Origin: Spirilliplanes yamanashiensis | Lineage (GTDB): Bacteria; Actinomycetota; Actinomycetes; Mycobacteriales; Micromonosporaceae | Assembly: GCF_016863475.1 (NCBI RefSeq) | Contig: NZ_BOOY01000009.1 | Coordinates: forward strand, 1-64,000 | Reading direction: 5' to 3' | Length of the DNA stretch: 64,000 nucleotides | Shown: positions 1-64,000 of the stretch, one piece after another | Numbering within the stretch: the stretch's first letter is position 1 | How the letters are laid out: the number at the start of each line of letters is the position of its first letter | Notes under the pieces: generated by a model | What the model was told of the DNA's origin: nothing | Database searches by the model: none | What the model saw: only the letters and a program-made list of their open reading frames with translations | Position numbers and translations under genes: made by a program

Positions 1-96
1 GACCCCGACCCAGGCCCCGACCCAGGCCCCGACCCAGGCCCCGACCCAGGCCCCGACCCAGGCACCGACCCAGGCCCCGACCCAGGCACCGGCGCC
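1..96. repeat. 12-nt tandem repeat (gacccaggcccc-like, ~7.5 copies) encoding TQAP peptide repeats
   Basis: Direct reading shows near-perfect repeated units with two ccc->cac variants. Confidence 0.8.
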
Positions 97-352
97 CGGG
101 GCCGAGCGCCCCACGTCGCCCGCCCCGCCGTTCGAGGCGCCCGAGTTCGTCGGCTTCACCGGGTCCGCCGACGACGACGGCGGCGAGACCGTCGTGTTCG
201 CCGACCTGTACCAGCCGTCGCAGCCCGCGGCGGCACAGCCGCCGCCGCTGGCCGAGCCGATCCCGTACCAGGTCGACCCGGGCCAGGCGGAGCAGGCCGC
301 GCAGCGGCTGGCGGCCCTGCTGCGCGAGGACCCGTCCCTGCTGCAGGACTGA
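2..352 (+). CDS. 3' end of a gene encoding a Pro/Ala/Gln-rich protein with seven N-proximal tandem TQAP repeats (partial, start outside window)
   Basis: Frame 2 is open from the window edge to TGA at 350-352. It translates to (TQAP)x7 followed by a Pro-rich acidic tail. A perfect 12-nt DNA tandem repeat is visible at 1-95. Confidence 0.4.
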   Translation, partial: TPTQAPTQAPTQAPTQAPTQAPTQAPTQAPAPGAERPTSPAPPFEAPEFVGFTGSADDDGGETVVFADLYQPSQPAAAQPPPLAEPIPYQVDPGQAEQAAQRLAALLREDPSLLQD

Positions 353-365
353 CCGCGCGGCGGCG

Positions 366-3300
366 TCAACCGACGGAGGCGGTGACGGATTGGATGCCGT
401 CGCCGGGCCGGCAGTGCGCGGCGCTGATGTCCGACGACGAGAGCGACCAGATGCGCGGACCGTTGGCGGTGTATCGCCGGAAGGTGCTCTCGGACACGCA
501 CCGGACGCTGACGTACACGTAGCCCCCGGTCGAACACCACGCCACGGCGCCGTACCTGTTGGTCGCCTCCACGTAGTCGGGTGCGTGCCGGGCCGCGCAG
601 GACGGCACCGCGTTCCCCGCACCACCGCCGCGCGAGCCCGCCGACGGCAGGTCGCCGGCCGATTCTCCGCTCGCGGGGCAGATCTGGGCGAAGTCCAGCT
701 CGGGCAGGTACGTCGACCACTTCTCCCTGGTCAGGCTCACGCCCGCGAGTGCGCACGCCCGGACGCTCGGATCCGCGATCAGGTCCTTCATCGCCCCGAG
801 GTTCCACAGGGTGGCCCGGCCGGCGTTGCCGGACTCGTTGGCGTCGGCGATCAGCACGGACCGTCCGTCCCGGCTGATCGCGGCCGACCACCGGTCCGCG
901 CGGTCGACGTCCTGCTCGCCCATGAGGATCGGGCGGGAACCGCCGGCGAGGCTCCAGGCCGACAGGGTCTCGGCCCCGGAGTCGACGGCGACGACGGTCG
1001 AGCCGTCGTGGGAGAACGCCATCGCGGCGGCGTGCGTGAGGTCCTCGGCGAAGCGTCCCACGCTGCGCGGCCGCTCGGGCGACGTGATGGTCCAGATCGT
1101 CGAGTACCGGCCCTGGGCCACCGCCACGGTGTTCCCGTCGGACGACATCGCGAGGTGTCCGATCCGCGCGCCGCGCGCGCCGGAGATCTTCCCCAGCTGC
1201 GCCGGCCCGGAGGGGGCGCGGAGGTCCCACACCCCTGCCGTGGTGTCGGACGTGCGCGACGCCGCCACCAGCCGGCCGCCCGGCCCGAAGGCCACCGGGA
1301 GACGCAGGTCGGCCGGCGGGTCGAGTCGCCGCGCCGGCCGGCCGGGCGCGACGTCCCACAGTTCGACGGTCCGGGTCCGGCCGTCGCCCACGGCGACCGT
1401 GGAGCCGTCCGGGCTGATGCCGAGCTCCGCCTGCGCCGCCACCGACCATTCCTCGGCCGCCGCGAACTCGGCGACCCGGACCGGCCGGGCGGGGTCGGCG
1501 AGGTCCGTCACCCGCACCCGGCCGTACGCGTCCGCCACCGCCACGAACCGCCCGTCCGGGGTGAGGGCCGCCCGGTGCACCGGCGCGTCGAACACGGGGA
1601 TCTCCGTCCGGGCGCCGCCGGGCGCCGCCCGCAGCACGGCCGTCGGCAGCGAGCCCACGGTCAGCAGCTGCCCGGACGCCGTGAACGCCGACGCCAGGCC
1701 CTGCGGTTCGCCGGCGTCCCGGAACGTCGCGACCCGCTCGGGGGCCGCGGGCGCGGAGGTGTCCCACTGCGCGCCGCCGGCGATGAGCGTGCGGGAGTCC
1801 GGGCTCAGCGCGATGGCCGAGCCGGCGTCAGCGACGGTGGTGATGCGGTCACGGAAGGCCGCGGACTTCGCCCAGCCGATCTCGTAGGGCTCGATGACGG
1901 AGATGACGGCGCCGTCGCCCTCGGCGATCGCCATCCGGCTCCCGTCCGGGGCGATCGCGATGGACGTCACCATCCCGCCCTGGTTGAGGAAGGTCTCGGC
2001 CGACGTGGGAACGGCTCGGGAGGTCAGGTCCAGGACGTAGGTCTGGCGCTTCGCGCCGATCACCAGCTCCGGCGTCGACGGCAGGAAGGCCAGCGCCCCG
2101 ACCGCGTCCCGGCCGATCACGTCGTCGAGCATGCCGGTCAGCTTCGGGGCGGCGGGGCTCGACAGGTCCCAGAGGCCGGTCCGGCCGCCCACCGCGTGGG
2201 TCGCCAGCATGGTGCCGTCGGCGCTGAACGCCGCGAGCTCGATGACCTTGCCCGCCGCGTTGCCGATCTGCGGGGCCAGCACGGCGGGCCGCCGCGGGTC
2301 GGCGAGGTCCCACAGCGAGCCGCCCTCGCGGAGGCGCAGGTCGGCCGTCGCGATGAACAACCGCCGGCCGGTCTGACCGAACGTCACGTCGGTCACGGTG
2401 TGGTGGACGGGGATCTGCCCGACGATCTCCGGTTCGGCCGGCGCGGAGATGTCGAAGACCGTGGCGTACGGTTCGCCGCTGGTGGCCGCGACGACGATCC
2501 GCCCGTCCCCGCTGACGTCCCACCGCTCGAACCTGCCGAGCCTCGACAGCTCCTTCGGGACGGCCCGGTCGGCGACGGTCCACACCGTCAGCTCGCCGGC
2601 CTCGCCGATGACGACGTCGTTGCCGGCGTACCTGACGTTCCTGCCCGCCATCGGCCCCGCGTACCGGGTCGACGCGACCATTCCGGCCAGGCGCCCGGGA
2701 GCGTCGGCACCGAGCTGGAGCTTCGTCGCGGCGATGCCGAGCTGCAGCGCCGTCGCCATGTCCCGATCGGCGAGCTCCTGCGCCTCGTTGAACAGGCGGC
2801 GGCCGATGGCGATCCGCTGCTGCTCGTCGGCGACGGCCCGCTGCTTCGTGGCGTCCGCGGCCGACTGCTCGGCGAGGCGCTGCTGACGGAGGGCCTCGGC
2901 GGCGGCGTCCTCGGCGAGCCGCCGCTGCTCCGCGGCGATCCGGCCCGCGTCCTCCGCGGCCGCCCTGGCCTCCTCGGCGAGCCGCGTCTGCTCGACGGCG
3001 ATCTGCCGCTGCCGCTCGGCGACCGCCGTGGCGTCGTTGGCCAGCCGGGTCTGGTCCGCCGCGATCCTCTTCTGCCGTTCGGACTCCGCCGTCGACCTGG
3101 CCGCGGCTGCCGCCTGCTCCTTCGCGAAGGCCGCCTGTTCCTGCGCGCGCCGCCCGGCCTCGCGCGCCACCTGCTGCTGCTCCCGGGCGATCTGCTCCTG
3201 CCGCCGCGCGTTCGCCTGCTGCCGCTGCACCTCCGCCGACGCCTGGTTCGCCAGCACGCGCTGCTGCTGCGCCCGCGTCGCCTGCCGGCCGGCCTCCGCC

Positions 3301-4121
3301 GCCGCCGCGCGAGCCCGCTCCCGCTCGGCCGCCGCGTTGCGCACCTGCGCCTGCGCCTCGGCGGCGGACCGGCCCGCGACCTGCTCCTGCTCCGCGGCGC
3401 GCGCCTCCTGGAACCCGGCCTCCGCCGCCACCTTCGCCTCGCGGGCGTTGCGCACCGCGACGACACCGGTCAGCGCGGCCACCAGCGCCAGCACCGTCAG
3501 GCCGCCGACGCCGGCCGACCACAACCGCCGGGCGCGCCGGTGCTGGCGGACGTCCTCGCCCTCGAGCTCGTCCTTGCTCAGGCCGTGCATCGGCGCCGCC
3601 AGCTGCGCGACCGCGTCGCGGAACCGCGGGTCGCGCAGCGTCAGCGGACCGCCCTCGCGCGCCCACCGCAGGTCCAGGTAGAGCGGCTCCTCGGCGAGCA
3701 CCCCGCGGAGCGCGGCCGGCACCGCGGACGAGTCCTCCGTGAAGTCGCCCCGCGCCGGATCCCACTGCCACTCACCGTCGGTGACGACCGGCAGGATGCG
3801 GTCCGGTGACCTGGTCGCCACCCAGTGCTCGATCTCCCTGTTCACCCAGTCCGAGCGCGCCGCCTCCGGCGAGGCCAGCAGGACCAGGAACTCCGAGTTG
3901 TCGAGCGCGTCCTGGATCGATGACCACAGGGCCGGCGACACCGACAGTCCGGTGTGATCCCGGAAGACCCACAGGGCGCGACGGCGGTGCCACGGCTTCG
4001 CCAACCGGTGCAGACCGCGCTGGAGCGCCGGCGCGAGCCGGCCGTCCGCCGCGTGGCTGTACGAGATGAACGCGTCGAACCTCAATGGAGCCCCTGATCG
4101 ATGAGCGTTTCGTGGGCGCAC
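366..4121 (-). CDS. TIR-domain protein: N-terminal TIR, single TM segment, ~300-aa Ala/Gln/Arg/Glu coiled coil, PD40/WD40-like beta-propeller repeats, Cys-rich C-terminus
   Basis: The N-terminus has FDAFISYSH (TIR betaA motif) and SDWVNREIEHW (the conserved TIR Glu position). A hydrophobic helix LWSAGVGGLTVLALVAALTGVVAV is preceded by RRARR. There are repeated ISPDGSTVAV/LSPDSRTLIAGG beta-propeller blades. The start codon is GTG at 4121-4119. Confidence 0.8.
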   Translation of the reverse strand: MRPRNAHRSGAPLRFDAFISYSHAADGRLAPALQRGLHRLAKPWHRRRALWVFRDHTGLSVSPALWSSIQDALDNSEFLVLLASPEAARSDWVNREIEHWVATRSPDRILPVVTDGEWQWDPARGDFTEDSSAVPAALRGVLAEEPLYLDLRWAREGGPLTLRDPRFRDAVAQLAAPMHGLSKDELEGEDVRQHRRARRLWSAGVGGLTVLALVAALTGVVAVRNAREAKVAAEAGFQEARAAEQEQVAGRSAAEAQAQVRNAAAERERARAAAAEAGRQATRAQQQRVLANQASAEVQRQQANARRQEQIAREQQQVAREAGRRAQEQAAFAKEQAAAAARSTAESERQKRIAADQTRLANDATAVAERQRQIAVEQTRLAEEARAAAEDAGRIAAEQRRLAEDAAAEALRQQRLAEQSAADATKQRAVADEQQRIAIGRRLFNEAQELADRDMATALQLGIAATKLQLGADAPGRLAGMVASTRYAGPMAGRNVRYAGNDVVIGEAGELTVWTVADRAVPKELSRLGRFERWDVSGDGRIVVAATSGEPYATVFDISAPAEPEIVGQIPVHHTVTDVTFGQTGRRLFIATADLRLREGGSLWDLADPRRPAVLAPQIGNAAGKVIELAAFSADGTMLATHAVGGRTGLWDLSSPAAPKLTGMLDDVIGRDAVGALAFLPSTPELVIGAKRQTYVLDLTSRAVPTSAETFLNQGGMVTSIAIAPDGSRMAIAEGDGAVISVIEPYEIGWAKSAAFRDRITTVADAGSAIALSPDSRTLIAGGAQWDTSAPAAPERVATFRDAGEPQGLASAFTASGQLLTVGSLPTAVLRAAPGGARTEIPVFDAPVHRAALTPDGRFVAVADAYGRVRVTDLADPARPVRVAEFAAAEEWSVAAQAELGISPDGSTVAVGDGRTRTVELWDVAPGRPARRLDPPADLRLPVAFGPGGRLVAASRTSDTTAGVWDLRAPSGPAQLGKISGARGARIGHLAMSSDGNTVAVAQGRYSTIWTITSPERPRSVGRFAEDLTHAAAMAFSHDGSTVVAVDSGAETLSAWSLAGGSRPILMGEQDVDRADRWSAAISRDGRSVLIADANESGNAGRATLWNLGAMKDLIADPSVRACALAGVSLTREKWSTYLPELDFAQICPASGESAGDLPSAGSRGGGAGNAVPSCAARHAPDYVEATNRYGAVAWCSTGGYVYVSVRCVSESTFRRYTANGPRIWSLSSSDISAAHCRPGDGIQSVTASVG

Positions 4122-4162
4122 AGGCTTTCACGGCGCATCGACCGGGGAAAGGGCGATGCGCG

Positions 4163-7100
4163 TCACGCCCCGGCCGGACGGCGTTCGGCGGCGTAGGTGA
4201 TCGCCGCCTCCACGCCCGCCACCCGGTCGGCGAGCAGGCCGACCGCGCCGACCGCGCGGACCAGCGGGTCGTCCTCCGCGCCGCCCAGGGCGCGGCCCCG
4301 CAGGTACGCCGCCTTCACGTCGGCCCACCGCTGGGCCTGCTCGGGCGTCAGGCGGCCGCGCAGCTCGGCGAGCTTCAGCAGGTTCGCCTCGGCGCCCGAG
4401 GTGAGGGTCTGCGCCTCGCCGGCGTAGTGGTCGTCGATGACGGCGTCGAGTTCGTCGTCGTTCATGGCGGGCACGACGCGTTCGGCGAGCTTGTTCATGT
4501 TGCGGTACGAGCCCTGCAGCTTGAACGGCGGCTCGGTGCGGGCGTCGTCGCTCTGCGCGGCGGAGGCGATGTACGCCTGGTTGTTGGCGAGCACCACCTG
4601 CTGTACCCGGAGCAGTTTGCGCAGCACGCCGAGGATCTGCTCCAGCTCGACGGGCTGGTACGGGTGGGCGAGCCGGTCGGCGCGCACGGAGGTGTCGCCG
4701 CGGGCGAGGCGCACGAGCAGTTCGACGTCGCCGCGGTCGCGGGCGGCGACCGGGGCGAGCACCGGGTTCGCGGTGAGCGAGTTCTCCAGGTAGGACAGCG
4801 CGAACACGTCCTCCTTGCCGGACAGCACGTCGCCGAGGTTCCACACGTCGGCGCGGTTGGCGAGCATGTCGGGGATGCGGAACCGGCTGCCGGTCTCGGT
4901 GTACGGGTTGCCGGCCATGCACACGGCGAACCGCTTGCCGCGCAGGTCGTAGGTGCGGGTGCGGCCGTCCCAGACGCCCTCGATGCGGCGCTGGGCGTCG
5001 CACAGGGAGATGAACTTCTGCAGCAGCTCGGGCGAGGTGTGCTGGATGTCGTCGAGGTAGAGCAGGACGTTGTTGCCCAGCTCCAGCGCAAAGTTGATCT
5101 TCTCGACCTCCTGGCGGGAGGTGGCGTCGGGCGCCTCCGCCGGGTCGAGGGACGTGACGGCGTGGCCGAGGGCGGGGCCGTTCACCTTGACGAAGACCAG
5201 GCCGAGCCGGTTGGCGACGTACTCCATGACGGTGGTCTTGCCGTAGCCGGGCGGTGAGATCAGCAGCAGCAGGCCGGACTGGTCGGTGCGCTTGCCGTCG
5301 CCGGTGGCGCCGAGCTGGCGGGCCAGGTTGTCGCCGATGAGCGGCAGGTAGACCTCGTCGAGGAGCCGGTTGCGGACGAACGCGCTCATCACGCCCGGCT
5401 TGTACTCGTCGAGGCGCAGCCGGTCGCGTTCGGCGGCGGCCAGCGCGGTGCGCTGCTTCTGGTACGCCCGGTACGCGGGCACCCGCTGCTCGCGGAACGC
5501 CCGGGTGCGGGTGAGCACCTCGTCGAGGCGCAGGTCCAGGGTCCGGCCGGCGGTGATCCGCGGGTGGGTGCCGAGCAGGCCGGTGACCGTCTCGGTGAGC
5601 GCGGCGGCCGAGTCGTGCCGGGTGAGGGCGGCGCCGGTCAGCTCCACGGCGACGGCCTCGGGCAGGTCCTCGGGCGACGCGGTGTCCGGCCTGGCGGCCA
5701 GGAACGCCGACAGCCACGCGGTGACGAGCTGCCGCCGGGCGGCCAGGTCGCCGTCGAGCAGCCGCAGGTCGTCGGCGTACTCGCGGGCCGCGGCGGCCGG
5801 CAGCGCCTGGTGGAAGCGTTCGACGAGGGTGCGGGCGGCGGCGCTGGTGACGAACCCGGCGTGCGGGTCGGCCAGCTCCTCCACCAGGTACTCGCCGACG
5901 TCGGCGGCCGGCGGCAGCCCGGCGGCGGCGGCGAAGTCGCGGGCGGCCGCGGTGAGCTCGGCGCACAGCTCGCCCAGGGCCGGGCCGGCGGAGCCGAACA
6001 GGTCGCGGGCGCGCACCAGCGACGCGGCGCGCCGCGCCCACGCGTCCTTCGGGCCGGGCCCGAACGCCCAGAACAGCTGCGCGTCGGCGCGCACCGCGGC
6101 GGGGTGGCGCAGCAGGCCGGCGGCCGCGTGCAGGCGCACCAGCGCGTCGAGGATGGCGGCCGCGTCGGCGTCGTGCACGCCGCGCTCGTATCCCTCGTCG
6201 TACCGCGCCTCCGCCGCGCGGCGCACCACGTCGCGCAGCGTGCCGTCGGCGGCGGCCGCCGCGACCCCGGCGGGGTCCTCGGCCAGCAGCGCGGCGGCCA
6301 GGTGCTCCGCGCGGTACACCTGCGGCGTCTCCGACACGACGGTCTGCGACCAGAAGTCGCGGGTGGCGCGGAACGCCGGGTCGGTGACGGGCGCGCGGTA
6401 GTCGGTGGCGGTGACGGCGAACGCCAGCTCGTCGCCGTCCGGCACCAGCGTCAGGTCGACGGCCTGGGTGTTCACGGCGAACCTGTGCCGGCCGAGCCGG
6501 ATCGTGGCGCCGCCGTCGCCGTACAGGTCGAGGCGGTCGCGCAGGGACCGTCCGGCCTCCTGCCGGGCGGCCTTGACCCGGCCGTCCAGCTCCTCGGCCC
6601 GCACGGTGTCGCCGAGGGCACGCAGCTCGTCGGCGACCGCGCGCAGCTTGCCGACCATGGGGTCGGTGGCGAAGTACGTGTTGACCTCGTCGAGCGTGCC
6701 GAGCGCGGCGACCCGCCGCTGCACGCTGGCGAGGGTGCGCTGGGCGGACGCGGCGAGCCGGTCGGCGCGGCGGGCGCGGTCGTCCAGCAGCGCCTGGCGG
6801 CGGGCGGAGAACGCCTCGTAGACCTCGGCGCGCTTCGTGGCGAGCTGGTCGAGGAAGTCGTCGCCGAACCGCGACTCCAGCGCCTCCACCTGCAGCATCA
6901 GCCGGGCGAGCTGCTCGTCGCAGCGGTCCGGGGTGTCCGCGGCGGCGAGCGCGCCGGTGACGGACTGCCCCAGCAGCGCGAACTCGGCGGCGAACGCGGC
7001 CCGGTTCTCCACCGAGCCCAGGTCGCGGCGGCGCGCGTCGAGCGTGGCGCGGGCCCGGTTGACGCCGCCCAGCACCTCGCCGATGCGTTCCAGGATCGCC

Positions 7101-9058
7101 ACCCGCACGGTGGCGTCGGCGATGTCGAGGCCGCCGACCACCTCGGTGACGACCTGCAGGCCGTCGGCCTGCTCGGTGAGCCGCTCCGCGACGGGCGCCG
7201 CCTCGGCGACGGTGGCGATGCCGGCCGCGTCGGCGACGAGCTGCTCCACGGCGGCCTGGTAGCCGGCGAACGCGTCCGCGCGCTGGAGGAACTCGACGGC
7301 GCGGCGGGCGGCGGCGTCGATCTCGCCGGCCAGCTCCGCCTCCAGGGCGTCCAGCCGGGCGGTGTCCACGTACCGCAGCTCGTGCAGCGACACCACACGG
7401 CCCCGCGCCTGCCGCAGCGCGGCGAGCTGGCGCACCCAGGCATCGGTCGTGGTGGGCACCTCGCCGCGGGCCCGGCGGACCAGCGACCCGGTCGCGGCCT
7501 CGGCCTCGGCGACGGCGCCCGCGGCCTGGTCCGTCAGGGCCTGGACGGCCTCGAACTCGTCGAGCACCTGCTCGGCGGTGGCCCGCACCTCGGACAGCGG
7601 CGTGCGCAGGTCGCCCAGCTCGCGCTCGCCCAGCCAGTGGTAGTGGTCGAACAGCCGGGTGCACGCCGCGATGATCGCCTCGAACACGGCCGTCGACGGC
7701 GTCATCTCGTCGACCATGCGCGCCACCGACAGGCTGTCGGCGATGCCGCGCACCAGGTCCGCGTTGCCGACCCGCTCCAGCGGGCCGGTGCCGACGGGCT
7801 GCGCCGCCGCGTGCGTGTCGGACACGTACGGGGTCTGCCACACCTGCATCGGGTGCACCCGCGTCGGCTCGTCCGATGTGGACCGGAACGCGACGAGGGT
7901 GCCGTCGTCGAACAGCGAGTACCCGTGGCAGGGGATCGGCGTGGCGACCTCCTTGCGGATCACGTTGTACGGCAGCAGCAGGTAGTGGCCCGCCGCGCGG
8001 GCGTGGAAGACGTACAGCACGTCCTCGCCGTTGACGCTGCGCACGACCCGCTCGAACTCCAGGTCGGCCACGTCCGCGTCGAACGTCTTCGCCACCCCGG
8101 TGGACAGGTAGTAGCCGCCGGGAAAGATGAGGCCCTGGTCCTCGGGCAGCCGCTGGCACGCCTGGCCGATGCCGTCGAGGCGCCGCACGTCCTTCGTGCG
8201 GGTGTTGAACACCAGGTACCGCTGGACGGTCTCCTTGTAGGGCAGGACCCTGAGCAGGATCAACGGCCCCACCCGGGCGTACGCGATCTCGGCGTCCGCC
8301 AGGCTCTGCAACGGCTCGTCGACCGGCTCGGACCAGATGCCCTCGCCGTCCTCCGTGTTGTTCTCCACCTTGACGGTCAGCGTGCCGCCGACCGTCTCCA
8401 CGAACACCTCGTCGCCGATCGAGATGTGCGGGTGCCGGCCGAGCACGTGCTGCTCGCGCGTGGTGAGCGTCCACTCCAGATCGTGGCTCGGCGGGAACAC
8501 GTGGTCGCGTTCGCCGCGGTTGTCCACGTACGACACCGAACCGTCCGTGCCGACCTTCCAGCGCAGCACCTTCAGGTCGTCGGCGCGGGCGCCCGTCTGG
8601 AACACCGCCAGCAGCAGCCCCTCCAGGCGCCGCAGCTGCAACAGCCGGGTGTCGCGGTAGTAGCGGTACAGCTCGGCGAAGTCGCGCTGGAAACCCGGAT
8701 CGTCGAGCAGGCCCGGCACCGCGCCCGCGTCGAACCGCACGGCGTCGCCGTCCCGGGCGAACGCGTGCACGTCGAAGACGTCCGCAATGGACGTCTCCGT
8801 CTTCAGTCCGATAAAGACGTTGTAGCCGAACAGCATCGCGCCGCCGACCTGCGCGACGTCGCGCGGCACGCAGTTGTTCGCCGTGCGGATGCGCTCCGTG
8901 CCGAGCAGGCGCATCTGCTGCCCGCCGAACGTCTCCACCCGGCGGGCGTTCAGCTCCTCCGCGCGCCGCGCCAGCGCCTGCGCCTGCGTGGACAGCCGGC
9001 CGCGCAGGACCTCGTACGTGCCGGCGTCCAGCGTCGGCGCCTCCTGCAGATCGGTCAC
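4163..9058 (-). CDS. Giant (1631 aa) protein with a C-terminal AAA+ ATPase domain, flotillin-associated
   Basis: Walker A-like LLLISPPGYGKTTVMEY and Walker B-like VLLYLDDIQH are present, plus a sensor-region RFAVCMAGNPYTE. Amino-acid composition is normal across 1631 aa. The start overlaps the flotillin stop by 4 nt. The alternative-frame ORF 4128..8474 is Arg/Gly junk. Confidence 0.8.
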   Translation of the reverse strand: MTDLQEAPTLDAGTYEVLRGRLSTQAQALARRAEELNARRVETFGGQQMRLLGTERIRTANNCVPRDVAQVGGAMLFGYNVFIGLKTETSIADVFDVHAFARDGDAVRFDAGAVPGLLDDPGFQRDFAELYRYYRDTRLLQLRRLEGLLLAVFQTGARADDLKVLRWKVGTDGSVSYVDNRGERDHVFPPSHDLEWTLTTREQHVLGRHPHISIGDEVFVETVGGTLTVKVENNTEDGEGIWSEPVDEPLQSLADAEIAYARVGPLILLRVLPYKETVQRYLVFNTRTKDVRRLDGIGQACQRLPEDQGLIFPGGYYLSTGVAKTFDADVADLEFERVVRSVNGEDVLYVFHARAAGHYLLLPYNVIRKEVATPIPCHGYSLFDDGTLVAFRSTSDEPTRVHPMQVWQTPYVSDTHAAAQPVGTGPLERVGNADLVRGIADSLSVARMVDEMTPSTAVFEAIIAACTRLFDHYHWLGERELGDLRTPLSEVRATAEQVLDEFEAVQALTDQAAGAVAEAEAATGSLVRRARGEVPTTTDAWVRQLAALRQARGRVVSLHELRYVDTARLDALEAELAGEIDAAARRAVEFLQRADAFAGYQAAVEQLVADAAGIATVAEAAPVAERLTEQADGLQVVTEVVGGLDIADATVRVAILERIGEVLGGVNRARATLDARRRDLGSVENRAAFAAEFALLGQSVTGALAAADTPDRCDEQLARLMLQVEALESRFGDDFLDQLATKRAEVYEAFSARRQALLDDRARRADRLAASAQRTLASVQRRVAALGTLDEVNTYFATDPMVGKLRAVADELRALGDTVRAEELDGRVKAARQEAGRSLRDRLDLYGDGGATIRLGRHRFAVNTQAVDLTLVPDGDELAFAVTATDYRAPVTDPAFRATRDFWSQTVVSETPQVYRAEHLAAALLAEDPAGVAAAAADGTLRDVVRRAAEARYDEGYERGVHDADAAAILDALVRLHAAAGLLRHPAAVRADAQLFWAFGPGPKDAWARRAASLVRARDLFGSAGPALGELCAELTAAARDFAAAAGLPPAADVGEYLVEELADPHAGFVTSAAARTLVERFHQALPAAAAREYADDLRLLDGDLAARRQLVTAWLSAFLAARPDTASPEDLPEAVAVELTGAALTRHDSAAALTETVTGLLGTHPRITAGRTLDLRLDEVLTRTRAFREQRVPAYRAYQKQRTALAAAERDRLRLDEYKPGVMSAFVRNRLLDEVYLPLIGDNLARQLGATGDGKRTDQSGLLLLISPPGYGKTTVMEYVANRLGLVFVKVNGPALGHAVTSLDPAEAPDATSRQEVEKINFALELGNNVLLYLDDIQHTSPELLQKFISLCDAQRRIEGVWDGRTRTYDLRGKRFAVCMAGNPYTETGSRFRIPDMLANRADVWNLGDVLSGKEDVFALSYLENSLTANPVLAPVAARDRGDVELLVRLARGDTSVRADRLAHPYQPVELEQILGVLRKLLRVQQVVLANNQAYIASAAQSDDARTEPPFKLQGSYRNMNKLAERVVPAMNDDELDAVIDDHYAGEAQTLTSGAEANLLKLAELRGRLTPEQAQRWADVKAAYLRGRALGGAEDDPLVRAVGAVGLLADRVAGVEAAITYAAERRPAGA

Positions 9059-11079
9059 CTCACGACCGTGCCGTTGGCCGTACCCGTGAGGGCCGAGATC
9101 TTCCGGTCGGCGACGCCGAGCTGCTGCGCGGCGTCGAGCAGCTCCCGCAGCTTGCCGGCGTCGGCGCCGCCGGCCTTGATCTGCTGGGTGAGGAACGCGG
9201 CCAGCGTCATATTCGCGATGTCGCCCGTGGACACCCCGCCCAGCACGCGGCCCAGGTCCTCGGCGAGGTTCGCCGAGCCGTCCAGGTACCGCGCCCCGAT
9301 GCCCTGCGCCACCGTGGAGTGGCCGACGAACCCGTCGAGGCTCTTGCCCATCGTGATCGAGCCGAGCAGCTTGTCGAAGAACACCGAGTCGCCGCCGACG
9401 ATGTCGATGTTCGCCTTCTCCAGGCCCGCGGAGACCACCATCGCCTGCGACTCGGCGATCTGCCGGTGCACGTCGATGCCGGCGAGCCGGATCTCCTTCT
9501 CCATCTCCAGCCGCAGCCGGTACTCCTCGTGCTCGCGGGTCGCGTCGTCCAGCGCCGCCATCGCGCCGGCCTTCTCCTGCAGACCCTCGGCCTCGCCCTT
9601 CAGCTTCTCGCGGATCGCCTCCGCCGCCACCAGCGCCTTCTCGCGGTCCACGGCGGCCTCGGCGCGGCCAGTCTTCTCCACCACCTCGGCGTTGCGCTCG
9701 CGCACCTGCACGTCGGCCAGCCCCGCCGCGGCCGCCTCGGCCTGCGTCCCCTCGGCCAGCCGGATCTTCGCCCGGGCGTCCAGCTCCGCCGTCTGCTGCC
9801 GCGCCTCGGCCAGCGTCAGCTCCTCGCGCGCCTTGTGCTTCGCGGCCGCCTCGGCGGCCTCCGCCGCCTTGATGTCCTTGACCAGGTGCTCCTGCGCCTC
9901 CGCCTCGGCGGCGATGATGACGGCCTGCCGGGTCCGCTCCGCCTCCTCGACGACGCGCAGCCGCTTGATGTTCTCCTCCTGCTCGGCCACGGTCTTCTCG
10001 ACGGCGATGCGCTCGCGGATCACCTCGGCGATCGAGCGCTTCTCCGCCTCGACCTCCTTATTCTTCGCGATCGTCGACAGTTCCGTCTCCCGCTCGCGGC
10101 CGATCACCTCGAGCATCCGGTCCTTCTCGATGCGCTCCGTCTCGATCGCGATGACCCGCTCGCGGTTCTTCTCCGCCACGGCGATCTCGCGCGCCTTGTT
10201 CTCCTTCTGCACCCCGAGCTGCTGCTCGGTGCGCAGGTGCGCGCCCTCGGCGCGGAGCCGCTCCTCGGCGTGCGCCAGCGCGATCTCCGCCTCCTCGCGG
10301 GCCCGCATCGTCTCGATCTCCCGGCGCTGCTTGATCTCCGCGTCCGCCTGCCGGCGCTCCAGCTCGAGGATCGCCTCCTTGGCGTCCACGTTCTGCCGGG
10401 TGAGCTCCTTCTCCTCGTTGCGCTTGTAGTCGTTCGTCTTGATCGCCTCGATCGCCGTCAGCTCGGTGATCTTGCGAATGCCCTGCGCGTCCAGGATGTT
10501 CTTCGGGTCCAGCGACGACATCGGCGTCTGCTCGAGGTAGTCGATCGCCGCGTCCTCGAGGCTGTAACCGTTCAGGTCCGTGCCGATCACCTGGATGATC
10601 TGGTCGCGGAACTCGTCGCGCTTCGTGTACAGGTCGACGAAGTCCAGCTGCTTGCCGACCGTCTTCAACGCCTCCGAGAACTTCGCGCTGAACAGCTCCT
10701 GCAACGTCAGCTCGTTGCTCGCCCGCGCCGTGCCGATCGCCTGCGCCACCTTCACCACGTCCTCCACGGTCTTGTTGACCCGCACGAAGAACGTGATCCG
10801 GATGTCCGCCCGGATGTTGTCGCGGCAGATCAGACCCTCCCGGCCCGTCCGCGCGATCTCGATCGTCTTCACCGAGATGTCCATCGTCTCGGCCTTGTGC
10901 AGCACCGGCAGCACCACGGCGCCCGTGAACGTCACGTCCACCCGCCGCGTCTTGCTCACGATCAGCGCCTTGCCCTGCTCCACCTTGCGGAACAGCCGGC
11001 TGACGATGAGCGCCATGCCGATGACGACGACGAGAATGACGGCCAGCAGGATGCCGAGCCCGGTGGAGATGACGTCCAT
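9055..11079 (-). CDS. SPFH/band-7 flotillin family protein (YqiK-like) with long C-terminal coiled coil
   Basis: An N-terminal TM helix is followed by an SPFH core (KALIVSKTRRVDVTFTGAVVLPVLHKAETMDISVKTIEI...RADIRITFFVRV). An extended EA/KR-rich heptad region follows. Confidence 0.9.
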   Translation of the reverse strand: MDVISTGLGILLAVILVVVIGMALIVSRLFRKVEQGKALIVSKTRRVDVTFTGAVVLPVLHKAETMDISVKTIEIARTGREGLICRDNIRADIRITFFVRVNKTVEDVVKVAQAIGTARASNELTLQELFSAKFSEALKTVGKQLDFVDLYTKRDEFRDQIIQVIGTDLNGYSLEDAAIDYLEQTPMSSLDPKNILDAQGIRKITELTAIEAIKTNDYKRNEEKELTRQNVDAKEAILELERRQADAEIKQRREIETMRAREEAEIALAHAEERLRAEGAHLRTEQQLGVQKENKAREIAVAEKNRERVIAIETERIEKDRMLEVIGRERETELSTIAKNKEVEAEKRSIAEVIRERIAVEKTVAEQEENIKRLRVVEEAERTRQAVIIAAEAEAQEHLVKDIKAAEAAEAAAKHKAREELTLAEARQQTAELDARAKIRLAEGTQAEAAAAGLADVQVRERNAEVVEKTGRAEAAVDREKALVAAEAIREKLKGEAEGLQEKAGAMAALDDATREHEEYRLRLEMEKEIRLAGIDVHRQIAESQAMVVSAGLEKANIDIVGGDSVFFDKLLGSITMGKSLDGFVGHSTVAQGIGARYLDGSANLAEDLGRVLGGVSTGDIANMTLAAFLTQQIKAGGADAGKLRELLDAAQQLGVADRKISALTGTANGTVVR

Positions 11080-11672
11080 CAGCTGTCCTTAGAGTCTCGT
11101 GGTTCCAGCGCGACGTCGGCGGGGACCACCCAGAAGAACTCCCCGTCCGCGTCGAAGTCGTAGAGCACCGCGACGGTGCCGTACCGCAGCTCGTCCTGCC
11201 CCGCCTGGCGCACCTGCACCAGCGCCGTCGACCCGTCGGCCGCCGCCACCTCCGCCTGACCGAACCGGTCGGTCACCCGCTGCGTGCGGATCACCGCCGT
11301 CCGCCCGAGGAAGTGCTGCCGCGACGGCTCCACGCCCGTCGGCATCGCCCTGCGCAACACCGCGACGAGCAGGCGCGTCGTCACCCACGCCGTGACGAGC
11401 GCCGCCGCGAGGGCGATCGCACCGGCGCCGGGCACGTTCTCCAGCAGGACGGCACCGGCCAGGCTGACGAACCAGGCCACGGCGATCAGCAACGACAGCG
11501 CCACGGTGACGGGCACGCCCCCGAGCCCGACACTGCCGAAGGCGTCCTCACCGAGACTGTCGGTGTCCGCCCCGCCGACCATGACGACCAGCCAGTAGAC
11601 GACCACCACGGCGAGCAGGAAGGTGAACAGAACGGTCGGGAAGCTCAACGCCGCCTCGACGAACCCGCCCAT
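11079..11672 (-). CDS. NfeD/YqiJ-like membrane protein (3 TM helices plus C-terminal OB-fold-like beta domain)
   Basis: Three hydrophobic helices are followed by a ~70-aa beta-rich tail. It sits immediately upstream of the flotillin gene and overlaps it by 1 nt, which is the classical NfeD-SPFH arrangement. Confidence 0.7.
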   Translation of the reverse strand: MGGFVEAALSFPTVLFTFLLAVVVVYWLVVMVGGADTDSLGEDAFGSVGLGGVPVTVALSLLIAVAWFVSLAGAVLLENVPGAGAIALAAALVTAWVTTRLLVAVLRRAMPTGVEPSRQHFLGRTAVIRTQRVTDRFGQAEVAAADGSTALVQVRQAGQDELRYGTVAVLYDFDADGEFFWVVPADVALEPRDSKDS

Positions 11673-11751
11673 CCCGCCCCCGTCTCAGTTGTCCTGGTGC
11701 CGCCCTAGATGATGGCAGGAGGGTGCAAGATCCGTTGCCCCGTCGACGGCC

Positions 11752-11765
11752 GGACGGATCCGTCC
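11752..11765. promoter_or_regulatory. Perfect 14-bp palindrome GGACGGATCCGTCC ~80 bp upstream of the NfeD-flotillin-ATPase-TIR operon start; candidate operator
   Basis: Read directly from the sequence. It lies in the non-coding leader of the minus-strand operon. Confidence 0.3.
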
Positions 11766-12338
11766 GAACGGACATTTCAACGCAACGTTGAGGGGGCACG
11801 GTCAGAGATGTGACACAAGCAGCGCAACCTCACGCCATATAAACGACGCCGCGCCCGGCGACCGTCGGCATCCTCCATCACGCGCGTGTCTGTGCGCATG
11901 GTTCTTCGGCGGCGGTGCTCACTGCCCACCTCTCGATCGGCCCATCGCGGACCGACGCCCTGGCCACACGTAGCGCCGGCCGAAGCAGCTTCACGTCATC
12001 AAGAACGGCCTGGCCGAAGCCGGACCGTACGCACGCACTCAAGGTCCATGGCCTCGCGCGCCCACCAACACCAAGTACCCCAATGAAGGCCAAGACGGTG
12101 GACCGTCAAGGCCGTTACGGTCCCTCCACCCATCACCCGGCGGAGGCAATTCCCGGGATCGACGCATTAGCCGGTTGCCGACAATGCCGGGACTTGACAG
12201 AACATTGACGGCAAATTGAGCATGCGGCCACCACCCTTCGGCGCTGGCGCCACTCCTCGCAGCCATTGAGTGCGGACTTCTAGGGACACCGCCGTCCAAC
12301 GTTATGGACGGCGCCCTTTGCTCGCCGTCGTTGTCGTG

Positions 12339-12629
12339 TCAAATTCGATCGTAGACAGGGGTGTACTCGGGCGCAGTCTCAGGAACATCCGGGTATCGAA
12401 TGGTGCCCTCAGTCTCCCACCAGCGGCTCGTATACTCGCTCGGATTCTTGTACTCGAAGATCGCTACTAGGCCAAGCAGGGAGACCGGACTGTCCGCCCA
12501 GAAATCCCAGCCATCTCGCTCAGCGCAATACGCATCCTGCTTCCGGTCGTACCACACGGAGAATCCTTTATTCTCCAGGACTGCGATCGCCGTCGTGTAG
12601 ACATTCACGTGCTCGCTCAGCGCTGGCAT
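12339..12629 (-). CDS. Candidate immunity protein (96 aa) for the RHS C-terminal toxin
   Basis: It starts 8 nt downstream of the RHS stop on the same strand. Its composition is non-junk (W/Y/E rich) and its GC is markedly lower than the genome, matching the adjacent toxin tip. Confidence 0.5.
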   Translation of the reverse strand: MPALSEHVNVYTTAIAVLENKGFSVWYDRKQDAYCAERDGWDFWADSPVSLLGLVAIFEYKNPSEYTSRWWETEGTIRYPDVPETAPEYTPVYDRI

Positions 12630-12637
12630 CCCTACCC

Positions 12638-15600
12638 CTATCTGTTCCGGATGAGAGTTATCGCGTCGTGCGGAATCGAGCCTACGAAGAGAACCTCCTC
12701 AGCACGCCGCGCATCGCGCACCACGCGTGAGTCACCACTCCTGTTGGCGGCTTGCATGACGTTATTGTGATCAATAAACTTGGCCCCGCCCGCAATTGCC
12801 TTATTGACATCGATTGCAACCATTCCTTGACCTGAGGCGAACCGTTCGGTCGCTCCCTCAGTCACCGACGCAGAGATGTGCTTGGTCGGCCGGTTCAAAA
12901 TATGGTCGGTTATGGACCCGGTGGTACCGCGAGGCTGCAGGTCTTCGCCCTTGTCGAATGCCGTACGATCATCATAGTTCAGCTGCCGGTAAACCGTTGG
13001 CCCACAGTCCGCGCTGTTCCTACTCCTGTTGTTGTTGTGGACCAGTACCGGCGTGTCGCCGGCTGTCACATAGTACGTGTGGATGTCGGCCACGGTCAGG
13101 TCGCGCATTTCGCGCTTACCGTGATAATTGCGGACCGCCGCGACGACGACCCCGCTTCCTTCCACGCCCAGCTTCGTGCCCCGCCGGAGGTTCTTGGCGT
13201 CTGTCCACTTCCGGTCAGTGGCGTTCCAGAACGGGTGGTTCTGCGTCGTCTTCAGGACGTACGTCTTGCCCTTGTTGTTCCGGACCTTGAGGTCGGTCAG
13301 CTCACGGTCGAGATTGCGATGAATCGCGGTGACCTGCCGGTCACCAGATTTCCCGGTCTCCGGGTCCTTCGCCTCGACCTTGTCGCCGACGTTGACGTCC
13401 TTGATGGGACGGGTTGAGCCGTCTGCCATCAGCACCTCGGTGTCGGGGTCGAAGCTGTGCTTCGCTCCCTTGGCAGGTGCTGTCAGGCACCCGTGCCCGC
13501 CGCCGACCGAGACGCCGGCCACGCCGACGGCCGACTGCAGCCCGCTGCCACCGGAACCACCACCCTTGCGGTTGAGCAGGCTGAGGCCCGGGACCATACC
13601 GAGAACAGACGACTTCACGTCCACCCGGCCCGTCGTGACAGCCTGCCCGACGACGTCCTCGACGCCGTTCTGGGCCGCCTCCGTCGCCAGACGACCGGCC
13701 CAGCCCGTGCCCACACGCGCCGCCACCGCGGTGCCGACCTTCGCGGCGATGAGACCGCCCGCGCCACCCGCAAGACCCGACAGCGCGCCGGTGCCCAGCG
13801 ACCCGAGTGCGTCGCCCAACGAGTTGATGTCGCCTTGCAGGCCGTCCTTGGCCAGGTTGATCAGCGCGGCCGTTCCGGCCATACAGGCGATCGCGCCCAC
13901 GCCGGCTGTCACCGCCGTGCAGGCCACGCCGGCCAGGATCGCGCCACCGATCGCCGCGATCTCCAGCAGCATGTTCTTGTTGTTCTGCACAAACTTCTTC
14001 GTGGCGGCCACGCCGTCCTGGATGACGCTGACGGTTTTGCCGATCCCTCTGGCTACCTTCGCGAACGCTTTCTTGTGCGCCTGGAAGATTCTCGTTCGCT
14101 CGACCGCCGCGGCGATCGATTTCGCTTTCTGGGCGACCCACTTCCGGGCGCTGTTCGCCGTCTTCTGCACCCAGTTCTTGGCGCTGCTCCACGCCTTGGA
14201 GACGCTGTGGACCGCCTTACTGATGGTGCGGCCGACCGCCTTGACCGCCCGGGCGGCGTAGTTGTAGACCGACACGGCACCGCGGTAGAACGCCGTCGAC
14301 TGCACGTAGTTCTTCGTCGCCGTCCAGGCCGTCGAGACCACCGACGACACCGCGCTCTTGGCCTTGTTCCACGCGCCCTTGAAGCTCCAGTGGCCTGTCG
14401 GGTCCGTGTTCTTCAACGGGTTGGCGTCGCCGTACTGGTAGCGGTTGGCGCTGACCGAGTCCGGGACCGGGCTGACCGACGCCATGTCCCGGGTGTCGAA
14501 CTGGCCGGTGTCGACGTTGTACCAGCGCGCGTGCATGTTGACGCGGTTGGTCGCGGTGTCCTTCCACTCCGACTGGTAGCCGAGGCCGCCGACCAGGCCG
14601 GTCGACTGCAGGACTGCGCCCAGCGGGTCGTACGTCGCCGAGCCGATCAGGGTGGGGCTGTCGGCGGTGAACTGGCCCACGACGTCGTCGTGCTGGTCGG
14701 TCCAGACGTTGCGGGTGGCGCCCGCGGACCTGGTCGCGACCACGTCGCCGGCGCTGTCGCGCACGTACGTCGCCGACCCGTCGGCCGCCAGGTCGTTGCC
14801 CAGGCCTGAGTACGAGAAACCGTCTCGGATGGAGCGGCCGAGCGCGTCGTAGCGGTAGGTCTGGCTCGCCTGGTTGACGACCTGCCCGAAGGCGTCCGAG
14901 CGGGTGGTCTGGCCGCCCGCCGAGGCGAGCGTGCCCCGCGGCGTGTACGCGTACGAGGTGCCGTTCGCCGTCTTCAGGCGGTTGCGTTCGTCGTACGTGA
15001 ACAACTTCTCGCCGTTCTGCACGCGGTTGCCGGACTTGTCGTACGCGTACGCGGTGATCTTCGTACCGTCGTTCCAGGCCACCAGGCGGTCGGCGTAGTC
15101 GTACTCGTAGCTGTTGTCTGCGGAGCCGGCAAAGCCGGTGGTCTTCTTGCGGAGCAGGTTGTCGTTGTCGTCGTACTCGTACTCGATCTTGGCGATGGAG
15201 GCGCCCGCGCCGGTCTTCAGCTCGTCGACGATCGGGCGGTTGAAGTCGTCGAAGGCGATGTTGCGTGTGTTGCCCGTGCCGAACGTGACCTTCTCGACCT
15301 GCGACAGCTTGTTGTAGTCGTAGCTCTCCCGGATGCCTGCGGTCGTGTTGGCGAGGGTCTTGACCCGGCCCGCGCTGTCATAGGTGAACGACGTCCGGCC
15401 GGCGGCGTCCTCGCGCTCCGCAACTTCGCCGTCGTCGGTGTAGGAGAACGTCGTGTTGCCCGACGGGCCCGTAATTGAGGTGGGCAGTCCGCGGTCGTCG
15501 TACGACAGGACGTTCGTGCCGCCGACGCCGGAGAACTTCGTCATCCGGCCGCCGGTGTCGTAGTCGAACTCGCGGTTCTCCGTCGCCGCCTCGGCACCCG

Positions 15601-18600
15601 CGCCGACCTGCTTGCGCAGCTTGCCCATCTCGTCGTACTCGCTGGTCAGCGTGACGCCGCCGGGCAGCACCTGCTTGGCGGGGCGGCCTGCCCGGTCGTA
15701 CGCCGTGGTGAAGGTGCGGTCGGCCAGGTCGGGGTGCGCGGCCGTGGCAGGCTCGATCTGCGACTCCGGCAGGCCGAGCGAGTTGTACGTCGTCCAGAAC
15801 GCGTTGCGGCGGCCGTCGGTGAACCGGGTGCGGTTGCCCGCCAGGTCATAGCCGAACGTGGTCTCGATGTGGTCGGAGTCGGAGATCGGCTGGATCTGCT
15901 TGACCAGCATGTTGGTAGCGTCGTACTCGAAGGTCGTCGTGTTGACGTTGGGATCCGTGCTCTCGACCACGTTGCCGGCCGGATCGTACGACGTATGGGC
16001 CGTGTGCCATTCGCCCTCGGCACCCTGCGTGAGAACTCTCGTCACCCGACCGGCAGAGTCGCGGTTCTCCGTGATCTCCGTGCCGTCCGGCAGGTACGTC
16101 GACGTGTACCCGCCGCCGTACTCGAAGCGGGTGATGTTGCCGGCGCCGTCTGTCTCGGTCAGCGGCCGGCCGGTCGCGTCGTACGTCGTCTTGGTAGTGA
16201 CCTTGCCGGGCGAGACGGTCTCTGCGAGCCACCCGCCGTAGCCGTAGCGATAGTCGGTGGTCAGTTGCTTGCCGGTCTGCCGCACCGCGGTTGTCGTGGT
16301 GACCTGCCGGCCGAGGAAGTCCCAAGTGGCGGCATTCACTGCTCCGTTGGGATCGGTCATCTGCAGCACGTCGCCGACCAGGTTGTAGCGGTAGCGGGTC
16401 TCGCCGCCGTTCGCCGCCGTCACCTTCGCGAGGCGATCGAGCTGGTCGTAGGTGTACCGGGTGGTCTTGCCGAGCGGGTCGCGCACCGACTCCAGGCGAC
16501 CCGACGGGTCGTAGTTGTTGACCACCTCGGGGACCACGGCCTCCGACGTACCGGGCGCGGTGTAGCGCGGCAGCTTGGACGACGTGGCCCTGCCGTCGGC
16601 GTCAAAGGTGGTGACCGACCAGTTTCCGTTCTCGTCCTTGGTGTCGGTCGTCTCGCCGAAAGTGTTGTAGCCGGTCCAGCTGACCGCGTTCGCCATGACC
16701 GAGCCACCGGTGGCGGTCTCGCTGAGCGCCGCCGGAGCCGTCGTCCTCACCGGCCGCCCGGCCTCGTCGTTGGCGAAGTAAGTTGTGTTGCCGTTCGGAT
16801 CGACCGTGGAGACGATCCGGCCGTTGCGGTCGCGCTTGTGGATGGTCCGGACGACCTGGCCGCTGTCCAGCCCGCCGTTGAGAATGTTGCGCTCGATGTT
16901 CGTCACAGCGTGCTGGTAGACCCTGACGTCGCGGACGGCGCCCGCCCAGCGGTCCGTGGCTCCCCCCGCGTACTTCCCCCGGCCAATGACGAAGGCGTTG
17001 TGACTCGGCAGCGGCTTGTTCAGGATCGTCGAACCTTCAAGCTTGCCGTTGACGTAGAGCTTCATCGACCGGTCGGTCGCGTCGTAGGCAGCCGCCAGGT
17101 GCGTCCATGTGTCGAGCTGCGGCACGGACGTCGAGAATGTGTTCTGGCCGGACCAGCTGTCGGCGTCGGCGCTAGGAACGGTCATCGACCACCGGTCGCT
17201 GGTGGCCTTGTACTGCAGGTAGAAGGCGCTGGCGCGCTCGCCGTCCTGGGAGAGCACGGTGCGGTTGCCACTCTTCGTGGTCAGCTTGACCCAGGCCGCA
17301 ACCGTGTAGCTGCTGGTCGTGTTGAGCGCGGGTCCAGGAGTCTCGACGGAGCCTGAACCGTTCAGGAGCAGGCCCCCGTCACGCTCGGCGGACCAGCTCG
17401 CGCCGGTGTCGAGCGCGCCGGTGAGGCTGCCCACGGAGTCAGGTGCGCTATTGCCCGCCTTCTCGGCGAGCGACCAGCGAGCCACCGGGTCGTACCGGCT
17501 CCCGGTGTGCGTCGTCTCGGTGAGCAGGGCGCCGGTCGCTGAGAACGATGACAGGACGGAACTGACGTCGAAGTACGCTCCGCCCTTGCCGTCGCCCTCA
17601 CGGTGCACCGTCGACACGACGTTGTCGTCGGCGTCGTAGGTGAGCTCGGTCAGGCGGTCGACGCCCGTCGGGTCGGTGCGGGAGCTGGTCTGGCGGTTCG
17701 CCGCGTCGTAGGTGTACTCGGTGGCCGTGGCGCCCTGGTTCGTGATCGCCTTCGTGACGTTGCCGGCGGCGTCGTAGAAGTTTTCCGCCAGCACGACGGT
17801 CTTCTCGCCGTCGGTGCGGGTCGTCTTCGCCTGGAGGCCGTCGTCCGTGTACGTGTGGCTGGTCGTCCAGCCCATGGCGTCCGTCTCGGAGGCCAGGCGG
17901 CCGGCCGGGTCGTACGAGCGGGACACCACCACCAGGTCCTTGGCGGGCTGGGGGTCGTTCGGGTCGCCCGTCCAGCCGAGCAGGGTTGAGGTGAGCAGGC
18001 GGCCCGCTGCGTCGTACGCGTTGCGGACCACGCCGCCGTCGTCGCTCTCCTCCTCGGCGATGCGGCCGTACGCGTCGTAGCGGTAGACCGTCGTGCGGCC
18101 GCCCGGAGACGTGTCGCTGGTCTCCTGGCCGTACTCGTTGAAGGTGTGCCGCTGGGTGCGGGTCGCGTCGCCGCCGGTGAGGTCCTGCTCGATGACGGCG
18201 GTGGTGTTGCCGTCGCGGTCGTACTCGTTGGTGGTCAGCTTGGTGTGGACCGCCCCCGTGACGCGGTTTGTGACGCCCGGGTCCCGCACGGTCTTCGCGC
18301 GGCCCATCGCGTCGTACGTGTACGTGGTGACCAGGCCCTGCGGGTGGGTGTCGGTGACCTCGGTCTGGGTGGCGCGGCGGCCGAGGCCGTCGTAGGTGAA
18401 GGTGGTGACCTTGCCGGCCGGGTCGGTCACCTCGGCGACGTCGCCGGTGGCGTAGTACCTGACGGTCTGCTTGGCGCCGCCGGGCGTGACAACCGTGGTC
18501 GGCAGGCCGGCGGGGGTGACGCCGCCGCCGACGGCGGCCGTGGTGGCCGTCGTGTACGTCGTGGCCGTCACCCGGCCGAGCGGGTCGGTGACCGCCGTCC

Positions 18601-21600
18601 GGTTGCCCTGGGCGTCGTAGGCGTACGACGTCAGGTACGTGTTGTCCGTGGCGGAAGCGGAGCGGCCGTCGCGCGACGTCAGCATCAGGTCGTTGCGGGC
18701 GTCGGGCGCCAGCGTGGTGCTCGTCGCGTCCGGGTAGTACGTGAAGTACACCGAGGAGCACTTGTTCGCGGCCTGGTTCTGGCAGGTGATGGTCTGCTTG
18801 GTGTTGCCGCGCACGTCCTGCAGGTTCTGCGTCCACACACCGTTCGGGTCGTAGATGAGGCTGCCGAAGCCGCCGACGTCGTAGCCGAACCTCGTCTCGT
18901 TGCCGAGGGCGTCGCCCTGTGCCACGAGGCGGTTTCCGTTGACCAGGTCGTAGCTGGAGACGAGCTGCTCGCCGGAGGGGCCGGTCACCGTCACCCGGGA
19001 GACGGGCATCGGCACGGCCTTGGCGACGCCGGCAACCATGGTGACGGCGACCGGGGCGGTCTGCTTCGCCGCCGCCCAGTGCGCACTCACCTGGTCGACG
19101 CTCAGCGTCGACGGCACGTAGGCGACCTCGGCGATGGAGCCGGGGAAGTAGCCGGCGGCGGGCGTCGTCGTGCTGCCCGTCCACCCGGCCGACCACTTGC
19201 CGGCCCCGACGTAGGCGTGCACGGCAGCGGTCGGCTTCAGATCGCCGTCGAGCTTGCCGACCAGCTGGCCGTCGAGATACAGCGACTGGGTGGCCGGAGC
19301 GGCGGACAGCACCACGTGGTGCCACTTGCCGTCGTTCACGGCGTTCTTGCTGACGATGGACTGGACCTTGCCGGTCCAGAGCCCGCCCCGAAGCTTGCCG
19401 TCCGTGCCGACGTAGATGGCGGGCACCCAGGCGCCCTCGTTGCTGGCGACCTCGCTCATCTCGACGGTCTGATAGCCGTAGAGGATGCCGCCCGCGGTGC
19501 TCCTGTTCGCCATCTTGAACCACATGGAGATGGACGCCGGGTCGGTGCTCGGCACGTCGGCCTCAGGCATCTCCAGGTACGACGAGGTGCCGTTGAAGCT
19601 CGCCGCAGTGGCGTCCTCGAAGGGCCCGGGCACGCCCAGCGTGACCTGGTTGAAGCCGGCGTCGCCGCCCGCGACCTCGTTGACCGGGTCCCCGACGTCG
19701 CTCTCGGCCAGCCGGAAGTAGTCGGCCGGGCGGGCGCCGAGCACCGAGGCGGCGTACACGTCGCTGCTGCCGACCACCGTCGGCGCCGCCAGCTTCCAGG
19801 TGCCGCCGTTCTCGTCGGTGACCTGTGCGACGTTGCCGGTGACGCGGTCGTAGGCGACTGCGGCGGTCACGCCGCCGGAGGGCCGGACGACCCGGTCCAG
19901 CACAGGCTGCTTCGTCACGCCGGCGTTGCGCAGCTGCGCGACGGTGCCACCGGTCAGCGCCTGGTTGAACACCGCCACGTCGGAGATGGCGCCGTTGAAG
20001 TAGGTGGCCGGAGCGGGCGCCTTGCCGGAGTTCGCGTGGTCAGGCCAGCTGCCACCTACGAAACCGGCGCCGACCACGACGTTGTTGCTGCTGGCCGCGG
20101 ACCACGTGACGATCGTGCCGGCAAGCGTGGCCCGGGCGACACCGTCGACGTACAGGGTCTGCGAGTCACCCGCACCGGCGAGCGCGACGTGGTGCCACTT
20201 GCCGTCGGTGACCTTGATACCCGAGTTCATCGTCTTGGCGGCGCTGCCCATCCAGAACTGGCCGCGGAGATTGCCGTTCTTGTCGACGTACAGCGCCGGG
20301 GTGTAGTCGCTGGTTGCGCTGCCCTTGGTGACGGGTGTGCCGTTGTAGCTGAACAGCACGCCGTTCGGCGTCGACGTCCGGAACCACATGCTGACCGTCT
20401 GGTACTGCCCGTTGGCGATGAGCTTTCCGGGCAGCTGGACGTGCGAGCTCGTGCCGTTGAAGCCGGCGGTCGTCGCCTCCGATCCGGCGAGGCCGGCAGG
20501 CTGGCCGAGCGCGACGTCGGCGTACCGCGCGTTGTCCGTCCCGGCGTTGCTCAGCACGGCACTGGCGGCGGTCTGGCCGGCGGTCTCCCGCAGCGGCCAG
20601 TACGACGTCGGGCCGGCGTTGAGCACCGTGTTGGCGTACTGGGAAGTGTCGGCGTGACCGTACTTCCAGCACTGGTCGGCGCCGTCGGGCTGGCAGACCC
20701 GCTCCAGCCGGTCGTCGGCGCCGTAGGTGTACGTCCACGTGCCGGCGCTCTCCGGCCGCGCCGGGTCGGCACGATCGGTGATCACCTGGGTGACGTGCGG
20801 CTGTGTGGAGCCGGTCGGCGTGGCCCAGCGCAACGTGAGGCTGCGGCCGGACGCCGCGGTCAGCTTCTCGGGGTTGCCCGCCGCGTCGTGCGTGACGGTC
20901 AGCCTGCGACCGTTCGCATCGGTGATGGAGGTCAACCGGTAGACGCCGGCACCTGCGGCGCGGCCGAACGCGTAGACGCTCGCGTCCTTGTCGGTCAGCG
21001 TGTAACCGGTAAGCGTCGTGCCGCTCTTGGTCTCGGTGAAGGTGGCGAAACGGCCCTGCGGCGGCGTGAAGGAGCCGTCGGGCCTGCGACCGAACGCCAG
21101 GTCCTGCCCCGTCGGGTACGTCACCGCGACGGTCTGCACAGTCCCGGCGGCGTCCTTCACCTGGGTGGCGCGCATGTCGAGCACGCTCGCCCACCCCGTG
21201 CCGAACGCGTTGGTGCGGCGCGTGTCGAGGCTGTTGTAGCTGCGGGTCAACGCCAGCGACGGGCCGACGGTCGGCACGCTGGCGTCGGTCGCGGACGTCG
21301 TGTAGTTGCCGGTGCTCGGGTCGTACCCCTTGCCGGGGTTCTGCGCGAGGCCCGAGGTGATGAGCGGCTGCGGCACCGACGTCGTGAACGACCACGGCAG
21401 CGTGATGCCGCTCTTGGTGACGGTGTCGTCGACCTGAGCGCTCCACAGGTACGTGCCGTTCCAGGCGAGCTTGCCGGCCGGCACGGTCCAGGCGGCGGAC
21501 GAGATGGACCCGGAGTCCGCCACCGCGACCTTGGGACTCTTGATGTCGTACACCGTGAACTGGTACTTCAAGCCCTTGTTGGGCCAGGCGTCGCCGTCCT

Positions 21601-23377
21601 TGGCACGGACGATCAGCTCGGGGGTGAGCGTCGGCATGACCGCGTTGGCGGCCGGGTAGCGGGCATCGATCTGCGGCTTGACGTTCTCCGCGTACGTGAG
21701 CTCCAGAACCGGCGAAAAGCTGCCGCCGGAGACGTTCGCCGAGGTGAACCGCTTGAACGCCGGCTCGTCGCCCGCACCCTCGCCGGCCACCAGGGCGAGA
21801 CCGTTGTTGGCGGCGCCCTTCGACCAGTCGTTGAAGGTGGTGACGTTCAACGGCACGGTCACCCACTGGCCGATCGTCGGGTCGCCGCCCGTGTTGCCGC
21901 ACGTCGCCGACGTCGGCGTCGGATTGAGGGAACCGACGGTGGCGGAGGTCAGCGCGGGTCCCGGCCAGGCGCCGTCGGTCTGGCCCGCGACCGTCCACTT
22001 CTCGCTGATCCGGCGGACGGTGAACGGCTGGGTGCTGTTGCACCGGTACGCCCAAGTCATGTGCAGCTTGAGCTTGGCCGCGGTGATCCGCATGCCCTTG
22101 AAGCCCTGGTCGTCGAACTTGTCGAAGTGGATGAAGGACCGGTACTTGTGGGTGCCGCCGTCCCAGGTGCCGACCGGCAGGTCGTTGCCGTTGCCGTTGG
22201 CGGCCGGCTGGTTGTCCACCATCACGTCGCCCGTGGCCACCGTGCTGGCGGTCGGGTCGACCCGCACCGGGAAGACGCGGGCCGGGTCGCGCAGCCACGC
22301 CTGGCTCGCGTCGACCCGCAGCGCCCAGCCGCCATCGCGCTCGAGCAGTGCGTAGGTGATGTCGCCGGAGTCGGCCGGCGCACCCGACCGGGGGTCGACC
22401 TTCGAGTCGTACATGTAGCCGGCCGGGAACCATGCCACGGTCTCGCCGGCGGCGTTGCGCAGCTCGACGTCGTTGTGCTCGCCCAGGTGCGGCGTCAGCC
22501 CCTTGAGGCGCAGGGGGAACACCCAGGACGACGGCGCGTCCGGGGAGTGCAGGACCAGCGTCTCCTTGACGCCGGCGTCGAAGGTCTCCAGCTCGAGGTC
22601 CGTCGCGGGCAGGACGGCCGGGTACGTGGACCTGATCCCGTCCACCACGCCCGTGGCCGGTGCCGCGCCCTCCAGCCAGTAGCCGAAGGACTCGCCGGTC
22701 GGCAGCGTGACGGTGGCCAATTCCTCGGTGCGGCGGACGTCCTCCGCCTGAGCGGCCGGTGCCGCGGCAGCGCGCACGGCCGAGGCCGTCGGGCGGCCGA
22801 TCCGGCTCGTGACGGAGACCCCGATGCTGTTGGCCGCCATGTGCAGGCGCCCGTCGGCGCGCTTGACGAGGTCGAGGTCGATCGGCTGGAAGGTGCCGTC
22901 GGCGGCCTCGTAGTTCACGGGGCGGCCGTAGCGGCGCGTCGTCCGGGATCCGTCGGCGTTCTGGAAGACGTCGGTCGACGCCGTCGAGCGGTTCGCGAGC
23001 CGCTTGCTGGTCCTCGCGTCGAAGGTGCCCTCGCCGTCGGCGACGGTCTTCGCCGCCGACGGGTCGTGCGGAACGTACGGGTCGAGCGTGCCCGGGGCCT
23101 GGACCGGCTTACGGCCCGTGCCACCACCTGCGCGGGTGTCGGCGGCGGAGGCCGGGCGGCCGTCGAGCGCGCCGGGTCCGCGTTCCTGCTGTGGCAGTCC
23201 CGTCACCGAGGCGAGCGCCGACGACTGGCCGAGCCACGACCACATCCAGGAGATCGGGAAGTCGCCTTCCGGCACCGCGCCCGGCGGTACGGCCACATTC
23301 AGCCCGAGCACCGCCGCAACGACGACACCGACCCGTTTCCAGGCACGCAGCATCCCCGTCTCCTCCCCCGTGATCAC
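12638..23377 (-). CDS. RHS/YD-repeat polymorphic toxin (3579 aa): signal peptide, 3 LamG-like domains, YD repeats, RHS core, Lys/Ala-rich helical region, glycine-zipper hydrophobic segment, Hint domain, C-terminal toxin domain of unassigned family
   Basis: Many YD motifs are present (TYTYDAMGR, YRYDAYGR, YDAAGRLL and others). The RHS core end motif is YGDANPLKNTDPTGHW. The Hint motifs are CLTAPAKG...TEVLMADGS...HNHPFW...VLVHN. The last ~130 aa are unique and low-GC. Confidence 0.9.
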   Translation of the reverse strand: MITGEETGMLRAWKRVGVVVAAVLGLNVAVPPGAVPEGDFPISWMWSWLGQSSALASVTGLPQQERGPGALDGRPASAADTRAGGGTGRKPVQAPGTLDPYVPHDPSAAKTVADGEGTFDARTSKRLANRSTASTDVFQNADGSRTTRRYGRPVNYEAADGTFQPIDLDLVKRADGRLHMAANSIGVSVTSRIGRPTASAVRAAAAPAAQAEDVRRTEELATVTLPTGESFGYWLEGAAPATGVVDGIRSTYPAVLPATDLELETFDAGVKETLVLHSPDAPSSWVFPLRLKGLTPHLGEHNDVELRNAAGETVAWFPAGYMYDSKVDPRSGAPADSGDITYALLERDGGWALRVDASQAWLRDPARVFPVRVDPTASTVATGDVMVDNQPAANGNGNDLPVGTWDGGTHKYRSFIHFDKFDDQGFKGMRITAAKLKLHMTWAYRCNSTQPFTVRRISEKWTVAGQTDGAWPGPALTSATVGSLNPTPTSATCGNTGGDPTIGQWVTVPLNVTTFNDWSKGAANNGLALVAGEGAGDEPAFKRFTSANVSGGSFSPVLELTYAENVKPQIDARYPAANAVMPTLTPELIVRAKDGDAWPNKGLKYQFTVYDIKSPKVAVADSGSISSAAWTVPAGKLAWNGTYLWSAQVDDTVTKSGITLPWSFTTSVPQPLITSGLAQNPGKGYDPSTGNYTTSATDASVPTVGPSLALTRSYNSLDTRRTNAFGTGWASVLDMRATQVKDAAGTVQTVAVTYPTGQDLAFGRRPDGSFTPPQGRFATFTETKSGTTLTGYTLTDKDASVYAFGRAAGAGVYRLTSITDANGRRLTVTHDAAGNPEKLTAASGRSLTLRWATPTGSTQPHVTQVITDRADPARPESAGTWTYTYGADDRLERVCQPDGADQCWKYGHADTSQYANTVLNAGPTSYWPLRETAGQTAASAVLSNAGTDNARYADVALGQPAGLAGSEATTAGFNGTSSHVQLPGKLIANGQYQTVSMWFRTSTPNGVLFSYNGTPVTKGSATSDYTPALYVDKNGNLRGQFWMGSAAKTMNSGIKVTDGKWHHVALAGAGDSQTLYVDGVARATLAGTIVTWSAASSNNVVVGAGFVGGSWPDHANSGKAPAPATYFNGAISDVAVFNQALTGGTVAQLRNAGVTKQPVLDRVVRPSGGVTAAVAYDRVTGNVAQVTDENGGTWKLAAPTVVGSSDVYAASVLGARPADYFRLAESDVGDPVNEVAGGDAGFNQVTLGVPGPFEDATAASFNGTSSYLEMPEADVPSTDPASISMWFKMANRSTAGGILYGYQTVEMSEVASNEGAWVPAIYVGTDGKLRGGLWTGKVQSIVSKNAVNDGKWHHVVLSAAPATQSLYLDGQLVGKLDGDLKPTAAVHAYVGAGKWSAGWTGSTTTPAAGYFPGSIAEVAYVPSTLSVDQVSAHWAAAKQTAPVAVTMVAGVAKAVPMPVSRVTVTGPSGEQLVSSYDLVNGNRLVAQGDALGNETRFGYDVGGFGSLIYDPNGVWTQNLQDVRGNTKQTITCQNQAANKCSSVYFTYYPDATSTTLAPDARNDLMLTSRDGRSASATDNTYLTSYAYDAQGNRTAVTDPLGRVTATTYTTATTAAVGGGVTPAGLPTTVVTPGGAKQTVRYYATGDVAEVTDPAGKVTTFTYDGLGRRATQTEVTDTHPQGLVTTYTYDAMGRAKTVRDPGVTNRVTGAVHTKLTTNEYDRDGNTTAVIEQDLTGGDATRTQRHTFNEYGQETSDTSPGGRTTVYRYDAYGRIAEEESDDGGVVRNAYDAAGRLLTSTLLGWTGDPNDPQPAKDLVVVSRSYDPAGRLASETDAMGWTTSHTYTDDGLQAKTTRTDGEKTVVLAENFYDAAGNVTKAITNQGATATEYTYDAANRQTSSRTDPTGVDRLTELTYDADDNVVSTVHREGDGKGGAYFDVSSVLSSFSATGALLTETTHTGSRYDPVARWSLAEKAGNSAPDSVGSLTGALDTGASWSAERDGGLLLNGSGSVETPGPALNTTSSYTVAAWVKLTTKSGNRTVLSQDGERASAFYLQYKATSDRWSMTVPSADADSWSGQNTFSTSVPQLDTWTHLAAAYDATDRSMKLYVNGKLEGSTILNKPLPSHNAFVIGRGKYAGGATDRWAGAVRDVRVYQHAVTNIERNILNGGLDSGQVVRTIHKRDRNGRIVSTVDPNGNTTYFANDEAGRPVRTTAPAALSETATGGSVMANAVSWTGYNTFGETTDTKDENGNWSVTTFDADGRATSSKLPRYTAPGTSEAVVPEVVNNYDPSGRLESVRDPLGKTTRYTYDQLDRLAKVTAANGGETRYRYNLVGDVLQMTDPNGAVNAATWDFLGRQVTTTTAVRQTGKQLTTDYRYGYGGWLAETVSPGKVTTKTTYDATGRPLTETDGAGNITRFEYGGGYTSTYLPDGTEITENRDSAGRVTRVLTQGAEGEWHTAHTSYDPAGNVVESTDPNVNTTTFEYDATNMLVKQIQPISDSDHIETTFGYDLAGNRTRFTDGRRNAFWTTYNSLGLPESQIEPATAAHPDLADRTFTTAYDRAGRPAKQVLPGGVTLTSEYDEMGKLRKQVGAGAEAATENREFDYDTGGRMTKFSGVGGTNVLSYDDRGLPTSITGPSGNTTFSYTDDGEVAEREDAAGRTSFTYDSAGRVKTLANTTAGIRESYDYNKLSQVEKVTFGTGNTRNIAFDDFNRPIVDELKTGAGASIAKIEYEYDDNDNLLRKKTTGFAGSADNSYEYDYADRLVAWNDGTKITAYAYDKSGNRVQNGEKLFTYDERNRLKTANGTSYAYTPRGTLASAGGQTTRSDAFGQVVNQASQTYRYDALGRSIRDGFSYSGLGNDLAADGSATYVRDSAGDVVATRSAGATRNVWTDQHDDVVGQFTADSPTLIGSATYDPLGAVLQSTGLVGGLGYQSEWKDTATNRVNMHARWYNVDTGQFDTRDMASVSPVPDSVSANRYQYGDANPLKNTDPTGHWSFKGAWNKAKSAVSSVVSTAWTATKNYVQSTAFYRGAVSVYNYAARAVKAVGRTISKAVHSVSKAWSSAKNWVQKTANSARKWVAQKAKSIAAAVERTRIFQAHKKAFAKVARGIGKTVSVIQDGVAATKKFVQNNKNMLLEIAAIGGAILAGVACTAVTAGVGAIACMAGTAALINLAKDGLQGDINSLGDALGSLGTGALSGLAGGAGGLIAAKVGTAVAARVGTGWAGRLATEAAQNGVEDVVGQAVTTGRVDVKSSVLGMVPGLSLLNRKGGGSGGSGLQSAVGVAGVSVGGGHGCLTAPAKGAKHSFDPDTEVLMADGSTRPIKDVNVGDKVEAKDPETGKSGDRQVTAIHRNLDRELTDLKVRNNKGKTYVLKTTQNHPFWNATDRKWTDAKNLRRGTKLGVEGSGVVVAAVRNYHGKREMRDLTVADIHTYYVTAGDTPVLVHNNNRSRNSADCGPTVYRQLNYDDRTAFDKGEDLQPRGTTGSITDHILNRPTKHISASVTEGATERFASGQGMVAIDVNKAIAGGAKFIDHNNVMQAANRSGDSRVVRDARRAEEVLFVGSIPHDAITLIRNR

Positions 23378-23463
23378 ATGAGACGGAAGGGAGTCTGCTG
23401 TACGGCTATGACATCCGGCAATACGTCAGAGTGCCGTTAAATCGACGCCGGTCGCTCCGACTG

Positions 23464-24033
23464 TCAGCCCTTCAACGCTTCGGCCACCAGCGCTTCCACC
23501 GTTCGGCTGATGGCGGCCGGCTCCTGCTCCTCCACAACGGACACGTTGTCGCGGCGGGCGCCCGTGCCCACAAGGACGAACCGGACGTTCGTGTAGGTCG
23601 GCGCCGCCGCGACGACCGCCCCGTTCGCGGCGTCACCGACGCTGAGAATCAGGTCACATCGGCTGTTCACCAGCGTCGCCAGGTAGGTGGCCGCCTGCTC
23701 GCGCGTCTGCGGTCCGTCGACCTCCAGGTACTGCACCTTGCCGCGGGTCTCCAGCGACGCGGCCTGCATGCCGGCCCATACCGGCGCTGCCGCCGGATCG
23801 TTCACGCCACCACTGCCGGTGAGCAGACAGGCACTCACGTCGCGGTACACGCGCGCCCGCGGATCGGGCGAGCCCTCGGGCCAGACGAGCCAGGTGACCA
23901 CCGAGGCGACGAGCAGCGCGAGGGCCGAGCCGGCGATGACCGCTGTGCGCCGGCCGCCGGGCAGGCGCCATCGCGGCGCGCCGGCCCGACCGGCCCTGGC
24001 GCGCAGCTTCTGACCCACTCCTCCGCCGAGCAT
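23464..24033 (-). pseudogene. N-terminal half of a BMP-family (PnrA/Med-like) substrate-binding lipoprotein, apparently truncated (189 aa)
   Basis: SACLLTGSGGVNDPAAAPVWAGMQAAS...GKVQYLEV...CDLILSVGDAANGAVVAAAPTYTNVRFVLVGTG matches the conserved N-terminal BMP domain pattern. The ORF stops after ~190 aa, 87 bp before the RHS start. The track offers no continuation frame. Confidence 0.4.
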
Positions 24034-24097
24034 GGCGGAGAGAGTACAACGCGCCGCCCGGCCGGGCGGCCCCGTCAGTCGGCCCCGGGCACGACCG

Positions 24098-24838
24098 GCC
24101 TGCGGCCCATTGCGCGTAAGCGATCGGCCGGTCCGTGATGACCGCGTCCACCCACGGCTGGAGGCGGGACCAGTCGGCGGCCCCGTTCGGCGTCCACGCG
24201 TACAGCTTCAGGCCCGCCGCCCGCCACGTCGCCGCCCGGGCCGCCGTGATCGACCCGTGGGCCTTGACGAAGGACGTGCCGAGCGGGATGACCGCTTCGG
24301 GTGGCAGGTGGCCGGCGTTGTGGACCAGGGCCGTCACGGTGCCGGGGATCGCGGTGCGGGCCGCCAGCACTGTGGTGCGGTCGAAGGACATGAGGGTGAC
24401 GGCGGGGCGGCCGACGGTGGCGTCGATGTCGGCGGCGACCGCGGCCCACTGCGCCGGGGTGGGGGTGACCTTGAGTTCGGTGAGGACGTGGGTGCCGGGC
24501 GGCGCGGCCGCGTAGACGGCGCGCAGCGTCGGGACGACCTGGCCGTCGTCGGTGGGGACCGGGGTGGTGAAGCGGGTGATCGGGCCCGTGCGGGGGCTGA
24601 TCCGGTCGACGGTGGCGTCGTGCAGGACGACCGGGGTGCCGGTGGCGTCGAAGCGGACGTCGAGTTCCCACGTGGGGATCCCGGCGTCGGCGGCGGCGTG
24701 GAACGCGTCGAGGGTGTTCTCCAGGGCGTGTTCGGTGCCGCCGCGGTGGGCGGCCGGTGGGGGTGCGCAGGGTTGTGGGGCCGGCGCCGGCACTGCCGGG
24801 GGGACGAGCAGTGCCAGCGCCGTGACGAGGGGGAGCAT
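24098..24838 (-). CDS. Secreted glycerophosphodiester phosphodiesterase (GDPD family); C-terminal boundary unresolved
   Basis: A signal peptide MLPLVTALALLVPPAV is followed by HRGGTEHALENTLDAF...ELDVRFDATGTPVVLHDATVDRI...ITDRPIAYAQW. The in-frame ORF then runs on through Arg-rich junk to 23654. This suggests a frameshift or sequencing error near 24075-24100, and a stop exists at 24075-77 in the adjacent frame. Confidence 0.65.
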
Positions 24839-24840
24839 GG

Positions 24841-26961
24841 TCAGCTGGACAGGCGGACCTGGAGGACGGACAGGGTGGTGACCGCGCCGGCGGCCGGTTC
24901 GCCCGGGAAGGCCTCGCCGGGGGTGCCGACGACGGCGTCCGCCCTGCCGTCCTTGTTGAGGTCGCCGAGGGCGAGGGCCGCGGTGAAGCGGTCGCCGGCC
25001 TCCGGGGTGCCCCACAGGTCGTCCTGGCCGAACCAGGTGTACGGGGTGAGCGCGTGCGGCCGGGCCGTGGTGACGGCCCCGCCGTGGAAGACGGTCAGCG
25101 CGCCGAAGCCGTTGGCGTGGCCGGGCATGCCGGCGAGCAGGTCGGCGTAGCCGTCGGCGTTGACGTCGCCGGTGGCGAAGGCGCTGCCGAACTCGTCGCC
25201 GGCGTTGTTGCCGAGGTTCTCGAACTGGCGGGGCTCGGCCGTGAACGCCTTGCCGGTGGTGGTCTGGCCGCCGGGGAAGACGGTCATCGCGCCCGAGCGG
25301 GGCAGGTCGCCGGGGGCCTCGCCGGGGACGCCGGCGACGACGTCGCCCCAGCCGTCCTTGTTGAAGTCGCCCACCGCGACGGCCGCGCCGAAGCGGTCAC
25401 CGGCCTCGTTGACGCCGCCGTTTCCGCTCTGGTTCCTGCCGAAGCCGGCGCCCTTGCCGTCGGCGTCGCCGGGCATCACGAAGATGCAGCCGGCGGACGG
25501 GTCGGCGGCGGGGGCCTCGTTCGGGACGCCGATGACGAGGTCCGCGTAGACGCCGGCGCCGGACTTGTTGCCGACGACGTTGCCGGCGGCGAGGGCGGCG
25601 CCGAACCGGTCGCCGGCCTCGTCCCCGCCGCCCATCTCGGTCTGGTTGATCGTCCACCCGGCGGCGAGCGCGGTGCCCGTGCCCTTGAGGATCACGACCT
25701 CACCGCTGGCGAGACCCCCCAGACGGCGGCCGGGTGCGCCGACGGCCAGGTCGGCACGGCCGTCGCCGTTGAAGTCCCCGGCGGCGAGGGCGGCGCCGAA
25801 CTCGTCGTTGGCGCCGTCAGTGCGGCCGATGTCATTCTGGTCGATGCCGCGGGCCTTCTCCAGGCCGTTCGCGGAGCCGTGGAAGATCGCGATCGACCCG
25901 GCCTTCGTCGTGCCGACGACCTCGCCGGGGGTGCCGACGGCGAGGTCGGCGCGCTTGTCGTTGTTGAAGTCGCCGACGGCCAGGGCGGCCCCGAACCGGT
26001 CGCCCGCCTCGTCGGCCGCGTTGAACTCGGTCTGCGACAGCACGCGGCCCGTGGACGGGCCGTTCTTGCCGCCGTTGAAGACGGTCACCGTGCCGGACGC
26101 GGCCCCGGCGGCCGAGGGGGCGTTCGGGGCGCCGACGGCGATGTCGAGGTGGCCGTCGCCGTTGAAGTCGGCGGTGGCGACGGCGGAGCCGAAGCCGGCG
26201 CCCGCGGTGGGCGCCCGGCCGGCGTCGACCGGGGTGAGGGTGAGCTGGTCGTAGGCGTCGGCGCCGGGGGCGGCCCAGCGGAAGCCGGCGACCGGGGCGG
26301 CCTGCACGGCGCCGGTGGTGTCGGTCGAGCCCAGGCAGCCTTCGGTGGCGGCGGTGGTCGCTACGGCGACGATCTCGTAGCGGTCGTCGCCCGCGGACCG
26401 GACGATGGGCGCGCCGGCGTCGCCGCGGCACAGGCCGGAACCCTCGGTGGCGGGGGTGAGGTCGACGCCGCCGTCGCGGGCCGCGGTGACGTCGAGGCCG
26501 ACGGTGTGCGGGGCGTCCGGGATCCAGGTGGTCCTGGTGCGGCCGAGGCCGGCGGCGGTGAGCCGCTCGCCGGTGGCGGCGGCCCGGGTGGCGAGGCGCG
26601 CGGTGGGCGCGGTGACGGGAGACGCGAGCGCGACCAGGGCGAGGCCGGGCGCGGCGTTCTGCCGGACGTCGGCGACGCGGACGGTGCGGCCGCCGGCGAC
26701 GGCGGTGAGCGTGGCGGTGACGCCGGCGACGCACTGTTGCGCGGTCAGGACGACCCGCGGGCCGATGAGGGCGCCGGTGCAGTTGCGGGCGCCGTCGGCG
26801 CCGGGCGTGCCGGCCTGGAGGCGGACGGCGAACCCGAAGGCGTCGCCGCCGGCGGCACCGCCGGCGGCGTGGGCCGGGGCGCCGAGCAGGGCCGCGGCGG
26901 TGGCGGCGGCCGCGCAGGCGGCGGTGAGCCGCCCGCCGGATGTGGGCATGGTGGTACGCAT
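24841..26961 (-). CDS. Secreted trypsin-fold pseudoprotease domain fused to multiple FG-GAP (integrin-alpha-like) beta-propeller repeats
   Basis: Signal peptide present. CTGALIGPRVVLTAQQC replaces the ...TAAHC motif (H->Q). GDAGAPIV replaces GDSGGP (S->A). GLALVAL sits at the Asp102 position. At least six DFNGDG/DFNNDK...AVGAPG FG-GAP repeats follow. Confidence 0.8.
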   Translation of the reverse strand: MRTTMPTSGGRLTAACAAAATAAALLGAPAHAAGGAAGGDAFGFAVRLQAGTPGADGARNCTGALIGPRVVLTAQQCVAGVTATLTAVAGGRTVRVADVRQNAAPGLALVALASPVTAPTARLATRAAATGERLTAAGLGRTRTTWIPDAPHTVGLDVTAARDGGVDLTPATEGSGLCRGDAGAPIVRSAGDDRYEIVAVATTAATEGCLGSTDTTGAVQAAPVAGFRWAAPGADAYDQLTLTPVDAGRAPTAGAGFGSAVATADFNGDGHLDIAVGAPNAPSAAGAASGTVTVFNGGKNGPSTGRVLSQTEFNAADEAGDRFGAALAVGDFNNDKRADLAVGTPGEVVGTTKAGSIAIFHGSANGLEKARGIDQNDIGRTDGANDEFGAALAAGDFNGDGRADLAVGAPGRRLGGLASGEVVILKGTGTALAAGWTINQTEMGGGDEAGDRFGAALAAGNVVGNKSGAGVYADLVIGVPNEAPAADPSAGCIFVMPGDADGKGAGFGRNQSGNGGVNEAGDRFGAAVAVGDFNKDGWGDVVAGVPGEAPGDLPRSGAMTVFPGGQTTTGKAFTAEPRQFENLGNNAGDEFGSAFATGDVNADGYADLLAGMPGHANGFGALTVFHGGAVTTARPHALTPYTWFGQDDLWGTPEAGDRFTAALALGDLNKDGRADAVVGTPGEAFPGEPAAGAVTTLSVLQVRLSS

Positions 26962-27276
26962 TGATGAACTCCCCCGTGTTGACCGCCGGAATCCTCACGG
27001 ATGCGGCGCGAGGCTGTCCACCCCGTCCGCGTGCGCGCGCACATACTCACGCAATGTGGTGGCAGGCAGCGACCGAGCGTTACGGGAAGGTTGTCCGCAT
27101 TCGGACCAGCTGCGATGTCCGTTCCGTCTGGCCTCCGCCGAAAGGTCAGCCGCCCGCACACTTCAGCTCGCGGCTCTTGTGTGACGCTCAGTAGCTGTCC
27201 TACGGTGTTTCCAGCACGTTAATGACGCTGAGTGACCGCTCGATCGTCCCGTCCCCCCGGAAGGCGCTCCGCGACC

Positions 27277-28467
27277 ATGACCCACTCCGAAGTGCACCTC
27301 GTCGGCGGCACCCGCCTCGAGGCCGTGAAGCTCGCCCCGGTGGCCGTGGCGATGCGCGCCGCGGGCCTCGTCGCACCGGTCCTCGTGGCCGGCGGCCGGC
27401 ACCCCGCCCGGCTGCGGCAGGCGCTGGCCGCGTTCGACCTGGAGCCCGACGTCACGCTCGACGTCGAGCCGGGCGGCGACAGCCGGGCCGAACTGCTCAC
27501 CGAGCTGGTCCGCGGGCTGGACGCGTTGTGGAGCGCGCGTCCGCCCGCGGCCGTCGTCGTCCAGGGCGACAGCACCACCAGCCTGGCCGGGGCGCTGGCC
27601 GCGTACGCGCTGCGGATCCCGGTGGTGCACCTGGAGGCGGGGGTGCGGTCGGGCGACCTGGAGTCGCCGTTCCCCGAGGAGGCCAACCGGCGGCTCGTCG
27701 CGCAGATCGCCCGCCTGCACCTGGCGCCCACGCCGCCGGCCGCCATGAACCTGGTGGACGAGGGCGTCGGCGCGGACGGCGTGCTGATCACCGGCAACAC
27801 CGTCGTCGACGCCACGCTCGCCGTCGCCGCGCGCAAGCTGCCCTACGAGGACGCGGACGTCGCCGCCGCCCGGGCCGCCTCGCACGGCCGCCGGCTCATC
27901 CTGGTCACCGCGCACCGCCGCGAGTCCTGGGGCGCCCCGCTCGACCGGATCCTGGAGGCGGTCCGCGCGCTGGTGCGCCGCTACTCCGACGTCGAGGTCG
28001 TGCTGCCCAGCCACCCCGACCCCGCCGTGCGGGCGCAGGTGGACGCCGCGCTCGGCGGGATGGAGCGGGTCACCGTCACCGGCCCGCTGCCGTACCCGGA
28101 CCTGGCCCGGCTGCTCAGCGAGGCGTACCTGGTGCTCACCGACTCGGGCGGCCTGCAGGAGGAGGCGCCGTCGTTCGGGGTGCCCGCGCTGGTGCTGCGC
28201 GACGTCACCGAGCGGGTCGAGTCACTCAACGCCGGCTGCGCCCGGCTCGTCGGCTCCGACACCGACCTCATCGTCAAGGAGGCCGCGGTCCTGCTCGACG
28301 ACCGCCGCCGCCGCGACGCCATGACCGCGTCCGGCAACCCGTACGGCGACGGCCTGGCCGCCGCCCGGGCCGCCCAGGCGACGGCCGCCCTGCTGGGCCT
28401 GGCCGAGCCGCCCGAGGCGATGCCCGCCGTCGTGCCCGCCGCCGCCTCGACCGGGGTGCCCGCCTGA
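27277..28467 (+). CDS. wecB: UDP-N-acetylglucosamine 2-epimerase (non-hydrolysing)
   Basis: MTHSEVHLVGGTRLEAVKLAPV, HLEAGVRSGD and DSGGLQEEAPSFGVPALVLRDVTER are family hallmarks. The start was chosen at the conserved N-terminus, since the track start at 27232 adds 15 aa. Confidence 0.85.
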   Translation: MTHSEVHLVGGTRLEAVKLAPVAVAMRAAGLVAPVLVAGGRHPARLRQALAAFDLEPDVTLDVEPGGDSRAELLTELVRGLDALWSARPPAAVVVQGDSTTSLAGALAAYALRIPVVHLEAGVRSGDLESPFPEEANRRLVAQIARLHLAPTPPAAMNLVDEGVGADGVLITGNTVVDATLAVAARKLPYEDADVAAARAASHGRRLILVTAHRRESWGAPLDRILEAVRALVRRYSDVEVVLPSHPDPAVRAQVDAALGGMERVTVTGPLPYPDLARLLSEAYLVLTDSGGLQEEAPSFGVPALVLRDVTERVESLNAGCARLVGSDTDLIVKEAAVLLDDRRRRDAMTASGNPYGDGLAAARAAQATAALLGLAEPPEAMPAVVPAAASTGVPA

Positions 28468-28485
28468 GGCCGCGCGGACGGTGAA

Positions 28486-28938
28486 GTGACGCTCGCCCGC
28501 GGTCACCGCGTGTCAGGATCGGATCACACCTGCTGGAGGTACGCGTTGCCCATCGAGTCCCCGACGGCGAACGTCGCCCGGTTCTACGCCGAGGCGTGGA
28601 CCCAGCGCGACCCGTCCGCGGTCCGCCGGATCATCGCGCCGTGCGCCGAGATCGAGTGGAACCTCGACCTGCCCGTCGACGACGAGCAGCTCGTGCAGAC
28701 GCTCGACCGGCTCGCGGCGAGCGCCCGGTCGGTCGCGCTGGTGTCGGAGACGTACGCCGGCGAGCGGGCCACGATGCTGTACGACTGCGCCGGGGTGTTC
28801 GGCAGCGCCCGGGTGGCGGAGTTCCTGGTGGTCGCCGACGGCCGGATCACCGAGGTGCGCCAGGTGTGGGATCCGACGGCCGTGCGCCGCTACTTCCCGG
28901 ACCTGCTGGAGGACGTCAGCCCTCCCCCAGCCCCTTGA
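28486..28938 (+). CDS. SnoaL-like / NTF2-fold small protein
   Basis: The ~150-aa ORF has the (A)RFYAEAW...DP motif typical of the SnoaL/ketosteroid-isomerase-like fold. The start is uncertain. Confidence 0.45.
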   Translation: MTLARGHRVSGSDHTCWRYALPIESPTANVARFYAEAWTQRDPSAVRRIIAPCAEIEWNLDLPVDDEQLVQTLDRLAASARSVALVSETYAGERATMLYDCAGVFGSARVAEFLVVADGRITEVRQVWDPTAVRRYFPDLLEDVSPPPAP

Positions 28939-30541
28939 GCGGGGCGGCGGTCCAGCTCGCGGGCACGTTCCACTTCTGCGAGTCGGTGCCGTCGCAGGCG
29001 CGGGTCACGACCATCGGCCAGGCGTTGCTGACCTTCTGGATGTTGGGCACGCCGAAGCCGAGGGCCTGCAGGCAGACGTTCCCGCTGTTGTCCTGGATCT
29101 GGTAGGCCTCGCTGCCGTTCGGGTTGCGGCCGTAGAGGCGCCAGGTGGTGGCGGCGGTGACCTGGCCGGCGTTGCAGTCGACGACCCACGGGTACTCGTT
29201 GGGCGCGGGCGACAGGCTCAGGCAGTGCTTGATGCCCTTCTTCGGGTCGTTGTCGTTCTCGTCGGCGAGGTCGTTGGGCGTGATGGTGATGCGGGCCCGG
29301 TAGTACAGCGCGCCGGCGACCTGCTGCGCGGCCGGCAGCGGCTCGATCTTCCAGACGTGGTTCCAGTGCGGCACGCCGGAGAAGGCCTGCTTGCAGGGGT
29401 ACGTGATGAGCGCGGGCGTCGCCGTGCCGTACTGCCGGGCGCCCGTGACGTCGTCCTGCGGCAGGTCCAGGCAGTAGCCGACGTTGGCCCGGTTGACCAG
29501 CTGGTCGGAGTCCGGCCCGGCCGCGCCGGCGCCCATGCCCGCGTCGGGGAAGTAGCTGTGCTGCGAGCTGTTGGTCTTGCAGGCGTCGCCCATCTTGATC
29601 CGGCTCCCGACGGCGACGGCGCCCTCGTTGGTGAAGCACATCCCGTTCCACGAGGAGCCGTTGGTGGTGCCCTGGAACACGAATGCGTCGCTCTGGAAGG
29701 CCCACTGCTGGCTGGGGATCGTGGCCGCCGCGCAGGCCTGGAACATGACGTACGCGTTGAGCGCCGGGTTCGCGGTGAGGCACAGGCCGGCGGGCTCGAT
29801 GCGCAGGTTGAGGTTCTTCTGGTACGTGAACGTCAGCTGCCCGCGGGGAGTGCCGGCGCAGTCGACCAGCTTGACGTAGGCGCCCGCGACGGGCGGGTCG
29901 GTGTCGGAGCCGACGCACAGGTGGCCCGCGCCGCTGACCTGGATGCGGCCGCCGGGGATGTTCTCGTTGTTGCTGCCCATCGTGTACGTGGCGTGGAGCG
30001 ACCGGCCGGCCCCCTCGACCAGGCCGGTCGAGCGCAGCAGCGCCCAGCCGGGGACCGCGACGGTGCCCACCCCGCCGGTGCCGTCGCAGACGACGCGCTT
30101 GTTCCGGATGACGCCCGGATTGTCCTGGTAACCGGTCGGGTCGACCGCGTAGTAGTCGATCGTCATCGAGTAGCGCACGGCGGGCGTGGTGCCCGGGACC
30201 GTCCGGTCCGTGACGACGTAGCTGTGGTCCGCGTCGGTGTACTGGGCGACCGTCTTGGTGCTGGTGCAGGGCAGCTTGGCGATGTCACCGACGGGGTTGT
30301 TCTGGCTGTCGGTGCCCCCGGTCACGGCCGAGCGCAGCAGCGACAGCGCGGCGTCGAGGCCGGCCTGGGCGCTGCTGACGGAGACCTGGCGGCTGTTGAC
30401 CCGGCCGGAGGTCTTCACCTGCACGACGACGGTGCTGGACAGCAGCACGCTGAGCGCCAGGCCGACGACGGTCAGCAGCATGGCGAGCACCATGTTGCCC
30501 CGATCGTCCGAGTGGTCGCCCCACGCCGGCCGCTGCCGCAT
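28916..30541 (-). CDS. Membrane-anchored protein with ricin-B (beta-trefoil, QxW) lectin domains
   Basis: An N-terminal TM helix MVLAMLLTVVGLALSVLL is present. Repeated Cys pairs and QQW/QKW motifs (QQWAFQ, SQKWNV) occur. An SD-like GGAAGGGGG precedes the ATG at 30541. Confidence 0.6.
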   Translation of the reverse strand: MRQRPAWGDHSDDRGNMVLAMLLTVVGLALSVLLSSTVVVQVKTSGRVNSRQVSVSSAQAGLDAALSLLRSAVTGGTDSQNNPVGDIAKLPCTSTKTVAQYTDADHSYVVTDRTVPGTTPAVRYSMTIDYYAVDPTGYQDNPGVIRNKRVVCDGTGGVGTVAVPGWALLRSTGLVEGAGRSLHATYTMGSNNENIPGGRIQVSGAGHLCVGSDTDPPVAGAYVKLVDCAGTPRGQLTFTYQKNLNLRIEPAGLCLTANPALNAYVMFQACAAATIPSQQWAFQSDAFVFQGTTNGSSWNGMCFTNEGAVAVGSRIKMGDACKTNSSQHSYFPDAGMGAGAAGPDSDQLVNRANVGYCLDLPQDDVTGARQYGTATPALITYPCKQAFSGVPHWNHVWKIEPLPAAQQVAGALYYRARITITPNDLADENDNDPKKGIKHCLSLSPAPNEYPWVVDCNAGQVTAATTWRLYGRNPNGSEAYQIQDNSGNVCLQALGFGVPNIQKVSNAWPMVVTRACDGTDSQKWNVPASWTAAPLKGLGEG

Positions 30542-31008
30542 CCCGCCCCCTTCCGCCACACCAGGTGTCCTCCTATCGGCACGCCGGAGCGGATGCTGAG
30601 AAAACGCCCCGGGCATGACACCGGTCACAGCACTGCCGGGTGTCAATATGCGCTCGTCAGCGAATTGACGGTCCGATGTGGATCTCCCATTCACGTGACG
30701 GAAAGCTGACCTGACCACGCGGCGTATTCCCAACGGTGCACCGGGTCGTTAGCTTGTCCACTGTGGGACGACGCTTGAGGGATCAGGCGGGGGCATCGTG
30801 GCGCGCGGAGGTGGACGTGACCAGGGGTGATGTTCGGTCGGCGCCAGGCTGACCGGAGCGCGGCGGCGCCGCCGCCGGATGACACGCATTTTTCTTCACA
30901 TTTCCGCGTAACCGCTGGGCCATTCCGGCCGGCGGTAGGTCAGCGCGCGCATTTCCTTCCCGGGGCGGCCCCTCGGGAGCTCCGGCGCGCCCATTTCCGG
31001 GAGAGATC

Positions 31009-32973
31009 ATGAATCGTCGTCGCATTGTCGCCGCGGTCGTGGCCGCGGCCCTCGTGGCCACCGGCGCGGCGCCGGCCGCGGCCGACCCGACCGCGGACCC
31101 GCCCGCCGACCCGCGCGTGGACCTGGCGGTGCTGGTGGTCACCGACGGCGGCGCCGCCACCCAGGCCGTCGCCGCCCACCTGACCGCGCAGGGCGTGCCG
31201 CACCGCACCGTGCGCCTCGACGACCCGGGCCGCCCCGCCATCGACGCCGCCTTCCTGGCCGACGCCGACGGCGCGAACTTCCAGGGCGTCGTGCTGCCCA
31301 ACGCGAACCCGTTCGCCGACCAGGCCGAGCTGGCCGCGCTGCACGCGTTCGAGGCGCGGTACGGCGTCCGCCAGGTCGACGCGTACCTGTGGCCGACGCC
31401 GCAGGTCGGGCTCAACTACCCGGCGTACTCGGGGCCGCTCGACGGCACCACCGCCGCCGCCACCGCCGAGGGGCTGGCCGGGCCGTTCCGCTACCTGCGC
31501 GGGCACGTCCCGTTCGAGGACAACGACCCGGGCCTGTGGGAGAGCTACGGGTTCCTGGCGCAGCCGCTGGTGGACGCGCCGGACACGTTCACGCCGCTCG
31601 TCACCACGGTGGCCCCCGACGGCACGGCGGGCGTGCTGGCCGGCGTCTTCGGCAGCGGCGGGCGCGAGGAGCTGGCGGTGACGTTCGCGTACAACGCCGC
31701 CCAGCAGCAGTTCCGGCTGCTGGCGCCCGGCATGGTCGAGTGGCTCACCCGCGGCGTGCACCTCGGCCTGCACCGCAACCACCTGTCGGTGCACGTGGAC
31801 GACGTCTTCCTCGGCGACGCCCGCTGGCACACCGGCGGCAACTGCACCCCGGGTGAGGACTGCACCGGCGGGCAGACCACCGCCGACATCCGGATGACGG
31901 CGGACGACGTCGCGTACGCCGCGCAGTGGCAGGAGCGCTCCGGCTTCACGCTCGACCTGGTCTACAACGGCGCCGGCAGCGACGAGGCCGGCCCGGGCGA
32001 CCCGCTCACGGCCGCGCTGCTGGCGGCGCGCGACAGGTTCCGCTGGACGAACCACACCTACAGCCACGACTTCCTGGGCTGCGTCCAGGACACCACCGTC
32101 GTCCCGTGGCGGTGCGCGACCGGCCCGGACGGCGCCGTCCGCTACGCCACCGGGGCGCACATCGCCGACCAGGTCGCCCGCAACCGGGCGTGGGGCCTGG
32201 CCCGCGGCCTGCCGCTGGTCGAGGGAGAGCTGGTCACCGGCGAGCACTCTGGCCTGCGGGTGCTGCCCCAGCAGCCGGCGGACAACCCGGACCTGGCGCC
32301 CGCCCTGGACACCACCCAGGTCCGCTGGCTGGCCGCCGACAACTCGCGGCAGCCCGCCCAGCGGGCCGTCGGCGGGGCGCTGACCGTGCCCCGGCACCCG
32401 CTGAACGTCTTCTTCAACGTCGGCACCGCCGCCGAGGAGACCGACGAGTACAACTGGATCTACACCGCCCGCGCCGACGGCGGCAGCGGCGTCTGCGAGG
32501 ACAACCCGGCCACCGTCACCTGCGTGCCGCCGCTGGACCCCGCCACCGGGTACGCCGAGGTCATCGTGCCGCTGGAGACGCGGCTGGCGCTCGCCCGCAT
32601 CCTCGGCAACGACCCGCGGCCGCACTACGTGCACCAGTCGAACCTGGCCGAGGAGCGCATCCTCTACCCGCTGCTCGACAGCATCCTCGGCACGTACCGC
32701 TCGCTGCTGGCCGACAACACGCCCATCGTGTGCGCGCGGCTGGCCGACAGCGGCGCGGAGTTGCGGCGCCAGGCCCGGTGGGCGGACGCGGTGGCCGCCG
32801 GGACGGCGCACGCCTATTTGCAGGACGGCGTCGTGCACGTCACCGCGCCCGACGGCGTCGACGTGCCGCTGACCGTGCCCGAGGGCAGCACTGTGGACGG
32901 TGCCGCGTTCGGCACGGCGTACGCCGGATCGCGCTCGGCCTGGACGACCACCGCGCGGGTGTTCGTGCCGTGA
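31009..32973 (+). CDS. Secreted 654-aa protein, candidate metal-dependent polysaccharide deacetylase (PelA-DA / Agd3-like?)
   Basis: A signal peptide MNRRRIVAAVVAAALVATGAAPAAA is present. HVDDVF (Asp-Asp motif) and WTNHTYSHDF (H-x3-H) are spaced as in metal-dependent CE-type deacetylases. The gene sits directly upstream of the PelF-like GT with a 4-nt overlap. The functional call is inference. Confidence 0.5.
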   Translation: MNRRRIVAAVVAAALVATGAAPAAADPTADPPADPRVDLAVLVVTDGGAATQAVAAHLTAQGVPHRTVRLDDPGRPAIDAAFLADADGANFQGVVLPNANPFADQAELAALHAFEARYGVRQVDAYLWPTPQVGLNYPAYSGPLDGTTAAATAEGLAGPFRYLRGHVPFEDNDPGLWESYGFLAQPLVDAPDTFTPLVTTVAPDGTAGVLAGVFGSGGREELAVTFAYNAAQQQFRLLAPGMVEWLTRGVHLGLHRNHLSVHVDDVFLGDARWHTGGNCTPGEDCTGGQTTADIRMTADDVAYAAQWQERSGFTLDLVYNGAGSDEAGPGDPLTAALLAARDRFRWTNHTYSHDFLGCVQDTTVVPWRCATGPDGAVRYATGAHIADQVARNRAWGLARGLPLVEGELVTGEHSGLRVLPQQPADNPDLAPALDTTQVRWLAADNSRQPAQRAVGGALTVPRHPLNVFFNVGTAAEETDEYNWIYTARADGGSGVCEDNPATVTCVPPLDPATGYAEVIVPLETRLALARILGNDPRPHYVHQSNLAEERILYPLLDSILGTYRSLLADNTPIVCARLADSGAELRRQARWADAVAAGTAHAYLQDGVVHVTAPDGVDVPLTVPEGSTVDGAAFGTAYAGSRSAWTTTARVFVP

Positions 32974-34385
32974 GGGTCGCGATGGTCACGGAGGGCACCT
33001 ACCCGCAGGCGTTCGGGGGCGTCAGCGTGTGGTGTGACCAGCTCGTGCGCGGCCTGCCCCGGACCGACTTCGACGTGTACGCGATCAGCGTCACGGGCCG
33101 CGAGCCGGACGCGTGGGAGCTGCCCGACTCCGTGACCGTCCACCATGTACCGCTGTGGGGACCGGCGCCGCGGCAGTCGCGCCGGTCCACCGTGGACGTC
33201 GCCGACGCGCACCGGGCGCTGATCCGGTCGCTGCTGGCGCCGCCCGGCGAGGCCGAGCCCGCGTTCGCCGCGGCGCTCCGGCGGTTGTGCGAGCTGGCCC
33301 CCGCCCCGATGCCGGCGGGCGACGCGCCGGTGCGGTGGCTGCTGGACGCGTGGCGGGACAGCTCGCTCGCGTCCGAAGTGGACGTGCGCCCGTCGATCCT
33401 CGACGCACTGACCTGTGTGGACATCGTCGGGCACTGGCTGCGCCCGCTGCTGCGGCCGGCGCCCGTCGCCGACGTGTGCCACGCCGTCACCAACGGGCTG
33501 GCGGCGCTGCCGGCGCTGGCCGCGAAGTGGACCCGCGGCACCCCGCTGCTGCTCACCGAACACGGCGTCTACCTGCGGGAACGCTACCTGGGCCTGCGGG
33601 CGGCCGACAGCTCGTGGCCGGTCAAGGCGGTGCTCGTGGCGTTCCAGCGGCTGCTGTGCACGGCCGCGTACCGCGAGGCCGACCTCATCACCCCGGGCAA
33701 CCGGTACAACCACCGCTGGGAGACGCGGTTCGGCGCGTTGCCCGAGCGCATCCGCACCGTCTACAACGGAGTCGACCCGGCCGACTTCCCGCCCGCCGGC
33801 CGCGAACCCGCCGTGCCGACCATCACCTGGGCCGGTCGCGTCGACCCCATCAAGGACCTGGAGACGCTGATCCGGTCGTTCGCGCTGGTGCGCGAGCAGA
33901 TCCCGGACGCCCGGCTGCGCATCTTCGGCGGCACCCCGGCCGGCGCCCGCGGCTACCACGACCGGTGCGTGGCGCTGGCCGCCGAGCTGGGCGCCGCGGA
34001 CGCGGTGACGTTCGAGGGCCGGGTGGCGAACATCCGCGACGCGTACGCGGCCGGGCACGTCGTCGTGCTGTCCAGCATCTCGGAGGGTTTCCCGTACACC
34101 CTCATCGAGGCGATGACCTCGGGCCGGGCCACCGTGTCGACCGACGTGGGCGGGGTCGCCGAGGCGGTCGCCGACACCGGCTTCGTGGTGCCGCCGCGGG
34201 ACCCGGCCGCCATGGCGGAGCGGTGCGTCACGCTGCTGCGCGACGAGCTGCTGCGGCACCGGCTGGGCGCGGCCGCCCGCGACCGGGCGCTGCAGAACTT
34301 CACCGTCGACCAGGCCGTGGACGCGTTCGACGAGATCTACGCCGACCTGGCCGGGCTCGCCGCGGCGCCGGCGGTGGCGGCGTGA
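32970..34385 (+). CDS. GT4 glycosyltransferase with PelF-type N-terminal extension
   Basis: The N-terminus VRVAMVTEGTYPQAFGGVSVWCDQLVRGLP resembles the PelF/DUF3492 opening. A C-terminal GT4 EX7E-like region SEGFPYTLIEAMTSGRATVSTDVGG is present. Confidence 0.75.
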   Translation: MRVAMVTEGTYPQAFGGVSVWCDQLVRGLPRTDFDVYAISVTGREPDAWELPDSVTVHHVPLWGPAPRQSRRSTVDVADAHRALIRSLLAPPGEAEPAFAAALRRLCELAPAPMPAGDAPVRWLLDAWRDSSLASEVDVRPSILDALTCVDIVGHWLRPLLRPAPVADVCHAVTNGLAALPALAAKWTRGTPLLLTEHGVYLRERYLGLRAADSSWPVKAVLVAFQRLLCTAAYREADLITPGNRYNHRWETRFGALPERIRTVYNGVDPADFPPAGREPAVPTITWAGRVDPIKDLETLIRSFALVREQIPDARLRIFGGTPAGARGYHDRCVALAAELGAADAVTFEGRVANIRDAYAAGHVVVLSSISEGFPYTLIEAMTSGRATVSTDVGGVAEAVADTGFVVPPRDPAAMAERCVTLLRDELLRHRLGAAARDRALQNFTVDQAVDAFDEIYADLAGLAAAPAVAA

Positions 34386-35734
34386 GCGCGTACCCCGAGC
34401 TGTCCCGGCGCATGGCGCCGGTCTGCGCCGAGGCGGTCGACGACATGGAGGTCGCCGCGGTCCTGGAGTCCGACGGCGTCACCGACGCGACCGCGGACCG
34501 GCTGTACGGCTCCCCCGACGTGTTCCACCTGGCCCGGCGGCTGCGGGCCGACCACCCGCGCCGGCCGTCCGCCGTGCCGCCCGCCCCCGGCCCGTGGCGC
34601 GCCCAGCCGTGGCGGCACCTGCTGCGCGGTGTCCTGTTCGGACTGCCCGCGGTGTGCTACCTCGCGGTCAGCGGGGTCGCGGCGGGCCGGCGGGCCGGCG
34701 TCGTGCTCGTCGTGTCCGTCCTGCTGTCGTGGGCGGCGAGCCAGGCGCTCGCGTACCTCGGGCACGTGCGGCTCGGCTGGGGCGACCGCGACGGCGCGGC
34801 CCGCGTGCTGCGCGGCGGGCTGCTCGGCCTCGGCGCGGCCGTGCTCGCGGCGACGGCGGCGACCGCGGCCGCGCTGCACGTCCCGGCGCCGGTGACGCTC
34901 GTCGCCGCCGCGCAGGTCACCTACCTGCTGGCCGCCACCGTGGCGCTGGTGCTCGGCGCGGAGTGGCTGCTGGTGGCCGCGCTGGCCCCGGGCGTGGGCG
35001 CCGCCGTGACCGGGGTGCTGCTCGGCGGCGACGCGGTGCGCTCGGCGCCCGTGGTGTGCGGGGCCGTCGGCACCGTGCTCGCCTCCGTCGCGGCGGCGCT
35101 GTGGGTGACCCGCGGCGCCCGGCCCGGCCCGCCCACCCGGGCCGAGCTGCGCGACGCCCTGCCGCACGCCGCGTTCGGGCTGTGCGTCGCCGGGCTGCTG
35201 CTGTTCGTGCCCGCCGCCCGCACCCTGCCGCCGCCCGGCGTGGTGGACGGCGGCCCGGGCGGCGCCGCCGCCGGGCTGGCCGCGCTCGTGCCGCTGTCGG
35301 TCAGCATGGGCGTCGCCGAGTGGCTGCTCGTGCGGTACCGGGCCGACACCCACCGCTGGCTGCAACGCGCCGTGACGCTGCGCCAGTTCGCGGCGCGCGC
35401 CTCGCTGGCGCTGGCCCGCGGCACCGCCGTCTACCTCGCCGTCCTGGTCGCCGGGGTCGCCGCGGGCGCGCTGCTGGTCACCCGGGCCGCCCCCGCCGCC
35501 CTGGCCGGATACGTCGCCCTCGGCGCGGCCCTGTTCGTCGCGCTGCTGCTCATGACGTTCCGGGTGCGCGGGCCCGTCGTCGCCGGGGCCGCCGCCGCGC
35601 TCGCCGCCGACGCCGCGCTGCTCACCGCCCACCCCGATCCCGACCGGGTCCAGCTGATCACCGCGGGCGCCCTGTTCCTGGGCCTGGCCGCGTACGCCTC
35701 GGTCGCGCTGTCCCGCGCGCACCGCCACCTGTAG
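34382..35734 (+). CDS. Polytopic membrane protein, PelG-like (putative polysaccharide exporter)
   Basis: The ~450-aa ORF has ~10-12 predicted TM helices. Its GTG start overlaps the GT stop (GTGA). Its position after the PelF-like gene mirrors pelF-pelG. Confidence 0.6.
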   Translation: MSAYPELSRRMAPVCAEAVDDMEVAAVLESDGVTDATADRLYGSPDVFHLARRLRADHPRRPSAVPPAPGPWRAQPWRHLLRGVLFGLPAVCYLAVSGVAAGRRAGVVLVVSVLLSWAASQALAYLGHVRLGWGDRDGAARVLRGGLLGLGAAVLAATAATAAALHVPAPVTLVAAAQVTYLLAATVALVLGAEWLLVAALAPGVGAAVTGVLLGGDAVRSAPVVCGAVGTVLASVAAALWVTRGARPGPPTRAELRDALPHAAFGLCVAGLLLFVPAARTLPPPGVVDGGPGGAAAGLAALVPLSVSMGVAEWLLVRYRADTHRWLQRAVTLRQFAARASLALARGTAVYLAVLVAGVAAGALLVTRAAPAALAGYVALGAALFVALLLMTFRVRGPVVAGAAAALAADAALLTAHPDPDRVQLITAGALFLGLAAYASVALSRAHRHL

Positions 35735-35748
35735 AGAGAGGGAACGCC

Positions 35749-36741
35749 ATGACAACGGTCGCCGTCACCGGTGCCGAGGGCTTCATCGGCTCGCACCTGA
35801 CCGAGCGCCTGGTCGCCGCGGGCCACCGCGTCCGCGCGATGGTGCAGTACAACTCGTTCGACACCCGCGGCTGGCTGGACACCCTCGGCGCCGACGTGCT
35901 CGCCGACGTCGACGTGGTGGCCGGCGACGTCGAGGACCCGGCCACCGTCGCGCAGCTCGTCGAGGGCGCCGAGGTCGTCTACCACCTGGCCGCGCTCATC
36001 GCGATCCCGCACTCCTACCGGGCGCCGCGCTCGTACGTGAACACCAACGTCATCGGCACCCTCAACGTGCTGGAGGTGGTGCGCGCGGGCGGGGCCGGGC
36101 GGCTCGTGCACACCTCCACGTCGGAGACGTACGGCACCGCGCGCACCGTGCCGATCCGCGAGGACCACCCGCTGCAGGCGCAGTCGCCGTACGCCGCCAG
36201 CAAGGTCGCCGCCGACAAGCTGGTCGAGAGCTACCACCTCAGCTTCGGGGTGCCCGCGGTGACGCTGCGCCCGTTCAACACGTTCGGCCCCCGGCAGTCG
36301 GCGCGGGCCGTCATCCCGACCGTGGTCAGCCAGCTCGCGGCCGGCGCGGCCGAGATCCGGCTCGGCGCCCTCGACCCGACCCGCGACTTCACGTTCGTGC
36401 AGGACACCGCCGCCGCGTTCCACGCCGTCGGCACCGCGCCCGCCGACGTGGTGGTCGGCGAGACGTTCAACGCGGGCACCGGCGACGAGATCTCCATCGG
36501 CGCCCTGGCCGCCACCATCGGCGAGCTGATGGGCCGGCCGGTGCCGGTGCGCCCGCAGGACGACCGGCTGCGCCCGGCGAACTCCGAGGTCATGCGGCTG
36601 GTCTGCGACAGCCGCAAGCTGCGCGCCGCCACCGGCTGGGCGCCGCTGTTCGACCTGGCCGACGGCCTCAAGCACACCATCGACTGGTTCCTCGACCCGG
36701 CCAACCTGGCCCGCTACCGCACCGACGGGTACGTCCTCTAA
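35749..36741 (+). CDS. NAD-dependent sugar-nucleotide epimerase/dehydratase (extended SDR)
   Basis: A Rossmann motif VTGAEGFIGSHL and a YAASKVAAD (YxxxK) motif are present. A strong SD GAGAGAGGG lies upstream. Confidence 0.85.
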   Translation: MTTVAVTGAEGFIGSHLTERLVAAGHRVRAMVQYNSFDTRGWLDTLGADVLADVDVVAGDVEDPATVAQLVEGAEVVYHLAALIAIPHSYRAPRSYVNTNVIGTLNVLEVVRAGGAGRLVHTSTSETYGTARTVPIREDHPLQAQSPYAASKVAADKLVESYHLSFGVPAVTLRPFNTFGPRQSARAVIPTVVSQLAAGAAEIRLGALDPTRDFTFVQDTAAAFHAVGTAPADVVVGETFNAGTGDEISIGALAATIGELMGRPVPVRPQDDRLRPANSEVMRLVCDSRKLRAATGWAPLFDLADGLKHTIDWFLDPANLARYRTDGYVL

Positions 36742-36756
36742 CCGAAGGGAACTGCC

Positions 36757-37479
36757 ATGCACGCGGTCATCCTCGCCGGCGGCAAGGGGGTGCGGCTGCG
36801 GCCGTACACCACGTCCCTGCCCAAACCGCTGGTCCCGATCGGGGACCGGTACTCCATCCTCGAGATCATCATGCGGCAGCTGGCGGGCTGCGGCTTCCGC
36901 ACCGCCACCCTCGCCATCGGCCACCTCGGGCACCTCATCCGCGCGTACGTGGGCGACGGCTCCCAGTGGGGCCTGGAGCGGGTCGACTACCAGTCGGAGG
37001 ACTCGCCGCTCGGCACGATCGGGCCGCTGCTGGCCATGCGGGACAGGCTGCCGGAGACGTTCCTCGTGATGAACGGCGACGTGCTCACCGACCTCGACTA
37101 CGGCGACCTGCTCAAGCGGCACGTCGGCTCGGGCGCGGCGCTGACCGTGGCGACCTACCCGCGCCAGGTGAAGATCGACTTCGGGGTCCTCACCAGCAGC
37201 GGCGGGCGCATCGTCGACTTCGTCGAGAAGCCCACCATCGACTACCACGTCAGCATGGGCGTCTACGGGATGTCCGCGTCCGCCCTCGGTCACTACACGC
37301 CCGGCCTGCCGCTCGGCTTCGACGAGCTGGTCCTCGACCTGCTCGCCACCGGCTCCGGCCCGGACGAGTACCGCTTCGACGGCCGCTGGCTCGACATCGG
37401 CCGCCCCGACGACTACGACCGGGCGAACGCCGAGTTCGAGCTGCTCGGCCCCCTGCTGCTGCGGCAGCCGGCGCCGTGA
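36757..37479 (+). CDS. Sugar-phosphate nucleotidyltransferase (NDP-sugar pyrophosphorylase)
   Basis: ILAGGKGVRLRPYT..PKPLVPI is the canonical nucleotidyltransferase signature. Confidence 0.85.
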   Translation: MHAVILAGGKGVRLRPYTTSLPKPLVPIGDRYSILEIIMRQLAGCGFRTATLAIGHLGHLIRAYVGDGSQWGLERVDYQSEDSPLGTIGPLLAMRDRLPETFLVMNGDVLTDLDYGDLLKRHVGSGAALTVATYPRQVKIDFGVLTSSGGRIVDFVEKPTIDYHVSMGVYGMSASALGHYTPGLPLGFDELVLDLLATGSGPDEYRFDGRWLDIGRPDDYDRANAEFELLGPLLLRQPAP

Positions 37480-38345
37480 GGATCGTGCTGTTCGGCGGCG
37501 CCGGCTTCCTCGGCCGGCACGTCGCCGCGGCGCTGACCGGCCACGACGTGGTCGCGCCGGCGCGGTCCGCCGTCGACCTGACGGCCGGGCCGGAGGCGAT
37601 CGCGGGGCTGCTGCGCGGCGCGGACGCGATCGTCAACTGCGCCGGTGTCACGACGGGCCCGGCGGCGGGGCTGGCCGCCGGGAACGTCGTGGCCGTGGCG
37701 CACCTGCTCACCGCGTGGGAACGCGCCGAGCCGGGCGCCCGGCTCGTCCACCTGGGCTCGGCCGCCGAGTACGGCGCGGCCGCGCCGGGCCGCCCGGTGG
37801 CCGAGACCGACGAGCCGGAACCCGTCTCCGCGTACGGGCACAGCAAGCTCGCCGGCACCGCCCTGGTGGCGGCGGCGCACCGGCGCGGCCTGCCCGCGAC
37901 CGTGCTGCGGGTGTTCAACCCGCTCGGCCCGGGCACCCCGGCGGCGCTGCTGCCCGGGCGGCTCGTGGCCGGCCTGCGGGCCGCCGCGGACGGCGGCCCG
38001 CCCGCGACGACGGGCCCGCTGGACGGCCACCGCGACTTCGTGGACGCCCGCGACGTCGCGGCGGCCGTGCGCACCGCCGCGACCGCCCGCGCCCCGCTGC
38101 CCGCCCTGCTCAACGTGGGCAGCGGCCGCGCCACCGCCCTGCGCGACCTGGCCGGGCTGGCGGCGGCGCTGGCCGAGCAGCCCCCGCCCGCCGAGCTGGG
38201 CGGCGGGTCGGCCCGGTCGGCGGCCGTGACGTGGCAGCAGGCCGACCTGGCCCGGGTCACGGCGGCGCTGGGCTGGCGCCCCCGCGTGCCGCTGGCGCAG
38301 TCGCTGCGCGACATGGGCCTCGGCGTCCGGGCCGCGGTGCCGTGA
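37476..38345 (+). CDS. NAD(P)-dependent epimerase/reductase (SDR, RmlD-like size)
   Basis: VLFGGAGFLGRHV and SAYGHSKLAG (YxxxK) are present. The gene is 289 aa and overlaps the upstream stop by 4 nt. Confidence 0.7.
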   Translation: MRIVLFGGAGFLGRHVAAALTGHDVVAPARSAVDLTAGPEAIAGLLRGADAIVNCAGVTTGPAAGLAAGNVVAVAHLLTAWERAEPGARLVHLGSAAEYGAAAPGRPVAETDEPEPVSAYGHSKLAGTALVAAAHRRGLPATVLRVFNPLGPGTPAALLPGRLVAGLRAAADGGPPATTGPLDGHRDFVDARDVAAAVRTAATARAPLPALLNVGSGRATALRDLAGLAAALAEQPPPAELGGGSARSAAVTWQQADLARVTAALGWRPRVPLAQSLRDMGLGVRAAVP

Positions 38346-38998
38346 CCGGCGGCGTGACCGGCGGTGTGGTGGTGCCCGCCTACTTCCACCCGGCCGTGGC
38401 CGCCGGGGCGTGGCGGGCGCTGGCCGCGGCGGGCGACGCCGTGCGCGCGGTCGTGTTCAACGTGGACAGCGGGCCCGGCGCCGCCCCCGAGCGGGAACTG
38501 CTCGCCGTGGCGGCCCGGCTGCGGGTGCCCGTGCTCGGCTACGTCGACGCCGGCTACGGCGCCCGGCCCGCCGCCGACGTCGTCGCGGACCTCGCCCGGC
38601 ACCGCGCCTGGTACCCGGTCACCGGCGTCTTCCTCGACCGGGTGCCCGCCGGCCCCGCCCACCTGTCGCACTGCGCCGCGCTCGCCGCCGCCGCCCGCCG
38701 GCACGGCCTGCCCCAGGTCGTCTTCAACCACGGCGTCCACCCGCACCACGGCTACGCGGCCCTCGCCGACGCCCTCGTCACCTTCGAGGGCCCGGCCACC
38801 GCGCACCGCGACGTCGCCGCCCCCCGCTGGGTCCGCGACCACCCGGCCGCGATGTTCTGGCACCTCGTCCACGACTGCCCGCCGGACGAGGCCGCCGCCG
38901 TGCGCACCCGCGCCGCGGCCCACCACGCGGGCATGGTCTACGCCACCGACCGGCGGGGGGTGAACCCGTGGGACGGGCTGCCCTCGTGGCCGCTGTGA
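38342..38998 (+). CDS. Spherulin-4 family protein (GH135 / Sph3-like putative glycoside hydrolase)
   Basis: VVVPAYFHPAVAAGAW...VVFNVDSGPG...LGYVDAGYGARP...GVFLDR match the family-defining motifs of spherulation-specific family 4. Confidence 0.6.
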   Translation: MTGGVTGGVVVPAYFHPAVAAGAWRALAAAGDAVRAVVFNVDSGPGAAPERELLAVAARLRVPVLGYVDAGYGARPAADVVADLARHRAWYPVTGVFLDRVPAGPAHLSHCAALAAAARRHGLPQVVFNHGVHPHHGYAALADALVTFEGPATAHRDVAAPRWVRDHPAAMFWHLVHDCPPDEAAAVRTRAAAHHAGMVYATDRRGVNPWDGLPSWPL

Positions 38999-39753
38999 CC
39001 CTCGCCCTCGGCGGCTGCCAGCCCCCGCCCGCGCCCCCGCCGCCACCCGCGGGCCGCTGGGCTCCGGCCCCCGGCACCACCTGGCAGTGGCAGCTCACCG
39101 GCGCCGTCGACGTCACCGTCGACGCCGCCGTGTTCGACGTCGACGGCTTCACCACGCCCGCCGCCACCGTCCGCGAGCTGCACGCCCGCGGCCGCAAGGT
39201 CATCTGCTACATCTCCGTCGGCTCCGCCGAGGACTTCCGCCCCGACGCCCACCGCTGGCCCCCCGCCGTGCTCGGCAGACCCCTGCCCGGCTGGCCCGGC
39301 GAACGCTGGCTCGACATCCGCGACCCCGAACGGCTCGCCCCGGTCCTGCGCCCCCGCCTCGACATGTGCCGCGACAAGGGCTTCGACGGCGTCGAGCCGG
39401 ACATCATGGACGCCTACCGCCACGACACCGGCTTCCCTCTCACCGCCGCCCACCAGCTCGCCTTCAACCGCTGGATCGCCCGCGAGGCCCACGCCCGCGG
39501 CCTGGCCGCCGGCCTGAAGAACGACCTCGACCAGGTGCCCGCCCTGGTCGCCGACTTCGACTTCGCGGTCAACGAGGAGTGCGCCGCCTACGCCGAGTGC
39601 GCCGCCCTGACCCCGTTCGTGGCCGCCGGCAAGGCCGTCTTCCACGCCGAGTACGACCTCGACCCGGCCGCCTACTGCCCGGCGACGACCCGGCTGGGGC
39701 TCAGCTCGATCCGCAAGGACCGTGACCTGGGCCCCCGGCTGCGGCGCTGCTGA
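38968..39753 (+). CDS. GH114 family endo-alpha-1,4-polygalactosaminidase-like lipoprotein (PelA-hydrolase / Ega3-like)
   Basis: A lipobox-like LALGGC precedes RKVICYISVGSAEDFRPD and FDGVEPDIMD (GH114 catalytic region pattern). Confidence 0.75.
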   Translation: MGRAALVAAVTLALGGCQPPPAPPPPPAGRWAPAPGTTWQWQLTGAVDVTVDAAVFDVDGFTTPAATVRELHARGRKVICYISVGSAEDFRPDAHRWPPAVLGRPLPGWPGERWLDIRDPERLAPVLRPRLDMCRDKGFDGVEPDIMDAYRHDTGFPLTAAHQLAFNRWIAREAHARGLAAGLKNDLDQVPALVADFDFAVNEECAAYAECAALTPFVAAGKAVFHAEYDLDPAAYCPATTRLGLSSIRKDRDLGPRLRRC

Positions 39754-39780
39754 CCCGCCCGCCCGCGGTCGCCTAGTACG

Positions 39781-40686
39781 GTGCTGACCGTGGAATACGT
39801 TCCCTTCGACCAGCGCACGCCCGACCCGCAGTACCACTCCCTGCTCGCGCGGGTGCTGTCCGACGGGGAGGAGGTGCCCACCCGGCAGGGTCCGGCCGCG
39901 TACACGCTCATGCAGCAGGCGATGCGGTTCGACCTGGCCAACGGGTTCCCCGTGATCACGAACCGCAGCATCCGGTCGTTCTGGCGCAAGCCGATCGGGG
40001 AGCTGTGCGCGTTCATCAACGGGGCCACCACGCTCGCCGAGCTGGAGAAGTTCGGCTGCGACTGGTGGGGGGCCTGGGCGACCGAGGCGAAGACGAGCAA
40101 GCGCGGCTTGCCGCCCGGCGACATCGGGCCCGGCTCGTACGGTGGGGCGTTCCACGACTTCCCGACGAGCGAGGGGCCGGGCTTCGACCAGTTCGCGCAC
40201 CTCGTGGAGCAGATCCGGGAGCTGCCGGGCGACCGGACGCACTTCGTGTCGCCGTGGATCCCGCAGTACCAGGTGCGCGGCGCGGGCAAGACGCCGCGGA
40301 CGACGATCGCGCCGTGTCACGGGTGGGTGCACGTGCGGGTCATCCGGGGGCGGCTGCACCTGCACATGTTCCAGCGCTCCGGTGACCTGCCGGTCGGCGT
40401 GCCGTCCAACATGATCCAGTACGCGGCGCTGCTGCTGATGCTCGAGCACCTGACCGGCTACCCGGCGGCGACGTATTACCACACGATCTCCGACGCCCAC
40501 ATCTACGCCGACCAGGCCGACGCGGTGCGTGAGCTGCTGACCCGGCCCGCGCTGCGGCTGCCCACCGTGCACCTGAACGACGCGGGGCGGGCGGTGACGG
40601 ACATCCACGACTTCCGCGCCGAGCACTTCGATCTCAGCGACTACGAGCCGCACCCGTCGATGCCGCGGATCCCGGTGGCGCCGTGA
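39781..40686 (+). CDS. thyA: Thymidylate synthase (ThyA family, divergent with ~30-aa insertion)
   Basis: RFDLANGFPVITNR, IAPCHGWVHV, MFQRSGDLPVGVPSN (Asn of PFN retained) and HFDLSDYEPHPSMPRIPVA are all present. Confidence 0.85.
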   Translation: MLTVEYVPFDQRTPDPQYHSLLARVLSDGEEVPTRQGPAAYTLMQQAMRFDLANGFPVITNRSIRSFWRKPIGELCAFINGATTLAELEKFGCDWWGAWATEAKTSKRGLPPGDIGPGSYGGAFHDFPTSEGPGFDQFAHLVEQIRELPGDRTHFVSPWIPQYQVRGAGKTPRTTIAPCHGWVHVRVIRGRLHLHMFQRSGDLPVGVPSNMIQYAALLLMLEHLTGYPAATYYHTISDAHIYADQADAVRELLTRPALRLPTVHLNDAGRAVTDIHDFRAEHFDLSDYEPHPSMPRIPVAP

Positions 40687-41210
40687 GCTGGGAGAACGTG
40701 TCGACGTCGCTGATCGTGGCGGCGGACGAGGTGGACCTGATCGGGCGGTCCGACGGCAGCCTGCCGTGGCACCTGCCGTCGGACATGCGGCACTTCCAGC
40801 AGCTCACGAACGGGCACGTGGTGGTCGCGGGGCGGCTCACCCACGACTCGATCATGGCGAAGCTGGGGCGGCCGCTGCCGGGCCGGTTCACGGTGGTGGT
40901 CACCCGGCGGACGGGGCTGCCGCCGGTACCGGGGGTGACGTACCAGCCGGACATCGCGTCGGCGATGACGACGGCGCGCGGCATCGAGGGGTTCGCCGGC
41001 CGGCGTCAGCTGTTCGTCATCGGCGGGGCGCAGGTGTACGCACAGGCGCTGCCGTTCGTCGACCGGGTGTTCCTGACCCGGGTGCACACCCACGCCCACG
41101 GCGACGTGCACATGCCGGAGGGCTGGCTGGACGCGTTCCGGCTGGTCAAGGCGGAGAAGAGCGACGCCGACCAGATCGCCGTCACCTACTCGGAGTACGT
41201 CCGGTCCTGA
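40683..41210 (+). CDS. folA: Dihydrofolate reductase
   Basis: LIVAADEVDLIGRSDGSLPWHLPSDMRHFQQLT and VVAGRLTHDS match the DHFR pattern. The gene overlaps the thyA stop by 4 nt. Confidence 0.85.
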   Translation: MSWENVSTSLIVAADEVDLIGRSDGSLPWHLPSDMRHFQQLTNGHVVVAGRLTHDSIMAKLGRPLPGRFTVVVTRRTGLPPVPGVTYQPDIASAMTTARGIEGFAGRRQLFVIGGAQVYAQALPFVDRVFLTRVHTHAHGDVHMPEGWLDAFRLVKAEKSDADQIAVTYSEYVRS

Positions 41211-41641
41211 TGTCCTTCTACCACCTGGAGAACTCGCGCAGCGAGGAGCAGACCGCGGAGATGCGGCGGCTCGACGCGGCGGGGGTGTGCCTGTTCTGCC
41301 CCGGGCACCTGGAGGCGAACCAGGAGGTCCTGCACCGGGCGGCGCACTGGGCGGTCACGCCGAACCGGTTCCCGTACCCGAACGCGGCGCGGCACCTGCT
41401 GCTGGTGCCGGACGCGCACGTGACGGGCATGACGCAGCTCGCGCCCGCGGCCCGGCTCGGCTTCTTCACCGCCCTGGAGTGGGTGGAGGCGCAGTTCGGC
41501 CTGGTGCACTACGGCGTCGGGGTGCGCAACGGCGACTCGCCGCTGACCGGTTCGACCATCCGGCACCTGCACGTGCACGTGATCGTGGGCGACCTGGGCG
41601 GCGAACCGGTGCGGTTCAGGATGAGCCGGCCACCCAGATGA
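41210..41641 (+). CDS. HIT-superfamily nucleotide hydrolase/transferase
   Basis: A CLFCPGH Zn-like motif and the histidine triad HLHVHVI are present. The ATG overlaps the folA stop (ATGA). Confidence 0.6.
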   Translation: MSFYHLENSRSEEQTAEMRRLDAAGVCLFCPGHLEANQEVLHRAAHWAVTPNRFPYPNAARHLLLVPDAHVTGMTQLAPAARLGFFTALEWVEAQFGLVHYGVGVRNGDSPLTGSTIRHLHVHVIVGDLGGEPVRFRMSRPPR

Positions 41642-42443
41642 GTTCGACGCCGGCCTCGCGCAGCACGCGGTCGCCGTCGAGCATCGCGTACGGCCCGGCG
41701 ACGTAGCAGCGCCGGAACCCGGCGGCGGCCACCAGCCGGGCGCAGGCCGGGCACGGGAACGTCGTCACGTACAGGTCGGCGCCGGCCAGGCTGCGGCCCT
41801 CGCGGGCGGCGTCGGCGACGATGCCGGCCTCGGCGTGCAGGGCGGTGGACAGGTCCCAGCGCAGGCCGCGGCTGTACTCGTTGCGCGGGTCGCCGTCGGC
41901 GTACGGGGCGTACTCGGTGGGCTGGTGGGTGTTGTGGGCGACCGCGATGACCTCGCCGTCGCGGGCGGCGACGGCGCCGACCTGCCGCCACCAGTCGGAG
42001 CTGCGCGCCGCCTCGGCGGTGGCGCGGCCCATGAGCAGGCGGGACAGGTCGTCGGCGGCGACCTCGCCGTCGAAGCCGGCGGGGCGGGCGGCCTGCGCCC
42101 AGGCGCGGTCCCAGCGCAGGAACGTGGGCTCGTACACGGCGGTGAGCCCGTACCGCTGGACGACCCGGCGCATGAGGTCTTCGTCGGGGACGATGAGGGT
42201 CTGCGCGGTGACCGCCGCGGGCAGGTCGCCGCGCTCGACGACGCGGGCCTTCGCGCGGCCGGCGGCGACGAGGTAGTGCGCGGCCCGCTCGGGGTCGAGG
42301 GCGCGGATCTCCTTGGTGAGCGCCTTCTCCTCGGCGGCGAAGCTGCGCCCGAGCAGCAGCACCTCGGCGCCCGGGTGCCGGTCGAACAGCGCCTCGTAGC
42401 CGGCGTGCAGCACCGGAAGGTACAGCAGGAGCTGCTCAGTCAC
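41616..42443 (-). CDS. Two-domain protein with C-terminal CMP/dCMP-type cytidine-deaminase zinc-binding domain
   Basis: HAEAGIVADAARE and PCPACARLV carry the H(A)E and PCxxC zinc ligands. An N-terminal ~110 aa is of unknown function. Confidence 0.7.
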   Translation of the reverse strand: MTEQLLLYLPVLHAGYEALFDRHPGAEVLLLGRSFAAEEKALTKEIRALDPERAAHYLVAAGRAKARVVERGDLPAAVTAQTLIVPDEDLMRRVVQRYGLTAVYEPTFLRWDRAWAQAARPAGFDGEVAADDLSRLLMGRATAEAARSSDWWRQVGAVAARDGEVIAVAHNTHQPTEYAPYADGDPRNEYSRGLRWDLSTALHAEAGIVADAAREGRSLAGADLYVTTFPCPACARLVAAAGFRRCYVAGPYAMLDGDRVLREAGVELIWVAGSS

Positions 42444-43059
42444 CCCGGCGCTCGGCCTTTTCCGCGGCCTGCCGCAGCTGCATCGTGCGCAGCCGGTTCG
42501 ACGTGCTGATCGTCGCCATCCGGTCGAGCACCTCGACGCGCCCGCACCAGTCCTTCTCCAGCTCGGCGATCTCGACCTGGGTGTACGTCTCGGCGGTCGC
42601 CACGAGCACGTCGGGGCGCACCGCCTTGATGAGCGACCAGCGGGGCTCGTCGGCGGGCTTGACGGTGACCAGGCCGACGCCGCGCTGGTGGGTGACCATG
42701 CGCAGCCGCTCCAGCTCGGGCACGGCCGGGCGGGACGGGCCCTTGCGGCGGCGCACCTTCTCGTCGGAGTCGACGCCGACGATGAGGAAGTCGGCGAACT
42801 GGCGGGCCGCCTCCAGGTACATGGAGTGGCCCTCGTGCAGGATGTCGAACGTGCCGCTGGTGAGGACGATCCGCAGGCCCAGCGTGCGCAGGGCGGCGAC
42901 GATCTCGGAGATCCGCCCGTAGTCGCGGATGAAGCGCAGTTCGAAGTTCGACGCGTCGGCGAACAGCCCGCTGCTGGTCAGCATGGGCCGCGTCGTGGAC
43001 CAGTCGGCGGGTGTCATCGCGGCTCCCGCCTGCCGCGCGATCGCGGTCTCAACCACCAC
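42436..43059 (-). CDS. Cytidylyltransferase-like nucleotidyltransferase (HxGH class; TagD/RfaE-domain-II-like)
   Basis: TSGTFDILHEGH (HxGH) and a C-terminal ISTSNRL (ISxTxIR-like) are present. The gene overlaps the downstream deaminase gene by 8 nt. Confidence 0.7.
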   Translation of the reverse strand: MVVETAIARQAGAAMTPADWSTTRPMLTSSGLFADASNFELRFIRDYGRISEIVAALRTLGLRIVLTSGTFDILHEGHSMYLEAARQFADFLIVGVDSDEKVRRRKGPSRPAVPELERLRMVTHQRGVGLVTVKPADEPRWSLIKAVRPDVLVATAETYTQVEIAELEKDWCGRVEVLDRMATISTSNRLRTMQLRQAAEKAERRGD

Positions 43060-43143
43060 GGCGTCGTCTCCCTCACGGCTCGGACCCTAACTCTGACGCA
43101 ACGCGCCGGCCCCATCGTAGTGACGCGGATATCGTGGCAGCCC

Positions 43144-43944
43144 ATGGAGGCAGCCGAGGTCCTCGACCTGGTCCGCGCGCACCTTCCGGCGGCGCCGGCG
43201 GCGTCGGCGCGGCGCCTGGGCGCCGGCCTGGACCACACGGCGTGGCTGGTCGACGACGACCTGGTGGTCCGCTGCCCGACGCCGGCCGCCGAGGCGCGGC
43301 TGCTCGCGGCCGTCGCCGCGGTGAGCCCGCTGCCGGTGCCGGAGGTGGTGTTCGCCGCGGGCGGCTGCCTGGCCTACCGCCGGCTGCCCGGCGTCCCGCT
43401 GCTGCACGCCCCGGCCCCGGCCGACGGCGGCGCGGCGGTCGGCGCGGCCGTGGCGGGCCTGGCGGCGGCGCTGCGGGCGGCGACCCCGGACCTGGCCGGG
43501 CTGGTCCCGGCCGACGACACCCCGCCCGCGGAGTGGCTGGCGGAGGCGCGGGCGGCGTGGCCGCGGCTGCGGGCGGCGGTCCCGGCGCGCTTCCACGGCG
43601 CGGTGGACGCGTTCCTGGCGGCGCCGCCGCCCGGACCGGCGCGTGAGCTGGTGTTCGCCCACAACGACCTGGGGATCGAGCACATCCTGGTGGACGCGGA
43701 CGGCCGGATCACGGGCATCCTCGACTGGTCGGACGCGGCGCTGGCCGACCCGGCCCGGGACGTGGCGCTGGTGTACCGGGACCTGGGCCCGCGCGCCCTG
43801 GTCGCCGCGGACCCGGCGGTGCGGGACCGGGCGGTGTTCCACGCCCGCTGCGGCACGCTGGAGGACCTGGCGTTCGGCCTCGACCAGCCGGCGCCGGCGT
43901 ACGCGGCGAAGGCGCTGCGGTCGCTCGGGTGGCTGTTCGTCTGA
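43144..43944 (+). CDS. Phosphotransferase (APH/choline-kinase-like kinase fold)
   Basis: HNDLGIEHILVD...ITGILDWSDAALADPARD resembles the Brenner and DFG-like motifs of APH-family kinases. Confidence 0.6.
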   Translation: MEAAEVLDLVRAHLPAAPAASARRLGAGLDHTAWLVDDDLVVRCPTPAAEARLLAAVAAVSPLPVPEVVFAAGGCLAYRRLPGVPLLHAPAPADGGAAVGAAVAGLAAALRAATPDLAGLVPADDTPPAEWLAEARAAWPRLRAAVPARFHGAVDAFLAAPPPGPARELVFAHNDLGIEHILVDADGRITGILDWSDAALADPARDVALVYRDLGPRALVAADPAVRDRAVFHARCGTLEDLAFGLDQPAPAYAAKALRSLGWLFV

Positions 43945-43995
43945 CGTTTCGGAGGGGTGGGCGGCCCGTCCTATCAGGACGATAGGGTGGCGGCC

Positions 43996-44499
43996 ATGAT
44001 CGAAGCGTCATCGGGGCATCGCCGTGAGTATTCGGCAACGAGGGCGCTGCACCGCCGCCCGCCGGAGCGCCCGAACCAGGCGGCCATGGCCCAGGTGCAG
44101 CGCACCGCGGCCGCGGTGGCCGACGAGCCCGCCGCCCTGGCCGAGCGGTTCTACCACCACCTGTTCCAGCTGGCCCCGGGGGTGCGCGACATGTTCCCGG
44201 CGGACATGACGGCGCAGAACGACCGGCTGGCCGGCGCACTGTTCGACGCGGTGCGGGCCCTGGTCGACGACCCGGAGCGCCGCGCCCCGCGCATGGAGGC
44301 GCACCTGCACCGGCTGGGCGCCGACCACGCCCACCGGTACGCGGTGCGGCCGGAGCACTACCCGTTCGTGGGGCACGCGCTGGTGCGCGCGGTGCAGGAC
44401 GTGTCCGGCGACTGGTCGGCGTCGACCAGCTCGGCCTGGCTGTGGGTGTACGAGTGGATGAGCAGCCACATGATGAGCGCCGCGCACGACGTCCGATAA
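43996..44499 (+). CDS. Single-domain globin (Hmp N-terminal-like)
   Basis: FYHHLFQLAPGVRDMF and the later HA..HxxxxV helices resemble bacterial globins. The start is uncertain. Confidence 0.5.
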   Translation: MIEASSGHRREYSATRALHRRPPERPNQAAMAQVQRTAAAVADEPAALAERFYHHLFQLAPGVRDMFPADMTAQNDRLAGALFDAVRALVDDPERRAPRMEAHLHRLGADHAHRYAVRPEHYPFVGHALVRAVQDVSGDWSASTSSAWLWVYEWMSSHMMSAAHDVR

Positions 44500-44713
44500 G
44501 GACGTTTATGAACATAAGGGACGAATGCCGCGCAAGATCGTTCCGCGGCGCGGGTACGCCGACCGGGCGCGCGGGTCCTCTGTGCACCCGTCCACACCCG
44601 ACGGATGATCATGCGCGCGAGTCACGATCGACCGCCCTCGAATGAGTGAGCGGTTTCGTGGCGAACTGGCTACCGAGAGGTAACCTTTAACCCGATCCGG
44701 GGTTGAGGGGGCC

Positions 44714-46309
44714 GTGGTGGACGGTTCGGTCGCCGAGTTCGAGCAGCTCGCCGCCGGGTTGACCGCGCTCGAGGACAGGTTCGTGTGGGACGTCGCGGCG
44801 ACGCTCGACGCGGCCGAGCGCCTGGAGCGCGAGGCGGCGCTGCTCGGCGACGAGGAGCTGGCGGTCCGCGCCCGCCTCGTGCAGGCCAACATGTGGATGC
44901 GCCGGGGCGACATCGCGGCCGCCGCCCGCCGCATGCGCGAGATCGACCAGTGGGCGGACGAGAACGACCGGTCGATGATCCGAGCGCGCGCCCAGCTGCT
45001 GCTCACGAGCGTGCACCACCTGCTCGGCGACCCCGCCACCAGCCTGGAGCACGCCATCCGCGCCGTCGAGTACCTGGACGCCGGCGCGACGCCGCACGCC
45101 ACCGTGTGGCACCGGGTGAAACTGGCCGACGCGCTGGCCGAGGCGGGCTCGATCGCGGCGGCGCGCACCCGCTACGAGCAGGCCGAACAGCTCGCCGCCG
45201 CGCACGGCGCGCACCGGCTGCACATGGCGGTGCTCAACAACCGCGCCTACTCCGAGTACGCCGCCGGCGAGCACGAGCAGGCCGCCGCGGTGGTGGACCG
45301 GCTGCGGGCGAAGGCGGCGGCGCACGGGTTCCCGCTCGACCCGGCCGACCTCGACACGATCGGCAACATCCAGATCGGCAACCACCGGTACGCGGACGCC
45401 GAGCGCACGCTGCACGCCTGCATCGCCCTGCACGCCGAGGGCCGGCACGGCACCGCCGACCAGCTCGCCGAGTACCTGCTGACGCTCTGCCGGGCGCAGC
45501 GCGGGCTGGGCGCGACCGAGCGGGCGCAGCACACGCTGGACGCCAGCCGGCGGATCTGCGAGGAGCGCGGGCTCGGCGAGGTGCTCGTCCGGGTGCACCA
45601 GGAGCAGGCCGAGCTGCACGCCGCCCGGGGCGAGTTCGCGCAGGCGTACGCAGTGCACAAGGCGTTCTTCGCCGCCTACGACCGGTTGCACTCGTCGCGG
45701 CGGGAGGCGCAGGCGCGCACCCGGCAGGCGATGTTCGAGACGGCCGAGGCGCGCGAGGAGGCCGAGCGCTTCCGCGAGCAGGCCCGCCGCGACCCGCTGA
45801 CCGGGCTGCGCAACCGCCGGTTCGTCGACGAGCAGCTGCCCGCGCTCATCGCCGACCCGGGCGCGCCGGTGACCATCGCGATCCTCGACCTCGACCACTT
45901 CAAGCGGGTCAACGACGAGCTGTCGCACGACGTCGGCGACCAGGTGCTGCGCGTGGTGGCGGGCCTGCTGGACGCGGAGGTGGCCGAGCTGGCGCCGGCC
46001 GGGTTCGCGGCGCGCCTGGGCGGCGAGGAGTTCCTGCTGGCGCTGCCCGGACTGACCGCCGCGACCGCGGTGGCCTGCCTCGACCTGCTGCGGGTGCGGA
46101 TCCGGTCGTACCCGTGGGCGGAGGTGACCGGGCGCCTGCCGGTGACGGTGAGCATCGGCGCGGCCAGCACCGACGACGAGGTGGAACCGACCCAGCGCGG
46201 CCTGCTGTCCACAGCGGACAGCAACCTGTACGCGGCCAAGCGCGGCGGCCGCGACCGCGTGGTGACGGGCGCCGCGCACGGGCTGCGGCGGCACCGGAGC
46301 GGGGCGTAG
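44714..46309 (+). CDS. Diguanylate cyclase (GGDEF) with N-terminal TPR-like helical sensor region
   Basis: RDPLTGLRNRRF...ILDLDHFKRVND...RLGGEEFLLAL carries the GGEEF active-site motif. Confidence 0.85.
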   Translation: MVDGSVAEFEQLAAGLTALEDRFVWDVAATLDAAERLEREAALLGDEELAVRARLVQANMWMRRGDIAAAARRMREIDQWADENDRSMIRARAQLLLTSVHHLLGDPATSLEHAIRAVEYLDAGATPHATVWHRVKLADALAEAGSIAAARTRYEQAEQLAAAHGAHRLHMAVLNNRAYSEYAAGEHEQAAAVVDRLRAKAAAHGFPLDPADLDTIGNIQIGNHRYADAERTLHACIALHAEGRHGTADQLAEYLLTLCRAQRGLGATERAQHTLDASRRICEERGLGEVLVRVHQEQAELHAARGEFAQAYAVHKAFFAAYDRLHSSRREAQARTRQAMFETAEAREEAERFREQARRDPLTGLRNRRFVDEQLPALIADPGAPVTIAILDLDHFKRVNDELSHDVGDQVLRVVAGLLDAEVAELAPAGFAARLGGEEFLLALPGLTAATAVACLDLLRVRIRSYPWAEVTGRLPVTVSIGAASTDDEVEPTQRGLLSTADSNLYAAKRGGRDRVVTGAAHGLRRHRSGA

Positions 46310-46837
46310 ATGCGGCTGGTCGTCATGGCGGACACCCACGTGCCGAAGCGGGCGCGGGACCTGCCGCCGGAGCTGTGGGCGGCCGTCGACGCCGCCGACG
46401 TCGTGGTGCACGCCGGCGACTGGGTGGACGTGCCGCTGCTGGACGCCCTGGAGGCGCGCAGCCGGCGGCTGATCGCGGTGTACGGCAACAACGACGGCCC
46501 GGAACTGCGCCGCCGCCTGCCGGAGGTGGCCCGCGCCGACCTGGACGGGCTGCGGCTGGCGGTGGTGCACGAGACCGGCGGCCGGGACGGTCGCGAGCGG
46601 CGGTGCGCGACCCTGTTCCCGGACACGGACGTGCTGGTCTTCGGCCACTCGCACATCCCGTGGGACACGACCGCGCCCGGCGGGTTGCGGCTGCTCAACC
46701 CCGGCTCGCCGACGGACCGCCGCCGGCAGCCGCAGTGCACGTACCTGACGGCGGCCGTGGCGGGCGGACGCCTCGCGGACGTCCGCCTGCACCCGGTCAG
46801 CCGAGGGAACGCAGCCGGGGCTGCAGCTCCTTCGTGA
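46310..46837 (+). CDS. Metallophosphoesterase (YfcE-like)
   Basis: MADTH, GD, GNND and GHSHIP metal-binding motifs are present. The ATG overlaps the cyclase stop codon. Confidence 0.75.
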   Translation: MRLVVMADTHVPKRARDLPPELWAAVDAADVVVHAGDWVDVPLLDALEARSRRLIAVYGNNDGPELRRRLPEVARADLDGLRLAVVHETGGRDGRERRCATLFPDTDVLVFGHSHIPWDTTAPGGLRLLNPGSPTDRRRQPQCTYLTAAVAGGRLADVRLHPVSRGNAAGAAAPS

Positions 46838-47756
46838 AGAAGTCCAGGAAGCCGTCCGGGTCGGGCCCGGCGTTCATGAGCACGAGGTGGTCGAAGCCCG
46901 CCTCCGCGTAGGGCTTCGCGGCCTCGACGTGCGTCTCCGGGTCGGGGCCGCACGCGAACTGCTTCCTGACGTCGTCGACGGTGACCGTGGCCGACGCGGC
47001 CTCGAAGTTCACCGGGTTCGGCAGCTCGGCCATCACCTTCCAGCCGGTCACCGCCCACCGGCTGGTCGTCCAGGCGGCCTGCGCCGCGGCGTCGGCGTCG
47101 GGCGCCCACGCGACCGGCACCTCGGCGTAGCGCGGGCCGGTGCCGCCACCCGCGGTGTACGCCTCGACCAGCTCGGCCTTCGGCTCGGTGGCGAACAGGC
47201 CGTCGCCCAGCTCGGTGGCGATCTTCACCGAGGCGGGGCCGCTGACCGCGACGGCGATCTCCGGCAGCCGGTCCGGCAGGTCGAAGACGCGGGCGTCCTC
47301 CAGCTGCAGGTGCTTGCCCTCGTACGACTGGTAGCCGCCCTGCCACAGCAGCCGGATGATCTCCAGCGCCTCGCGGAACCGCTCGTGGCGCCCCCGCACG
47401 CTGGGGAAGCCCTGGCCGACGACGTGCTCGTTGAGCCGTTCGCCCGCGCCGACGCCCAGCGTGAACCGGTTGTCGGACACGATCGCCAGGGTGGCGGCGG
47501 CCTGCGCGATGATCGCCGGGTGGTAGCGCCCGCTCGGGCACGTCACGCCGGTGGCCAGGCGCAGCCGGGTGGTCTTCGCGGCGATGGCGCCGAGCACCGT
47601 CCAGGCGAACGGCGAGTGGCCCTGGTCGTCGAGCCACGGGTGGTAGTGGTCGCTGATCTCGACGAAGTCGAACCCGGCCTCCTCGGCCCGGACGGCCTGG
47701 CGGATCAGCTCCTGCGGGCCGAAGCCCTCGGCGACGAGCTTGTACCCGATCTGCAT
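46797..47756 (-). CDS. LLM-class F420-dependent oxidoreductase (luciferase-like; Fgd-like)
   Basis: MQIGYKLVAEGFGPQELIRQAVRAEEAGFDFVEISDHYHPW is typical of the family N-terminus. The track start at 47906 adds 50 aa of Arg-rich junk. Confidence 0.75.
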   Translation of the reverse strand: MQIGYKLVAEGFGPQELIRQAVRAEEAGFDFVEISDHYHPWLDDQGHSPFAWTVLGAIAAKTTRLRLATGVTCPSGRYHPAIIAQAAATLAIVSDNRFTLGVGAGERLNEHVVGQGFPSVRGRHERFREALEIIRLLWQGGYQSYEGKHLQLEDARVFDLPDRLPEIAVAVSGPASVKIATELGDGLFATEPKAELVEAYTAGGGTGPRYAEVPVAWAPDADAAAQAAWTTSRWAVTGWKVMAELPNPVNFEAASATVTVDDVRKQFACGPDPETHVEAAKPYAEAGFDHLVLMNAGPDPDGFLDFFTKELQPRLRSLG

Positions 47757-47809
47757 GCCGACCTGCCTTCCCGGCAGACCGGCACACAAACCGGGCGCGT
47801 CGATCCGGG

Positions 47810-49156
47810 TCAGCCGCGACGCCACTTCTGGTTGGCGCCGCCGACGCACGTCCACAGGTGCAGCAGCGCGCCGTTGTTGCCGTTCCACTCGGCGATGTCG
47901 ACGCACTTGTTCGCCATCGGGTTCACCAGGTCACCGGCCGCGCTGAGGACGAACTGCTGGGCCTGGTGGCCGTTGCAGGTGGCCAGCTGGATGGGCGTGC
48001 CGTCCGCGGTGGCCGCGCCGGCGACGTCCATGCACAGGTTGTTCTGGCTGCGCAGCGTGCCGCCGACGAACTCGAACGCCTGGCTGGTGATGTCCAGGCA
48101 GTCCCACACGTGCAGGCGCTGGCCGGGCGCGTAGTTCCAGTTGGGCACGTCGATGCACTTGCCGTTCCAGTTGCTGATCAGCCGGTTGCCGCTGCCGGCG
48201 GGCGGCGGGTTGCCCGGGGTGCCGGGCGTGCAGCCGTTGTCGCCGGTGACGTTGTCGGTGTGCGTGGTGCCGGCCGACCGGAACGCGTTCACCTGGGCGG
48301 TGGCCTGCGCCGGGCTGAGCACCTGCTTCTTGGCGTGGAACACGTAGTCGACGTGCTGGTGCCACACGCTGGTGCCGCCGGAGTGCCCGGTCAGGTCGAT
48401 GAACCACTGGTTGAAGTCGATCGACATGTTCTGCCGGGGGTAGAACTTGCCGCCGTGCGTGCCGACGAGCTGGCCGTCGATGTAGTACTTGATCTCGCCG
48501 TTCGCGACGGTGGCCATCACGTCGCGCCAGCCGGCGATGCTGCGGTTCTGCTTGCTGTACTGCCGGTCCTGCACCCACGGGTCGGCCTGGTACGTGTACC
48601 AGGACGTCTGGAAGTTGGTCGGGCCGCTCTCGCCCCAGCCGCCGTTGGGCAGGTACTCGGAGAAGTCCAGCTCGCTGTAGATCGGGTCGAACGCGTAGCG
48701 CAGCGGGCTGATCGTGTAGAAGGTCTGGTTCACGATGTCGCCGTCGGCGCCGGACACGGGCGTGTCGGCGAACTTGATCCGCGCGAAGTAGGTGCCCTCG
48801 AAGAAGCGCCGGTCCGACAGTGAGAACTCGGCGTGGCTGGTGCCGGCGGCCGTGCCGTTGGTGCTGGCCTGCAGGCGGGCCACCTTCTGGCCGTCCACGG
48901 TCGGGAACGAGATGTTGCCCGCCGACCAGGTCGCGCCCGGCACGCCGGGGCCGCCCTGGTTGCCGCGCAGGTGCCAGCCGCGCTGGGCGAGTGCGGGGTC
49001 GGCGTTCGAGCCGTAGGTGAAGTCGTCGAACAGCACGCCGCAGGCGACCGCGGCGCTGGAGGGCTGGGCCGCGACGATGCCGACGGCGGTGAGGGCGGCG
49101 GTCACGGCGACGGCGCCGGCGGCGAGCACCGTCCGGCGGAGCAGAGAGCGTTTCAT
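47810..49156 (-). CDS. Secreted GH16 family glycoside hydrolase with C-terminal ricin-B/CBM13 lectin domain
   Basis: A signal peptide, an ExDxxE-type motif SELDFSEY, and a C-terminal Cys-rich beta-trefoil with QQF/QKW motifs are present. Confidence 0.75.
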   Translation of the reverse strand: MKRSLLRRTVLAAGAVAVTAALTAVGIVAAQPSSAAVACGVLFDDFTYGSNADPALAQRGWHLRGNQGGPGVPGATWSAGNISFPTVDGQKVARLQASTNGTAAGTSHAEFSLSDRRFFEGTYFARIKFADTPVSGADGDIVNQTFYTISPLRYAFDPIYSELDFSEYLPNGGWGESGPTNFQTSWYTYQADPWVQDRQYSKQNRSIAGWRDVMATVANGEIKYYIDGQLVGTHGGKFYPRQNMSIDFNQWFIDLTGHSGGTSVWHQHVDYVFHAKKQVLSPAQATAQVNAFRSAGTTHTDNVTGDNGCTPGTPGNPPPAGSGNRLISNWNGKCIDVPNWNYAPGQRLHVWDCLDITSQAFEFVGGTLRSQNNLCMDVAGAATADGTPIQLATCNGHQAQQFVLSAAGDLVNPMANKCVDIAEWNGNNGALLHLWTCVGGANQKWRRG

Positions 49157-49327
49157 CGAGAACCGGCTCCTAGACGGAGGGGGACGGGAGTGTTCACAGC
49201 ATCGTGACGCCCGTCGATGCCCGTCAATGAGTTTCTAAGAATTTTTTAACATCTGGGATGCCGGGGAGCGTAATTGTTACCGCCGCTGCGGCAATTCGCC
49301 CGCTTCCCGGCGCGCGGGCCCGGCCGG

Positions 49328-51646
49328 ATGATCGACTGGACGGTGATGCTGCCGCTCCACGTCACCCGCTCCGGCGAGCCCGAGCTCCGCTTCGCGGACA
49401 CCGGCCGCCTCGTCGTCGGCCGCGACCCCGGCTGCGCGGTCGTCGTCGACGACCCGCTCGTCTCCCGCGAGCACTGCCTGCTGGAACGCCGCCCCGACGG
49501 CTGGCTGGTCACCGACACCAGCCGCAACGGCACGTTCGCCGGGGACGCCCCCGTGGGCACCCGGCTGCTCGGCCCCGGCGAGACCCTGGTGCTGCGCCTC
49601 GGCGGCCCCGGCTCCGGCCCGGCCGTGACCCTGCGCGTCGACCCGGCCCCCAACCGGCACGCCCTGCCCACGGTCTCCGGCCCGAACCCGCTCGCCGCCG
49701 CCGGCCCGGACGACGTCGTCGCCCTGCACCCCCTCGACCGCGGTCCCGTCCCGATCGGCCGGGTGCCCGACAACCGCGTCGTCGTGGACGACCTGCTGGT
49801 CTCCCGCTACCACGCCGTCGTCACGCTCACCGGGCCCGGCCGCGCCGAGGTCACCGACCTGGGCGCCCGCAACGGCACCTTCGTCAACGGCCACCCGGTC
49901 GACCGCTCCACGCTGCGCCCCGGCGACCGGCTCACCGTCGGCCGCCGCACCTTCTCCTACGACGGCCGCACCGGCCTGCGCGAACATGGCCGCGCCCGGC
50001 ACGCCGCGCTCACCGCCGACCACCTGACCGTCCGCTACGGCGACACCCCCGTGCTGGCCGACGTGTCGTTCTCCGTCGACCCCGGCACGTTCCTGGCCAT
50101 CATCGGCCCCAGCGGCGCCGGCAAGTCCACCCTGCTGCGCGCGCTCACCGGCGCCCGCGCCGCCGACCAGGGCCGGGTGCTGGTCGACGGCATCGACTTC
50201 TACCCGGCCTACGACGAGGTCCGGCACCGCATCGGGCTGGTGCCCCAGGACGACGTCCTGCACGACCAGCTCAAGGTCGGCCAGGCCCTGCGGTACGCGG
50301 CCGCGCTGCGCCTGCCCGACGACGTGCCGGCCGCCGCCCGCGACGAACGCGTCACCTCCGTGCTCGCCCAGCTCGACCTGACCGCCCGCCGCGACCTGCA
50401 GATCGCCCGGCTGTCCGGCGGCCAGCGCAAACGCGCCTCGGTGGCGATGGAGCTGCTCACCGAGCCGTCCCTGCTGTACCTCGACGAACCCACCTCCGGC
50501 CTGGACCCGCTGCTCGACCGCGAGGTCATGCGCGGCCTGCGCCACCTCGCCGACCGCGGCCGCACCGTCGTCGTGGTCACCCACAGCACCCTGCAACTGC
50601 ACATGTGCGACAAGGTCCTCGTGCTGGCCCGCGGCGGCCGCGTCGCCTACTTCGGCCCCCCGGACCGGCTGCTCGCCCACTTCGGCGCCGCCGACTACGC
50701 CGACGCGTTCACCGCCCTCAGCGACGAGGCCACCTCGTGGGCCACCCGGTACGCGACCGGCACCCAGCCCGCGGTGACCCCGCCCCCGCGTACCACCGCA
50801 CCCCTGCCGCCGAGGCAGAGCCGGCGGCGGCAGTTCGGCCTGCTCATGCACCGCCAGGCCGCCCTCGCCCTGGCCGACCGCCGCCAGCTCGGCCTGCTCC
50901 TCGGCCTGCCGTTCTTCCTGGCCGCCGTCGTCCAGACCGCCCCGTCGTCGGCGGGCCTCGCACTGCGGCCCGGCGCCCCGCCCCAGCTCGGCGCCGCCAC
51001 CCTGCTCGTCATCCTGGTCATCGGCGCCGCCTTCATGGGCATGGCCACCAGCGTCCGCGAACTCGTCGCCGAACGCCCCGTCTACCTGCGCGAATGGTCC
51101 GTCGGCCTGCGACCCGGCGTGTACCTGCTGTCGAAGATCGCCACCGCGGCCGCACTGTGCGTCGTGCAGTCGGCGCTGCTGGCGGCCCTCGGCCTGCTCG
51201 GCCGCGACCTGCCCCGGCACGGCCTCATCCTGCGCTCCGCGTGGCTGGAACTGGCCCTCGTGCTGACCCTCACCGCCCTGACGGCGGCGATGGCGGGGCT
51301 GCTGGCGAGCGCGCTCGTCTCCCGCACCGAACACACCATGCCGATCCTGGTCGTGTCCGTCATGGCGCAGCTCGTGCTCAGCGGCGGCCTGTTCAGCATC
51401 GGCGACCGCCCGTGGCTCCAGGCGATCGCGGTGGTGAGCCCGACCCGGTGGGGGTTCGCCGCGGCGGCGTCGTCGGTGGACCTGCGCGCCTTCCGGCTGC
51501 TGCTGCCCGCGGACGCGCTGTGGGTGCACACGCGCGGCGCCTTCGCGGTGGCCGTCGCGGTGCTGTCCGGGCTGGCGGTGCTGTTCGGGGTGGCGGCGCT
51601 GGTCGCGCTGCGGCGCCGGGAGGAACGGCCCCGCCGCGTGCGTTAG
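49328..51646 (+). CDS. FHA-FHA-ABC transporter (two forkhead-associated domains fused to ABC ATPase and ABC-2 permease; Rv1747-like)
   Basis: Two FHA cores (GR.P.....L.D..VSR.H; NGTFVNG) are present. Walker A GPSGAGKST, signature LSGGQRKR and Walker B LLYLDEPTSGLD follow. Six TM helices end the protein. Confidence 0.8.
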   Translation: MIDWTVMLPLHVTRSGEPELRFADTGRLVVGRDPGCAVVVDDPLVSREHCLLERRPDGWLVTDTSRNGTFAGDAPVGTRLLGPGETLVLRLGGPGSGPAVTLRVDPAPNRHALPTVSGPNPLAAAGPDDVVALHPLDRGPVPIGRVPDNRVVVDDLLVSRYHAVVTLTGPGRAEVTDLGARNGTFVNGHPVDRSTLRPGDRLTVGRRTFSYDGRTGLREHGRARHAALTADHLTVRYGDTPVLADVSFSVDPGTFLAIIGPSGAGKSTLLRALTGARAADQGRVLVDGIDFYPAYDEVRHRIGLVPQDDVLHDQLKVGQALRYAAALRLPDDVPAAARDERVTSVLAQLDLTARRDLQIARLSGGQRKRASVAMELLTEPSLLYLDEPTSGLDPLLDREVMRGLRHLADRGRTVVVVTHSTLQLHMCDKVLVLARGGRVAYFGPPDRLLAHFGAADYADAFTALSDEATSWATRYATGTQPAVTPPPRTTAPLPPRQSRRRQFGLLMHRQAALALADRRQLGLLLGLPFFLAAVVQTAPSSAGLALRPGAPPQLGAATLLVILVIGAAFMGMATSVRELVAERPVYLREWSVGLRPGVYLLSKIATAAALCVVQSALLAALGLLGRDLPRHGLILRSAWLELALVLTLTALTAAMAGLLASALVSRTEHTMPILVVSVMAQLVLSGGLFSIGDRPWLQAIAVVSPTRWGFAAAASSVDLRAFRLLLPADALWVHTRGAFAVAVAVLSGLAVLFGVAALVALRRREERPRRVR

Positions 51647-52485
51647 CCCCGCGCCGTGTGGCGCAGGATCTCCGGCACGACCACGTCCCACAGCGCCGGC
51701 GGCGGATGCTCGTGCCCCAGCCCCTCCAGCGGCACCAGCCGCGCCCCGGCGATCCGCTCGGCCAGCGCCCGCCCGTGCGCCAGCGAGAACAGCGGATCCT
51801 CCGTGCCGTGCAGGACCAGCGTCGGCGCGGTCACGGCGTCGAGGCCGGCCTTGGGCTCCGGCCCTGCCTCCGCCACCCAGTGGTTGACCTGGCTGGCCGC
51901 CATGTCCCGGGTACGGCCGACCACCCGCTCGGCGAGCCGCCGCAACCCGTCCTCGCCGATCGTCACCGACCCGGCCGCCGAGCGGACGTCCCTCATCAGC
52001 CCCTCGACGGCGGCTTCGGGGTCCGTCCAGTCCGGCGCGGGCGGCGGCTCCTGGCGCTGGCCCTGCTCCTGCTCCTCCTCGACGTCGCCCGGGCTGGTCG
52101 ACATCAGCGTCAGCGTCGCCACCCGGTCGCCGTGCTCGATCGCGATCCGCTGCGCGATCCCGCCACCCATGGACAACCCGACGACGTGGGCCCGGTGGAC
52201 CCCGAGCGCATCCAGCAGGGCGAGCGGGTCGGCCGCCAGGTCGGCGCCGGTGTACCCCGGTTCGCCCGCCGGGTAGGAGGTGGAGCGGCCGGTGTCGCGG
52301 TGGTCGTAGCGGATCACCCGGCGGCCGCCGTGGGCGAGGCGGCGGCAGAACTCGTCGGCCCACCAGTCCAGGGAACTGGCGCCGCCGGCGATCAGGAGGA
52401 CGGCGGGGTCGGCGGGGTCACCAAAGCTCTCCACGCACAGCTCGACGCCGTTCACCTGCACCATCGTCTCGCCGCTCATCGCCAT
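51643..52485 (-). CDS. Alpha/beta hydrolase
   Basis: A nucleophile elbow GLSMGG and a C-terminal GHEHP are present. Confidence 0.7.
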   Translation of the reverse strand: MAMSGETMVQVNGVELCVESFGDPADPAVLLIAGGASSLDWWADEFCRRLAHGGRRVIRYDHRDTGRSTSYPAGEPGYTGADLAADPLALLDALGVHRAHVVGLSMGGGIAQRIAIEHGDRVATLTLMSTSPGDVEEEQEQGQRQEPPPAPDWTDPEAAVEGLMRDVRSAAGSVTIGEDGLRRLAERVVGRTRDMAASQVNHWVAEAGPEPKAGLDAVTAPTLVLHGTEDPLFSLAHGRALAERIAGARLVPLEGLGHEHPPPALWDVVVPEILRHTARG

Positions 52486-52543
52486 TCCCCTCGTCCGCCC
52501 TCGTCGACCATATGAGGAGGCGGATCCGCCACGCCGGCGCGGC

Positions 52544-53116
52544 TCAGAATCGGACGTCCACGTCGCCACGTTCCTCGGCGGTGGCCTCGAAGTAGGACTC
52601 CGGGCGGTGGCCGCCGAGTCGCGCGATCAGGTTGGTGGGCACCGACTGGACGGCGGCGTTGTACGCCTGCACGGCCGTGTTGAAGAACTGCCGCGCGTAC
52701 GCGATCTTGTCCTCGGTACGCGCCAGCTCGGTCTGCAGCGCCGCGAAGTTCTCGTTCGCCCGCAGCTGCGGGTACGCCTCCGCCACCGCCAGCAGCCGGC
52801 CGAGCGCGGAACTGAGCGCCGCCTCCGCGCTCGCCTGGGTGGTGGCGCCGGTGCCGGCGGACTCGGCGGCCGCCCGCGCGGCCGTCACCACCGCGAACGT
52901 CTCGCGCTCGTGCCCGGCGTACGCCTTCACGGTCTCCACCACGTTGGGAACGAGGGAGTGACGCCGCTTGAGCTGCACGTCGATCTGCGCCCACGACGAC
53001 CGCACCTGCGTCCTCAGCCGCACCAGGCGGTTGTACGCCACCACCGCCCATCCGAGCACAACGACGACCAGGAAGGCCGCCGCGATGGCGGTGATCGCTG
53101 CCGTACCCACGGTCAT
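52544..53116 (-). CDS. LemA family membrane protein
   Basis: YNRLVRLRTQVRSSWAQIDVQLKRRHSLVPNVVETVKAYAGHERETF is the canonical LemA pattern after one TM helix. Confidence 0.8.
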   Translation of the reverse strand: MTVGTAAITAIAAAFLVVVVLGWAVVAYNRLVRLRTQVRSSWAQIDVQLKRRHSLVPNVVETVKAYAGHERETFAVVTAARAAAESAGTGATTQASAEAALSSALGRLLAVAEAYPQLRANENFAALQTELARTEDKIAYARQFFNTAVQAYNAAVQSVPTNLIARLGGHRPESYFEATAEERGDVDVRF

Positions 53117-53250
53117 TGCTCCTCCGACGACGGGATGGCTCCGCGTGTCCCGCGGCGCCGTGCCGTCGAGGCTAGGCAGCCGCCGGACGCGCACCCCAGC
53201 CTGAAAGTGCAGATCCACAGGGCACGGACCGGAGGCTCCTGCACGGCAGC

Positions 53251-54768
53251 ATGTCGGTGCACGCTGCCGGGGGGAGGGATGTCGTGAGCTGGCTGCCGCA
53301 TGTGGCGTGGCTCGTGGGTTACGTCATGGTGGTCGTCGTCGTGGGCCTGGCCGTCCGCCTGACGGCGCGGCTCACCCGCCCCGTCGTACCACCCGGAACG
53401 CCGACGCCCGACCTCATCGACACTCCCCCGGCCGTCGTCAATCTCCTCATGAACGGGCTGGCCGACGCACCTGACGCCGCCCCGGCGACGCTGCTCGACC
53501 TGGCCGCGCGGGGCCGCGTCGAGCTGTTCCCGGCCGGCGAGGAGACCCGCGTGCTGGTCCGCAACCGCCACCCCGGCGGCCTTACCGCGTATGAGCGTCG
53601 GGTGCTCGAACGGGTCACTCCACCGGGGAAGGCAGAGCCGCTGACCCTGGAAGAGGTCAGCCGGCGGCACGCCGCGGACGGCCACGAGTGGCAGCTGCGC
53701 CTGGTCGCCGAGGTGCGCCAGGACGCACAGGAACGCGGCCTGATCAGCACGGGCAAGGACAACCCCGCGACCTGGGTGTTCATCGTCGGCCTGTTGGTGC
53801 TGCTGCTGCCCACCTGCGGGGCGAGCGGGTCGCTGCTGATGCTGCTCGGCGGGGAGCGGGTGCACCCCCTGGCCGGGCTGGTGACCATGGCCGTCCTGGT
53901 CCTCGCCCTGTTCGCGGTGAGCCTGGTGCCCCTGATGCGGCTGGGCGGCTCGGCGCGCCGGGAACGGTTCACCCCCGAGGGCCGGCGGGTCGCCGGGCAC
54001 TGGGCCGGCGTGGCCGCGTGGTTGCGCGGGCACGAGGCGTTCGCCGACCTGCCGCCCGCCGCCGTGGGGCTCTGGGACAGGTACCTGGCGCACGGCGTCG
54101 CCGTCTCGGCGGCGCCGCGCGCGGCAGCCACCGTCGACCTGCGGACCGGCCGGGTGGGCCTGGTGCGCTCGACGTTCGGCGGCCGGGAACGCCTGGTCCG
54201 CGTCGACTATCCGAAGTCGACACCGTTGCGGATCACCGGCATGCGGTCCGCCCTCCGGCTCGCCACCGCCGCCGCCGGCCTGGCCGTGCTCGCGGGCGTC
54301 GTCGCGCTGCAGCGCGGACGTGCGGACGTCCTGCCGCGGCCGGTGCAGCTGTCGCTGGCGGCCGTGGGCGCGCTGCTCGCGCTGTGGTTCGCGTACCGGG
54401 TCGTCCGGTCGCTGGCCGACCTGGTGCTCCGGCGCACCGTCACGGGCCGGGTGGTGCGGCTGGTGCCGTGCAGCCAGTACCAGGACCCCCACGACCTGCT
54501 CGGGAGCGGGAAGGACACCCCGCCGGAGGTGCCGACGGAGCTGCGCGACGCCGAGGTGACCCGGGCCGGGGAGGGCTACGCGGTCACGTACGCCTACTTC
54601 GCGGTGCTGGACGACGGCGTGTCCGACCCCATCGGCGCCTGGTGGGTCTCCCCCCGGCAGGCCGCCGAGCTCCGCCGCACGCCCGACGTCGTCGCGCGCG
54701 TCGAGCCGTGGAGCCGGTGCCTGGTGGGCTGTCGCCCGCACGAGGCGTCGTCGCTCCTGCGGGTCTGA
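53251..54768 (+). CDS. Polytopic membrane protein, LemA-associated (DUF2207-like?), paralog 1
   Basis: It has 4-5 TM helices and normal composition. It is ~55-60% identical by eye to the next gene. Confidence 0.6.
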   Translation: MSVHAAGGRDVVSWLPHVAWLVGYVMVVVVVGLAVRLTARLTRPVVPPGTPTPDLIDTPPAVVNLLMNGLADAPDAAPATLLDLAARGRVELFPAGEETRVLVRNRHPGGLTAYERRVLERVTPPGKAEPLTLEEVSRRHAADGHEWQLRLVAEVRQDAQERGLISTGKDNPATWVFIVGLLVLLLPTCGASGSLLMLLGGERVHPLAGLVTMAVLVLALFAVSLVPLMRLGGSARRERFTPEGRRVAGHWAGVAAWLRGHEAFADLPPAAVGLWDRYLAHGVAVSAAPRAAATVDLRTGRVGLVRSTFGGRERLVRVDYPKSTPLRITGMRSALRLATAAAGLAVLAGVVALQRGRADVLPRPVQLSLAAVGALLALWFAYRVVRSLADLVLRRTVTGRVVRLVPCSQYQDPHDLLGSGKDTPPEVPTELRDAEVTRAGEGYAVTYAYFAVLDDGVSDPIGAWWVSPRQAAELRRTPDVVARVEPWSRCLVGCRPHEASSLLRV

Positions 54769-54784
54769 GCCGGCCGGCAGCGCC

Positions 54785-56287
54785 ATGGACCTGACGGAAC
54801 GCGTCGTCTCCCTGGCCGGCTACGTGCTGGTGATCGCCGGCATCGGGCTGGCCGTCCGGGTGGTGGCCCGGGGGACCCGGCCGGCCGTGCCGCGCGCCCG
54901 GCCGACGCCGGAGCTGGTCGACACCCCACCGGCGATCGTCAGCCTGCTGGTCAACCGGCTGGCCGATGCCCCGGACGCGGCGGCCGCGACGCTGCTCGAC
55001 CTGGCAGCCCGCGGCTACCTGGAGCTGCACGAGACCAGCGCAGACACGGTGGTGCTGGTGCGCCGCGACGATCCGGCCGGGCTCGCCGCCTACGAACGCC
55101 GGGTGCTGCGCCGGGTGACGCCACCGCCCGGTCGGGCGCCGTTCACCCTGCGGGAGCTGGGCGAGCGGCACGGCGAGGACGGCCACGAGTGGCACCTGCG
55201 GCTCGTCGCGGAGGTGCGGGCGGACGCGCGGCGGCGCGGGCTGCTCGCCACCGGCCGCGAGGGCCCGGCCGGCGGGATCTTCACCTTCGGGATCTTCGCC
55301 CTCTTCTGGCTCAACTGCTGGGCCTCGTCGCTGATCCTGGGGTTCTTCGACGTCCGCCGGCTGCCCGTGTGGGCGGTCGTCACGCTGCTGGCGACCGTCT
55401 CGTTCGGGCTGCTCGCGTTCTGGGTCGTGTGGTTCCCCCGCATCGTGGGCGACGTCCGGCGCGAGCGGTTCACACCCGACGGCCGGCGGCTGGCGGGTCA
55501 CTGGGCCGGGGTGGCGGCATGGTTGCGCGGGCACGAGGCGTTCGCCGGGCTGCGGCCCGCCTCGGTCACGGTGTGGGACCGCTACCTGCCGTACGGCGTG
55601 GCCCTCGGCGCCGCGACCGCGGCCGCCGCCGTCGTGGGCATGCGGGTCGGCCGCGTCGACGTCGTGCGGTCGACGTTCGGCGGCCGCGACGGGGTGGTCC
55701 GCGTCGTGTACCCGCGGTCCACCCGGATGCGGACGGCGGGCCTGCGGTCCGGCTGGCGGCTCGCGGTGGCCCTCGCCGGGCTGGCGGTCCTGGGTGGCGC
55801 CGTGGTGCTGCAGCGCGGCCACCCGCTTCCGGTGCCCGGCCGGCTGCTGGCGGCGGCCGCCGGCGCCTGGCTGGTGTACCGGGCGGTCCGCGCGACCGGT
55901 GACCTGGTGCGGCCCCGGCGCATCACCGGGCGGGTGATCCACCTGGTGCCGTCGGGCCGGTACGACGACCCTGGCAGCATCCACGGCATACCGGCGCCGG
56001 ACGACGGGGCACCGGCCGCGTCGCACCGCGGCGCCGACGGCGTGGGCCGGGTGCATGCCTACGTCGCCGTGCTGGACGACGGCCGGTCCGACCCGATCGG
56101 CGCCTGGTGGGTGAGCCTCGCGGACGCGGAGGTGCTGCGCTCCCACCCGGACGTGGTCGCGGTCGTCCAGCCGTGGAGCCGCTGCCTCGTCGACAGCCGG
56201 CCGCACGCCGCCGCGGGTGGGCAGCACAACAGTCGCGGGCCCCGGCGCCCGGGGCATGGCATCGTGGGCGCCCACGACGGTCGATGA
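54785..56287 (+). CDS. Polytopic membrane protein, tandem paralog 2
   Basis: It shares long collinear identical blocks with paralog 1 (for example ADAPDAA.ATLLDLAARG, AYERRVL.RVTPP, RERFTP.GRR.AGHWAGVAAWLRGHEAF, DPIGAWWVS). Confidence 0.6.
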   Translation: MDLTERVVSLAGYVLVIAGIGLAVRVVARGTRPAVPRARPTPELVDTPPAIVSLLVNRLADAPDAAAATLLDLAARGYLELHETSADTVVLVRRDDPAGLAAYERRVLRRVTPPPGRAPFTLRELGERHGEDGHEWHLRLVAEVRADARRRGLLATGREGPAGGIFTFGIFALFWLNCWASSLILGFFDVRRLPVWAVVTLLATVSFGLLAFWVVWFPRIVGDVRRERFTPDGRRLAGHWAGVAAWLRGHEAFAGLRPASVTVWDRYLPYGVALGAATAAAAVVGMRVGRVDVVRSTFGGRDGVVRVVYPRSTRMRTAGLRSGWRLAVALAGLAVLGGAVVLQRGHPLPVPGRLLAAAAGAWLVYRAVRATGDLVRPRRITGRVIHLVPSGRYDDPGSIHGIPAPDDGAPAASHRGADGVGRVHAYVAVLDDGRSDPIGAWWVSLADAEVLRSHPDVVAVVQPWSRCLVDSRPHAAAGGQHNSRGPRRPGHGIVGAHDGR

Positions 56288-56298
56288 GAGGTGGAGTC

Positions 56299-57333
56299 AT
56301 GGCGCGGCTACGATCGGCGATCGCCGCGCTGCTCGCCGCCGCCCTCCTCACCGCCTGCGAGAGCCCCGGGCAGGACGCCCCGGTCGGCGCCTCGGACCTG
56401 CTGAGCAGACCGCGGACGGTCGGCGCGTGGCCCGGTGCGAACGGCCTGTCCGGTGTGAACGGTGACCCCGTGCTCGACCGGGCCCACACCGAGCGCTTCT
56501 GCGCCGCCCGCGGTCGCCCGTGCCGCGTCGCGCACACCTACACCGACCGGGCGAGCTGGGAGTCGATGACGCGGGGGTCGGACTGGGTGTTCGAGTTCTA
56601 CGCCGGGTTCGACGGGGCGCTGGTGATCTCGCAGGGGCTGACGCCCGAGGACGGCACCCAGGACGATCTCGCCGCCTGCGCGCGGGGGGCGCACGACCAG
56701 CTGTGGCGGGACTTCGGCGCGGTGATGACGCGGCACGGGCGCGGGGACTCGGTCGTGCGGCTCGGGTGGGAGTTCAACGGGGACTTCATGCCGTGGCACG
56801 CCGCCGATCCGGGGACGTGGATCACCTGTTACCGGCGGGCGGCGGACGGGATCCGCGCGACGAACCCGGACGTGCTGCTGGACTGGACGATCAACGCGCA
56901 CGGGACGCCGCCGGGGATCTGCGGCGGGGTCAGCACCACCTGTTACCCGGGCGACGAGTACGTCGACATCGTCGGCATCGACAACTACGACCACTGGCCG
57001 GCGTCGGGCAGTGCGGCGGAGTTCGCGGCGACGGCGGCGGCGCCGGAGGGGCTGGACTGGTTGTACGCGTTCGCGCGCGAGCGCGGGAAGCTGTTCTCCG
57101 TCGGCGAGTGGGGGGTGGTGCCGACGGGGGACGCGGGGCGGGAGAACCCGGAGTTCGTGCGGTGGATGCACGCGTGGTTCGCGGCGCACGCGGACGGGCT
57201 GGCGTACGAGGCGTACTTCTCGGACTGTTCGGCCGGTGGGGTGCAGTCGAGCCTGTTCCGGACGGGGCCGGAGTGCCGGGCGAACCCGGGGTCGGCGGCG
57301 GTCTACAGAGAACTGTTCGGCGGGGCGGTGTGA
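56299..57333 (+). CDS. Lipoprotein glycoside hydrolase, GH26-like (beta-mannanase-like)
   Basis: A lipobox LLTAC, RLGWEFNGDFMPW (GH26-like catalytic acid region) and VGEWGV are present. A strong SD GAGAGGTGGAG lies upstream. Confidence 0.55.
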   Translation: MARLRSAIAALLAAALLTACESPGQDAPVGASDLLSRPRTVGAWPGANGLSGVNGDPVLDRAHTERFCAARGRPCRVAHTYTDRASWESMTRGSDWVFEFYAGFDGALVISQGLTPEDGTQDDLAACARGAHDQLWRDFGAVMTRHGRGDSVVRLGWEFNGDFMPWHAADPGTWITCYRRAADGIRATNPDVLLDWTINAHGTPPGICGGVSTTCYPGDEYVDIVGIDNYDHWPASGSAAEFAATAAAPEGLDWLYAFARERGKLFSVGEWGVVPTGDAGRENPEFVRWMHAWFAAHADGLAYEAYFSDCSAGGVQSSLFRTGPECRANPGSAAVYRELFGGAV

Positions 57334-57379
57334 CGATCTCCTCGTATCGAGCATCAACGACTTAGGATAGCCTTCCCTC

Positions 57380-59848
57380 ATGTCTTACGAGCCGCTCACC
57401 GTGCCGGGCGACGCCCGATCGGTGATCGAGCGGTTCCGCGCCGTGGCGCGGGCGCTGCCGGACACGCCGGCCCTAGTGTCGCCGGAGGGGTCGTACACCT
57501 TCGGCCAGGCCGATGCCCTGTCGGAGCGTATCGGCGCGATGTTGCGGCGTGATGACGTCACCGCATCCGTCGCGGTGCTGCTGCCGCAGACCGCCGACGG
57601 GCTGCTGGGCATGCTGGGGGCGCTGAAGTCGGGGCGGCCGGTGGTGCTGCTCGACCCGACGCTGCCCGCCGAGCGGCTGCGCCAGATCGTCGCCCAGGCA
57701 GGGGCCCGCGAGTGCCTCACCGACACCGCGCACGACCTTCCGATCAGGACGATCCTGCTCGCGGACGCGCTGCAGGGCACCGGCCCGGCCGGCGACGGCG
57801 GCACCGGCACCGCGTTCGTCTGCTTCACCTCCGGGTCCACCGGGCGGCCCAAGGGCGTCGTGCTCACCCACGGCATGCTGCTGAACGAGGCGTACGGCGG
57901 GCGCGAGCGGCTCGACCTGGGGCCCGGCGACACCGTCGCGCTGGTGCTGCCGGCCGCGTTCATGGCCGGGCTCACCGTCGTGGTGTTCGCGCTGCTCAAC
58001 GGGGCGACGCTGTACGCGTACGACCCGCGGGTGCGTGGCATCCGGGACCTGGCGCCCGCGCTGCGCGACGCCGGCGTCACCACGCTGCACTGCACGCCGT
58101 CGCTGCTGCGCTCGCTGCTGGCCGTTCTGCCGCCGGGGCACGTGCTCGACGGGTTGCGGCTGGTCACCACGTGCGGCGAGGCGATTCACGGGCGCGACGT
58201 CGCCGCGCTGCGCGCGCACCTGCCCGCGGACTGCACGTACACCAGCTGGTCCGGCTCGTCGGAGATCGGGCACCTGGCGTTCTTCCCGATCCGGCCCGGG
58301 GACCCCGTACCCGAGGGGATCGTGCCCGTGGGTTTCCCCGCGCCCGGCAAGGACGTGACGCTGGTCGGCGAGGACGGCCGGCCCGTGCCGCCGGGCGGGA
58401 CCGGCGAGGTCGTGGTGACGTCCGACCACCTGTCGGGCGGGTACTGGAACGCGCCCGAGGAGACCGCGGCGCGCTTCGACGGGCCGACGGTCTACCGCAT
58501 GGGCGACCTGGGGCGCTTCGACGAGCGCGGCGTGCTGCACCTGCTCGGCCGGCGCGACTCCGCCGTCAAGATCCGCGGCTACCTCGTGGAGCCCGCCGAG
58601 GTGGAGGCCGCGCTGCTGGCCGTGCCCGCCATCGCCGAGGCCGTCGTGGTGGCCGTGCGGGACGGCGCCGAGCCGGTGCGGCTGGCCGCGTACGTGGCGC
58701 CGCACCCCACCGCCGGCACACCCGCGCCCGCCACGCTGCGCCGGTTCCTGCGCGAGCGGCTGCCGTCCTGGATGGTGCCCGCCGCGATCGTCGTGCTGCC
58801 GTCGCTGCCGCGCAACGAGCGCGGCAAGGTCGACCGGGTCGCGCTGCCGCCGCCGCCCGCCGCCGACCCGGGGGTGCCGCCGCGGTCGCACTGGGAGGTC
58901 ATCGTCGCCGACCTGTGGGCGCACGTGCTCGACCTGGAGAGCGTCGGCGTGCACGACGATTTCATGGCGCTCGGCGGCGACTCGCTCGCCGCGGAGGAGC
59001 TGCTGGCGGCCGTCGAGGAGCGGCTCGGGCTGCGGCTCACCTCCACCGACCTGATCGAGGCGCCGACCGTGGCGGAGTTCGCCACACTCGTCGCGGCCCG
59101 GCCCACCACGCGGCACCCCACGCTGGTCACGCTGCGCGCCGACGGCGACGAGGCGCCGCTGTTCTGCTTCGCCGGGGCCGGCGGGCTCGGGTTCAGCTTC
59201 CTGCCGCTGGCCCGGCGGCTGCCCGCCGGGCGGCCGGTGCACGCGTTGCAGGCGTACGGGCTGGAGAACCGCGGCCTGCCCGACTGGAGCGTGCGGCGGG
59301 CCGCCCGCCGGCACCTCGCCACCATCCGCGAGCTGCAGCCGCACGGGCCGTACCACCTGGCCGGGCACTCCCTCGGCGGGCTCATCGCCCTGGAGGTGGC
59401 GCGGCAGCTCACCGCCGCCGGCGAGCAGGTCGCGCTCGTCGCCGTGCTCGACACGTACCTGCCCAAGGCCGCCAAGGACTCGACGTTCGCCGGCCCGGCC
59501 GCCCAGCCGCAGGCCGGGCTGCTGGCGCGGCTGCGCGGCGACTCGCGCGAGCTGTGGTCGTACCGGCTGCGGTTGCCGCTCGCGGGCATCGTGCCGTTCG
59601 ACGGCATCACCCAGTACGGGGTGTTCTTCGAGCAGGGCCACCTGCTCACCCGGCTGCACGGCCGGGTGCGGCCCTGGCCCGGCCGTGCCCTGCTGTTCCT
59701 CGCCGAGGACCACCCCGGCGACCCCGCGGCCTGGCACGACGTGCTCACCGGCGAGCTGGACGTGCACCGGGTCGCCTGCGACCACCCGTCGGTGCTGCGC
59801 GAACCGCACGTCGAGGCGGTCGCCGCCGCCATCGCGAAGGCGCTGTGA
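57380..59848 (+). CDS. Stand-alone NRPS-like enzyme: adenylation - PCP - thioesterase
   Basis: A-domain motifs FTSGSTGRPKGV (A3), YRMGDLG (A7), GRRDSAVKIRGYLVEPAEVE (A8) and NERGKVDR (A10) are present. The PCP motif is LGGDSLAA and the TE motif is GHSLGG. Confidence 0.85.
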   Translation: MSYEPLTVPGDARSVIERFRAVARALPDTPALVSPEGSYTFGQADALSERIGAMLRRDDVTASVAVLLPQTADGLLGMLGALKSGRPVVLLDPTLPAERLRQIVAQAGARECLTDTAHDLPIRTILLADALQGTGPAGDGGTGTAFVCFTSGSTGRPKGVVLTHGMLLNEAYGGRERLDLGPGDTVALVLPAAFMAGLTVVVFALLNGATLYAYDPRVRGIRDLAPALRDAGVTTLHCTPSLLRSLLAVLPPGHVLDGLRLVTTCGEAIHGRDVAALRAHLPADCTYTSWSGSSEIGHLAFFPIRPGDPVPEGIVPVGFPAPGKDVTLVGEDGRPVPPGGTGEVVVTSDHLSGGYWNAPEETAARFDGPTVYRMGDLGRFDERGVLHLLGRRDSAVKIRGYLVEPAEVEAALLAVPAIAEAVVVAVRDGAEPVRLAAYVAPHPTAGTPAPATLRRFLRERLPSWMVPAAIVVLPSLPRNERGKVDRVALPPPPAADPGVPPRSHWEVIVADLWAHVLDLESVGVHDDFMALGGDSLAAEELLAAVEERLGLRLTSTDLIEAPTVAEFATLVAARPTTRHPTLVTLRADGDEAPLFCFAGAGGLGFSFLPLARRLPAGRPVHALQAYGLENRGLPDWSVRRAARRHLATIRELQPHGPYHLAGHSLGGLIALEVARQLTAAGEQVALVAVLDTYLPKAAKDSTFAGPAAQPQAGLLARLRGDSRELWSYRLRLPLAGIVPFDGITQYGVFFEQGHLLTRLHGRVRPWPGRALLFLAEDHPGDPAAWHDVLTGELDVHRVACDHPSVLREPHVEAVAAAIAKAL

Positions 59849-60483
59849 TGCGGCGGCGCGGCACCTCCCGCGGCGGCCCCGCCGTCGTCCGGCACCGCGA
59901 CGCCCGGCCGCTGGGCCGCGTCGAGCAGCTCGTGCTGCGCGGCGACGGCCTCACCACCACTTCCCTGGAGATCCTCACCGGCCGGGCCATCACCGTGCGG
60001 GTGCGCGCGCACTGGCGCATCCCGCTGCACGCCGACGTCATGCACCCCGGCGACGAGCTCTACACCGGACTCGACGCGCCCGACCTGTCCTGGCTGGCCG
60101 CGGTCGGCGCGGGGCGGCTCGCCGCCGCCGACGGCGACGAGCTGCTGGTCCGCGACGTGCTGCTGACCGGCGACGACGGCGTCGACTACGGCGCCGCCAG
60201 CGTCGTCGCCGTCCTCGACCGGCTGCCCGCCGCCGTCGCCCGCGACCTCGCCACCACGGACGAGCCGATCGGGCGCATGCTGGCCCGCGCCCGGGTCCCG
60301 GTCCGCCGCGAGCTGCGGCACTGGGGGGTACGCCGGCTCGGCGTGCGCGGCACCACGCTCGGCGCCGGCGAGGACGCCGCCGTGCCCGCCCGCACGTACC
60401 TCATGCGCCTGGTCGACGACGGCCGCCCGCTGTGCCTGATCACCGAGTGGTTCGCGCCGCGCGTCTTCGAGGAGCGGGCGTGA
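59848..60483 (+). CDS. Chorismate pyruvate-lyase (UbiC-like)
   Basis: TTSLEILTGRAITVRV, RDVLLTGDDGVDYGAASVV and TYLMRLVDDGRPLCLITEWFAP align block-for-block with the UbiC fold. Confidence 0.6.
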   Translation: MRRRGTSRGGPAVVRHRDARPLGRVEQLVLRGDGLTTTSLEILTGRAITVRVRAHWRIPLHADVMHPGDELYTGLDAPDLSWLAAVGAGRLAAADGDELLVRDVLLTGDDGVDYGAASVVAVLDRLPAAVARDLATTDEPIGRMLARARVPVRRELRHWGVRRLGVRGTTLGAGEDAAVPARTYLMRLVDDGRPLCLITEWFAPRVFEERA

Positions 60484-61637
60484 GGACGCAGGTCTGCATC
60501 ATCGGCGCCGGCCCGGCCGGGCTGACCCTCGCGCACCTGCTGCACCGGCAGGGCATCGAGTGCGTGGTGCTGGAGCGGCGCAGCCGCGCCCACGTCGAGT
60601 CGCGGGTCCGCGCGGGCGTGCTGGAGCAGCCCACCGTCGACCTGTTCACCGAGATCGGCGTCGCCGGCCGCCTGCACCGCGAGGGCATGACCCACCACGG
60701 CGTCAACCTGCGCTTCGGCGGCGAGACCCACCGCATCGACTTCGACGCGCTCACCGGCGGCAAGGCCATCACCGTGTACGGCCAGCAGGAGGTCGTCAAG
60801 GACCTGCTGGCCGCGCTGGCCCCGCCCGTGCTGTTCGAGGTGTCGGACGTGCGCGTCGCCGACCGCCGGGTCACGGTCGTGCACGACGGCGCCGAGACGG
60901 TCGTCGACTGCGACGTCGTCGCCGGGTGCGACGGCTTCCACGGCGTCAGCCGCGCCTCGATTCCGGCCGGCGCGCTCACCGCCTACGAGCGCACCCACCC
61001 GTCCGCGTGGCTGGGCATCCTGGCCCGCACCAAGCCCGCCGCCGAGGAGCTGATCTACGCCCGGCACGACGACGGCTTCGCCCTGCACAGCATGCGCGGG
61101 CCCGCCCTCACCCGGCAGTACCTGCAGGTCCCCGCCGGCACCGACCTCGCCGACTGGCCCGACGAGCGGATCTGGGCCGCGCTGCGCCGCCGCCTCGACG
61201 ACCCCGCCCTGGAGGACGGCGAGATCGTCGACCGGGGCGTCACCGACCTGCGCAGCCACGTCGTCGAGCCGATGCGGCACGGCAACCTGTTCCTCGTCGG
61301 CGACGCCGCCCACATCGTCCCCGCCACCGGCGCCAAGGGCCTCAACCTGGCCGTCGCCGACGCGGTCGCGCTGTCGTACGCGCTCGGCGCCTACTACGCC
61401 GGGGTGCCCGCGGAGCTGGACCGCTACTCCGCGCGCTGCCTCGACCGGGTCTGGCGGGTGCAGCACTTCTCCTGGTGGATGACGTCGCTGCTGCACACCC
61501 CCGACCGCGCCGACCCGTTCGCCGCGCGGCTCCAGCACGCCGAGCTGGCGCAGGTCGTCTCCTCGCCGGCCGCGGCGCGCGTCCTGGCCGAGAACTACGT
61601 CGGGCTGCCGCACCCCGTGGGCTGGTCGTGGCGCTGA
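60480..61637 (+). CDS. pobA: 4-hydroxybenzoate 3-monooxygenase
   Basis: VRTQVCIIGAGPAGLTLAHLLHRQGIECVVLERRSRAHVESRVRAGVLEQ is near-identical in pattern to the PobA N-terminus. GDAAHIVPATGAKGLNLAVADA is also present. Confidence 0.85.
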   Translation: MRTQVCIIGAGPAGLTLAHLLHRQGIECVVLERRSRAHVESRVRAGVLEQPTVDLFTEIGVAGRLHREGMTHHGVNLRFGGETHRIDFDALTGGKAITVYGQQEVVKDLLAALAPPVLFEVSDVRVADRRVTVVHDGAETVVDCDVVAGCDGFHGVSRASIPAGALTAYERTHPSAWLGILARTKPAAEELIYARHDDGFALHSMRGPALTRQYLQVPAGTDLADWPDERIWAALRRRLDDPALEDGEIVDRGVTDLRSHVVEPMRHGNLFLVGDAAHIVPATGAKGLNLAVADAVALSYALGAYYAGVPAELDRYSARCLDRVWRVQHFSWWMTSLLHTPDRADPFAARLQHAELAQVVSSPAAARVLAENYVGLPHPVGWSWR

Positions 61638-62569
61638 GGATCGCGGTCGTCATGCCCACGTACCACCGCGCCGACCTGCTGCGCCGGGTCGTGCCCGCGT
61701 ACCTGGCGCAGGACCCGGACGAGCTGGTCGTGGTGCTCGACGGCCCCCAGCCCGGCCCGCGCGCCTACCTCGGCACGGTCGCCGACCCGCGGCTGCGGGT
61801 CCTGGAACTGGCCGACAACGTCGGTCCCGCCCGCGCCCGTGAGCAGGGCGCCCGCCTCGCCACCGCCGAGATCGTCTTCATCACCGACGACGACATCGTG
61901 CCCGGCGACGGCCTCGTCGCCCGGCACCGCGACTTCCACACCGGCCGCACCGGCGCCGTCCTCGCCGGCTACGTGCCCATCGCCGGCCTGCCCCGCCAGC
62001 GCCCCGGCCAGGTCTCCAGCCGCATCTTCGCCGCCGACTACGAACGCGCCATGCGCCGCTGGGACCGCGACCCCGGCACCGTGCTCGACGGCCTGTGGGG
62101 CGGCAACGTCAGCATGGAACGCAGCCTGTACCTGGCCGCCGAGGACCTGCGCGCCCCCGACCGGCTGCGCTACTTCGAGGACATGGACCTCGGCCTGCGC
62201 CTGCGCTCCCTCGGCGCCACCGGCCACTTCGACCGCGCCGCCACCGGCCTGCACCTGCACGAGAAGTCCAACGCGTCGTTCCTGCGCGAGGCCCGCGCCC
62301 GCGGCGCCGCGGTGCGCGCCATGGAGGCCCGCTGGCACTTCAGCCCGCCCACCGTCCACGCCGACGACGAACCCCCGGTGATCGCCCGCCTGCGCCGCCT
62401 CGTCGCGGCCGGCCTGCGCCTCCGCGTCGTCGTGCCGCTCGCGGTGCTGCTGCTGCGCGGGCTGCTCGCCGCCGCGGGGCGACTGCGGCTGTGGGGCGCC
62501 GAGGACCTGACCGCCCGCCTGCTGCGCGGCATCCTGGAGACCACCGCGTACGTGCGCGCGGGCCGCTGA
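61628..62569 (+). CDS. GT2 family glycosyltransferase
   Basis: IAVVMPTYHRADLL, a DxD-like FITDDDIV and an (Q/R)xxRW-like ERAMRRWD are present. The GTG start overlaps the pobA end. Confidence 0.7.
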   Translation: MALRIAVVMPTYHRADLLRRVVPAYLAQDPDELVVVLDGPQPGPRAYLGTVADPRLRVLELADNVGPARAREQGARLATAEIVFITDDDIVPGDGLVARHRDFHTGRTGAVLAGYVPIAGLPRQRPGQVSSRIFAADYERAMRRWDRDPGTVLDGLWGGNVSMERSLYLAAEDLRAPDRLRYFEDMDLGLRLRSLGATGHFDRAATGLHLHEKSNASFLREARARGAAVRAMEARWHFSPPTVHADDEPPVIARLRRLVAAGLRLRVVVPLAVLLLRGLLAAAGRLRLWGAEDLTARLLRGILETTAYVRAGR

Positions 62570-62572
62570 CCC

Positions 62573-63955
62573 TCAGCGGCCCGCGCCCCGGAACACCTCG
62601 GCGACCGTGCGCAGGACGACCTTGACGTCCAGCCACAGTGACCAGTTCTCGATGTAGTAGTTGTCGAACCGGGCCCGGTCCGAGATCGGGGTGTCCCCGC
62701 GCAACCCGCTGACCTGCGCCAGCCCGGTCAGCCCGACCGGCACCCGGTGCCGCATCGCGTACTCGGGGTGGTCGGCGGAGAACCGCTCCACGAAGAACGG
62801 GCGCTCCGGGCGCGGCCCGACGAACGTCATGTCGCCGCGCAGGATGTTCCACAGCTGGGGCAGCTCGTCCAGCGACGTGCGGCGCAGGAACCGGCCGATC
62901 GGCCCCACCCGCGGGTCGTCGGCCACCGACCACCGGGTCTGCGACTCCGCGTCGTCCGCCGGGCGCATGGACCGGAACTTGATCACGTCGAACGGCCGGC
63001 CGTACTGGCCGATGCGCTGCTGGCGGAAGAAGATGCCGGGGCCGCCCTCGACGCGGACGAGCAGGGCGCACACCAGCAGCACCGGGCTCAGCAGCAGCAG
63101 CGCCAGCACCGCCACCACCACGTCCGTCGTGCGCTTGACCAGCCACTTCCAGCCGCTCAGGGTGGACCGGCGGGCCCGCACCACCGGGATCGCGCCGATG
63201 TGGTCCGGGGCGCTCTGCACCGGGAAGTCCCGCAGCCGCGGCACCACCCACAGGTCGCACCGGGCGCTCTGCGGGCGCCGGACCAGCTCGATCAGGTCGG
63301 CGTCCGGGGTGTCCACGTCCGCCACGATGATCACGTCAGTCTTGGTCAGCCGCACCATCTCGTCCAGGTCGGCCAGGTGACCGATGAGCGGCTGCTGCTC
63401 CGCGTCCGGGTGCGGGGTCGACGCGTCGTCGACGAACCCGGCGAAGCGCAGCCCGTACTGCGGGTACCGGCGCAGCAGCCGGGCCAGCTCCACGGCGACC
63501 GGCCCGCCGCCGATGACGATCGCGTTGTGCTCCACCCACCGCCGCCGCCGCGCCAGCAACACCACGTTGATGGTGACGGCGCGGCCCACGATCACCAGCA
63601 GCGCCGACAGCGCGATGTTGCGCATGAACGGCCCCACGTCGGCGAGCGACGAGTGCCGCTGCGCCGCGATGATGCCCACCACGGCCGCCGACGCGAACAG
63701 CCGCATGCACAGCCCCGGCAGCTCGTCGAGAATGCTCATGTGCCGCCGGCCCTGGTAGAGCCCGCCCGCGGCGAAGATGACGACGGTCAGCACCGCCGCG
63801 AAGATCATGCCCTTCCAGTTCTGCGTGCTGACCAGCAACGGCGCCAGCATGGCCACCAGGTCGACCGGCATGGTCAGCATCCACGCCCGCAGCGGCCGCC
63901 ACCGGTTGCCCGTCGTGGACTCCAGATACGGCAGCACGACCGTGCTGGCCACCAC
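62573..63955 (-). CDS. Exopolysaccharide polyprenyl-phosphate glycosyl-1-phosphate transferase (WbaP/sugar transferase family)
   Basis: N-terminal TM helices and a Rossmann-like middle are followed by a C-terminal catalytic domain DELPQLWNILRGDMTFVGPRPERP. The N-terminus may extend past the ORF start. Confidence 0.8.
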   Translation of the reverse strand: MVASTVVLPYLESTTGNRWRPLRAWMLTMPVDLVAMLAPLLVSTQNWKGMIFAAVLTVVIFAAGGLYQGRRHMSILDELPGLCMRLFASAAVVGIIAAQRHSSLADVGPFMRNIALSALLVIVGRAVTINVVLLARRRRWVEHNAIVIGGGPVAVELARLLRRYPQYGLRFAGFVDDASTPHPDAEQQPLIGHLADLDEMVRLTKTDVIIVADVDTPDADLIELVRRPQSARCDLWVVPRLRDFPVQSAPDHIGAIPVVRARRSTLSGWKWLVKRTTDVVVAVLALLLLSPVLLVCALLVRVEGGPGIFFRQQRIGQYGRPFDVIKFRSMRPADDAESQTRWSVADDPRVGPIGRFLRRTSLDELPQLWNILRGDMTFVGPRPERPFFVERFSADHPEYAMRHRVPVGLTGLAQVSGLRGDTPISDRARFDNYYIENWSLWLDVKVVLRTVAEVFRGAGR

Positions 63956-64000
63956 CTGCCGGCCGTCGGCACTCCGGCGCGGGCCGGGTACGACCGCCGG

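Follow-up and report, generated by a model that had tools for sequence, protein, structure and literature searches.

To our knowledge, all of the bacterial TIR systems studied so far detect something inside the cell. AbTir, TcpB/BtpA and Thoeris ThsB are soluble proteins, cytoplasmic or secreted, which sense intracellular cues or act on hosts, and ThsB is a stand-alone TIR in an operon with a signal-activated effector. NADase activity is established for ThsB and for others of the bacterial TIRs with a catalytic Glu, and in catalytic TIRs this Glu lies in the WxxxE motif of helix C, at the position of AbTir E208 and SARM1 E642. The actinobacterial receptor Ser/Thr kinase PknD of M. tuberculosis consists of a kinase, a transmembrane (TM) segment and an extracellular NHL-type beta-propeller. 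Toll-like receptors (TLRs) are type I proteins with a signal peptide, an LRR ectodomain and a C-terminal TIR. TIR-STAND(NB-ARC/NACHT)-WD40/TPR proteins have been described in multicellular bacteria (Kaur, Burroughs, Iyer and Aravind 2020, PMC7159879). A TIR gene beside a TPR-S gene has been proposed to pair the maker of an ADPR-type signal with its reader, the TPR domain of the TPR-S kind being the proposed perceiver of TIR-made cADPR (Burroughs and Aravind 2020; type VIII Thoeris ThsI, bioRxiv 10.64898/2025.12.03.692087).

The gene reported here is located on the minus strand of the window (the whole stretch of Spirilliplanes yamanashiensis DNA that was analysed, 64,000 nucleotides). We read its product, at a probability of about 0.55, as a type II single-pass receptor which would place a TIR NADase inside the cell and a stalk with a WD40 double propeller outside, and in which a ligand would drive the cleavage of NAD+. 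Its features are as follows, with residues (aa) numbered from the GTG of the 1251-aa ORF.

366..4121 (-): ORF, GTG start, 1251 aa, stop codon at 366-368
366..4085 (-): probable true CDS, TTG start at window position 4085, 1239 aa
3537..4085 (-): TIR module, predicted cytoplasmic, aa 13-195 (Pfam, PDB profile, Foldseek, conservation)
4053..4079 (-): first-strand (beta-A) motif FDAFISYSH, aa 15-23, aligning to AbTir YDLFISHA
3834..3848 (-): WxxxE motif, W92-V-N-R-E96, aligned to AbTir W204...E208, with E96 as the predicted catalytic Glu
3525..3548 (-): RQHRRARR, basic cluster N-terminal to the TM helix, aa 192-199
3453..3524 (-): single transmembrane helix, aa 200-223 (LWSAGVGGLTVLALVAALTGVVAV), type II signal-anchor (Kyte-Doolittle 2.37)
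2712..3452 (-): Ala/Gln/Arg/Glu-rich, Pro-free helical stalk, aa 224-470 (composition, heptad period, AF2 helices)
801..2663 (-): tandem WD40 beta-propellers, aa 487-1107, about 14 blades (Pfam, AF2, Foldseek)
678..797 (-): C-terminal helical cap, aa 1109-1148 (AF2), with the Cys pair C1123...C1148 (C-x24-C), both Cys invariant family-wide
369..599 (-): small beta-rich tail domain, aa 1175-1251, containing a further four Cys (AF2, sequence)

By prediction, the protein shares with TLRs a single membrane pass, with a solenoid or propeller repeat sensor outside and the TIR inside, and in both the TIRs are conserved while the ectodomains diverge within each family; activation through induced TIR proximity is the likely logic of both. 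It is built differently, as a type II signal-anchor protein with an N-terminal TIR and with a coiled-coil stalk and WD40 propellers in place of LRRs, of which no family was matched in the ectodomain by Pfam, AF2 or Foldseek. In the TIR, moreover, the catalytic Glu stands in a context like that of bacterial NADases, and from its sequence the domain is probably an enzyme rather than an adaptor scaffold only. As there is no evidence for common descent of the whole architecture, the likeness is regarded as convergent. The label "inside-out", used in the sequence-only reading, is a misnomer, since the sensor is outside and the TIR inside just as in TLRs and only the order along the chain is reversed.

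The protein resembles AbTir, TcpB/BtpA and ThsB in its Pfam families (TIR_2 and ThsB_TIR), in the alignment of the YDxFIS[HY] and WxxxE motifs and in a Glu equivalent to AbTir E208, but in none of those proteins does a TM helix lead into a large extracytoplasmic sensor, and unlike Thoeris, the query has no adjoining ThsA-type effector. With the TIR-STAND-WD40/TPR proteins it shares an N-terminal TIR effector, a variable C-terminal WD40 sensor and an expansion in filamentous actinobacteria. However, the TM helix and coiled coil take the place of the NTPase switch (no P-loop NTPase family of the NB-ARC/NACHT kind was matched by Pfam between the TIR and the repeats), so the repeats are predicted to lie outside the cell, and the NTP-driven oligomerisation step is absent. 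PknD has the same type II plan, its catalytic output lying N-terminally in the cytoplasm and being linked through one TM helix to an extracytoplasmic beta-propeller sensor; it differs in its kinase output and NHL-type propeller, compared with a TIR output, a WD40 double propeller and a long coiled-coil stalk here.

Three things show the ORF to be genuine: its Pfam domains, homologues numbering more than 833 and a protein in the NCBI annotation (P0001) with 100% identity. The order TIR-TM-stalk-propeller proposed earlier is confirmed. The NCBI protein has 1239 aa and starts at a TTG 12 codons after the GTG. A Shine-Dalgarno-like AGGGG is found upstream of this TTG, and the N-termini of homologues (M-x-F-D-G-F-I-S-Y) are equivalent to its position; the TTG at 4085 is probably the true start. 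Spurious long ORFs are frequent at 76% GC.

For the N-terminal part, aa 18-118 matched Pfam TIR_2 (PF13676) with 33.4 bits (cut-off 28) and Pfam ThsB_TIR with 27.4 bits (cut-off 21.2), and distant relatives likewise matched the TIR HMM above the cut-off. Sequence matches to solved TIRs were weak (E 1e-3 to 1e-1). Searching the PDB with the family profile returned TIR domains only, and nearly all Foldseek matches of the AF2 TIR model, which is of low confidence (pLDDT 64), were TIR domains. In this model, strands and helices alternate (E17-20, H29-40, E50-53, H63-74, E79-83, H91-103, E109-113), giving, together with the PDB profile, the flavodoxin-like alternating beta/alpha fold. The TIR core is continued by a conserved C-terminal extension that reaches the membrane.

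The F, S, Y and S residues of the beta-A motif were invariant in 18 diverse modules, and the W and E of the WxxxE motif, as well as its V, showed no variation among 55 close or 18 diverse members. Single-sequence and profile alignments alike placed W92 and E96 on AbTir W204 and E208, and the NADase activity of AbTir is abolished by E208A. The sequence-only reading had proposed a TIR fold and a Glu in the catalytic position, both of which are borne out here, although it gave the motif as W-x-x-E when it is in fact W92-x-x-x-E96. From these alignments, the TIR domain is probably an active NAD-cleaving enzyme.

A different role for the TIR, as a protein-protein assembly module that only recruits other proteins at the membrane in the manner of animal TLR/MyD88, with the Glu structural or incidental, is improbable in our view. 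The non-enzymatic TIR domains of TLRs also conserve WxxxE, and the 183-aa module, with about 80 residues past the Pfam core, is conserved far beyond catalytic need. However, bacterial TIRs with the equivalent Glu are NADases where they have been assayed (AbTir), W92 and E96 do not vary, the TPR-S neighbours described below suggest a nucleotide product, and no conserved cytoplasmic TIR-containing partner was found among 82 loci.

The topology of the receptor depends on the hydrophobic segment at aa 200-223, whose 19-residue Kyte-Doolittle mean (2.37) is well separated from that of the runner-up in the protein (1.17). Its position was kept in 120/120 close homologues and in 138/142 further cluster representatives. 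A second TM helix was looked for and none was found in the query, in agreement with the single TM helix claimed earlier; 116 of the 120 close homologues likewise had one hydrophobic span, and the other four showed a weak second peak (1.64-1.82) within the propeller. With one span of 24 residues, the TIR and the propeller must be on opposite sides of the membrane. The basic cluster, earlier given as RRARR and reading RQHRRARR in full, is indeed on the N-side of this span. In the close homologues the mean Lys+Arg count per 15 flanking residues was 5.3 on the N-side vs 2.6 on the C-side, with an N-side excess in all 119 that were scored. The same excess was found in 86 of 112 diverse representatives (22 equal, 4 reversed) and in 21 of the 24 scorable loci outside the Actinoplanes group, where none was reversed.

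In Actinobacteria, a preference for even Cys counts is known to mark proteins that are exported and disulfide-bonded. The C-terminal part had an even number of Cys in 112/119 close homologues, 97/112 diverse representatives (counts of 0-12) and 21/24 more distant loci, a bias confined to this part; the TIR part is almost free of Cys (0.03-0.22%). The single span, the Lys+Arg excess and the Cys parity are therefore three independent lines which support a predicted topology with the TIR in the cytoplasm and the propeller outside, as the sequence-only reading had placed them.

The opposite arrangement would require the hydrophobic segment to be a mere tether, or to be inserted with the N-terminus out, so that the WD40 propellers would be cytoplasmic as in STAND/NLR-type proteins and an intracellular cue would be sensed at the membrane. 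Canonical WD40 repeats are typically carried by cytoplasmic proteins, the WD40 repeats of distant family members from proteobacterial MAGs are very canonical, and the closest structural matches of the propellers in Foldseek were cytoplasmic eukaryotic proteins and Apaf-1. Nevertheless, we consider this arrangement very improbable. It is at odds with the forced separation of TIR and propeller by one span, with the basic residues on the N-side throughout the family and with a Cys parity limited to the C-terminal part; in addition, exporting a 185-aa N-domain would be unexpected in bacteria when the sequence contains no N-terminal signal peptide able to do so, and a TIR outside the cell would have no NAD+ substrate.

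Following the TM helix, aa 225-470 are rich in Ala (30%), Gln (15%), Arg (14%) and Glu (12%) and contain no Pro. Apolar residues recur here with a period of 7.0 (power 4.42 vs 2.15 for the 99th percentile of shuffle maxima), and the AF2 model has an unbroken helix from aa 183 through the TM segment to aa 249. The stalk is thus predicted to be a coiled coil, about 36 nm long if continuous, with its last stretch forming a short helical cap packed onto the propeller in AF2. Of the coiled-coil stalk of about 300 aa described before, the composition holds, but the length is about 250 aa. Only in the Micromonosporaceae clade is the stalk of this long kind.

In Pfam, aa ~505-1062 matched numerous propeller families of the WD40 type (PF00400 with 40.3 bits, cut-off 27). 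AF2 of aa 430-1251 (pLDDT 88, pTM 0.81) gave about 55 strands, which are read, from the model, as 14 blades and hence as two seven-bladed propellers and not one, and the Foldseek matches of the ectodomain were tandem or double WD40 propellers, with E down to 8e-29. The PD40/WD40-type propeller of the earlier reading can be retained as a WD40 propeller, but it is double and PD40 was below its cut-off. An exported WD40 double propeller is unusual because canonical WD40 repeats are classically cytoplasmic. It is predicted to be the variable extracytoplasmic sensor and is probably disulfide-stabilised. The C-terminal region, in which a disordered linker (aa ~1153-1172) precedes the tail, adds two elements absent from the earlier description, the helical cap with its Cys-x24-Cys pair and the tail of about 100 aa. 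This four-Cys tail was shared with the closest homologue (P0002) alone, the homologue search giving no others.

The TIR-TM-propeller family is large and uncharacterised, with members across Actinomycetota and several other phyla, and no published description of a TIR-TM-WD40 receptor family was found in the literature. Its TIR-TM module forms 3168 clusters at 50% identity. The TIR module is 56-85% identical across the family and 68-85% identical among close homologues, whose ectodomains share 25-40%. At least three paralogues are present in the S. yamanashiensis genome, two of them in tandem, and Actinoplanes genomes have several family members each. A conserved TIR with a diverging ectodomain and multiple paralogues would fit sensor-like evolution.

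Further indications of the output come from gene neighbourhoods. In nine of about 38 loci outside the Actinoplanes group, several of them from related MAGs, the gene adjoining the TIR receptor encodes Pfam TPR-S, in the manner of the TIR and TPR-sensor systems. These nine distant loci are from several Acidimicrobiaceae/Acidimicrobiia MAGs, an uncultured Actinomycetes MAG, a Burkholderiales MAG and a Methylomirabilota MAG, and the arrangement of their genes varies. In four loci TPR-S and a nucleotide cyclase share one fused ORF, and in a fifth their ORFs overlap; in one locus TPR-S is joined in a fusion with a SARP-type regulator that has a cNMP-binding domain, and the remaining three have TPR-S alone (one being cut by the contig end). 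A Crp-type cNMP-binding regulator is also present in five loci. Unlike in the TIR and TPR-sensor systems, TPR-S is here paired with a TIR that is a membrane receptor, it is combined with nucleotide cyclase or SARP DNA-binding outputs instead of a CMP hydrolase, and the query locus itself has no TPR-S neighbour. The TPR-S neighbours point to a small-molecule output of the TIR.

At the query locus, no TPR-S, cyclase or other candidate reader gene was found within 10 kb. Next to the query gene lie a DUF3686-AAA gene and an unannotated gene of 414 aa, a neighbourhood that is not conserved in relatives, and there are no SIR2/SLOG, Macro, TM-effector or TPR-S genes among them. No PADLOC or NCBIfam model assigned the query gene to a known system. 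Most Actinoplanes loci also lack a partner gene. Such a lack would suit a rival reading in which a receptor of the same architecture and topology senses the envelope and serves abortive infection or regulated cell death. A trigger such as phage adsorption, a competitor or damage to the wall would then have NAD+ depletion of the triggered cell or hyphal compartment as its sole output, with neither messenger nor reader. The intact and invariant catalytic Glu would agree with this, the multiplied paralogues with divergent sensors look like immune receptor repertoires, and conflict systems with a TIR effector and a repeat-domain sensor are enriched in multicellular actinobacteria (PMC7159879). However, PADLOC gave no significant match to a defence system (ThsB, E = 0.031), no relative was found on viral contigs, the query locus has no signs of a defence island, and the reader-type TPR-S neighbours speak for signalling in some of the family at least. 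Depletion as the only output is therefore possible but doubtful.

In the preferred reading of a ligand-driven TIR receptor, the stalk would hold at least two chains in parallel, and the variable propellers would bind an extracytoplasmic ligand, which would alter the packing or clustering of the receptor chains. The TIR domains could then come together in the self-association on which catalysis by TIR NADases depends, and the assembled TIR would cleave NAD+. Two outputs are conceivable. One is an NAD-derived nucleotide messenger, which in some distant relatives would be read by an adjoining TPR-S protein with a nucleotide cyclase or a SARP-type transcription regulator as its fusion partner. The other is a local depletion of NAD+, by which the hyphal compartment would be arrested or killed. 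Across the family the messenger is favoured; for the query gene, which has no adjoining partner, neither output is preferred. More tentatively, these proteins could be undescribed, widespread bacterial surface receptors whose own TIR turns extracytoplasmic ligand recognition into an NAD-derived messenger, read in part of the family by TPR-S and passed to cNMP synthesis or SARP-type transcription.

If this is true, bacteria would use TIR chemistry also for surface events such as phage contact, wall damage, neighbours and competitors, by a new mode of transmembrane signal transduction that would be a convergent, enzyme-based counterpart of TLR signalling. Reaching TLR logic via a different construction would bear on the origins of transmembrane TIR signalling, and the TPR-S, cyclase and Crp neighbours offer a concrete candidate pathway tying NAD-derived to cyclic-nucleotide signalling. 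The family comprises thousands of sequence clusters in Actinomycetota and several other phyla, and as the cytoplasmic module is conserved, many genes could be annotated from the biochemistry of a single member. On the tentative reading of surface receptors, the paralogue repertoires would act as surface pattern receptors of filamentous actinobacteria.

The sequence and model analyses established that the protein encoded at window 366..4121 on the minus strand (the query) combines a conserved TIR domain, predicted to be catalytically equipped, with a rigid helical link into a single transmembrane (TM) helix, a heptad stalk and a divergent double propeller bearing the marks of export. The sequence-only reading had described it as a sensor in the manner of a Toll-like receptor (TLR); that observation was correct and its interpretation can be upheld overall, with topology and activity standing as predictions.

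Read from its first start, GTG at 4121, the gene is an uninterrupted ORF of 1251 codons. The G+C content of the window DNA is about 76%, which results in long chance ORFs in several frames. The ORF at 366..4121 can be taken as real because it has curated Pfam matches, at least 833 homologues at E <= 1e-5 and a 100% identical NCBI protein from S. yamanashiensis (1239 aa, annotated as "TIR domain-containing protein"). The start annotated by NCBI, TTG at window 4085, is likelier than GTG 4121, as a Shine-Dalgarno-like AGGGG lies a few bases 5' of it and the start consensus of the homologues, M-x-F-D-G-F-I-S-Y-S-H, coincides with it. ORF numbering is used throughout, and NCBI numbering is obtained by subtracting 12. 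No NCBIfam family is assigned to the protein. All PADLOC matches were non-significant (PDC-S66, E 0.0016; ThsB, E 0.031), therefore the query cannot be assigned to a known defence system. The following features were located in the protein:

aa 18-118, minus strand: TIR domain (Pfam TIR_2, 33.4 bits, cut-off 28; ThsB_TIR, 27.4 bits, cut-off 21.2)
aa 192-199 (window 3525..3548), minus strand: basic stretch RQHRRARR, directly N-terminal of the TM segment
aa 200-223, minus strand: TM segment (Kyte-Doolittle, 19-residue mean 2.37)
aa 1175-1251 (window 369..599), minus strand: tail, a small beta-rich domain behind a disordered linker, of lower AF2 confidence, with four Cys

For the TIR domain, the fold was supported by the Pfam matches above cut-off and by a profile built from 18 diverse family modules, which matched only TIR chains in the PDB, including L6, AbTir, BtTir, TcpB/BtpA, an Arabidopsis TIR, RUN1, a TIR-STING fusion and the N-terminal part of a TPR protein. 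The last of these was the best profile match (9m0n_A, an 824-aa "Tetratricopeptide repeat protein", with the alignment covering the helix-C WxxxE region) and seems to be a bacterial TIR-TPR protein of solved structure. The AF2 model of aa 1-250 was of low confidence (pLDDT 64) and was used solely for the order of secondary structure, which alternated beta/alpha as in TIR domains, with one helix running from aa 183 through the TM segment to aa 249, and for a coarse Foldseek check, in which almost only TIR domains were returned (RUN1, RPP1, SPARTA TIR-APAZ, EcThsB, AbTir, BtpA, L6, MyD88 and TLRs).

A conserved catalytic Glu had been proposed in a motif spelled W-x-x-E. The Glu stands, whereas the spelling does not, as three residues intervene (WxxxE). 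In AbTir this motif consists of W204 and E208, and NADase activity is lost in the E208A mutant (bioRxiv 10.1101/2023.05.19.541320). A single-sequence PDB search aligned the query S-D-W-V-N-R-E-I-E-H-W to AbTir K-D-W-T-N-Y-E-L-D-G-L, and the profile alignment placed the first-strand YDAFISYSH on YDLFISHA of AbTir, with the helix-C motif also aligned. Because the alignments put the helix-C motif on W204/E208, E96 is, by sequence alignment, the positional equivalent of the catalytic Glu. S90, W92, V93, E96 and W100 were invariant in 55 close homologues, and the W, V and E also among the 18 modules from distant clusters.

A Kyte-Doolittle scan of the whole query gave a single membrane-grade segment (the runner-up window reached 1.17), in agreement with the single TM helix and preceding basic residues noted earlier; with one span, the TIR domain and the propellers lie on opposite sides of the membrane. 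The query has no N-terminal signal peptide, and translocation of a 185-residue N-terminal domain without one is not expected in bacteria. Lys and Arg were counted within 15 residues of the TM segment on either side, and the positive-inside rule holds family-wide in these sequences, with the TIR domain on the inside.

Lys+Arg flanking the TM segment (means per side, then number of proteins by comparison of sides; because the proteins share ancestry, the counts cannot be treated as independent)
119 close homologues: N-side 5.3, C-side 2.6; N>C 119, N=C 0, N<C 0
112 representatives of 50%-identity clusters: N-side 5.0, C-side 3.4; N>C 86, N=C 22, N<C 4
24 loci outside the Actinoplanes group: N-side 5.0, C-side 3.0; N>C 21, N=C 3, N<C 0

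In Actinobacteria, a preference for even Cys numbers is known to mark exported proteins that form disulfide bonds. The Cys of this family, a line of evidence independent of charge, fit that pattern. The TIR part is nearly devoid of Cys (close homologues, 0.03%; diverse representatives, 0.22%). The number in the C-terminal part was even in 112 of 119 close homologues, most commonly exactly two (the invariant C-x24-C pair of the terminal cap), in 97 of 112 diverse representatives and in 21 of 24 more distant loci, these again being related sequences. Among the diverse representatives, even counts were 0 (6 proteins), 2 (40), 4 (32), 6 (11), 8 (5), 10 (2) and 12 (1), and odd counts were 1 (1), 3 (6), 5 (6) and 7 (2). 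The six Cys of the query all lie beyond aa 1122. Parity that is kept while the count itself varies would be hard to explain other than by export and disulfides. The lack of a signal peptide, the charge bias and the Cys parity together place, on sequence evidence, the TIR domain in the cytoplasm and the propellers outside, as had been predicted. The label "inside-out" given to this layout is not appropriate, since the sidedness is that of a TLR and the chain order alone is reversed.

A near-invariant twin Arg is found immediately before the TM segment, within aa 192-199. A Tat signal was considered for this pair and set aside, as the Tat consensus is poorly matched in most members.

The stalk that follows (aa 224-470) contains 30% Ala, 15% Gln, 14% Arg, 12% Glu and no Pro. 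Its apolar residues recur with a period of 7.0 (power 4.42; in 300 shuffles the maxima averaged 1.28, with a 99th percentile of 2.15), and by exceeding the shuffles this period supports the coiled coil suggested in the sequence-only reading. A rise of 0.148 nm per residue would give the stalk a length of about 36 nm. Long stalks (162-295 Pro-free residues) are characteristic of the Micromonosporaceae clade and a few Acidimicrobiia; in most other members 27-60 residues separate the TM segment from the first Pro. As the length is of the order of actinomycete wall thickness, it could be speculated that in the Actinoplanes clade the propellers are displayed at or beyond the peptidoglycan.

The ectodomain (aa 430-1251), modelled by AF2 with a 55-sequence family alignment, gave a confident model (mean pLDDT 88, pTM 0.81) in which three short helices are followed by about 55 beta strands (aa 487-1107), a helical cap (aa 1109-1138), the disordered linker and the tail. 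The strands can be read as 14 four-stranded blades, and Foldseek against the PDB returned tandem WD40 propellers with E values down to 8e-29, including a 14-blade Nostoc protein, UTP/WDR ribosome-assembly factors, Aip1 and Apaf-1. On these two grounds the modelled propeller is of the WD40 type and double. Of the PD40/WD40 type proposed earlier, the WD40 part is therefore retained and PD40, for which the Pfam match was below cut-off, is not. The Cys-rich tail of about 100 aa is shared only by the query and its nearest homologue, the protein P0002 (67% identical). A homology search with aa 1148-1251, aimed at known secreted proteins, found no other relatives, therefore the evidence of the tail on topology is limited to its four Cys.

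To estimate the extent of the family, aa 1-195 were scanned with HMMER against 1.84 billion cluster representatives, yielding 13,275 proteins at E <= 1e-3, of which 3168 reached E <= 1e-30. The 150 best matches covered the whole 183-residue module at 59-82% identity, and a strong hydrophobic segment was present right behind the module in 138 of 142 new representatives. Sampled members carry TIR_2 followed by WD40-type propellers, with a few having no recognised C-terminal domain. At least 562 loci (one genome per species) encode the module, mostly in Actinoplanes and other Micromonosporaceae, and it also occurs in Mycolicibacterium, Modestobacter, Acidimicrobiia, Gaiellales, Solirubrobacterales and MAGs assigned to Burkholderiales, Rhodospirillaceae, Povalibacter, Gemmatimonadota and Methylomirabilota. 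No relatives were found among IMG/VR viral contigs. Close homologues are 68-85% identical to the query in the TIR-TM part and 25-40% in the ectodomain (nearest, 62%). Several Actinoplanes genomes have two to four paralogues each among the top matches, and S. yamanashiensis has three or more, of which two form a tandem pair elsewhere in the chromosome:

JAUSQT010000001.1, locus L083, 6664..9930 and 10001..13249, same strand: TIR-TM-WD40 paralogues of 1088 and 1082 aa

Around the query gene itself, the following genes were found:

window 4163..9058, minus strand: DUF3686 + DUF7902 + AAA ATPase gene, 1631 aa
window 9055..11079, minus strand: SPFH/Band 7 gene, 674 aa
window 11079..11672, minus strand: 197-aa gene with a weak Yip1-like membrane match
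window 12638..23377, minus strand, farther upstream: RHS-repeat polymorphic toxin gene, 3579 aa (Laminin_G domains, DUF6531 and, at the C-terminus, a PT-HINT pretoxin module)
downstream of the TIR gene, convergent, outside the window: 414-aa gene with no Pfam match
genomic locus L082, 13734..20804, beyond window position 1 and the 414-aa gene: conservon-like operon with ATP_bind_1 (GTPase-like), DUF742, Roadblock/LC7 and a NIT-HAMP-HATPase_c sensor

The three genes directly upstream (4163..11672) overlap or abut one another on the same strand, and the gap to the TIR gene is short (41-77 nt, same strand). A functional link to them was rejected, as the closest homologues and the same-genome paralogues lie in unrelated contexts. 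The TIR gene was therefore treated as stand-alone, since its neighbours do not recur beside these relatives. In the NCBI gene calls, the RHS gene is followed by a 96-aa gene, which could encode the immunity protein of the toxin.

An all-against-all ORF comparison across 82 loci of relatives identified two recurrent neighbours. The first, a SARP/AfsR-like regulator (Trans_reg_C/BTAD + NB-ARC + TPR), adjoins the TIR gene in 15 Actinoplanes-group loci (L005-L010, L014, L017-L019, L021, L022, L031, L034 and L079), though not always in the same arrangement. Its repeats are of the ordinary TPR_12 type (best TPR-S match, E 0.27), so it was rejected as a TPR-S protein and provides no messenger link; its recurrence may be synteny. 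The second is TPR-S ("Tetratricopeptide Repeats-Sensor", Pfam PF20308), reportedly defined by Burroughs and Aravind in 2020 as a scaffold with a predicted role in the recognition of NAD-derived signals. Nine loci outside the Actinoplanes group encode it in the adjoining gene; they come from several Acidimicrobiaceae/Acidimicrobiia MAGs and from one MAG each of an uncultured member of the Actinomycetes, the Burkholderiales and the Methylomirabilota:

L040, L044, L048, L063: class III nucleotide cyclase domain fused to TPR-S
L057: TPR-S and cyclase matches on two overlapping ORFs
L067: TPR-S fused to Trans_reg_C + BTAD + cNMP_binding (SARP-type regulator)
L039, L041, L077: TPR-S alone detected (the L077 ORF ends at the contig edge)

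In L077 the TPR-S gene is on the same strand as the TIR gene with a 2-nt gap, and in the other loci the two are divergent or convergent. A Crp-type cNMP_binding + HTH regulator is nearby in five loci (L040, L048, L054, L057 and L063), and a cyclase + NB-ARC gene is present in three (L058, L064 and L070). The TPR-S neighbours are the best clue to the output, which in at least some of the family is probably a nucleotide signal. The 64-kb window of the query contains no homologue of the TPR-S, cyclase, Crp or SARP-NB-ARC neighbours.

Two Acidimicrobiaceae loci also carry a gene for a membrane-anchored DUF459/SGNH (GDSL-like) hydrolase immediately 5' of the TIR gene and in the same orientation (L040 4689..5786; L063 4832..5836), and the two hydrolases are 37% identical.

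In the mechanism we propose, the stalk would form parallel dimers or trimers, and the propellers could bind an extracytoplasmic ligand. Binding would change the packing of the chains or cause them to cluster, and in this way could bring the TIR domains into a self-associated state. Self-association is required for TIR NADase activity in SARM1, plant TIRs, AbTir filaments and SPARTA. The assembled TIR domains would then cleave NAD+, resulting in either a messenger or depletion.

Such a protein would work like a TLR, with the sensor outside and the TIR domain inside, but LRRs are lacking and the chain runs in the opposite order. Actinobacterial receptor kinases, PknD among them, have a parallel layout in which a kinase takes the place of the TIR domain. 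As in Thoeris ThsB, the TIR domain is of the bacterial NADase type; however, the query is not ThsB by context or by PADLOC model. It is also similar to the TIR-NTPase-WD40 proteins of multicellular bacteria (PMC7159879), without the NTPase and with an added TM segment. The TIR-TM-WD40 architecture is already visible in sequence databases under generic names, and no account of a bacterial receptor of this kind emerged from a full-text literature search of incomplete coverage. To summarise, the query belongs, as judged from its sequence, to a large and uncharacterised family, a novel variation on TIR-based signalling, and the interest of this family lies in its predicted outside-in wiring together with its link to TPR-S and nucleotide cyclases.

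Follow-up and report, generated by a model that had tools for sequence, protein, structure and literature searches.

The 3' end of a giant RHS gene of the actinomycete Spirilliplanes yamanashiensis encodes, with a probability that we put at roughly 80%, a modular toxin/immunity cassette. The toxin would have an ADP-ribosyltransferase (ART) fold, be released by a HINT domain, ADP-ribosylate a nucleic acid or a protein and be neutralised by a 96-aa protein encoded immediately downstream, and the whole cassette would have been gained by recombination. The window analysed is the whole stretch of 64,000 nucleotides that contains this locus, and the features referred to below are the following:

Positions 12638 to 23377, minus strand: RHS gene, 3579 aa if read from a GTG; the ATG at 23353 (3571 aa) is the more likely start.
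Positions 14387 to 23353, minus strand: predicted delivery scaffold, with an N-terminal hydrophobic segment, DUF6531, three Laminin_G/ConA-like domains, YD/RHS repeats and the Rhs-associated core.
Positions 13427 to 14386, minus strand: pre-toxin linker, residues 2998–3317, with a Lys/Ala-rich helical region and a Gly/Ala hydrophobic segment (GC3 0.89).
Positions 13034 to 13426, minus strand: pretoxin HINT (PT-HINT) autoprotease domain, residues 3318–3448, ending VLVH-N3448 (PF07591).
Positions 12641 to 13033, minus strand: C-terminal toxin domain (CT), RHS residues 3449–3579, 131 aa, predicted ART fold.
Positions 12986–12988 (R3464), 12872–12874 (S3502), 12839–12841 (F3513, aromatic) and 12695–12697 (E3561), minus strand: putative R-S-E type site.
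Positions 12630 to 12637, minus strand: spacer of 8 nt, G-rich (GGGTAGGG), separating the TAG that ends the RHS gene from the immunity ATG.
Positions 12339 to 12629, minus strand: candidate gene for the cognate immunity protein, which has 96 aa and is acidic (net charge -8).
Positions 12284 to 13144, minus strand: maximal nucleotide block shared with other Micromonosporaceae-type contigs (blastn, 77–84% identity).

The scaffold domains were assigned with Pfam and with the NCBIfam models TIGR03696 and TIGR01643, and the start was set from start-codon context together with the NCBI gene call, which gives a protein of 3571 aa. Its N-terminal hydrophobic segment looks like a signal peptide or a membrane anchor, and this giant RHS protein appears to be Sec-exported. 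The YD/RHS repeats are recognised by PF05593 (E 1e-81) and also by TIGR01643, and the Rhs-associated core (TIGR03696, 45 bits against a cutoff of 32.5) ends at DPTGHW. It is followed by the linker, in which hydropathy delimits a hydrophobic Gly/Ala segment of about 40 aa (residues 3135–3176), and by the PT-HINT domain (PF07591, E 7e-19, 68.9–72.1 bits against a cutoff of 27.7, residues 3318–3449). The C-terminal His-Asn of this domain is present as H3447-N3448 within VLVHN, and the toxin is predicted to be released at the LVHN end. The initial annotation had proposed this same order of core, Gly/Ala segment, HINT and CT, as well as a 96-aa ORF whose ATG lies 8 nt past the RHS stop; the domain searches bear out the former, with a CT of 131 aa, and direct reading of the sequence the latter. 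We infer a membrane-insertion role for the 'glycine-zipper' segment. The linker is assigned to the delivery scaffold, outside the exchanged cassette, because proteins that carry other CTs match it at 40–56% identity, with 98% of the query aligned. The tail that follows the core measures 582 aa, which is large for encapsulation in the RHS shell and counts against the best explanation of the locus. The full layout, which runs from a secretion signal through RHS and a pre-toxin HINT to a variable CT with its immunity gene alongside, is the same as that of the polymorphic toxins with PT-HINT, for which processing by HINT, tips of the R-S-E ART type and diversification through recombination with standalone cassettes have been described (Zhang et al. 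2012, PMC3482391).

According to the structure model, the tip is an ART-fold domain of the R-S-E type. A split beta-sheet ART fold is confidently predicted for the CT, with R3464 in model strand 14–18, S3502 and S3504 in 54–57 and E3561 at 114–117, and the R, the first S and the E, on strands 1, 2 and 5, are invariant among 29 CT family members. The R / S-x-S / E pattern, which had earlier been rated as weak, is thereby borne out. A Q/E-x-E motif is absent from the CT, where an Ala stands two positions ahead of the Glu. Searches of the CT against Pfam, NCBIfam, PADLOC and PHROGs returned nothing significant, the Tox-ART models of the Zhang et al. 2012 catalogue included, and the Pfam Scabin-like model (PF22596) gave no match. 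A partial match to DUF7587 (PF24494), seen in one of four members (14.9 bits against a cutoff of 27, E 0.03), was rejected, as was a reading of the locus as a defence or toxin-antitoxin system, given that the tip forms the C-terminal end of an RHS protein of 3571 aa whose N-terminus has a signal-peptide-like segment, and that there is no PADLOC match. ART folds may also be NAD(P) glycohydrolases and not transferases, Tne5 being an example (PMC13285283), and the tip could in principle kill by NAD depletion as an NAD(P)+ glycohydrolase, like Tne-type effectors. This is considered unlikely; a Tne5-type ART-fold NADase, which has a non-canonical Lys/Glu pocket and is closest in structure to the S. 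pyogenes NADase, was rejected on the active-site pattern and on the structural neighbours.

Within the PDB, the CT family profile matches only chain 9zdm_B, which is RhsF-CT (TreThr) of Chromobacterium violaceum, and profile comparison shows that the CT is related in sequence to this toxin, distantly but significantly. In hmmsearch against PDB sequences, the E-value of this chain went from 0.22 with a 4-sequence profile to 1.5e-9 (41 bits) with a 29-sequence profile, whose positions 4–119 correspond to 9zdm_B residues 13–125 in a full-length, collinear alignment; the S. yamanashiensis CT used as a single query showed no significant similarity to RhsF-CT. R1403, S1445 and E1497 of RhsF-CT align with R3464, S3502 and E3561 (residue mapping counted by hand), and Tyr1456 of the TreThr R-Y-E triad pairs with Ala3514, the conserved F/Y (F3513) being one column off. 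RhsF-CT, for which the depositors reported no BLAST relatives, is toxic, modifies charged tRNA-Thr by ADP-ribosylating its GGU anticodon and is neutralised by an immunity protein encoded downstream (bioRxiv 10.64898/2025.12.06.692724; PMC13617354). The TreThr/RhsFi system (PDB 9ZDM; NAR 2026) resembles the one described here in having an Rhs C-terminal tip of about 125–130 aa with an ART fold, in sharing its top structural neighbours with the CT (TreX; Scabin or ScARP) and in having the immunity gene directly 3'. The two toxins nevertheless have low identity, and RhsFi consists of six alpha-helices, whereas the immunity protein modelled here combines an alpha/beta fold with a WW tail, its profile giving no match to the 9zdm chains at E<=10. 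Delivery differs as well, since TreThr depends on FIX/VgrG/T6SS and direct DPLGL cleavage, whereas the actinomycete protein has an N-terminal signal-peptide-like segment, Laminin_G and PT-HINT. Carrying the TreThr target over to the CT by analogy is weak, because identity is low and Tyr1456 lies one column off the conserved F/Y. The TreX/TriX and TreTu/TriTu pairs (Xenorhabdus bovienii, Salmonella; 8S2M, 9GCO, 7ZHL), a type whose targets are the proteins FtsZ and EF-Tu, have no detectable sequence similarity to the CT, which is also smaller than the guanine-specific ARTs Scabin, ScARP and pierisin and, unlike them, is paired with an immunity gene.

The CT family comprises at least 128 protein clusters at 50% identity, in which the domain is almost always C-terminal, and is patchily present in Actinomycetota, Myxococcota and Gammaproteobacteria. 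An exhaustive HMMER search was needed to recover it, a word-indexed homologue search having returned only 4 fragments. The carriers are diverse (PT-HINT in 12, RHS in 9, FG-GAP in 5 and the Tc-like SpvB/TcdB in 3 of the 58 scanned), and the sequence that precedes the CT in the homologues is DPLGL, LVHN or non-RHS. The CT and the 96-aa protein had no tblastn match among 72,556 plasmids, and viral contigs that were scanned likewise yielded none, so that neither a plasmid nor a phage can be named as the vehicle.

Composition sets this end of the gene apart from the rest of the window, in which mean GC is 0.734 (sd 0.041 over 700-nt windows). The cassette (12339–13036) has a GC of 0.569, below every 700-nt window of the 64 kb, the lowest of which (0.573, starting at 12301) itself lies inside the cassette. 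GC is 0.57 both in the last 131 RHS codons (12641–13033, minus strand) and in the 96-aa ORF (12339–12629), and takes an intermediate value of 0.62 in PT-HINT. GC3 is 0.94 in RHS residues 1–2997, 0.89 in the helical/Gly tail and 0.84 in PT-HINT, and drops sharply at the HINT/CT junction to 0.65 in the CT, with 0.69 in the 96-aa ORF. GC and GC3 thus deviate strongly from the background (0.57 against 0.734; GC3 0.65–0.69 against 0.94), as the proposal of the initial annotation required, and its sharp fall in GC at the RHS 3' end and in the 96-aa ORF stands, although the part within the RHS gene extends over about 400 nt and not about 600. A GC of 0.58–0.62 persists for some 440 nt 3' of the 96-aa ORF, to about 11900, with no coding signal. 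The 666-nt tract 3' of the immunity gene (11673–12338) contains only terminator-like hairpins, near 11850 and 12010, and yielded no ORF, codon-position GC signal, Rfam family or similarity to the fetched loci or to the window itself.

Homologues of the pre-toxin/HINT module give direct evidence of exchange at this boundary. Forty-seven of 52 end in ..VLVHN and then continue into unrelated tips of 54–169 aa, and the CT of the S. yamanashiensis RHS protein occurs in none of the 52. Pfam scanning of ten of them identified DddA-like, YwqJ deaminase, ribonuclease, Scabin-like and DUF3990 tips, and the precomputed Pfam accessions of further ones point to HNH and other domains. The identity to Micromonospora/Actinoplanes homologues rises from 20–47% in the HINT body to 60–87% from about residue 3420, and these same proteins have no alignable pre-HINT region. 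At the nucleotide level, blastn aligns three contigs, L008 with 83.8% identity over 807 nt (13086–12284), L009 with 81.3% (13144–12350) and L010 with 76.8% (13096–12354), so that the 5' edge of similarity falls at 13086–13144; the L008 cassette is carrier-less and lies beside a GntR gene. The cassette and the last ~30 HINT codons are compositionally foreign and share about 80% of their nucleotides with cassettes behind divergent or absent carriers. The apparent exchange unit is the 3' end of HINT (last ~30 codons), the CT, the immunity gene and at most 55 nt beyond. A horizontal swap of the CT/immunity cassette, as first proposed, is thus supported by the same scaffold bearing other tips, by the same CT on other carriers and by the identity step near residue 3420.

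It could be argued that the cassette is vertically inherited and that its low GC is a local effect of the amino-acid content, or of weaker selection on codons, in a toxin/immunity pair that evolves fast. The nearest cassettes (77–84% nucleotide identity) all come from the same actinomycete family, Micromonosporaceae, and cassette GC is below host GC in nearly every host examined, including Pectobacterium (0.30–0.38 against 0.52–0.56) and the myxobacteria, which suggests a systematic bias. Cassettes of this type may thus tend to be GC-poor in general, in which case low GC would not mark recent transfer alone. However, it is not intrinsic to the cassette protein sequences, because the copies in Mycobacteriales MAGs are nearly ameliorated, with a GC3 of 0.87–0.92. 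Vertical descent is further opposed by the coincidence of the GC3 step with the identity step and the lack of an alignable pre-HINT region, by the carrier-less L008 copy and the stubs and orphans found elsewhere, by the unrelated tips of the scaffold homologues and by the patchy presence in three phyla. It is thus improbable, and acquisition by recombination is the preferred reading.

The layout of RHS stop and immunity ATG suggests translational coupling or an operon. The 96-aa protein has no match in Pfam, NCBIfam, PADLOC, PHROG or PDB, the Imm models of the Zhang et al. 2012 catalogue included, and an SH3-like PAS20 match was judged spurious. AF2 predicts an alpha-beta3-alpha core with an ordered C-terminal tail/coil (pLDDT 93.5), and no credible relative emerged from PDB searches with the single sequence and with a 44-member profile or from Foldseek of the model, the best E-values being 0.23–0.35. 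The protein has 55 homologues; GWDF, LLGL and WW are invariant in the family, the last being W70 and W71 in the C-terminal tail, and the candidate is best described, on the basis of these searches, as a previously undescribed family. Its conservation beside homologous CTs, on which the initial annotation had made its proposal depend, is found at 14 of 14 independent toxin-anchored genome loci from three phyla, where a homologue lies 10–35 nt 3' of the CT on the same strand; the locus search used a 7-member CT alignment, the 29-member one being too diverse. Identities and distances of CT and immunity protein correlate (r 0.89, Mantel p ~2e-4). The 96-aa gene is an obligate downstream partner of the CT across Actinomycetota, Myxococcota and Gammaproteobacteria. 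None of six immunity-anchored contexts holds an intact full-length toxin (three orphans, one with a CT stub, one with the CT split by an IS, one with a CT but no carrier), and toxin-less stand-alone homologues occur in Corticimicrobacter, Cellulomonas, A. ianthinogenes and A. lobatus. That the protein is instead an accessory factor of the toxin, acting as chaperone or stabiliser or as an adaptor for export in the manner of Eag chaperones or of TrxA with TreX, is very improbable: strict adjacency suits either role and homology to known immunity families is absent, but toxin-less copies are common, as expected of protective orphan immunity genes and not of a toxin-dedicated chaperone, the gene is downstream and its small, acidic, cytoplasmic-looking product has a sequence in which no signal peptide can be seen, and the homologous RhsF-CT is neutralised by the product of its downstream gene.

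The model proposed for this immunity protein and its toxin is the following. After export, cyclisation of Asn3448, the reaction by which inteins are cut at their C-terminal end, would let PT-HINT cleave at this residue and free the 131-aa toxin, whose passage through the target-cell membrane may be aided by the helical and hydrophobic linker. In the target cytoplasm, the toxin would transfer ADP-ribose from NAD+ to a macromolecule that the cell cannot do without. The most likely substrate would be an RNA or other nucleic-acid component of translation, although a protein is possible; the RNA-type target is proposed by analogy with TreThr and from the structural neighbours Scabin and ScARP. The producer would be kept safe by the acidic 96-aa protein, which would bind the toxin 1:1 and close the NAD/substrate cleft, plausibly via its Trp-Trp tail. 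This binding mode is a conjecture, since the immunity fold is unrelated to that of RhsFi. New tips would be gained when an incoming or orphan cassette recombines homologously with the conserved block at the 3' end of HINT.

As a kind of system the locus is ordinary, because both RHS/HINT polymorphic toxins and tips of the ART type are well known. It offers a clear case of cassette exchange at a conserved HINT 3' end, with breakpoints placed within about 60–110 nt, and it comes from Gram-positive actinomycetes, in which RHS toxin delivery is poorly understood. The CT and immunity families lack Pfam/NCBIfam models, the immunity gene being annotated as 'hypothetical', and a large unannotated toxin family and its immunity family are now linked to TreThr, a tRNA-anticodon ADP-ribosyltransferase that was characterised only recently. 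It is conceivable, though less likely than not, that the pair represents a widespread unnamed ART family, a larger sister of the isolated TreThr, which might inactivate a particular translation RNA by ADP-ribosylation with another specificity, with a new immunity fold plugging the NAD cleft with its Trp-Trp tail and, in actinomycetes, HINT release from a Sec-exported RHS protein and not a T6SS. By analogy, TreThr/RhsFi and the candidate described here would be cases in which unrelated immunity folds neutralise the same type of toxin, and the family provides a natural variant set for how ART toxins choose their RNA targets.

The locus encodes a polymorphic toxin of the RHS/PT-HINT kind. Its exchangeable cassette codes for an ADP-ribosyltransferase (ART)-fold toxin of the R-S-E type, which forms the C-terminal tip (CT), and for a predicted immunity protein from a new family. 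The RHS core ending in DPTGHW, the Lys/Ala-rich region, the Gly segment, the HINT domain and the CT of about 130 aa proposed in the initial annotation are all recovered, the core and HINT with Pfam and NCBIfam, and the small ORF begins 8 nt after the RHS stop, as had been read from the sequence.

Features of the locus
12638..23377, minus: RHS ORF, 3579 codons from GTG
within it, minus: DUF6531, three Laminin_G/ConA-like domains and YD/RHS repeats (Pfam, NCBIfam)
within it, minus: Rhs-associated core TIGR03696, terminating at DPTGHW (NCBIfam)
13427-14386, minus: pre-toxin linker of 320 aa (residues 2998-3317) between RHS core and PT-HINT
3' of the core, minus: Lys/Ala-rich region, then, at residues 3135-3176, a hydrophobic Gly/Ala segment (~40 aa)
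residues 3318-3449: PT-HINT (Pfam, E 7e-19, over the gathering score), terminal VLVH-N3448
final 131 residues of the RHS protein, directly after HINT: toxin tip
12339..12629, minus: 96-codon ORF, ATG 8 nt past the RHS TAG
11673-12338: intergenic tract of 666 nt between the immunity gene and an NfeD-like membrane protein gene (11079-11672)
9055-11079, minus: flotillin/Band_7 protein, with the NfeD-like protein as partner
4163-9058, minus: 1631-aa protein whose translation shows, by eye, a putative ATPase-like P-loop motif

The ATG at 23353 is a likelier RHS start than the GTG at 23377, since GGAGGAG lies just 5' of it and it agrees with the 3571-aa gene call of NCBI. This start puts a hydrophobic signal-like segment close to the N-terminus (MLRAWKRVGVVVAAVLGL...), which from its sequence resembles a signal peptide or a membrane anchor. 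The linker at residues 2998-3317 matches no Pfam family; it is 40-56% identical in other RHS/HINT toxins that carry different tips, the organism-named ones being from Micromonosporaceae, and its hydrophobic segment possibly has a role in membrane translocation. HINT would cleave itself, freeing the toxin.

The base composition sets the cassette apart. GC is 0.569 over 12339-13036, against a window mean of 0.734 (700-nt windows, sd 0.041), lower than in every 700-nt window of the 64 kb; the lowest of these (0.573) starts at 12301. Along the RHS gene, GC3 falls from 0.94 (residues 1-2997) to 0.89 in the helical/Gly linker, 0.84 in HINT and 0.65 in the final 130 codons, with the steepest break at the HINT/CT boundary; in the 96-aa ORF it is 0.69. 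The drop described initially thus lies far outside the local distribution, although within the RHS gene it spans about 400 nt, not 600. Moderately low GC continues for ~440 nt past the 96-aa ORF. The tract at 11673-12338 (GC about 0.60-0.65) has terminator-like hairpins near 11850 and 12010, but no codon-position GC signal, Rfam match or similarity to any fetched locus, and is possibly the decayed remains of a cassette. The neighbours at 4163-11079 appear unrelated to the toxin locus.

Exchange of the tip is seen from both sides of the junction. A query of core end, linker and HINT retrieved 52 proteins at E<=1e-10, most of them metagenome sequences and the organism-named ones from Micromonosporaceae or other actinomycetes; several are 36-56% identical over 98% of the query. 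HINT ends in ..[VL]LVHN in 47 of the 52; the 54-169 residues after it bear no relation to the window tip, and the CT profile matched none of the 52. Pfam assigns several of these tips to DddA-like and YwqJ deaminases, a ribonuclease, a Scabin-like ART and DUF3990, and precomputed Pfam accessions on further homologues add HNH and additional domains. Conversely, when the CT profile was searched exhaustively with HMMER, 128 clusters matched at E<=1e-3 (93 at <=1e-10), in proteins of 60-2827 aa, with the domain at the extreme C-terminus except in a few weak matches. Its carriers, among 58 longer members scanned, include PT-HINT (12), RHS repeats (9), FG-GAP (5) and SpvB/TcdB (3), so the same CT does occur on other delivery domains. 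It follows DPLGL (RHS) in Pectobacterium, Yersinia, Xenorhabdus, Superficieibacter and Mycobacteriales MAGs, LVHN (HINT) in Micromonospora, Actinoplanes and Saccharospirillaceae, and non-RHS sequence in Corallococcus and Minicystis. In Superficieibacter, Yersinia nurmii and Pectobacterium carotovorum it lies in 145-217-aa ORFs starting inside the RHS core end, which are typical orphan rhs-CT/immunity modules 3' of main rhs genes; the cassette GC at these three loci is 0.30-0.38, well under the host flanks. In a 201-aa JGI metagenome protein (P0003) a CT homologue follows a PPDK_N fragment (PF01326) at the N-terminus; this ORF is probably chimeric or mis-called and no real architecture.

The breakpoints can be placed by comparison. 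Three fetched loci (L008, L009, L010) share 77-84% nucleotide identity with the window in alignments from 13086-13144 to 12284-12354; this block takes in the final 17-36 HINT codons, the CT and the immunity gene, with no more than 55 nt past it. Carriers from Micromonospora and Actinoplanes are 20-47% identical to the window protein in the HINT body and 60-87% from about residue 3420, with no alignable sequence upstream of HINT. This identity step coincides with the GC3 step, and the two fit recombination within DIHTYYV..G..VLVHN, the conserved block at the C-terminus of HINT. The cassette is richer in AT than its flanks in most hosts examined (0.30-0.38 against 0.52-0.56 in Pectobacterium, 0.57-0.59 against 0.71 in Micromonospora) but nearly ameliorated in Mycobacteriales MAGs (GC3 0.87-0.92); low GC is therefore a common property of such cassettes, which the protein sequence does not impose. 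No copies were found on plasmids or viral contigs. In L008 (946-1695, a JGI metagenome contig) the cassette has no carrier and adjoins a GntR regulator: the final ~20 HINT codons are followed by an intact CT, 92% identical in aa and missed in gene calling, and then by the immunity gene. It is the kind of standalone cassette from which recombination is thought to draw.

The 96-aa protein, annotated as hypothetical in Spirilliplanes yamanashiensis, has 55 homologues with invariant GWDF, LLGL and W70-W71. It is acidic (net -8), and its AF2 model (pLDDT 93.5) is alpha-beta3-alpha with an ordered tail. A genome scan seeded with CT patterns only gave 14 loci in three phyla, and a match to the 96-aa family HMM lies 10-35 nt downstream of the CT, on the same strand, in all 14. 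Across 14 cassettes, the CT and the 96-aa protein have correlated pairwise identities (r 0.89, Mantel p about 2e-4). None of six distinct contexts fetched via the 96-aa protein has an intact full-length toxin: it is absent altogether in Corticimicrobacter, Cellulomonas and A. ianthinogenes, a stub of ~24 CT codons remains in A. lobatus, and the metagenome contig L008 has its CT intact but lacks a carrier. In Nannocystis bainbridge (L002, 4106-5987, the same as L022) an IS with a DDE_Tnp_1 transposase (4415-5797) splits the CT and leaves the immunity gene intact downstream, a toxin undergoing inactivation with its immunity kept. In Corticimicrobacter populi (L001, 5600-8800) the orphan homologue lies among small unannotated genes, including one for an ankyrin-repeat protein, which may be an immunity-gene island. 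In the sampled loci the toxin is never found without the small protein and the small protein often without the toxin, which is the classical immunity signature. With the tip swapping, the 14/14 linkage and the mapped breakpoints, the horizontally exchanged CT/immunity cassette first proposed is borne out.

Pfam gives only a sub-threshold DUF7587 match for the CT. Its AF2 model (pLDDT 84.7) finds almost exclusively ARTs, the top Foldseek matches being pertussis S1, EcPltA, cholera toxin, CARDS, TreX/TreTu, Scabin and Tpt1/KptA. Invariant in 29 diverse family members are Arg (VYR), Ser (ISAS) and Glu (EVLF), in the window R3464, S3502 and E3561, which the model places on predicted strands 1, 2 and 5, the canonical R-S-E positions; an aromatic F/Y (F3513) is also conserved. 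Against PDB sequences the family profile matches a single chain, 9zdm_B, over its full length (E 0.22 with a 4-sequence profile, 1.5e-9 with 29). This chain is the C-terminal toxin of Chromobacterium violaceum RhsF, in which R1403, E1497 and Y1456 are essential for toxicity and S1445 contributes (bioRxiv 10.64898/2025.12.06.692724; PMC13617354). By residue count, R1403, S1445 and E1497 align to R3464, S3502 and E3561, and Y1456 falls one column past the conserved F/Y. Fold, triad and this match together show that the weak ART pattern suspected initially was right. An ART fold can also act as an NADase, as in Tne5, but that family is without the R-S-E triad and resembles SPN NADase (PMC13285283), so a transferase is the better bet for the window tip.

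The RhsF toxin was named TreThr in 2026 and uses NAD to ADP-ribosylate charged tRNA-Thr at its GGU anticodon (PMC13617354). Judged from the profile match, the tip is a remote homologue of this characterised RNA-targeting ART, in an unnamed toxin family related to TreThr; the homology is distant, and the target cannot be carried over from TreThr with confidence. Delivery also differs, by a signal-peptide-like N-terminus and PT-HINT in the actinomycete and by FIX/T6SS for TreThr. The TreThr immunity protein, RhsFi, is a six-helix protein whose R102 and W103 occlude the toxin site (bioRxiv 10.64898/2025.12.06.692724; PMC13617354), whereas the window protein is alpha/beta and matches it in neither sequence nor fold. 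The 96-aa protein would likewise occlude the site of its toxin, perhaps through a WW tail analogous to W103. The system is ordinary in kind; what is new are the unannotated toxin and immunity families and the connection to a toxin that modifies tRNA.

Follow-up and report, generated by a model that had tools for sequence, protein, structure and literature searches.

The gene studied here probably encodes an "orphan" UmbA-family protein, that is, one located away from umbB and umbC, that acts as a lectin spoke subunit of umbrella toxin particles. The original prediction described an inactivated trypsin domain fused to a propeller but missed the described family to which it belongs, the architecture being that of UmbA (PMC11062931, PMC13274773). 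The Spirilliplanes protein is thus a further member of an already described family, the picture of which it leaves unchanged. Its public names, "trypsin-like serine protease" and "Esterase" (UniRef), are functionally wrong, and the main value of the finding lies in annotation. As an UmbA-type gene, it also marks Spirilliplanes and its relatives among the Micromonosporaceae as likely to produce umbrella toxins.

The features of the locus are collected in Table 1; coordinates refer to the 64-kb window, i.e., the whole stretch of DNA that was analyzed. The ORF has a GC3 of 0.97, and an RBS-like GGGGGAG sequence is located 8 nt 5′ of its start. An NCBI protein of Spirilliplanes yamanashiensis matches the product at 100% identity, and more than 25 orthologs of full length were retrieved. 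By inspection, the n-region of the predicted signal peptide is basic, its h-region is rich in Ala, and the cleavage motif reads AHA|A. In the AF2 model of the protein (pLDDT 83.9, pTM 0.84), residues 1–35 are disordered (pLDDT <50).

Table 1. Positions of the UmbA-family gene, its encoded features and two neighboring genes in the window.
Feature	Coordinates	Strand	Description or basis
UmbA-family CDS, complete, 706 aa	24841..26961	-	signal peptide, inactive trypsin-like domain and 7-bladed FG-GAP propeller
Predicted Sec-type signal peptide, residues 1-32	26866..26961	-	sequence inspection and model
Inactive trypsin-fold domain, UmbA(T) type, residues 36-225	26287..26856	-	Pfam Trypsin, PDB matches, alignment
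Gln76 at catalytic His57 position	26734-26736	-	VLTAQQC vs. VLTAAHC
Gly106 at catalytic Asp102 position	26644-26646	-	GLALVAL vs. DWALIKL
UmbA signature G138-L-G-R141-T-x3-W146-I-P-x3-H152	26506..26550	-	alignments of orthologs and of umbC-linked UmbA proteins
Ala182 at catalytic Ser195 position	26416-26418	-	CRGDAGAP vs. CQGDSGGP
7-bladed integrin-alpha-type FG-GAP beta-propeller, residues 238-700	24862..26250	-	Pfam, AF2 model, Foldseek, motif scan
Stop codon TGA of the UmbA-like ORF	24841-24843	-	
Secreted GDPD (glycerophosphodiester phosphodiesterase) gene, downstream, co-oriented	23654..24838	-	
Adjacent Rhs/YD polymorphic toxin gene	12638..23377	-	

The Pfam Trypsin model (PF00089) matches residues 43–209 (E 5.6e-10, 39.8 bits vs. 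a cutoff of 20.6). Pfam and the AF2 model both back a double β-barrel S1 fold, and the model agrees with the original prediction in placing a propeller, 7-bladed, behind it. Triad positions were assigned by alignment to S. griseus trypsin, and this alignment bears out the claim of a secreted trypsin fold with all three triad residues substituted (Q76, G106 and A182). The S1 landmarks noted at the outset are also present: both disulfides, C61–C77 and C178–C209 (equivalent to C42–C58 and C191–C220), and the Gly193 and Asp194 equivalents, G180 and D181, have been retained here and do not vary among 20 orthologs. A His at position 57 or a nucleophile at position 195 was found in 0 of 20 orthologs, and no alternative Ser was found at or beside position 195 in the mature N-domain. 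The sole His of the mature N-domain, H152, is conserved and located after the GxGRT motif; it was rejected as a substitute catalytic His, being wrongly placed and having no nucleophile to work with. No alternative His/Asp/Ser triad is therefore found, and the original reading stands on this point as well. Judged from the sequence, the protein is not an active S1 peptidase, the complete triad being substituted, with no His or Ser nearby to replace it. Loss of the triad holds across the whole family, as seen from the alignments of orthologs and umbC-linked UmbA proteins. All six UmbAs of S. coelicolor have lost the triad and show no protease activity, and the trypsin-like domains of UmbA1 and UmbA5 are inactive on casein (PMC11062931).

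Residual peptidase or esterase activity by way of non-canonical catalytic residues is extremely unlikely. Such an enzyme is supported only by the public names and by the equivalents of the oxyanion-hole Gly and of Asp194, both still present, whereas the nucleophile and His57 are missing from 20 of 20 orthologs, homologous UmbA domains do not act on casein, and neither a GDSL/SGNH nor any other hydrolase domain was found with Pfam and NCBIfam. The esterase reading fails because that domain is absent. The name "Esterase" is explained by an N-domain shared with FusH-type proteins: the N-terminal ~220 residues of FusH, the fusidic acid esterase of S. lividans (NCBIfam NF000157), are the same inactive-trypsin domain (E 4.7e-14), but FusH continues into a C-terminal GDSL-type esterase domain that the Spirilliplanes protein does not have. 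The FusH model is matched only at positions 28–248 of 520, with 51.9 bits vs. an equivalog cutoff of 999.

Reuse of a trypsin fold for binding, with its catalytic residues replaced, is also seen in azurocidin (heparin-binding protein), which is catalytically dead. This protein is a weak PDB match (E 0.002). It differs, however, in having lost activity independently in an unrelated lineage, and has neither the UmbA signature nor a fused lectin.

Matches to UmbA proteins place the Spirilliplanes protein in the known family. The best sequence matches found in the PDB by phmmer are UmbA1 (8w20_C, from the Umb1 particle, PDB 8W20; E 2.8e-13) and UmbA4 (9oee_A; E 7.5e-13), while true trypsins lie at ~1e-5 and reached E values of 3.5e-6 or weaker; the UmbA matches are thus ~10^7-fold better. 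Foldseek likewise ranked UmbA4 (9oee_A) first for the AF2 model, with an alignment that spans the entire chain (E 1.9e-26); UmbA1 was among the further matches. At 14 actinobacterial umb loci, umbB/umbC have neighboring genes for trypsin-like proteins to which the N-domain shows 32–39% identity (E as low as 9e-25). Absence of His57, a 13-residue loop deletion and the motif G-x-G-R-T-x3-W-[VI]-P are common to the Spirilliplanes protein and 13 umbC-linked UmbA proteins. The operational definition of UmbA is homology with the inactive trypsin domain found in the S. coelicolor UmbA (PMC13274773). On this basis the protein belongs to the family, and it resembles UmbA(T) more than it does active S1 proteases. 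It combines a triad-less trypsin fold, a cleft Arg identified by position and a C-terminal propeller of a candidate lectin type.

Like UmbA1 and UmbA4 of S. coelicolor, the protein has a signal peptide, an inactive trypsin fold and a C-terminal β-propeller, here a putative lectin. In common with them, it has no His57, it carries the loop deletion and the GxGRT...W.P signature, and it has an Arg at the position of the UmbB-binding one. The differences are an N-domain identity of only ~30–35%, lectins with 5 or 6 blades in UmbA1 and UmbA4 vs. a 7-bladed integrin-type FG-GAP propeller with Ca-type loops here, and an Asp102 that is retained in UmbA1, whereas the Spirilliplanes protein has no triad residue at all. 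The host is a member of the Micromonosporaceae, while UmbA1 and UmbA4 come from Streptomyces coelicolor.

The UmbA signature follows the deletion, which removes 13 residues of the trypsin autolysis loop. The signature is invariant in the orthologs, R141, T142 and W146 being present in 20 of 20. By position, R141 aligns with Arg156 of UmbA1 (residue 156 of 8w20_C), which forms a salt bridge with a Glu of the UmbB N-terminal motif, and UmbA5 mutated at the equivalent Arg no longer binds UmbB (PMC11062931). The UmbA cleft binds the N-terminal strand of UmbB specifically, and the UmbA propeller is the lectin by which the secreted particle is directed to glycopolymers on the surface of competitor cells (PMC11062931, PMC13274773). 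The two functional suggestions of the original prediction are therefore kept in part. The cleft is most plausibly a binding module, but the UmbA precedent points to a specific UmbB strand and not to generic substrates; the propeller is likewise a recognition module, but in UmbA it is a particle-targeting lectin and not an adhesin of the producer surface.

FG-GAP (PF01839) matches the propeller in six stretches (E 1.3e-54). The original count of "6+" repeats can be made exact: there are seven blades, six with a canonical D-x-N-x-D-[GK]-x-x-D loop and a degenerate blade 4, and 28 strands in the model. A motif scan places the starts of the Ca-type loops at residues 265, 331, 396, 532, 599 and 667, and the propeller probably binds Ca2+, as predicted from these loops. 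In the AF2 model, strand 240–242 closes blade 7 and pLDDT is mostly 85–97. Seven FG-GAP blades bearing D-x-[DN]-x-D-G-x-x-D loops also make up the integrin alpha propeller (Foldseek TM ~0.7, normalised to the headpiece), but this is only ~18–20% identical, and the protein described here is bacterial, secreted, without a β-subunit partner and presumably directed at a glycan. The published catalogues list FG-GAP among the lectin domains of UmbA (abundance 310), and they contain inTrypsin proteins with ~470-aa 7-bladed propellers, orphan UmbAs and relatives with GDPD or GDSL domains. With its seven blades and Ca-type loops, the FG-GAP propeller would widen the repertoire of receptor-binding modules. 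Members of this propeller family are also fused to many unrelated secreted hydrolases, including PhoD, proteases and other enzymes, so its targeting role could be a general one and not restricted to Umb particles.

Neither umbB nor umbC (searched by its ALF repeats) was found in the window by tblastn and custom UmbB and ALF HMMs, nor, by tblastn and HMMs, within 10 kb at five homologous loci (L002, L003, L004, L031 and L032). An UmbB query from Actinoplanes philippinensis, obtained as the translation of a gBlock in the Nature supplement, retrieved only six matches, none from Spirilliplanes, the search being insensitive. A contig scan that combined the ALF alignment with two narrow peptide patterns yielded 23 umb loci, Spirilliplanes not among them; the published number of umb-positive species is 875. 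An ALF profile search, which saturated the word prefilter, gave 24 short proteins; like the other two database-wide searches, it was of low sensitivity. The giant neighboring gene was considered as umbC and rejected, its product being an Rhs/YD toxin without ALF repeats. The N-termini of the GDPD and of the neighboring p189 product were likewise rejected as cleft ligands because a conserved VE[DN][FY]xYPG-like motif is absent from them.

The Trypsin+FG-GAP architecture recurs in two metagenomic homologs, P0028 and P0029 (54% identity in the propeller, 35–38% in the N-domain), where it is followed by a C-terminal UmbB domain, which is matched by the UmbB HMM (E 1e-22) and by S. coelicolor UmbB1 (8w20_B, E 1e-12). 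Their UmbB motif, SIVETYDYPGAA, aligns to AVEDFSYPGAA. They form a sister subclade outside the GDPD-linked subclade of the Spirilliplanes protein. C-terminal UmbB fusions (UmbAB, "Trypsin+lectin+umbB") already appear in the published catalogues. Unlike them, the Spirilliplanes protein ends directly after the propeller and has no UmbB domain, so a separately encoded UmbB would be needed. On their contigs, P0028 and P0029 are accompanied by a gene for a 1194-aa product upstream and one for a 673-aa product downstream, both of them possible UmbC candidates.

The UmbA reading suggests the following sequence of events. The protein would be exported via its Sec signal peptide. Its N-terminal trypsin fold, as the alignment shows, is unable to cleave peptides because Gln76, Gly106 and Ala182 replace His57, Asp102 and Ser195. 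The former substrate cleft would clamp the extended N-terminal UmbB strand (motif ...[LIV]-V-E-[DNT]-[FY]-x-Y-P-G...), with the invariant Arg141 pairing with the Glu of this motif and UmbB in turn seated on one of the ALF repeats of the toxin, UmbC; we infer this step from the homology to UmbA1 and UmbA5 of S. coelicolor and from the homologs with a fused UmbB domain. The 7-bladed propeller would then act as a lectin for a cell-wall glycopolymer of competitor actinomycetes and thereby fix target specificity.

The genes for the UmbA-like protein, the GDPD, p189 and the Rhs protein could instead form one toxin operon, with the lectin and the GDPD aiding the Rhs toxin in reaching target cells. 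All four genes lie on the minus strand, with no terminator-like site on that strand before the end of the Rhs gene. A direct fusion of an FG-GAP propeller to a GDPD without a trypsin domain (P0040) adjoins a homologous Rhs toxin, 37% identical, and the PT-HINT module of the Rhs protein is 45–48% identical to those of UmbC toxins. However, the Rhs protein has neither ALF repeats nor an UmbB-like region, no Rhs gene is present at the syntenic locus L032 or at four other homologous loci, and at L030 the lectin-side gene and the Rhs gene are convergent. In addition, the Rhs segment has a lower GC content (0.63–0.71) and looks like an insertion. A role as an accessory lectin for the Rhs toxin is thus very improbable.

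The GDPD gene is, as originally stated, co-oriented with and coupled to the UmbA-like gene, but the spacing is not 0 nt: the junction reads TGAccATG, and the GDPD start lies 2 nt past the UmbA-like stop. The pair is kept in Jidongwangia and in Actinoplanes sp. M2I2, with junctions of 0 to 4 nt in otherwise unrelated neighborhoods. This conservation, together with the P0040 fusion, the occurrence of the propeller family on PhoD, proteases and other secreted enzymes and the absence of umbB/umbC at six of the six loci examined, would fit a stand-alone two-gene secreted module that operates independently of umbrella particles. In such a module, the propeller would anchor the product on, or direct it to, an environmental polymer or a wall polymer that contains glycerophosphate, the co-translated GDPD would hydrolyze this polymer for phosphate scavenging or teichoic-acid turnover, and the dead trypsin domain would bind a partner other than UmbB, possibly the GDPD. 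We regard this as unlikely. The cleft signature and the UmbB-contacting Arg are strictly conserved, which points to a ligand of the type bound by UmbA, the GDPD N-termini do not carry the expected strand, three more distant orthologs have no GDPD neighbor, and orphan UmbA genes are normal in S. coelicolor.

Under the preferred UmbA reading, the translationally coupled secreted GDPD is, speculatively, most likely an accessory enzyme; its targets would be glycerophosphodiester bonds, e.g., of the teichoic-acid type, in the same envelope polymers. The Umb papers catalogue the GDPD partner and do not discuss it. Since the Umb receptors known so far are teichuronic acids linked to wall teichoic acid, the GDPD is a concrete lead on possible cooperation between hydrolases and Umb lectins. 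FG-GAP+GDPD, Laminin_G_3+GDPD and GDSL+propeller proteins adjoin UmbAs elsewhere. It is a long shot that the UmbA-like/GDPD operon and the related fusions represent an enzymatic side of umbrella toxin biology that has yet to be described, in which lectin-guided hydrolases cut the receptor glycopolymer; the cuts may be at glycerophosphodiester bonds (teichoic-acid type) or at O-acetyl groups. If this were true, the wall of the target would be opened for the toxin, or the surface of the producer would be edited against self-capture. In a variant of this idea, the dead-trypsin cleft may be a general docking socket that recruits such enzymes.

The GDPD domain itself is complete, with the HRGG, ENT, WELDV and LHD motifs all present. 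Its ORF has no normal stop and extends ~140 codons beyond the ends of its orthologs; one added G in the run at 24083–24086 would restore a stop codon at 24075–24077.

The UmbA-like gene, named for the lectin subunit of the umbrella (Umb) toxin particles, is a genuine gene (706 aa, GC3 0.97, in a genome of ~74% GC) whose ATG is preceded 8 nt upstream by an RBS-like GGGGGAG. Its product is 100% identical to an S. yamanashiensis protein named "trypsin-like serine protease" ("Esterase" in UniRef). Micromonosporaceae genomes and metagenomes from soil encode more than 25 full-length orthologs at 53-61% identity. In Pfam, residues 43-209 match Trypsin with a score that exceeds the gathering cutoff (E 5.6e-10), and FG-GAP is matched by six repeats (E 1.3e-54). 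The propeller, originally read as "6+" repeats, has seven blades; the D-x-N-x-D-[GK]-x-x-D loop is canonical in six of them, and the remaining blade is degenerate. AlphaFold2 predicts the full-length structure with confidence (pLDDT 83.9, pTM 0.84).

Alignment to S. griseus trypsin places Gln76, Gly106 and Ala182 at the positions of His57 (VLTAQQC vs. VLTAAHC), Asp102 (GLALVAL vs. DWALIKL) and Ser195 (CRGDAGAP vs. CQGDSGGP), respectively. The two S1 disulfides are retained, as are the residues equivalent to Gly193 and Asp194, and all of these are invariant among orthologs. No His is found at the His57 column in any of 20 orthologs; 18 of them have Ala in place of Ser195, and G, N, S or D occurs at the Asp102 position. 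The sole His of the mature N-domain is the conserved H152, C-terminal to the GxGRT motif, and there is no Ser at or beside position 195. Since no replacement for the lost residues was found nearby, the triad loss noted from the sequence stands. That the protein is a cryptically active hydrolase we regard as extremely improbable; the trypsin domains of UmbA, when purified, showed no protease activity (PMC11062931).

The strongest relatives of the N-domain among solved structures are 8w20_C (E 2.8e-13) and 9oee_A (E 7.5e-13), both deposited as "Secreted esterase", while true trypsins score far worse (~1e-5). The former is UmbA1 as part of Umb1, an umbrella toxin particle from Streptomyces coelicolor (PMC11062931), and the latter is UmbA4 in complex with its teichuronic-acid receptor (PMC13274773). 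A Foldseek search with the model retrieved UmbA4 as the top PDB match (9oee_A, E 1.9e-26), with UmbA1 also among the matches; the propeller matched integrin alpha headpieces (TM ~0.7).

Bona fide umb loci were gathered from genomes using an ALF alignment and A. philippinensis UmbB, whose sequence the paper gives in its supplement. Trypsin-like proteins encoded next to umbB (adaptor) and umbC (toxin) in 14 such loci are 32-39% identical to the N-domain, with E-values down to 9e-25. As can be seen from a joint alignment, the protein and the umb-locus UmbAs, unlike real trypsin, lack His57, carry a 13-residue deletion in the autolysis loop and share the signature G-[FY]-G-R-T-x3-W-[VI]-P...H. The signature Arg, R141, aligns with residue 156 of 8w20_C and, together with T142 and W146, is invariant across the ortholog family; in UmbA1, Arg156 is salt-bridged to a Glu of UmbB (PMC11062931).

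Two metagenomic homologs of the same Trypsin+FG-GAP architecture, P0028 (843 aa) and P0029 (872 aa), are 54% identical to the protein in the propeller and 35-38% in the N-domain. Their C-terminal extension is an UmbB domain, matching an HMM built from 17 UmbBs encoded in umb loci (E 1e-22) and S. coelicolor UmbB1 (8w20_B, E 1e-12); the latter alignment pairs SIVETYDYPGAA with AVEDFSYPGAA. Published tables already contain C-terminal UmbB fusions; likewise, published catalogues list FG-GAP as an UmbA lectin domain and contain entries in which "inTrypsin" is joined to 7-bladed propellers of ~470 aa. Judged by its sequence, the protein is a member of the UmbA family, both by the field's operational definition and by the specific signature. 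The original description was accurate, and the proposal that it is a pseudoprotease acting as a binding module was right in spirit, although the family was described in 2024-2025 and the protein is not of a new kind. The N-terminal ~220 residues of FusH, a fusidic acid esterase (NCBIfam NF000157), are an inactive-trypsin domain of the UmbA type that matches residues 14-224, which explains the misleading "Esterase" and "Secreted esterase" names on UmbA-family proteins, including PDB entries. The useful outcomes are this corrected annotation and, as a small testable lead, the GDPD companion described below.

The propeller family (45-54% identity, P0044-P0119) is also fused to many other secreted modules (PLL-like propeller PF26607, PhoD, reprolysin and astacin metalloproteases, subtilisin, CAP and CHAP), apparently serving actinobacteria as a promiscuous targeting domain.

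In UmbA, the N-terminus of UmbB (consensus A-V-E-D) lies extended in the former substrate cleft, and UmbB itself docks on ALF repeats of UmbC, a polymorphic toxin (PMC11062931). Target range is set by lectins at the spoke tips, which bind species-specific wall glycopolymers, namely teichuronic acid on wall teichoic acid (PMC13274773). We consider it probable that the protein is an orphan UmbA lectin subunit, i.e., one encoded away from umbB and umbC; its dead cleft would bind UmbB, and its Ca-type FG-GAP propeller would recognize a glycopolymer on the target cell. No UmbB or ALF/UmbC gene was detected by tblastn and custom HMMs in the 64-kb window, or within 10 kb of the homologous loci of Jidongwangia (L002), Actinoplanes sp. 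M2I2 (L003), Micromonospora sp. WMMD975 (L004), Actinoplanes sp. NBRC 101535 (L031) and a metagenome contig (L032); the same HMMs readily pick up UmbB in umb loci. Since orphan UmbA genes of S. coelicolor are well documented and functional, such a locus does not contradict UmbA membership.

Features of the window, in order of position
Feature	Positions	Strand	Remarks
TIR + WD40 protein, 1251 aa	366-4121	-	
DUF3686/DUF7902/AAA ATPase (1631 aa), Band_7/SPFH (674 aa), 197-aa membrane protein	4163-11672	-	
96-aa low-GC ORF	12339-12629	-	starts 9 nt past Rhs stop; candidate cognate immunity protein
Rhs/YD polymorphic toxin, 3579 aa	12638-23377	-	DUF6531, three Laminin_G, RHS repeats, PT-HINT
p189, 189 aa	23464-24033	-	N-terminal membrane anchor; weak Bmp/PnrA-like region (E 0.03); between GDPD and Rhs
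GDPD	23654-24838	-	
UmbA-like protein	24841-26961	-	inactive trypsin-fold N-domain, FG-GAP propeller
UDP-GlcNAc 2-epimerase	27232-28467		
Secreted or membrane-anchored protein, 605 aa	28916-30733	-	ricin-B lectin domain

The downstream GDPD gene starts 2 nt past the UmbA-like stop (TGAccATG), and not at a 0-nt distance as first read. The encoded protein carries a signal peptide, and the HRGG, ENT, WELDV and LHD motifs are present in its complete catalytic domain. The same pair occurs in Jidongwangia (L002 10001-12873; 4-nt overlap) and Actinoplanes sp. M2I2 (L003 10001-12934; 0-nt spacer) in otherwise unrelated neighbourhoods, and the GDPD neighbour is missing at three more distant orthologs. 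In the metagenomic protein P0040 (L030 3339-5654), GDPD is directly fused to the same propeller family. Laminin_G_3+GDPD and GDSL+propeller proteins are listed beside UmbAs in the Cell 2025 tables, and the main text mentions them just once, in the methods; the Umb papers do not discuss the GDPD and GDSL companions that they list. The conserved pair, the fusion and these entries indicate that a lectin-associated hydrolase is a recurrent, unexplored companion of UmbA. The rival reading of a stand-alone lectin/GDPD module seems to us rather unlikely.

The GDPD ORF, which is not in the public gene list of this assembly, lacks the stop found in orthologs (267-271 aa) and, as assembled, runs on out of frame across the next gene for ~140 Arg-rich codons, as seen from a GC3 frame switch. 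With one G added to the run at 24083-24086, ...SCPGAD-TGA would be restored, the stop lying at 24075-24077; the missing stop may reflect a genuine frameshift or an assembly error in the homopolymer.

The Rhs toxin ends in a 130-aa unclassified toxin domain and has a PT-HINT module that shares 45-48% identity with the PT-HINT modules of UmbC toxins from Micromonosporaceae. No terminator-like site was found on the minus strand ahead of the Rhs gene end, and the 96-aa ORF beyond it has no family match. L032 is syntenic with 4163-28938, its UmbA-like gene being flanked by Epimerase_2 and SnoaL on one side and a 202-aa/684-aa/DUF3686-AAA trio on the other, and it lacks GDPD, p189 and Rhs, which look like an insertion in the window; no homolog of p189 was found in the other loci compared. 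GC falls to 0.63-0.71 over 10-22 kb, which suggests an acquired island. Because of its lower GC and of the L032 arrangement, the Rhs segment is probably an insertion and not a conserved partner; that the UmbA-like protein serves the neighbouring Rhs toxin as an accessory is, in our estimate, very unlikely.

The TIR + WD40 gene adjoins the DUF3686/DUF7902/AAA trio in a defence-like set, the trio being conserved in L032. The ricin-B gene, a second lectin gene less than 2 kb from the UmbA-like gene, adjoins the UDP-GlcNAc 2-epimerase and polysaccharide-synthesis genes.
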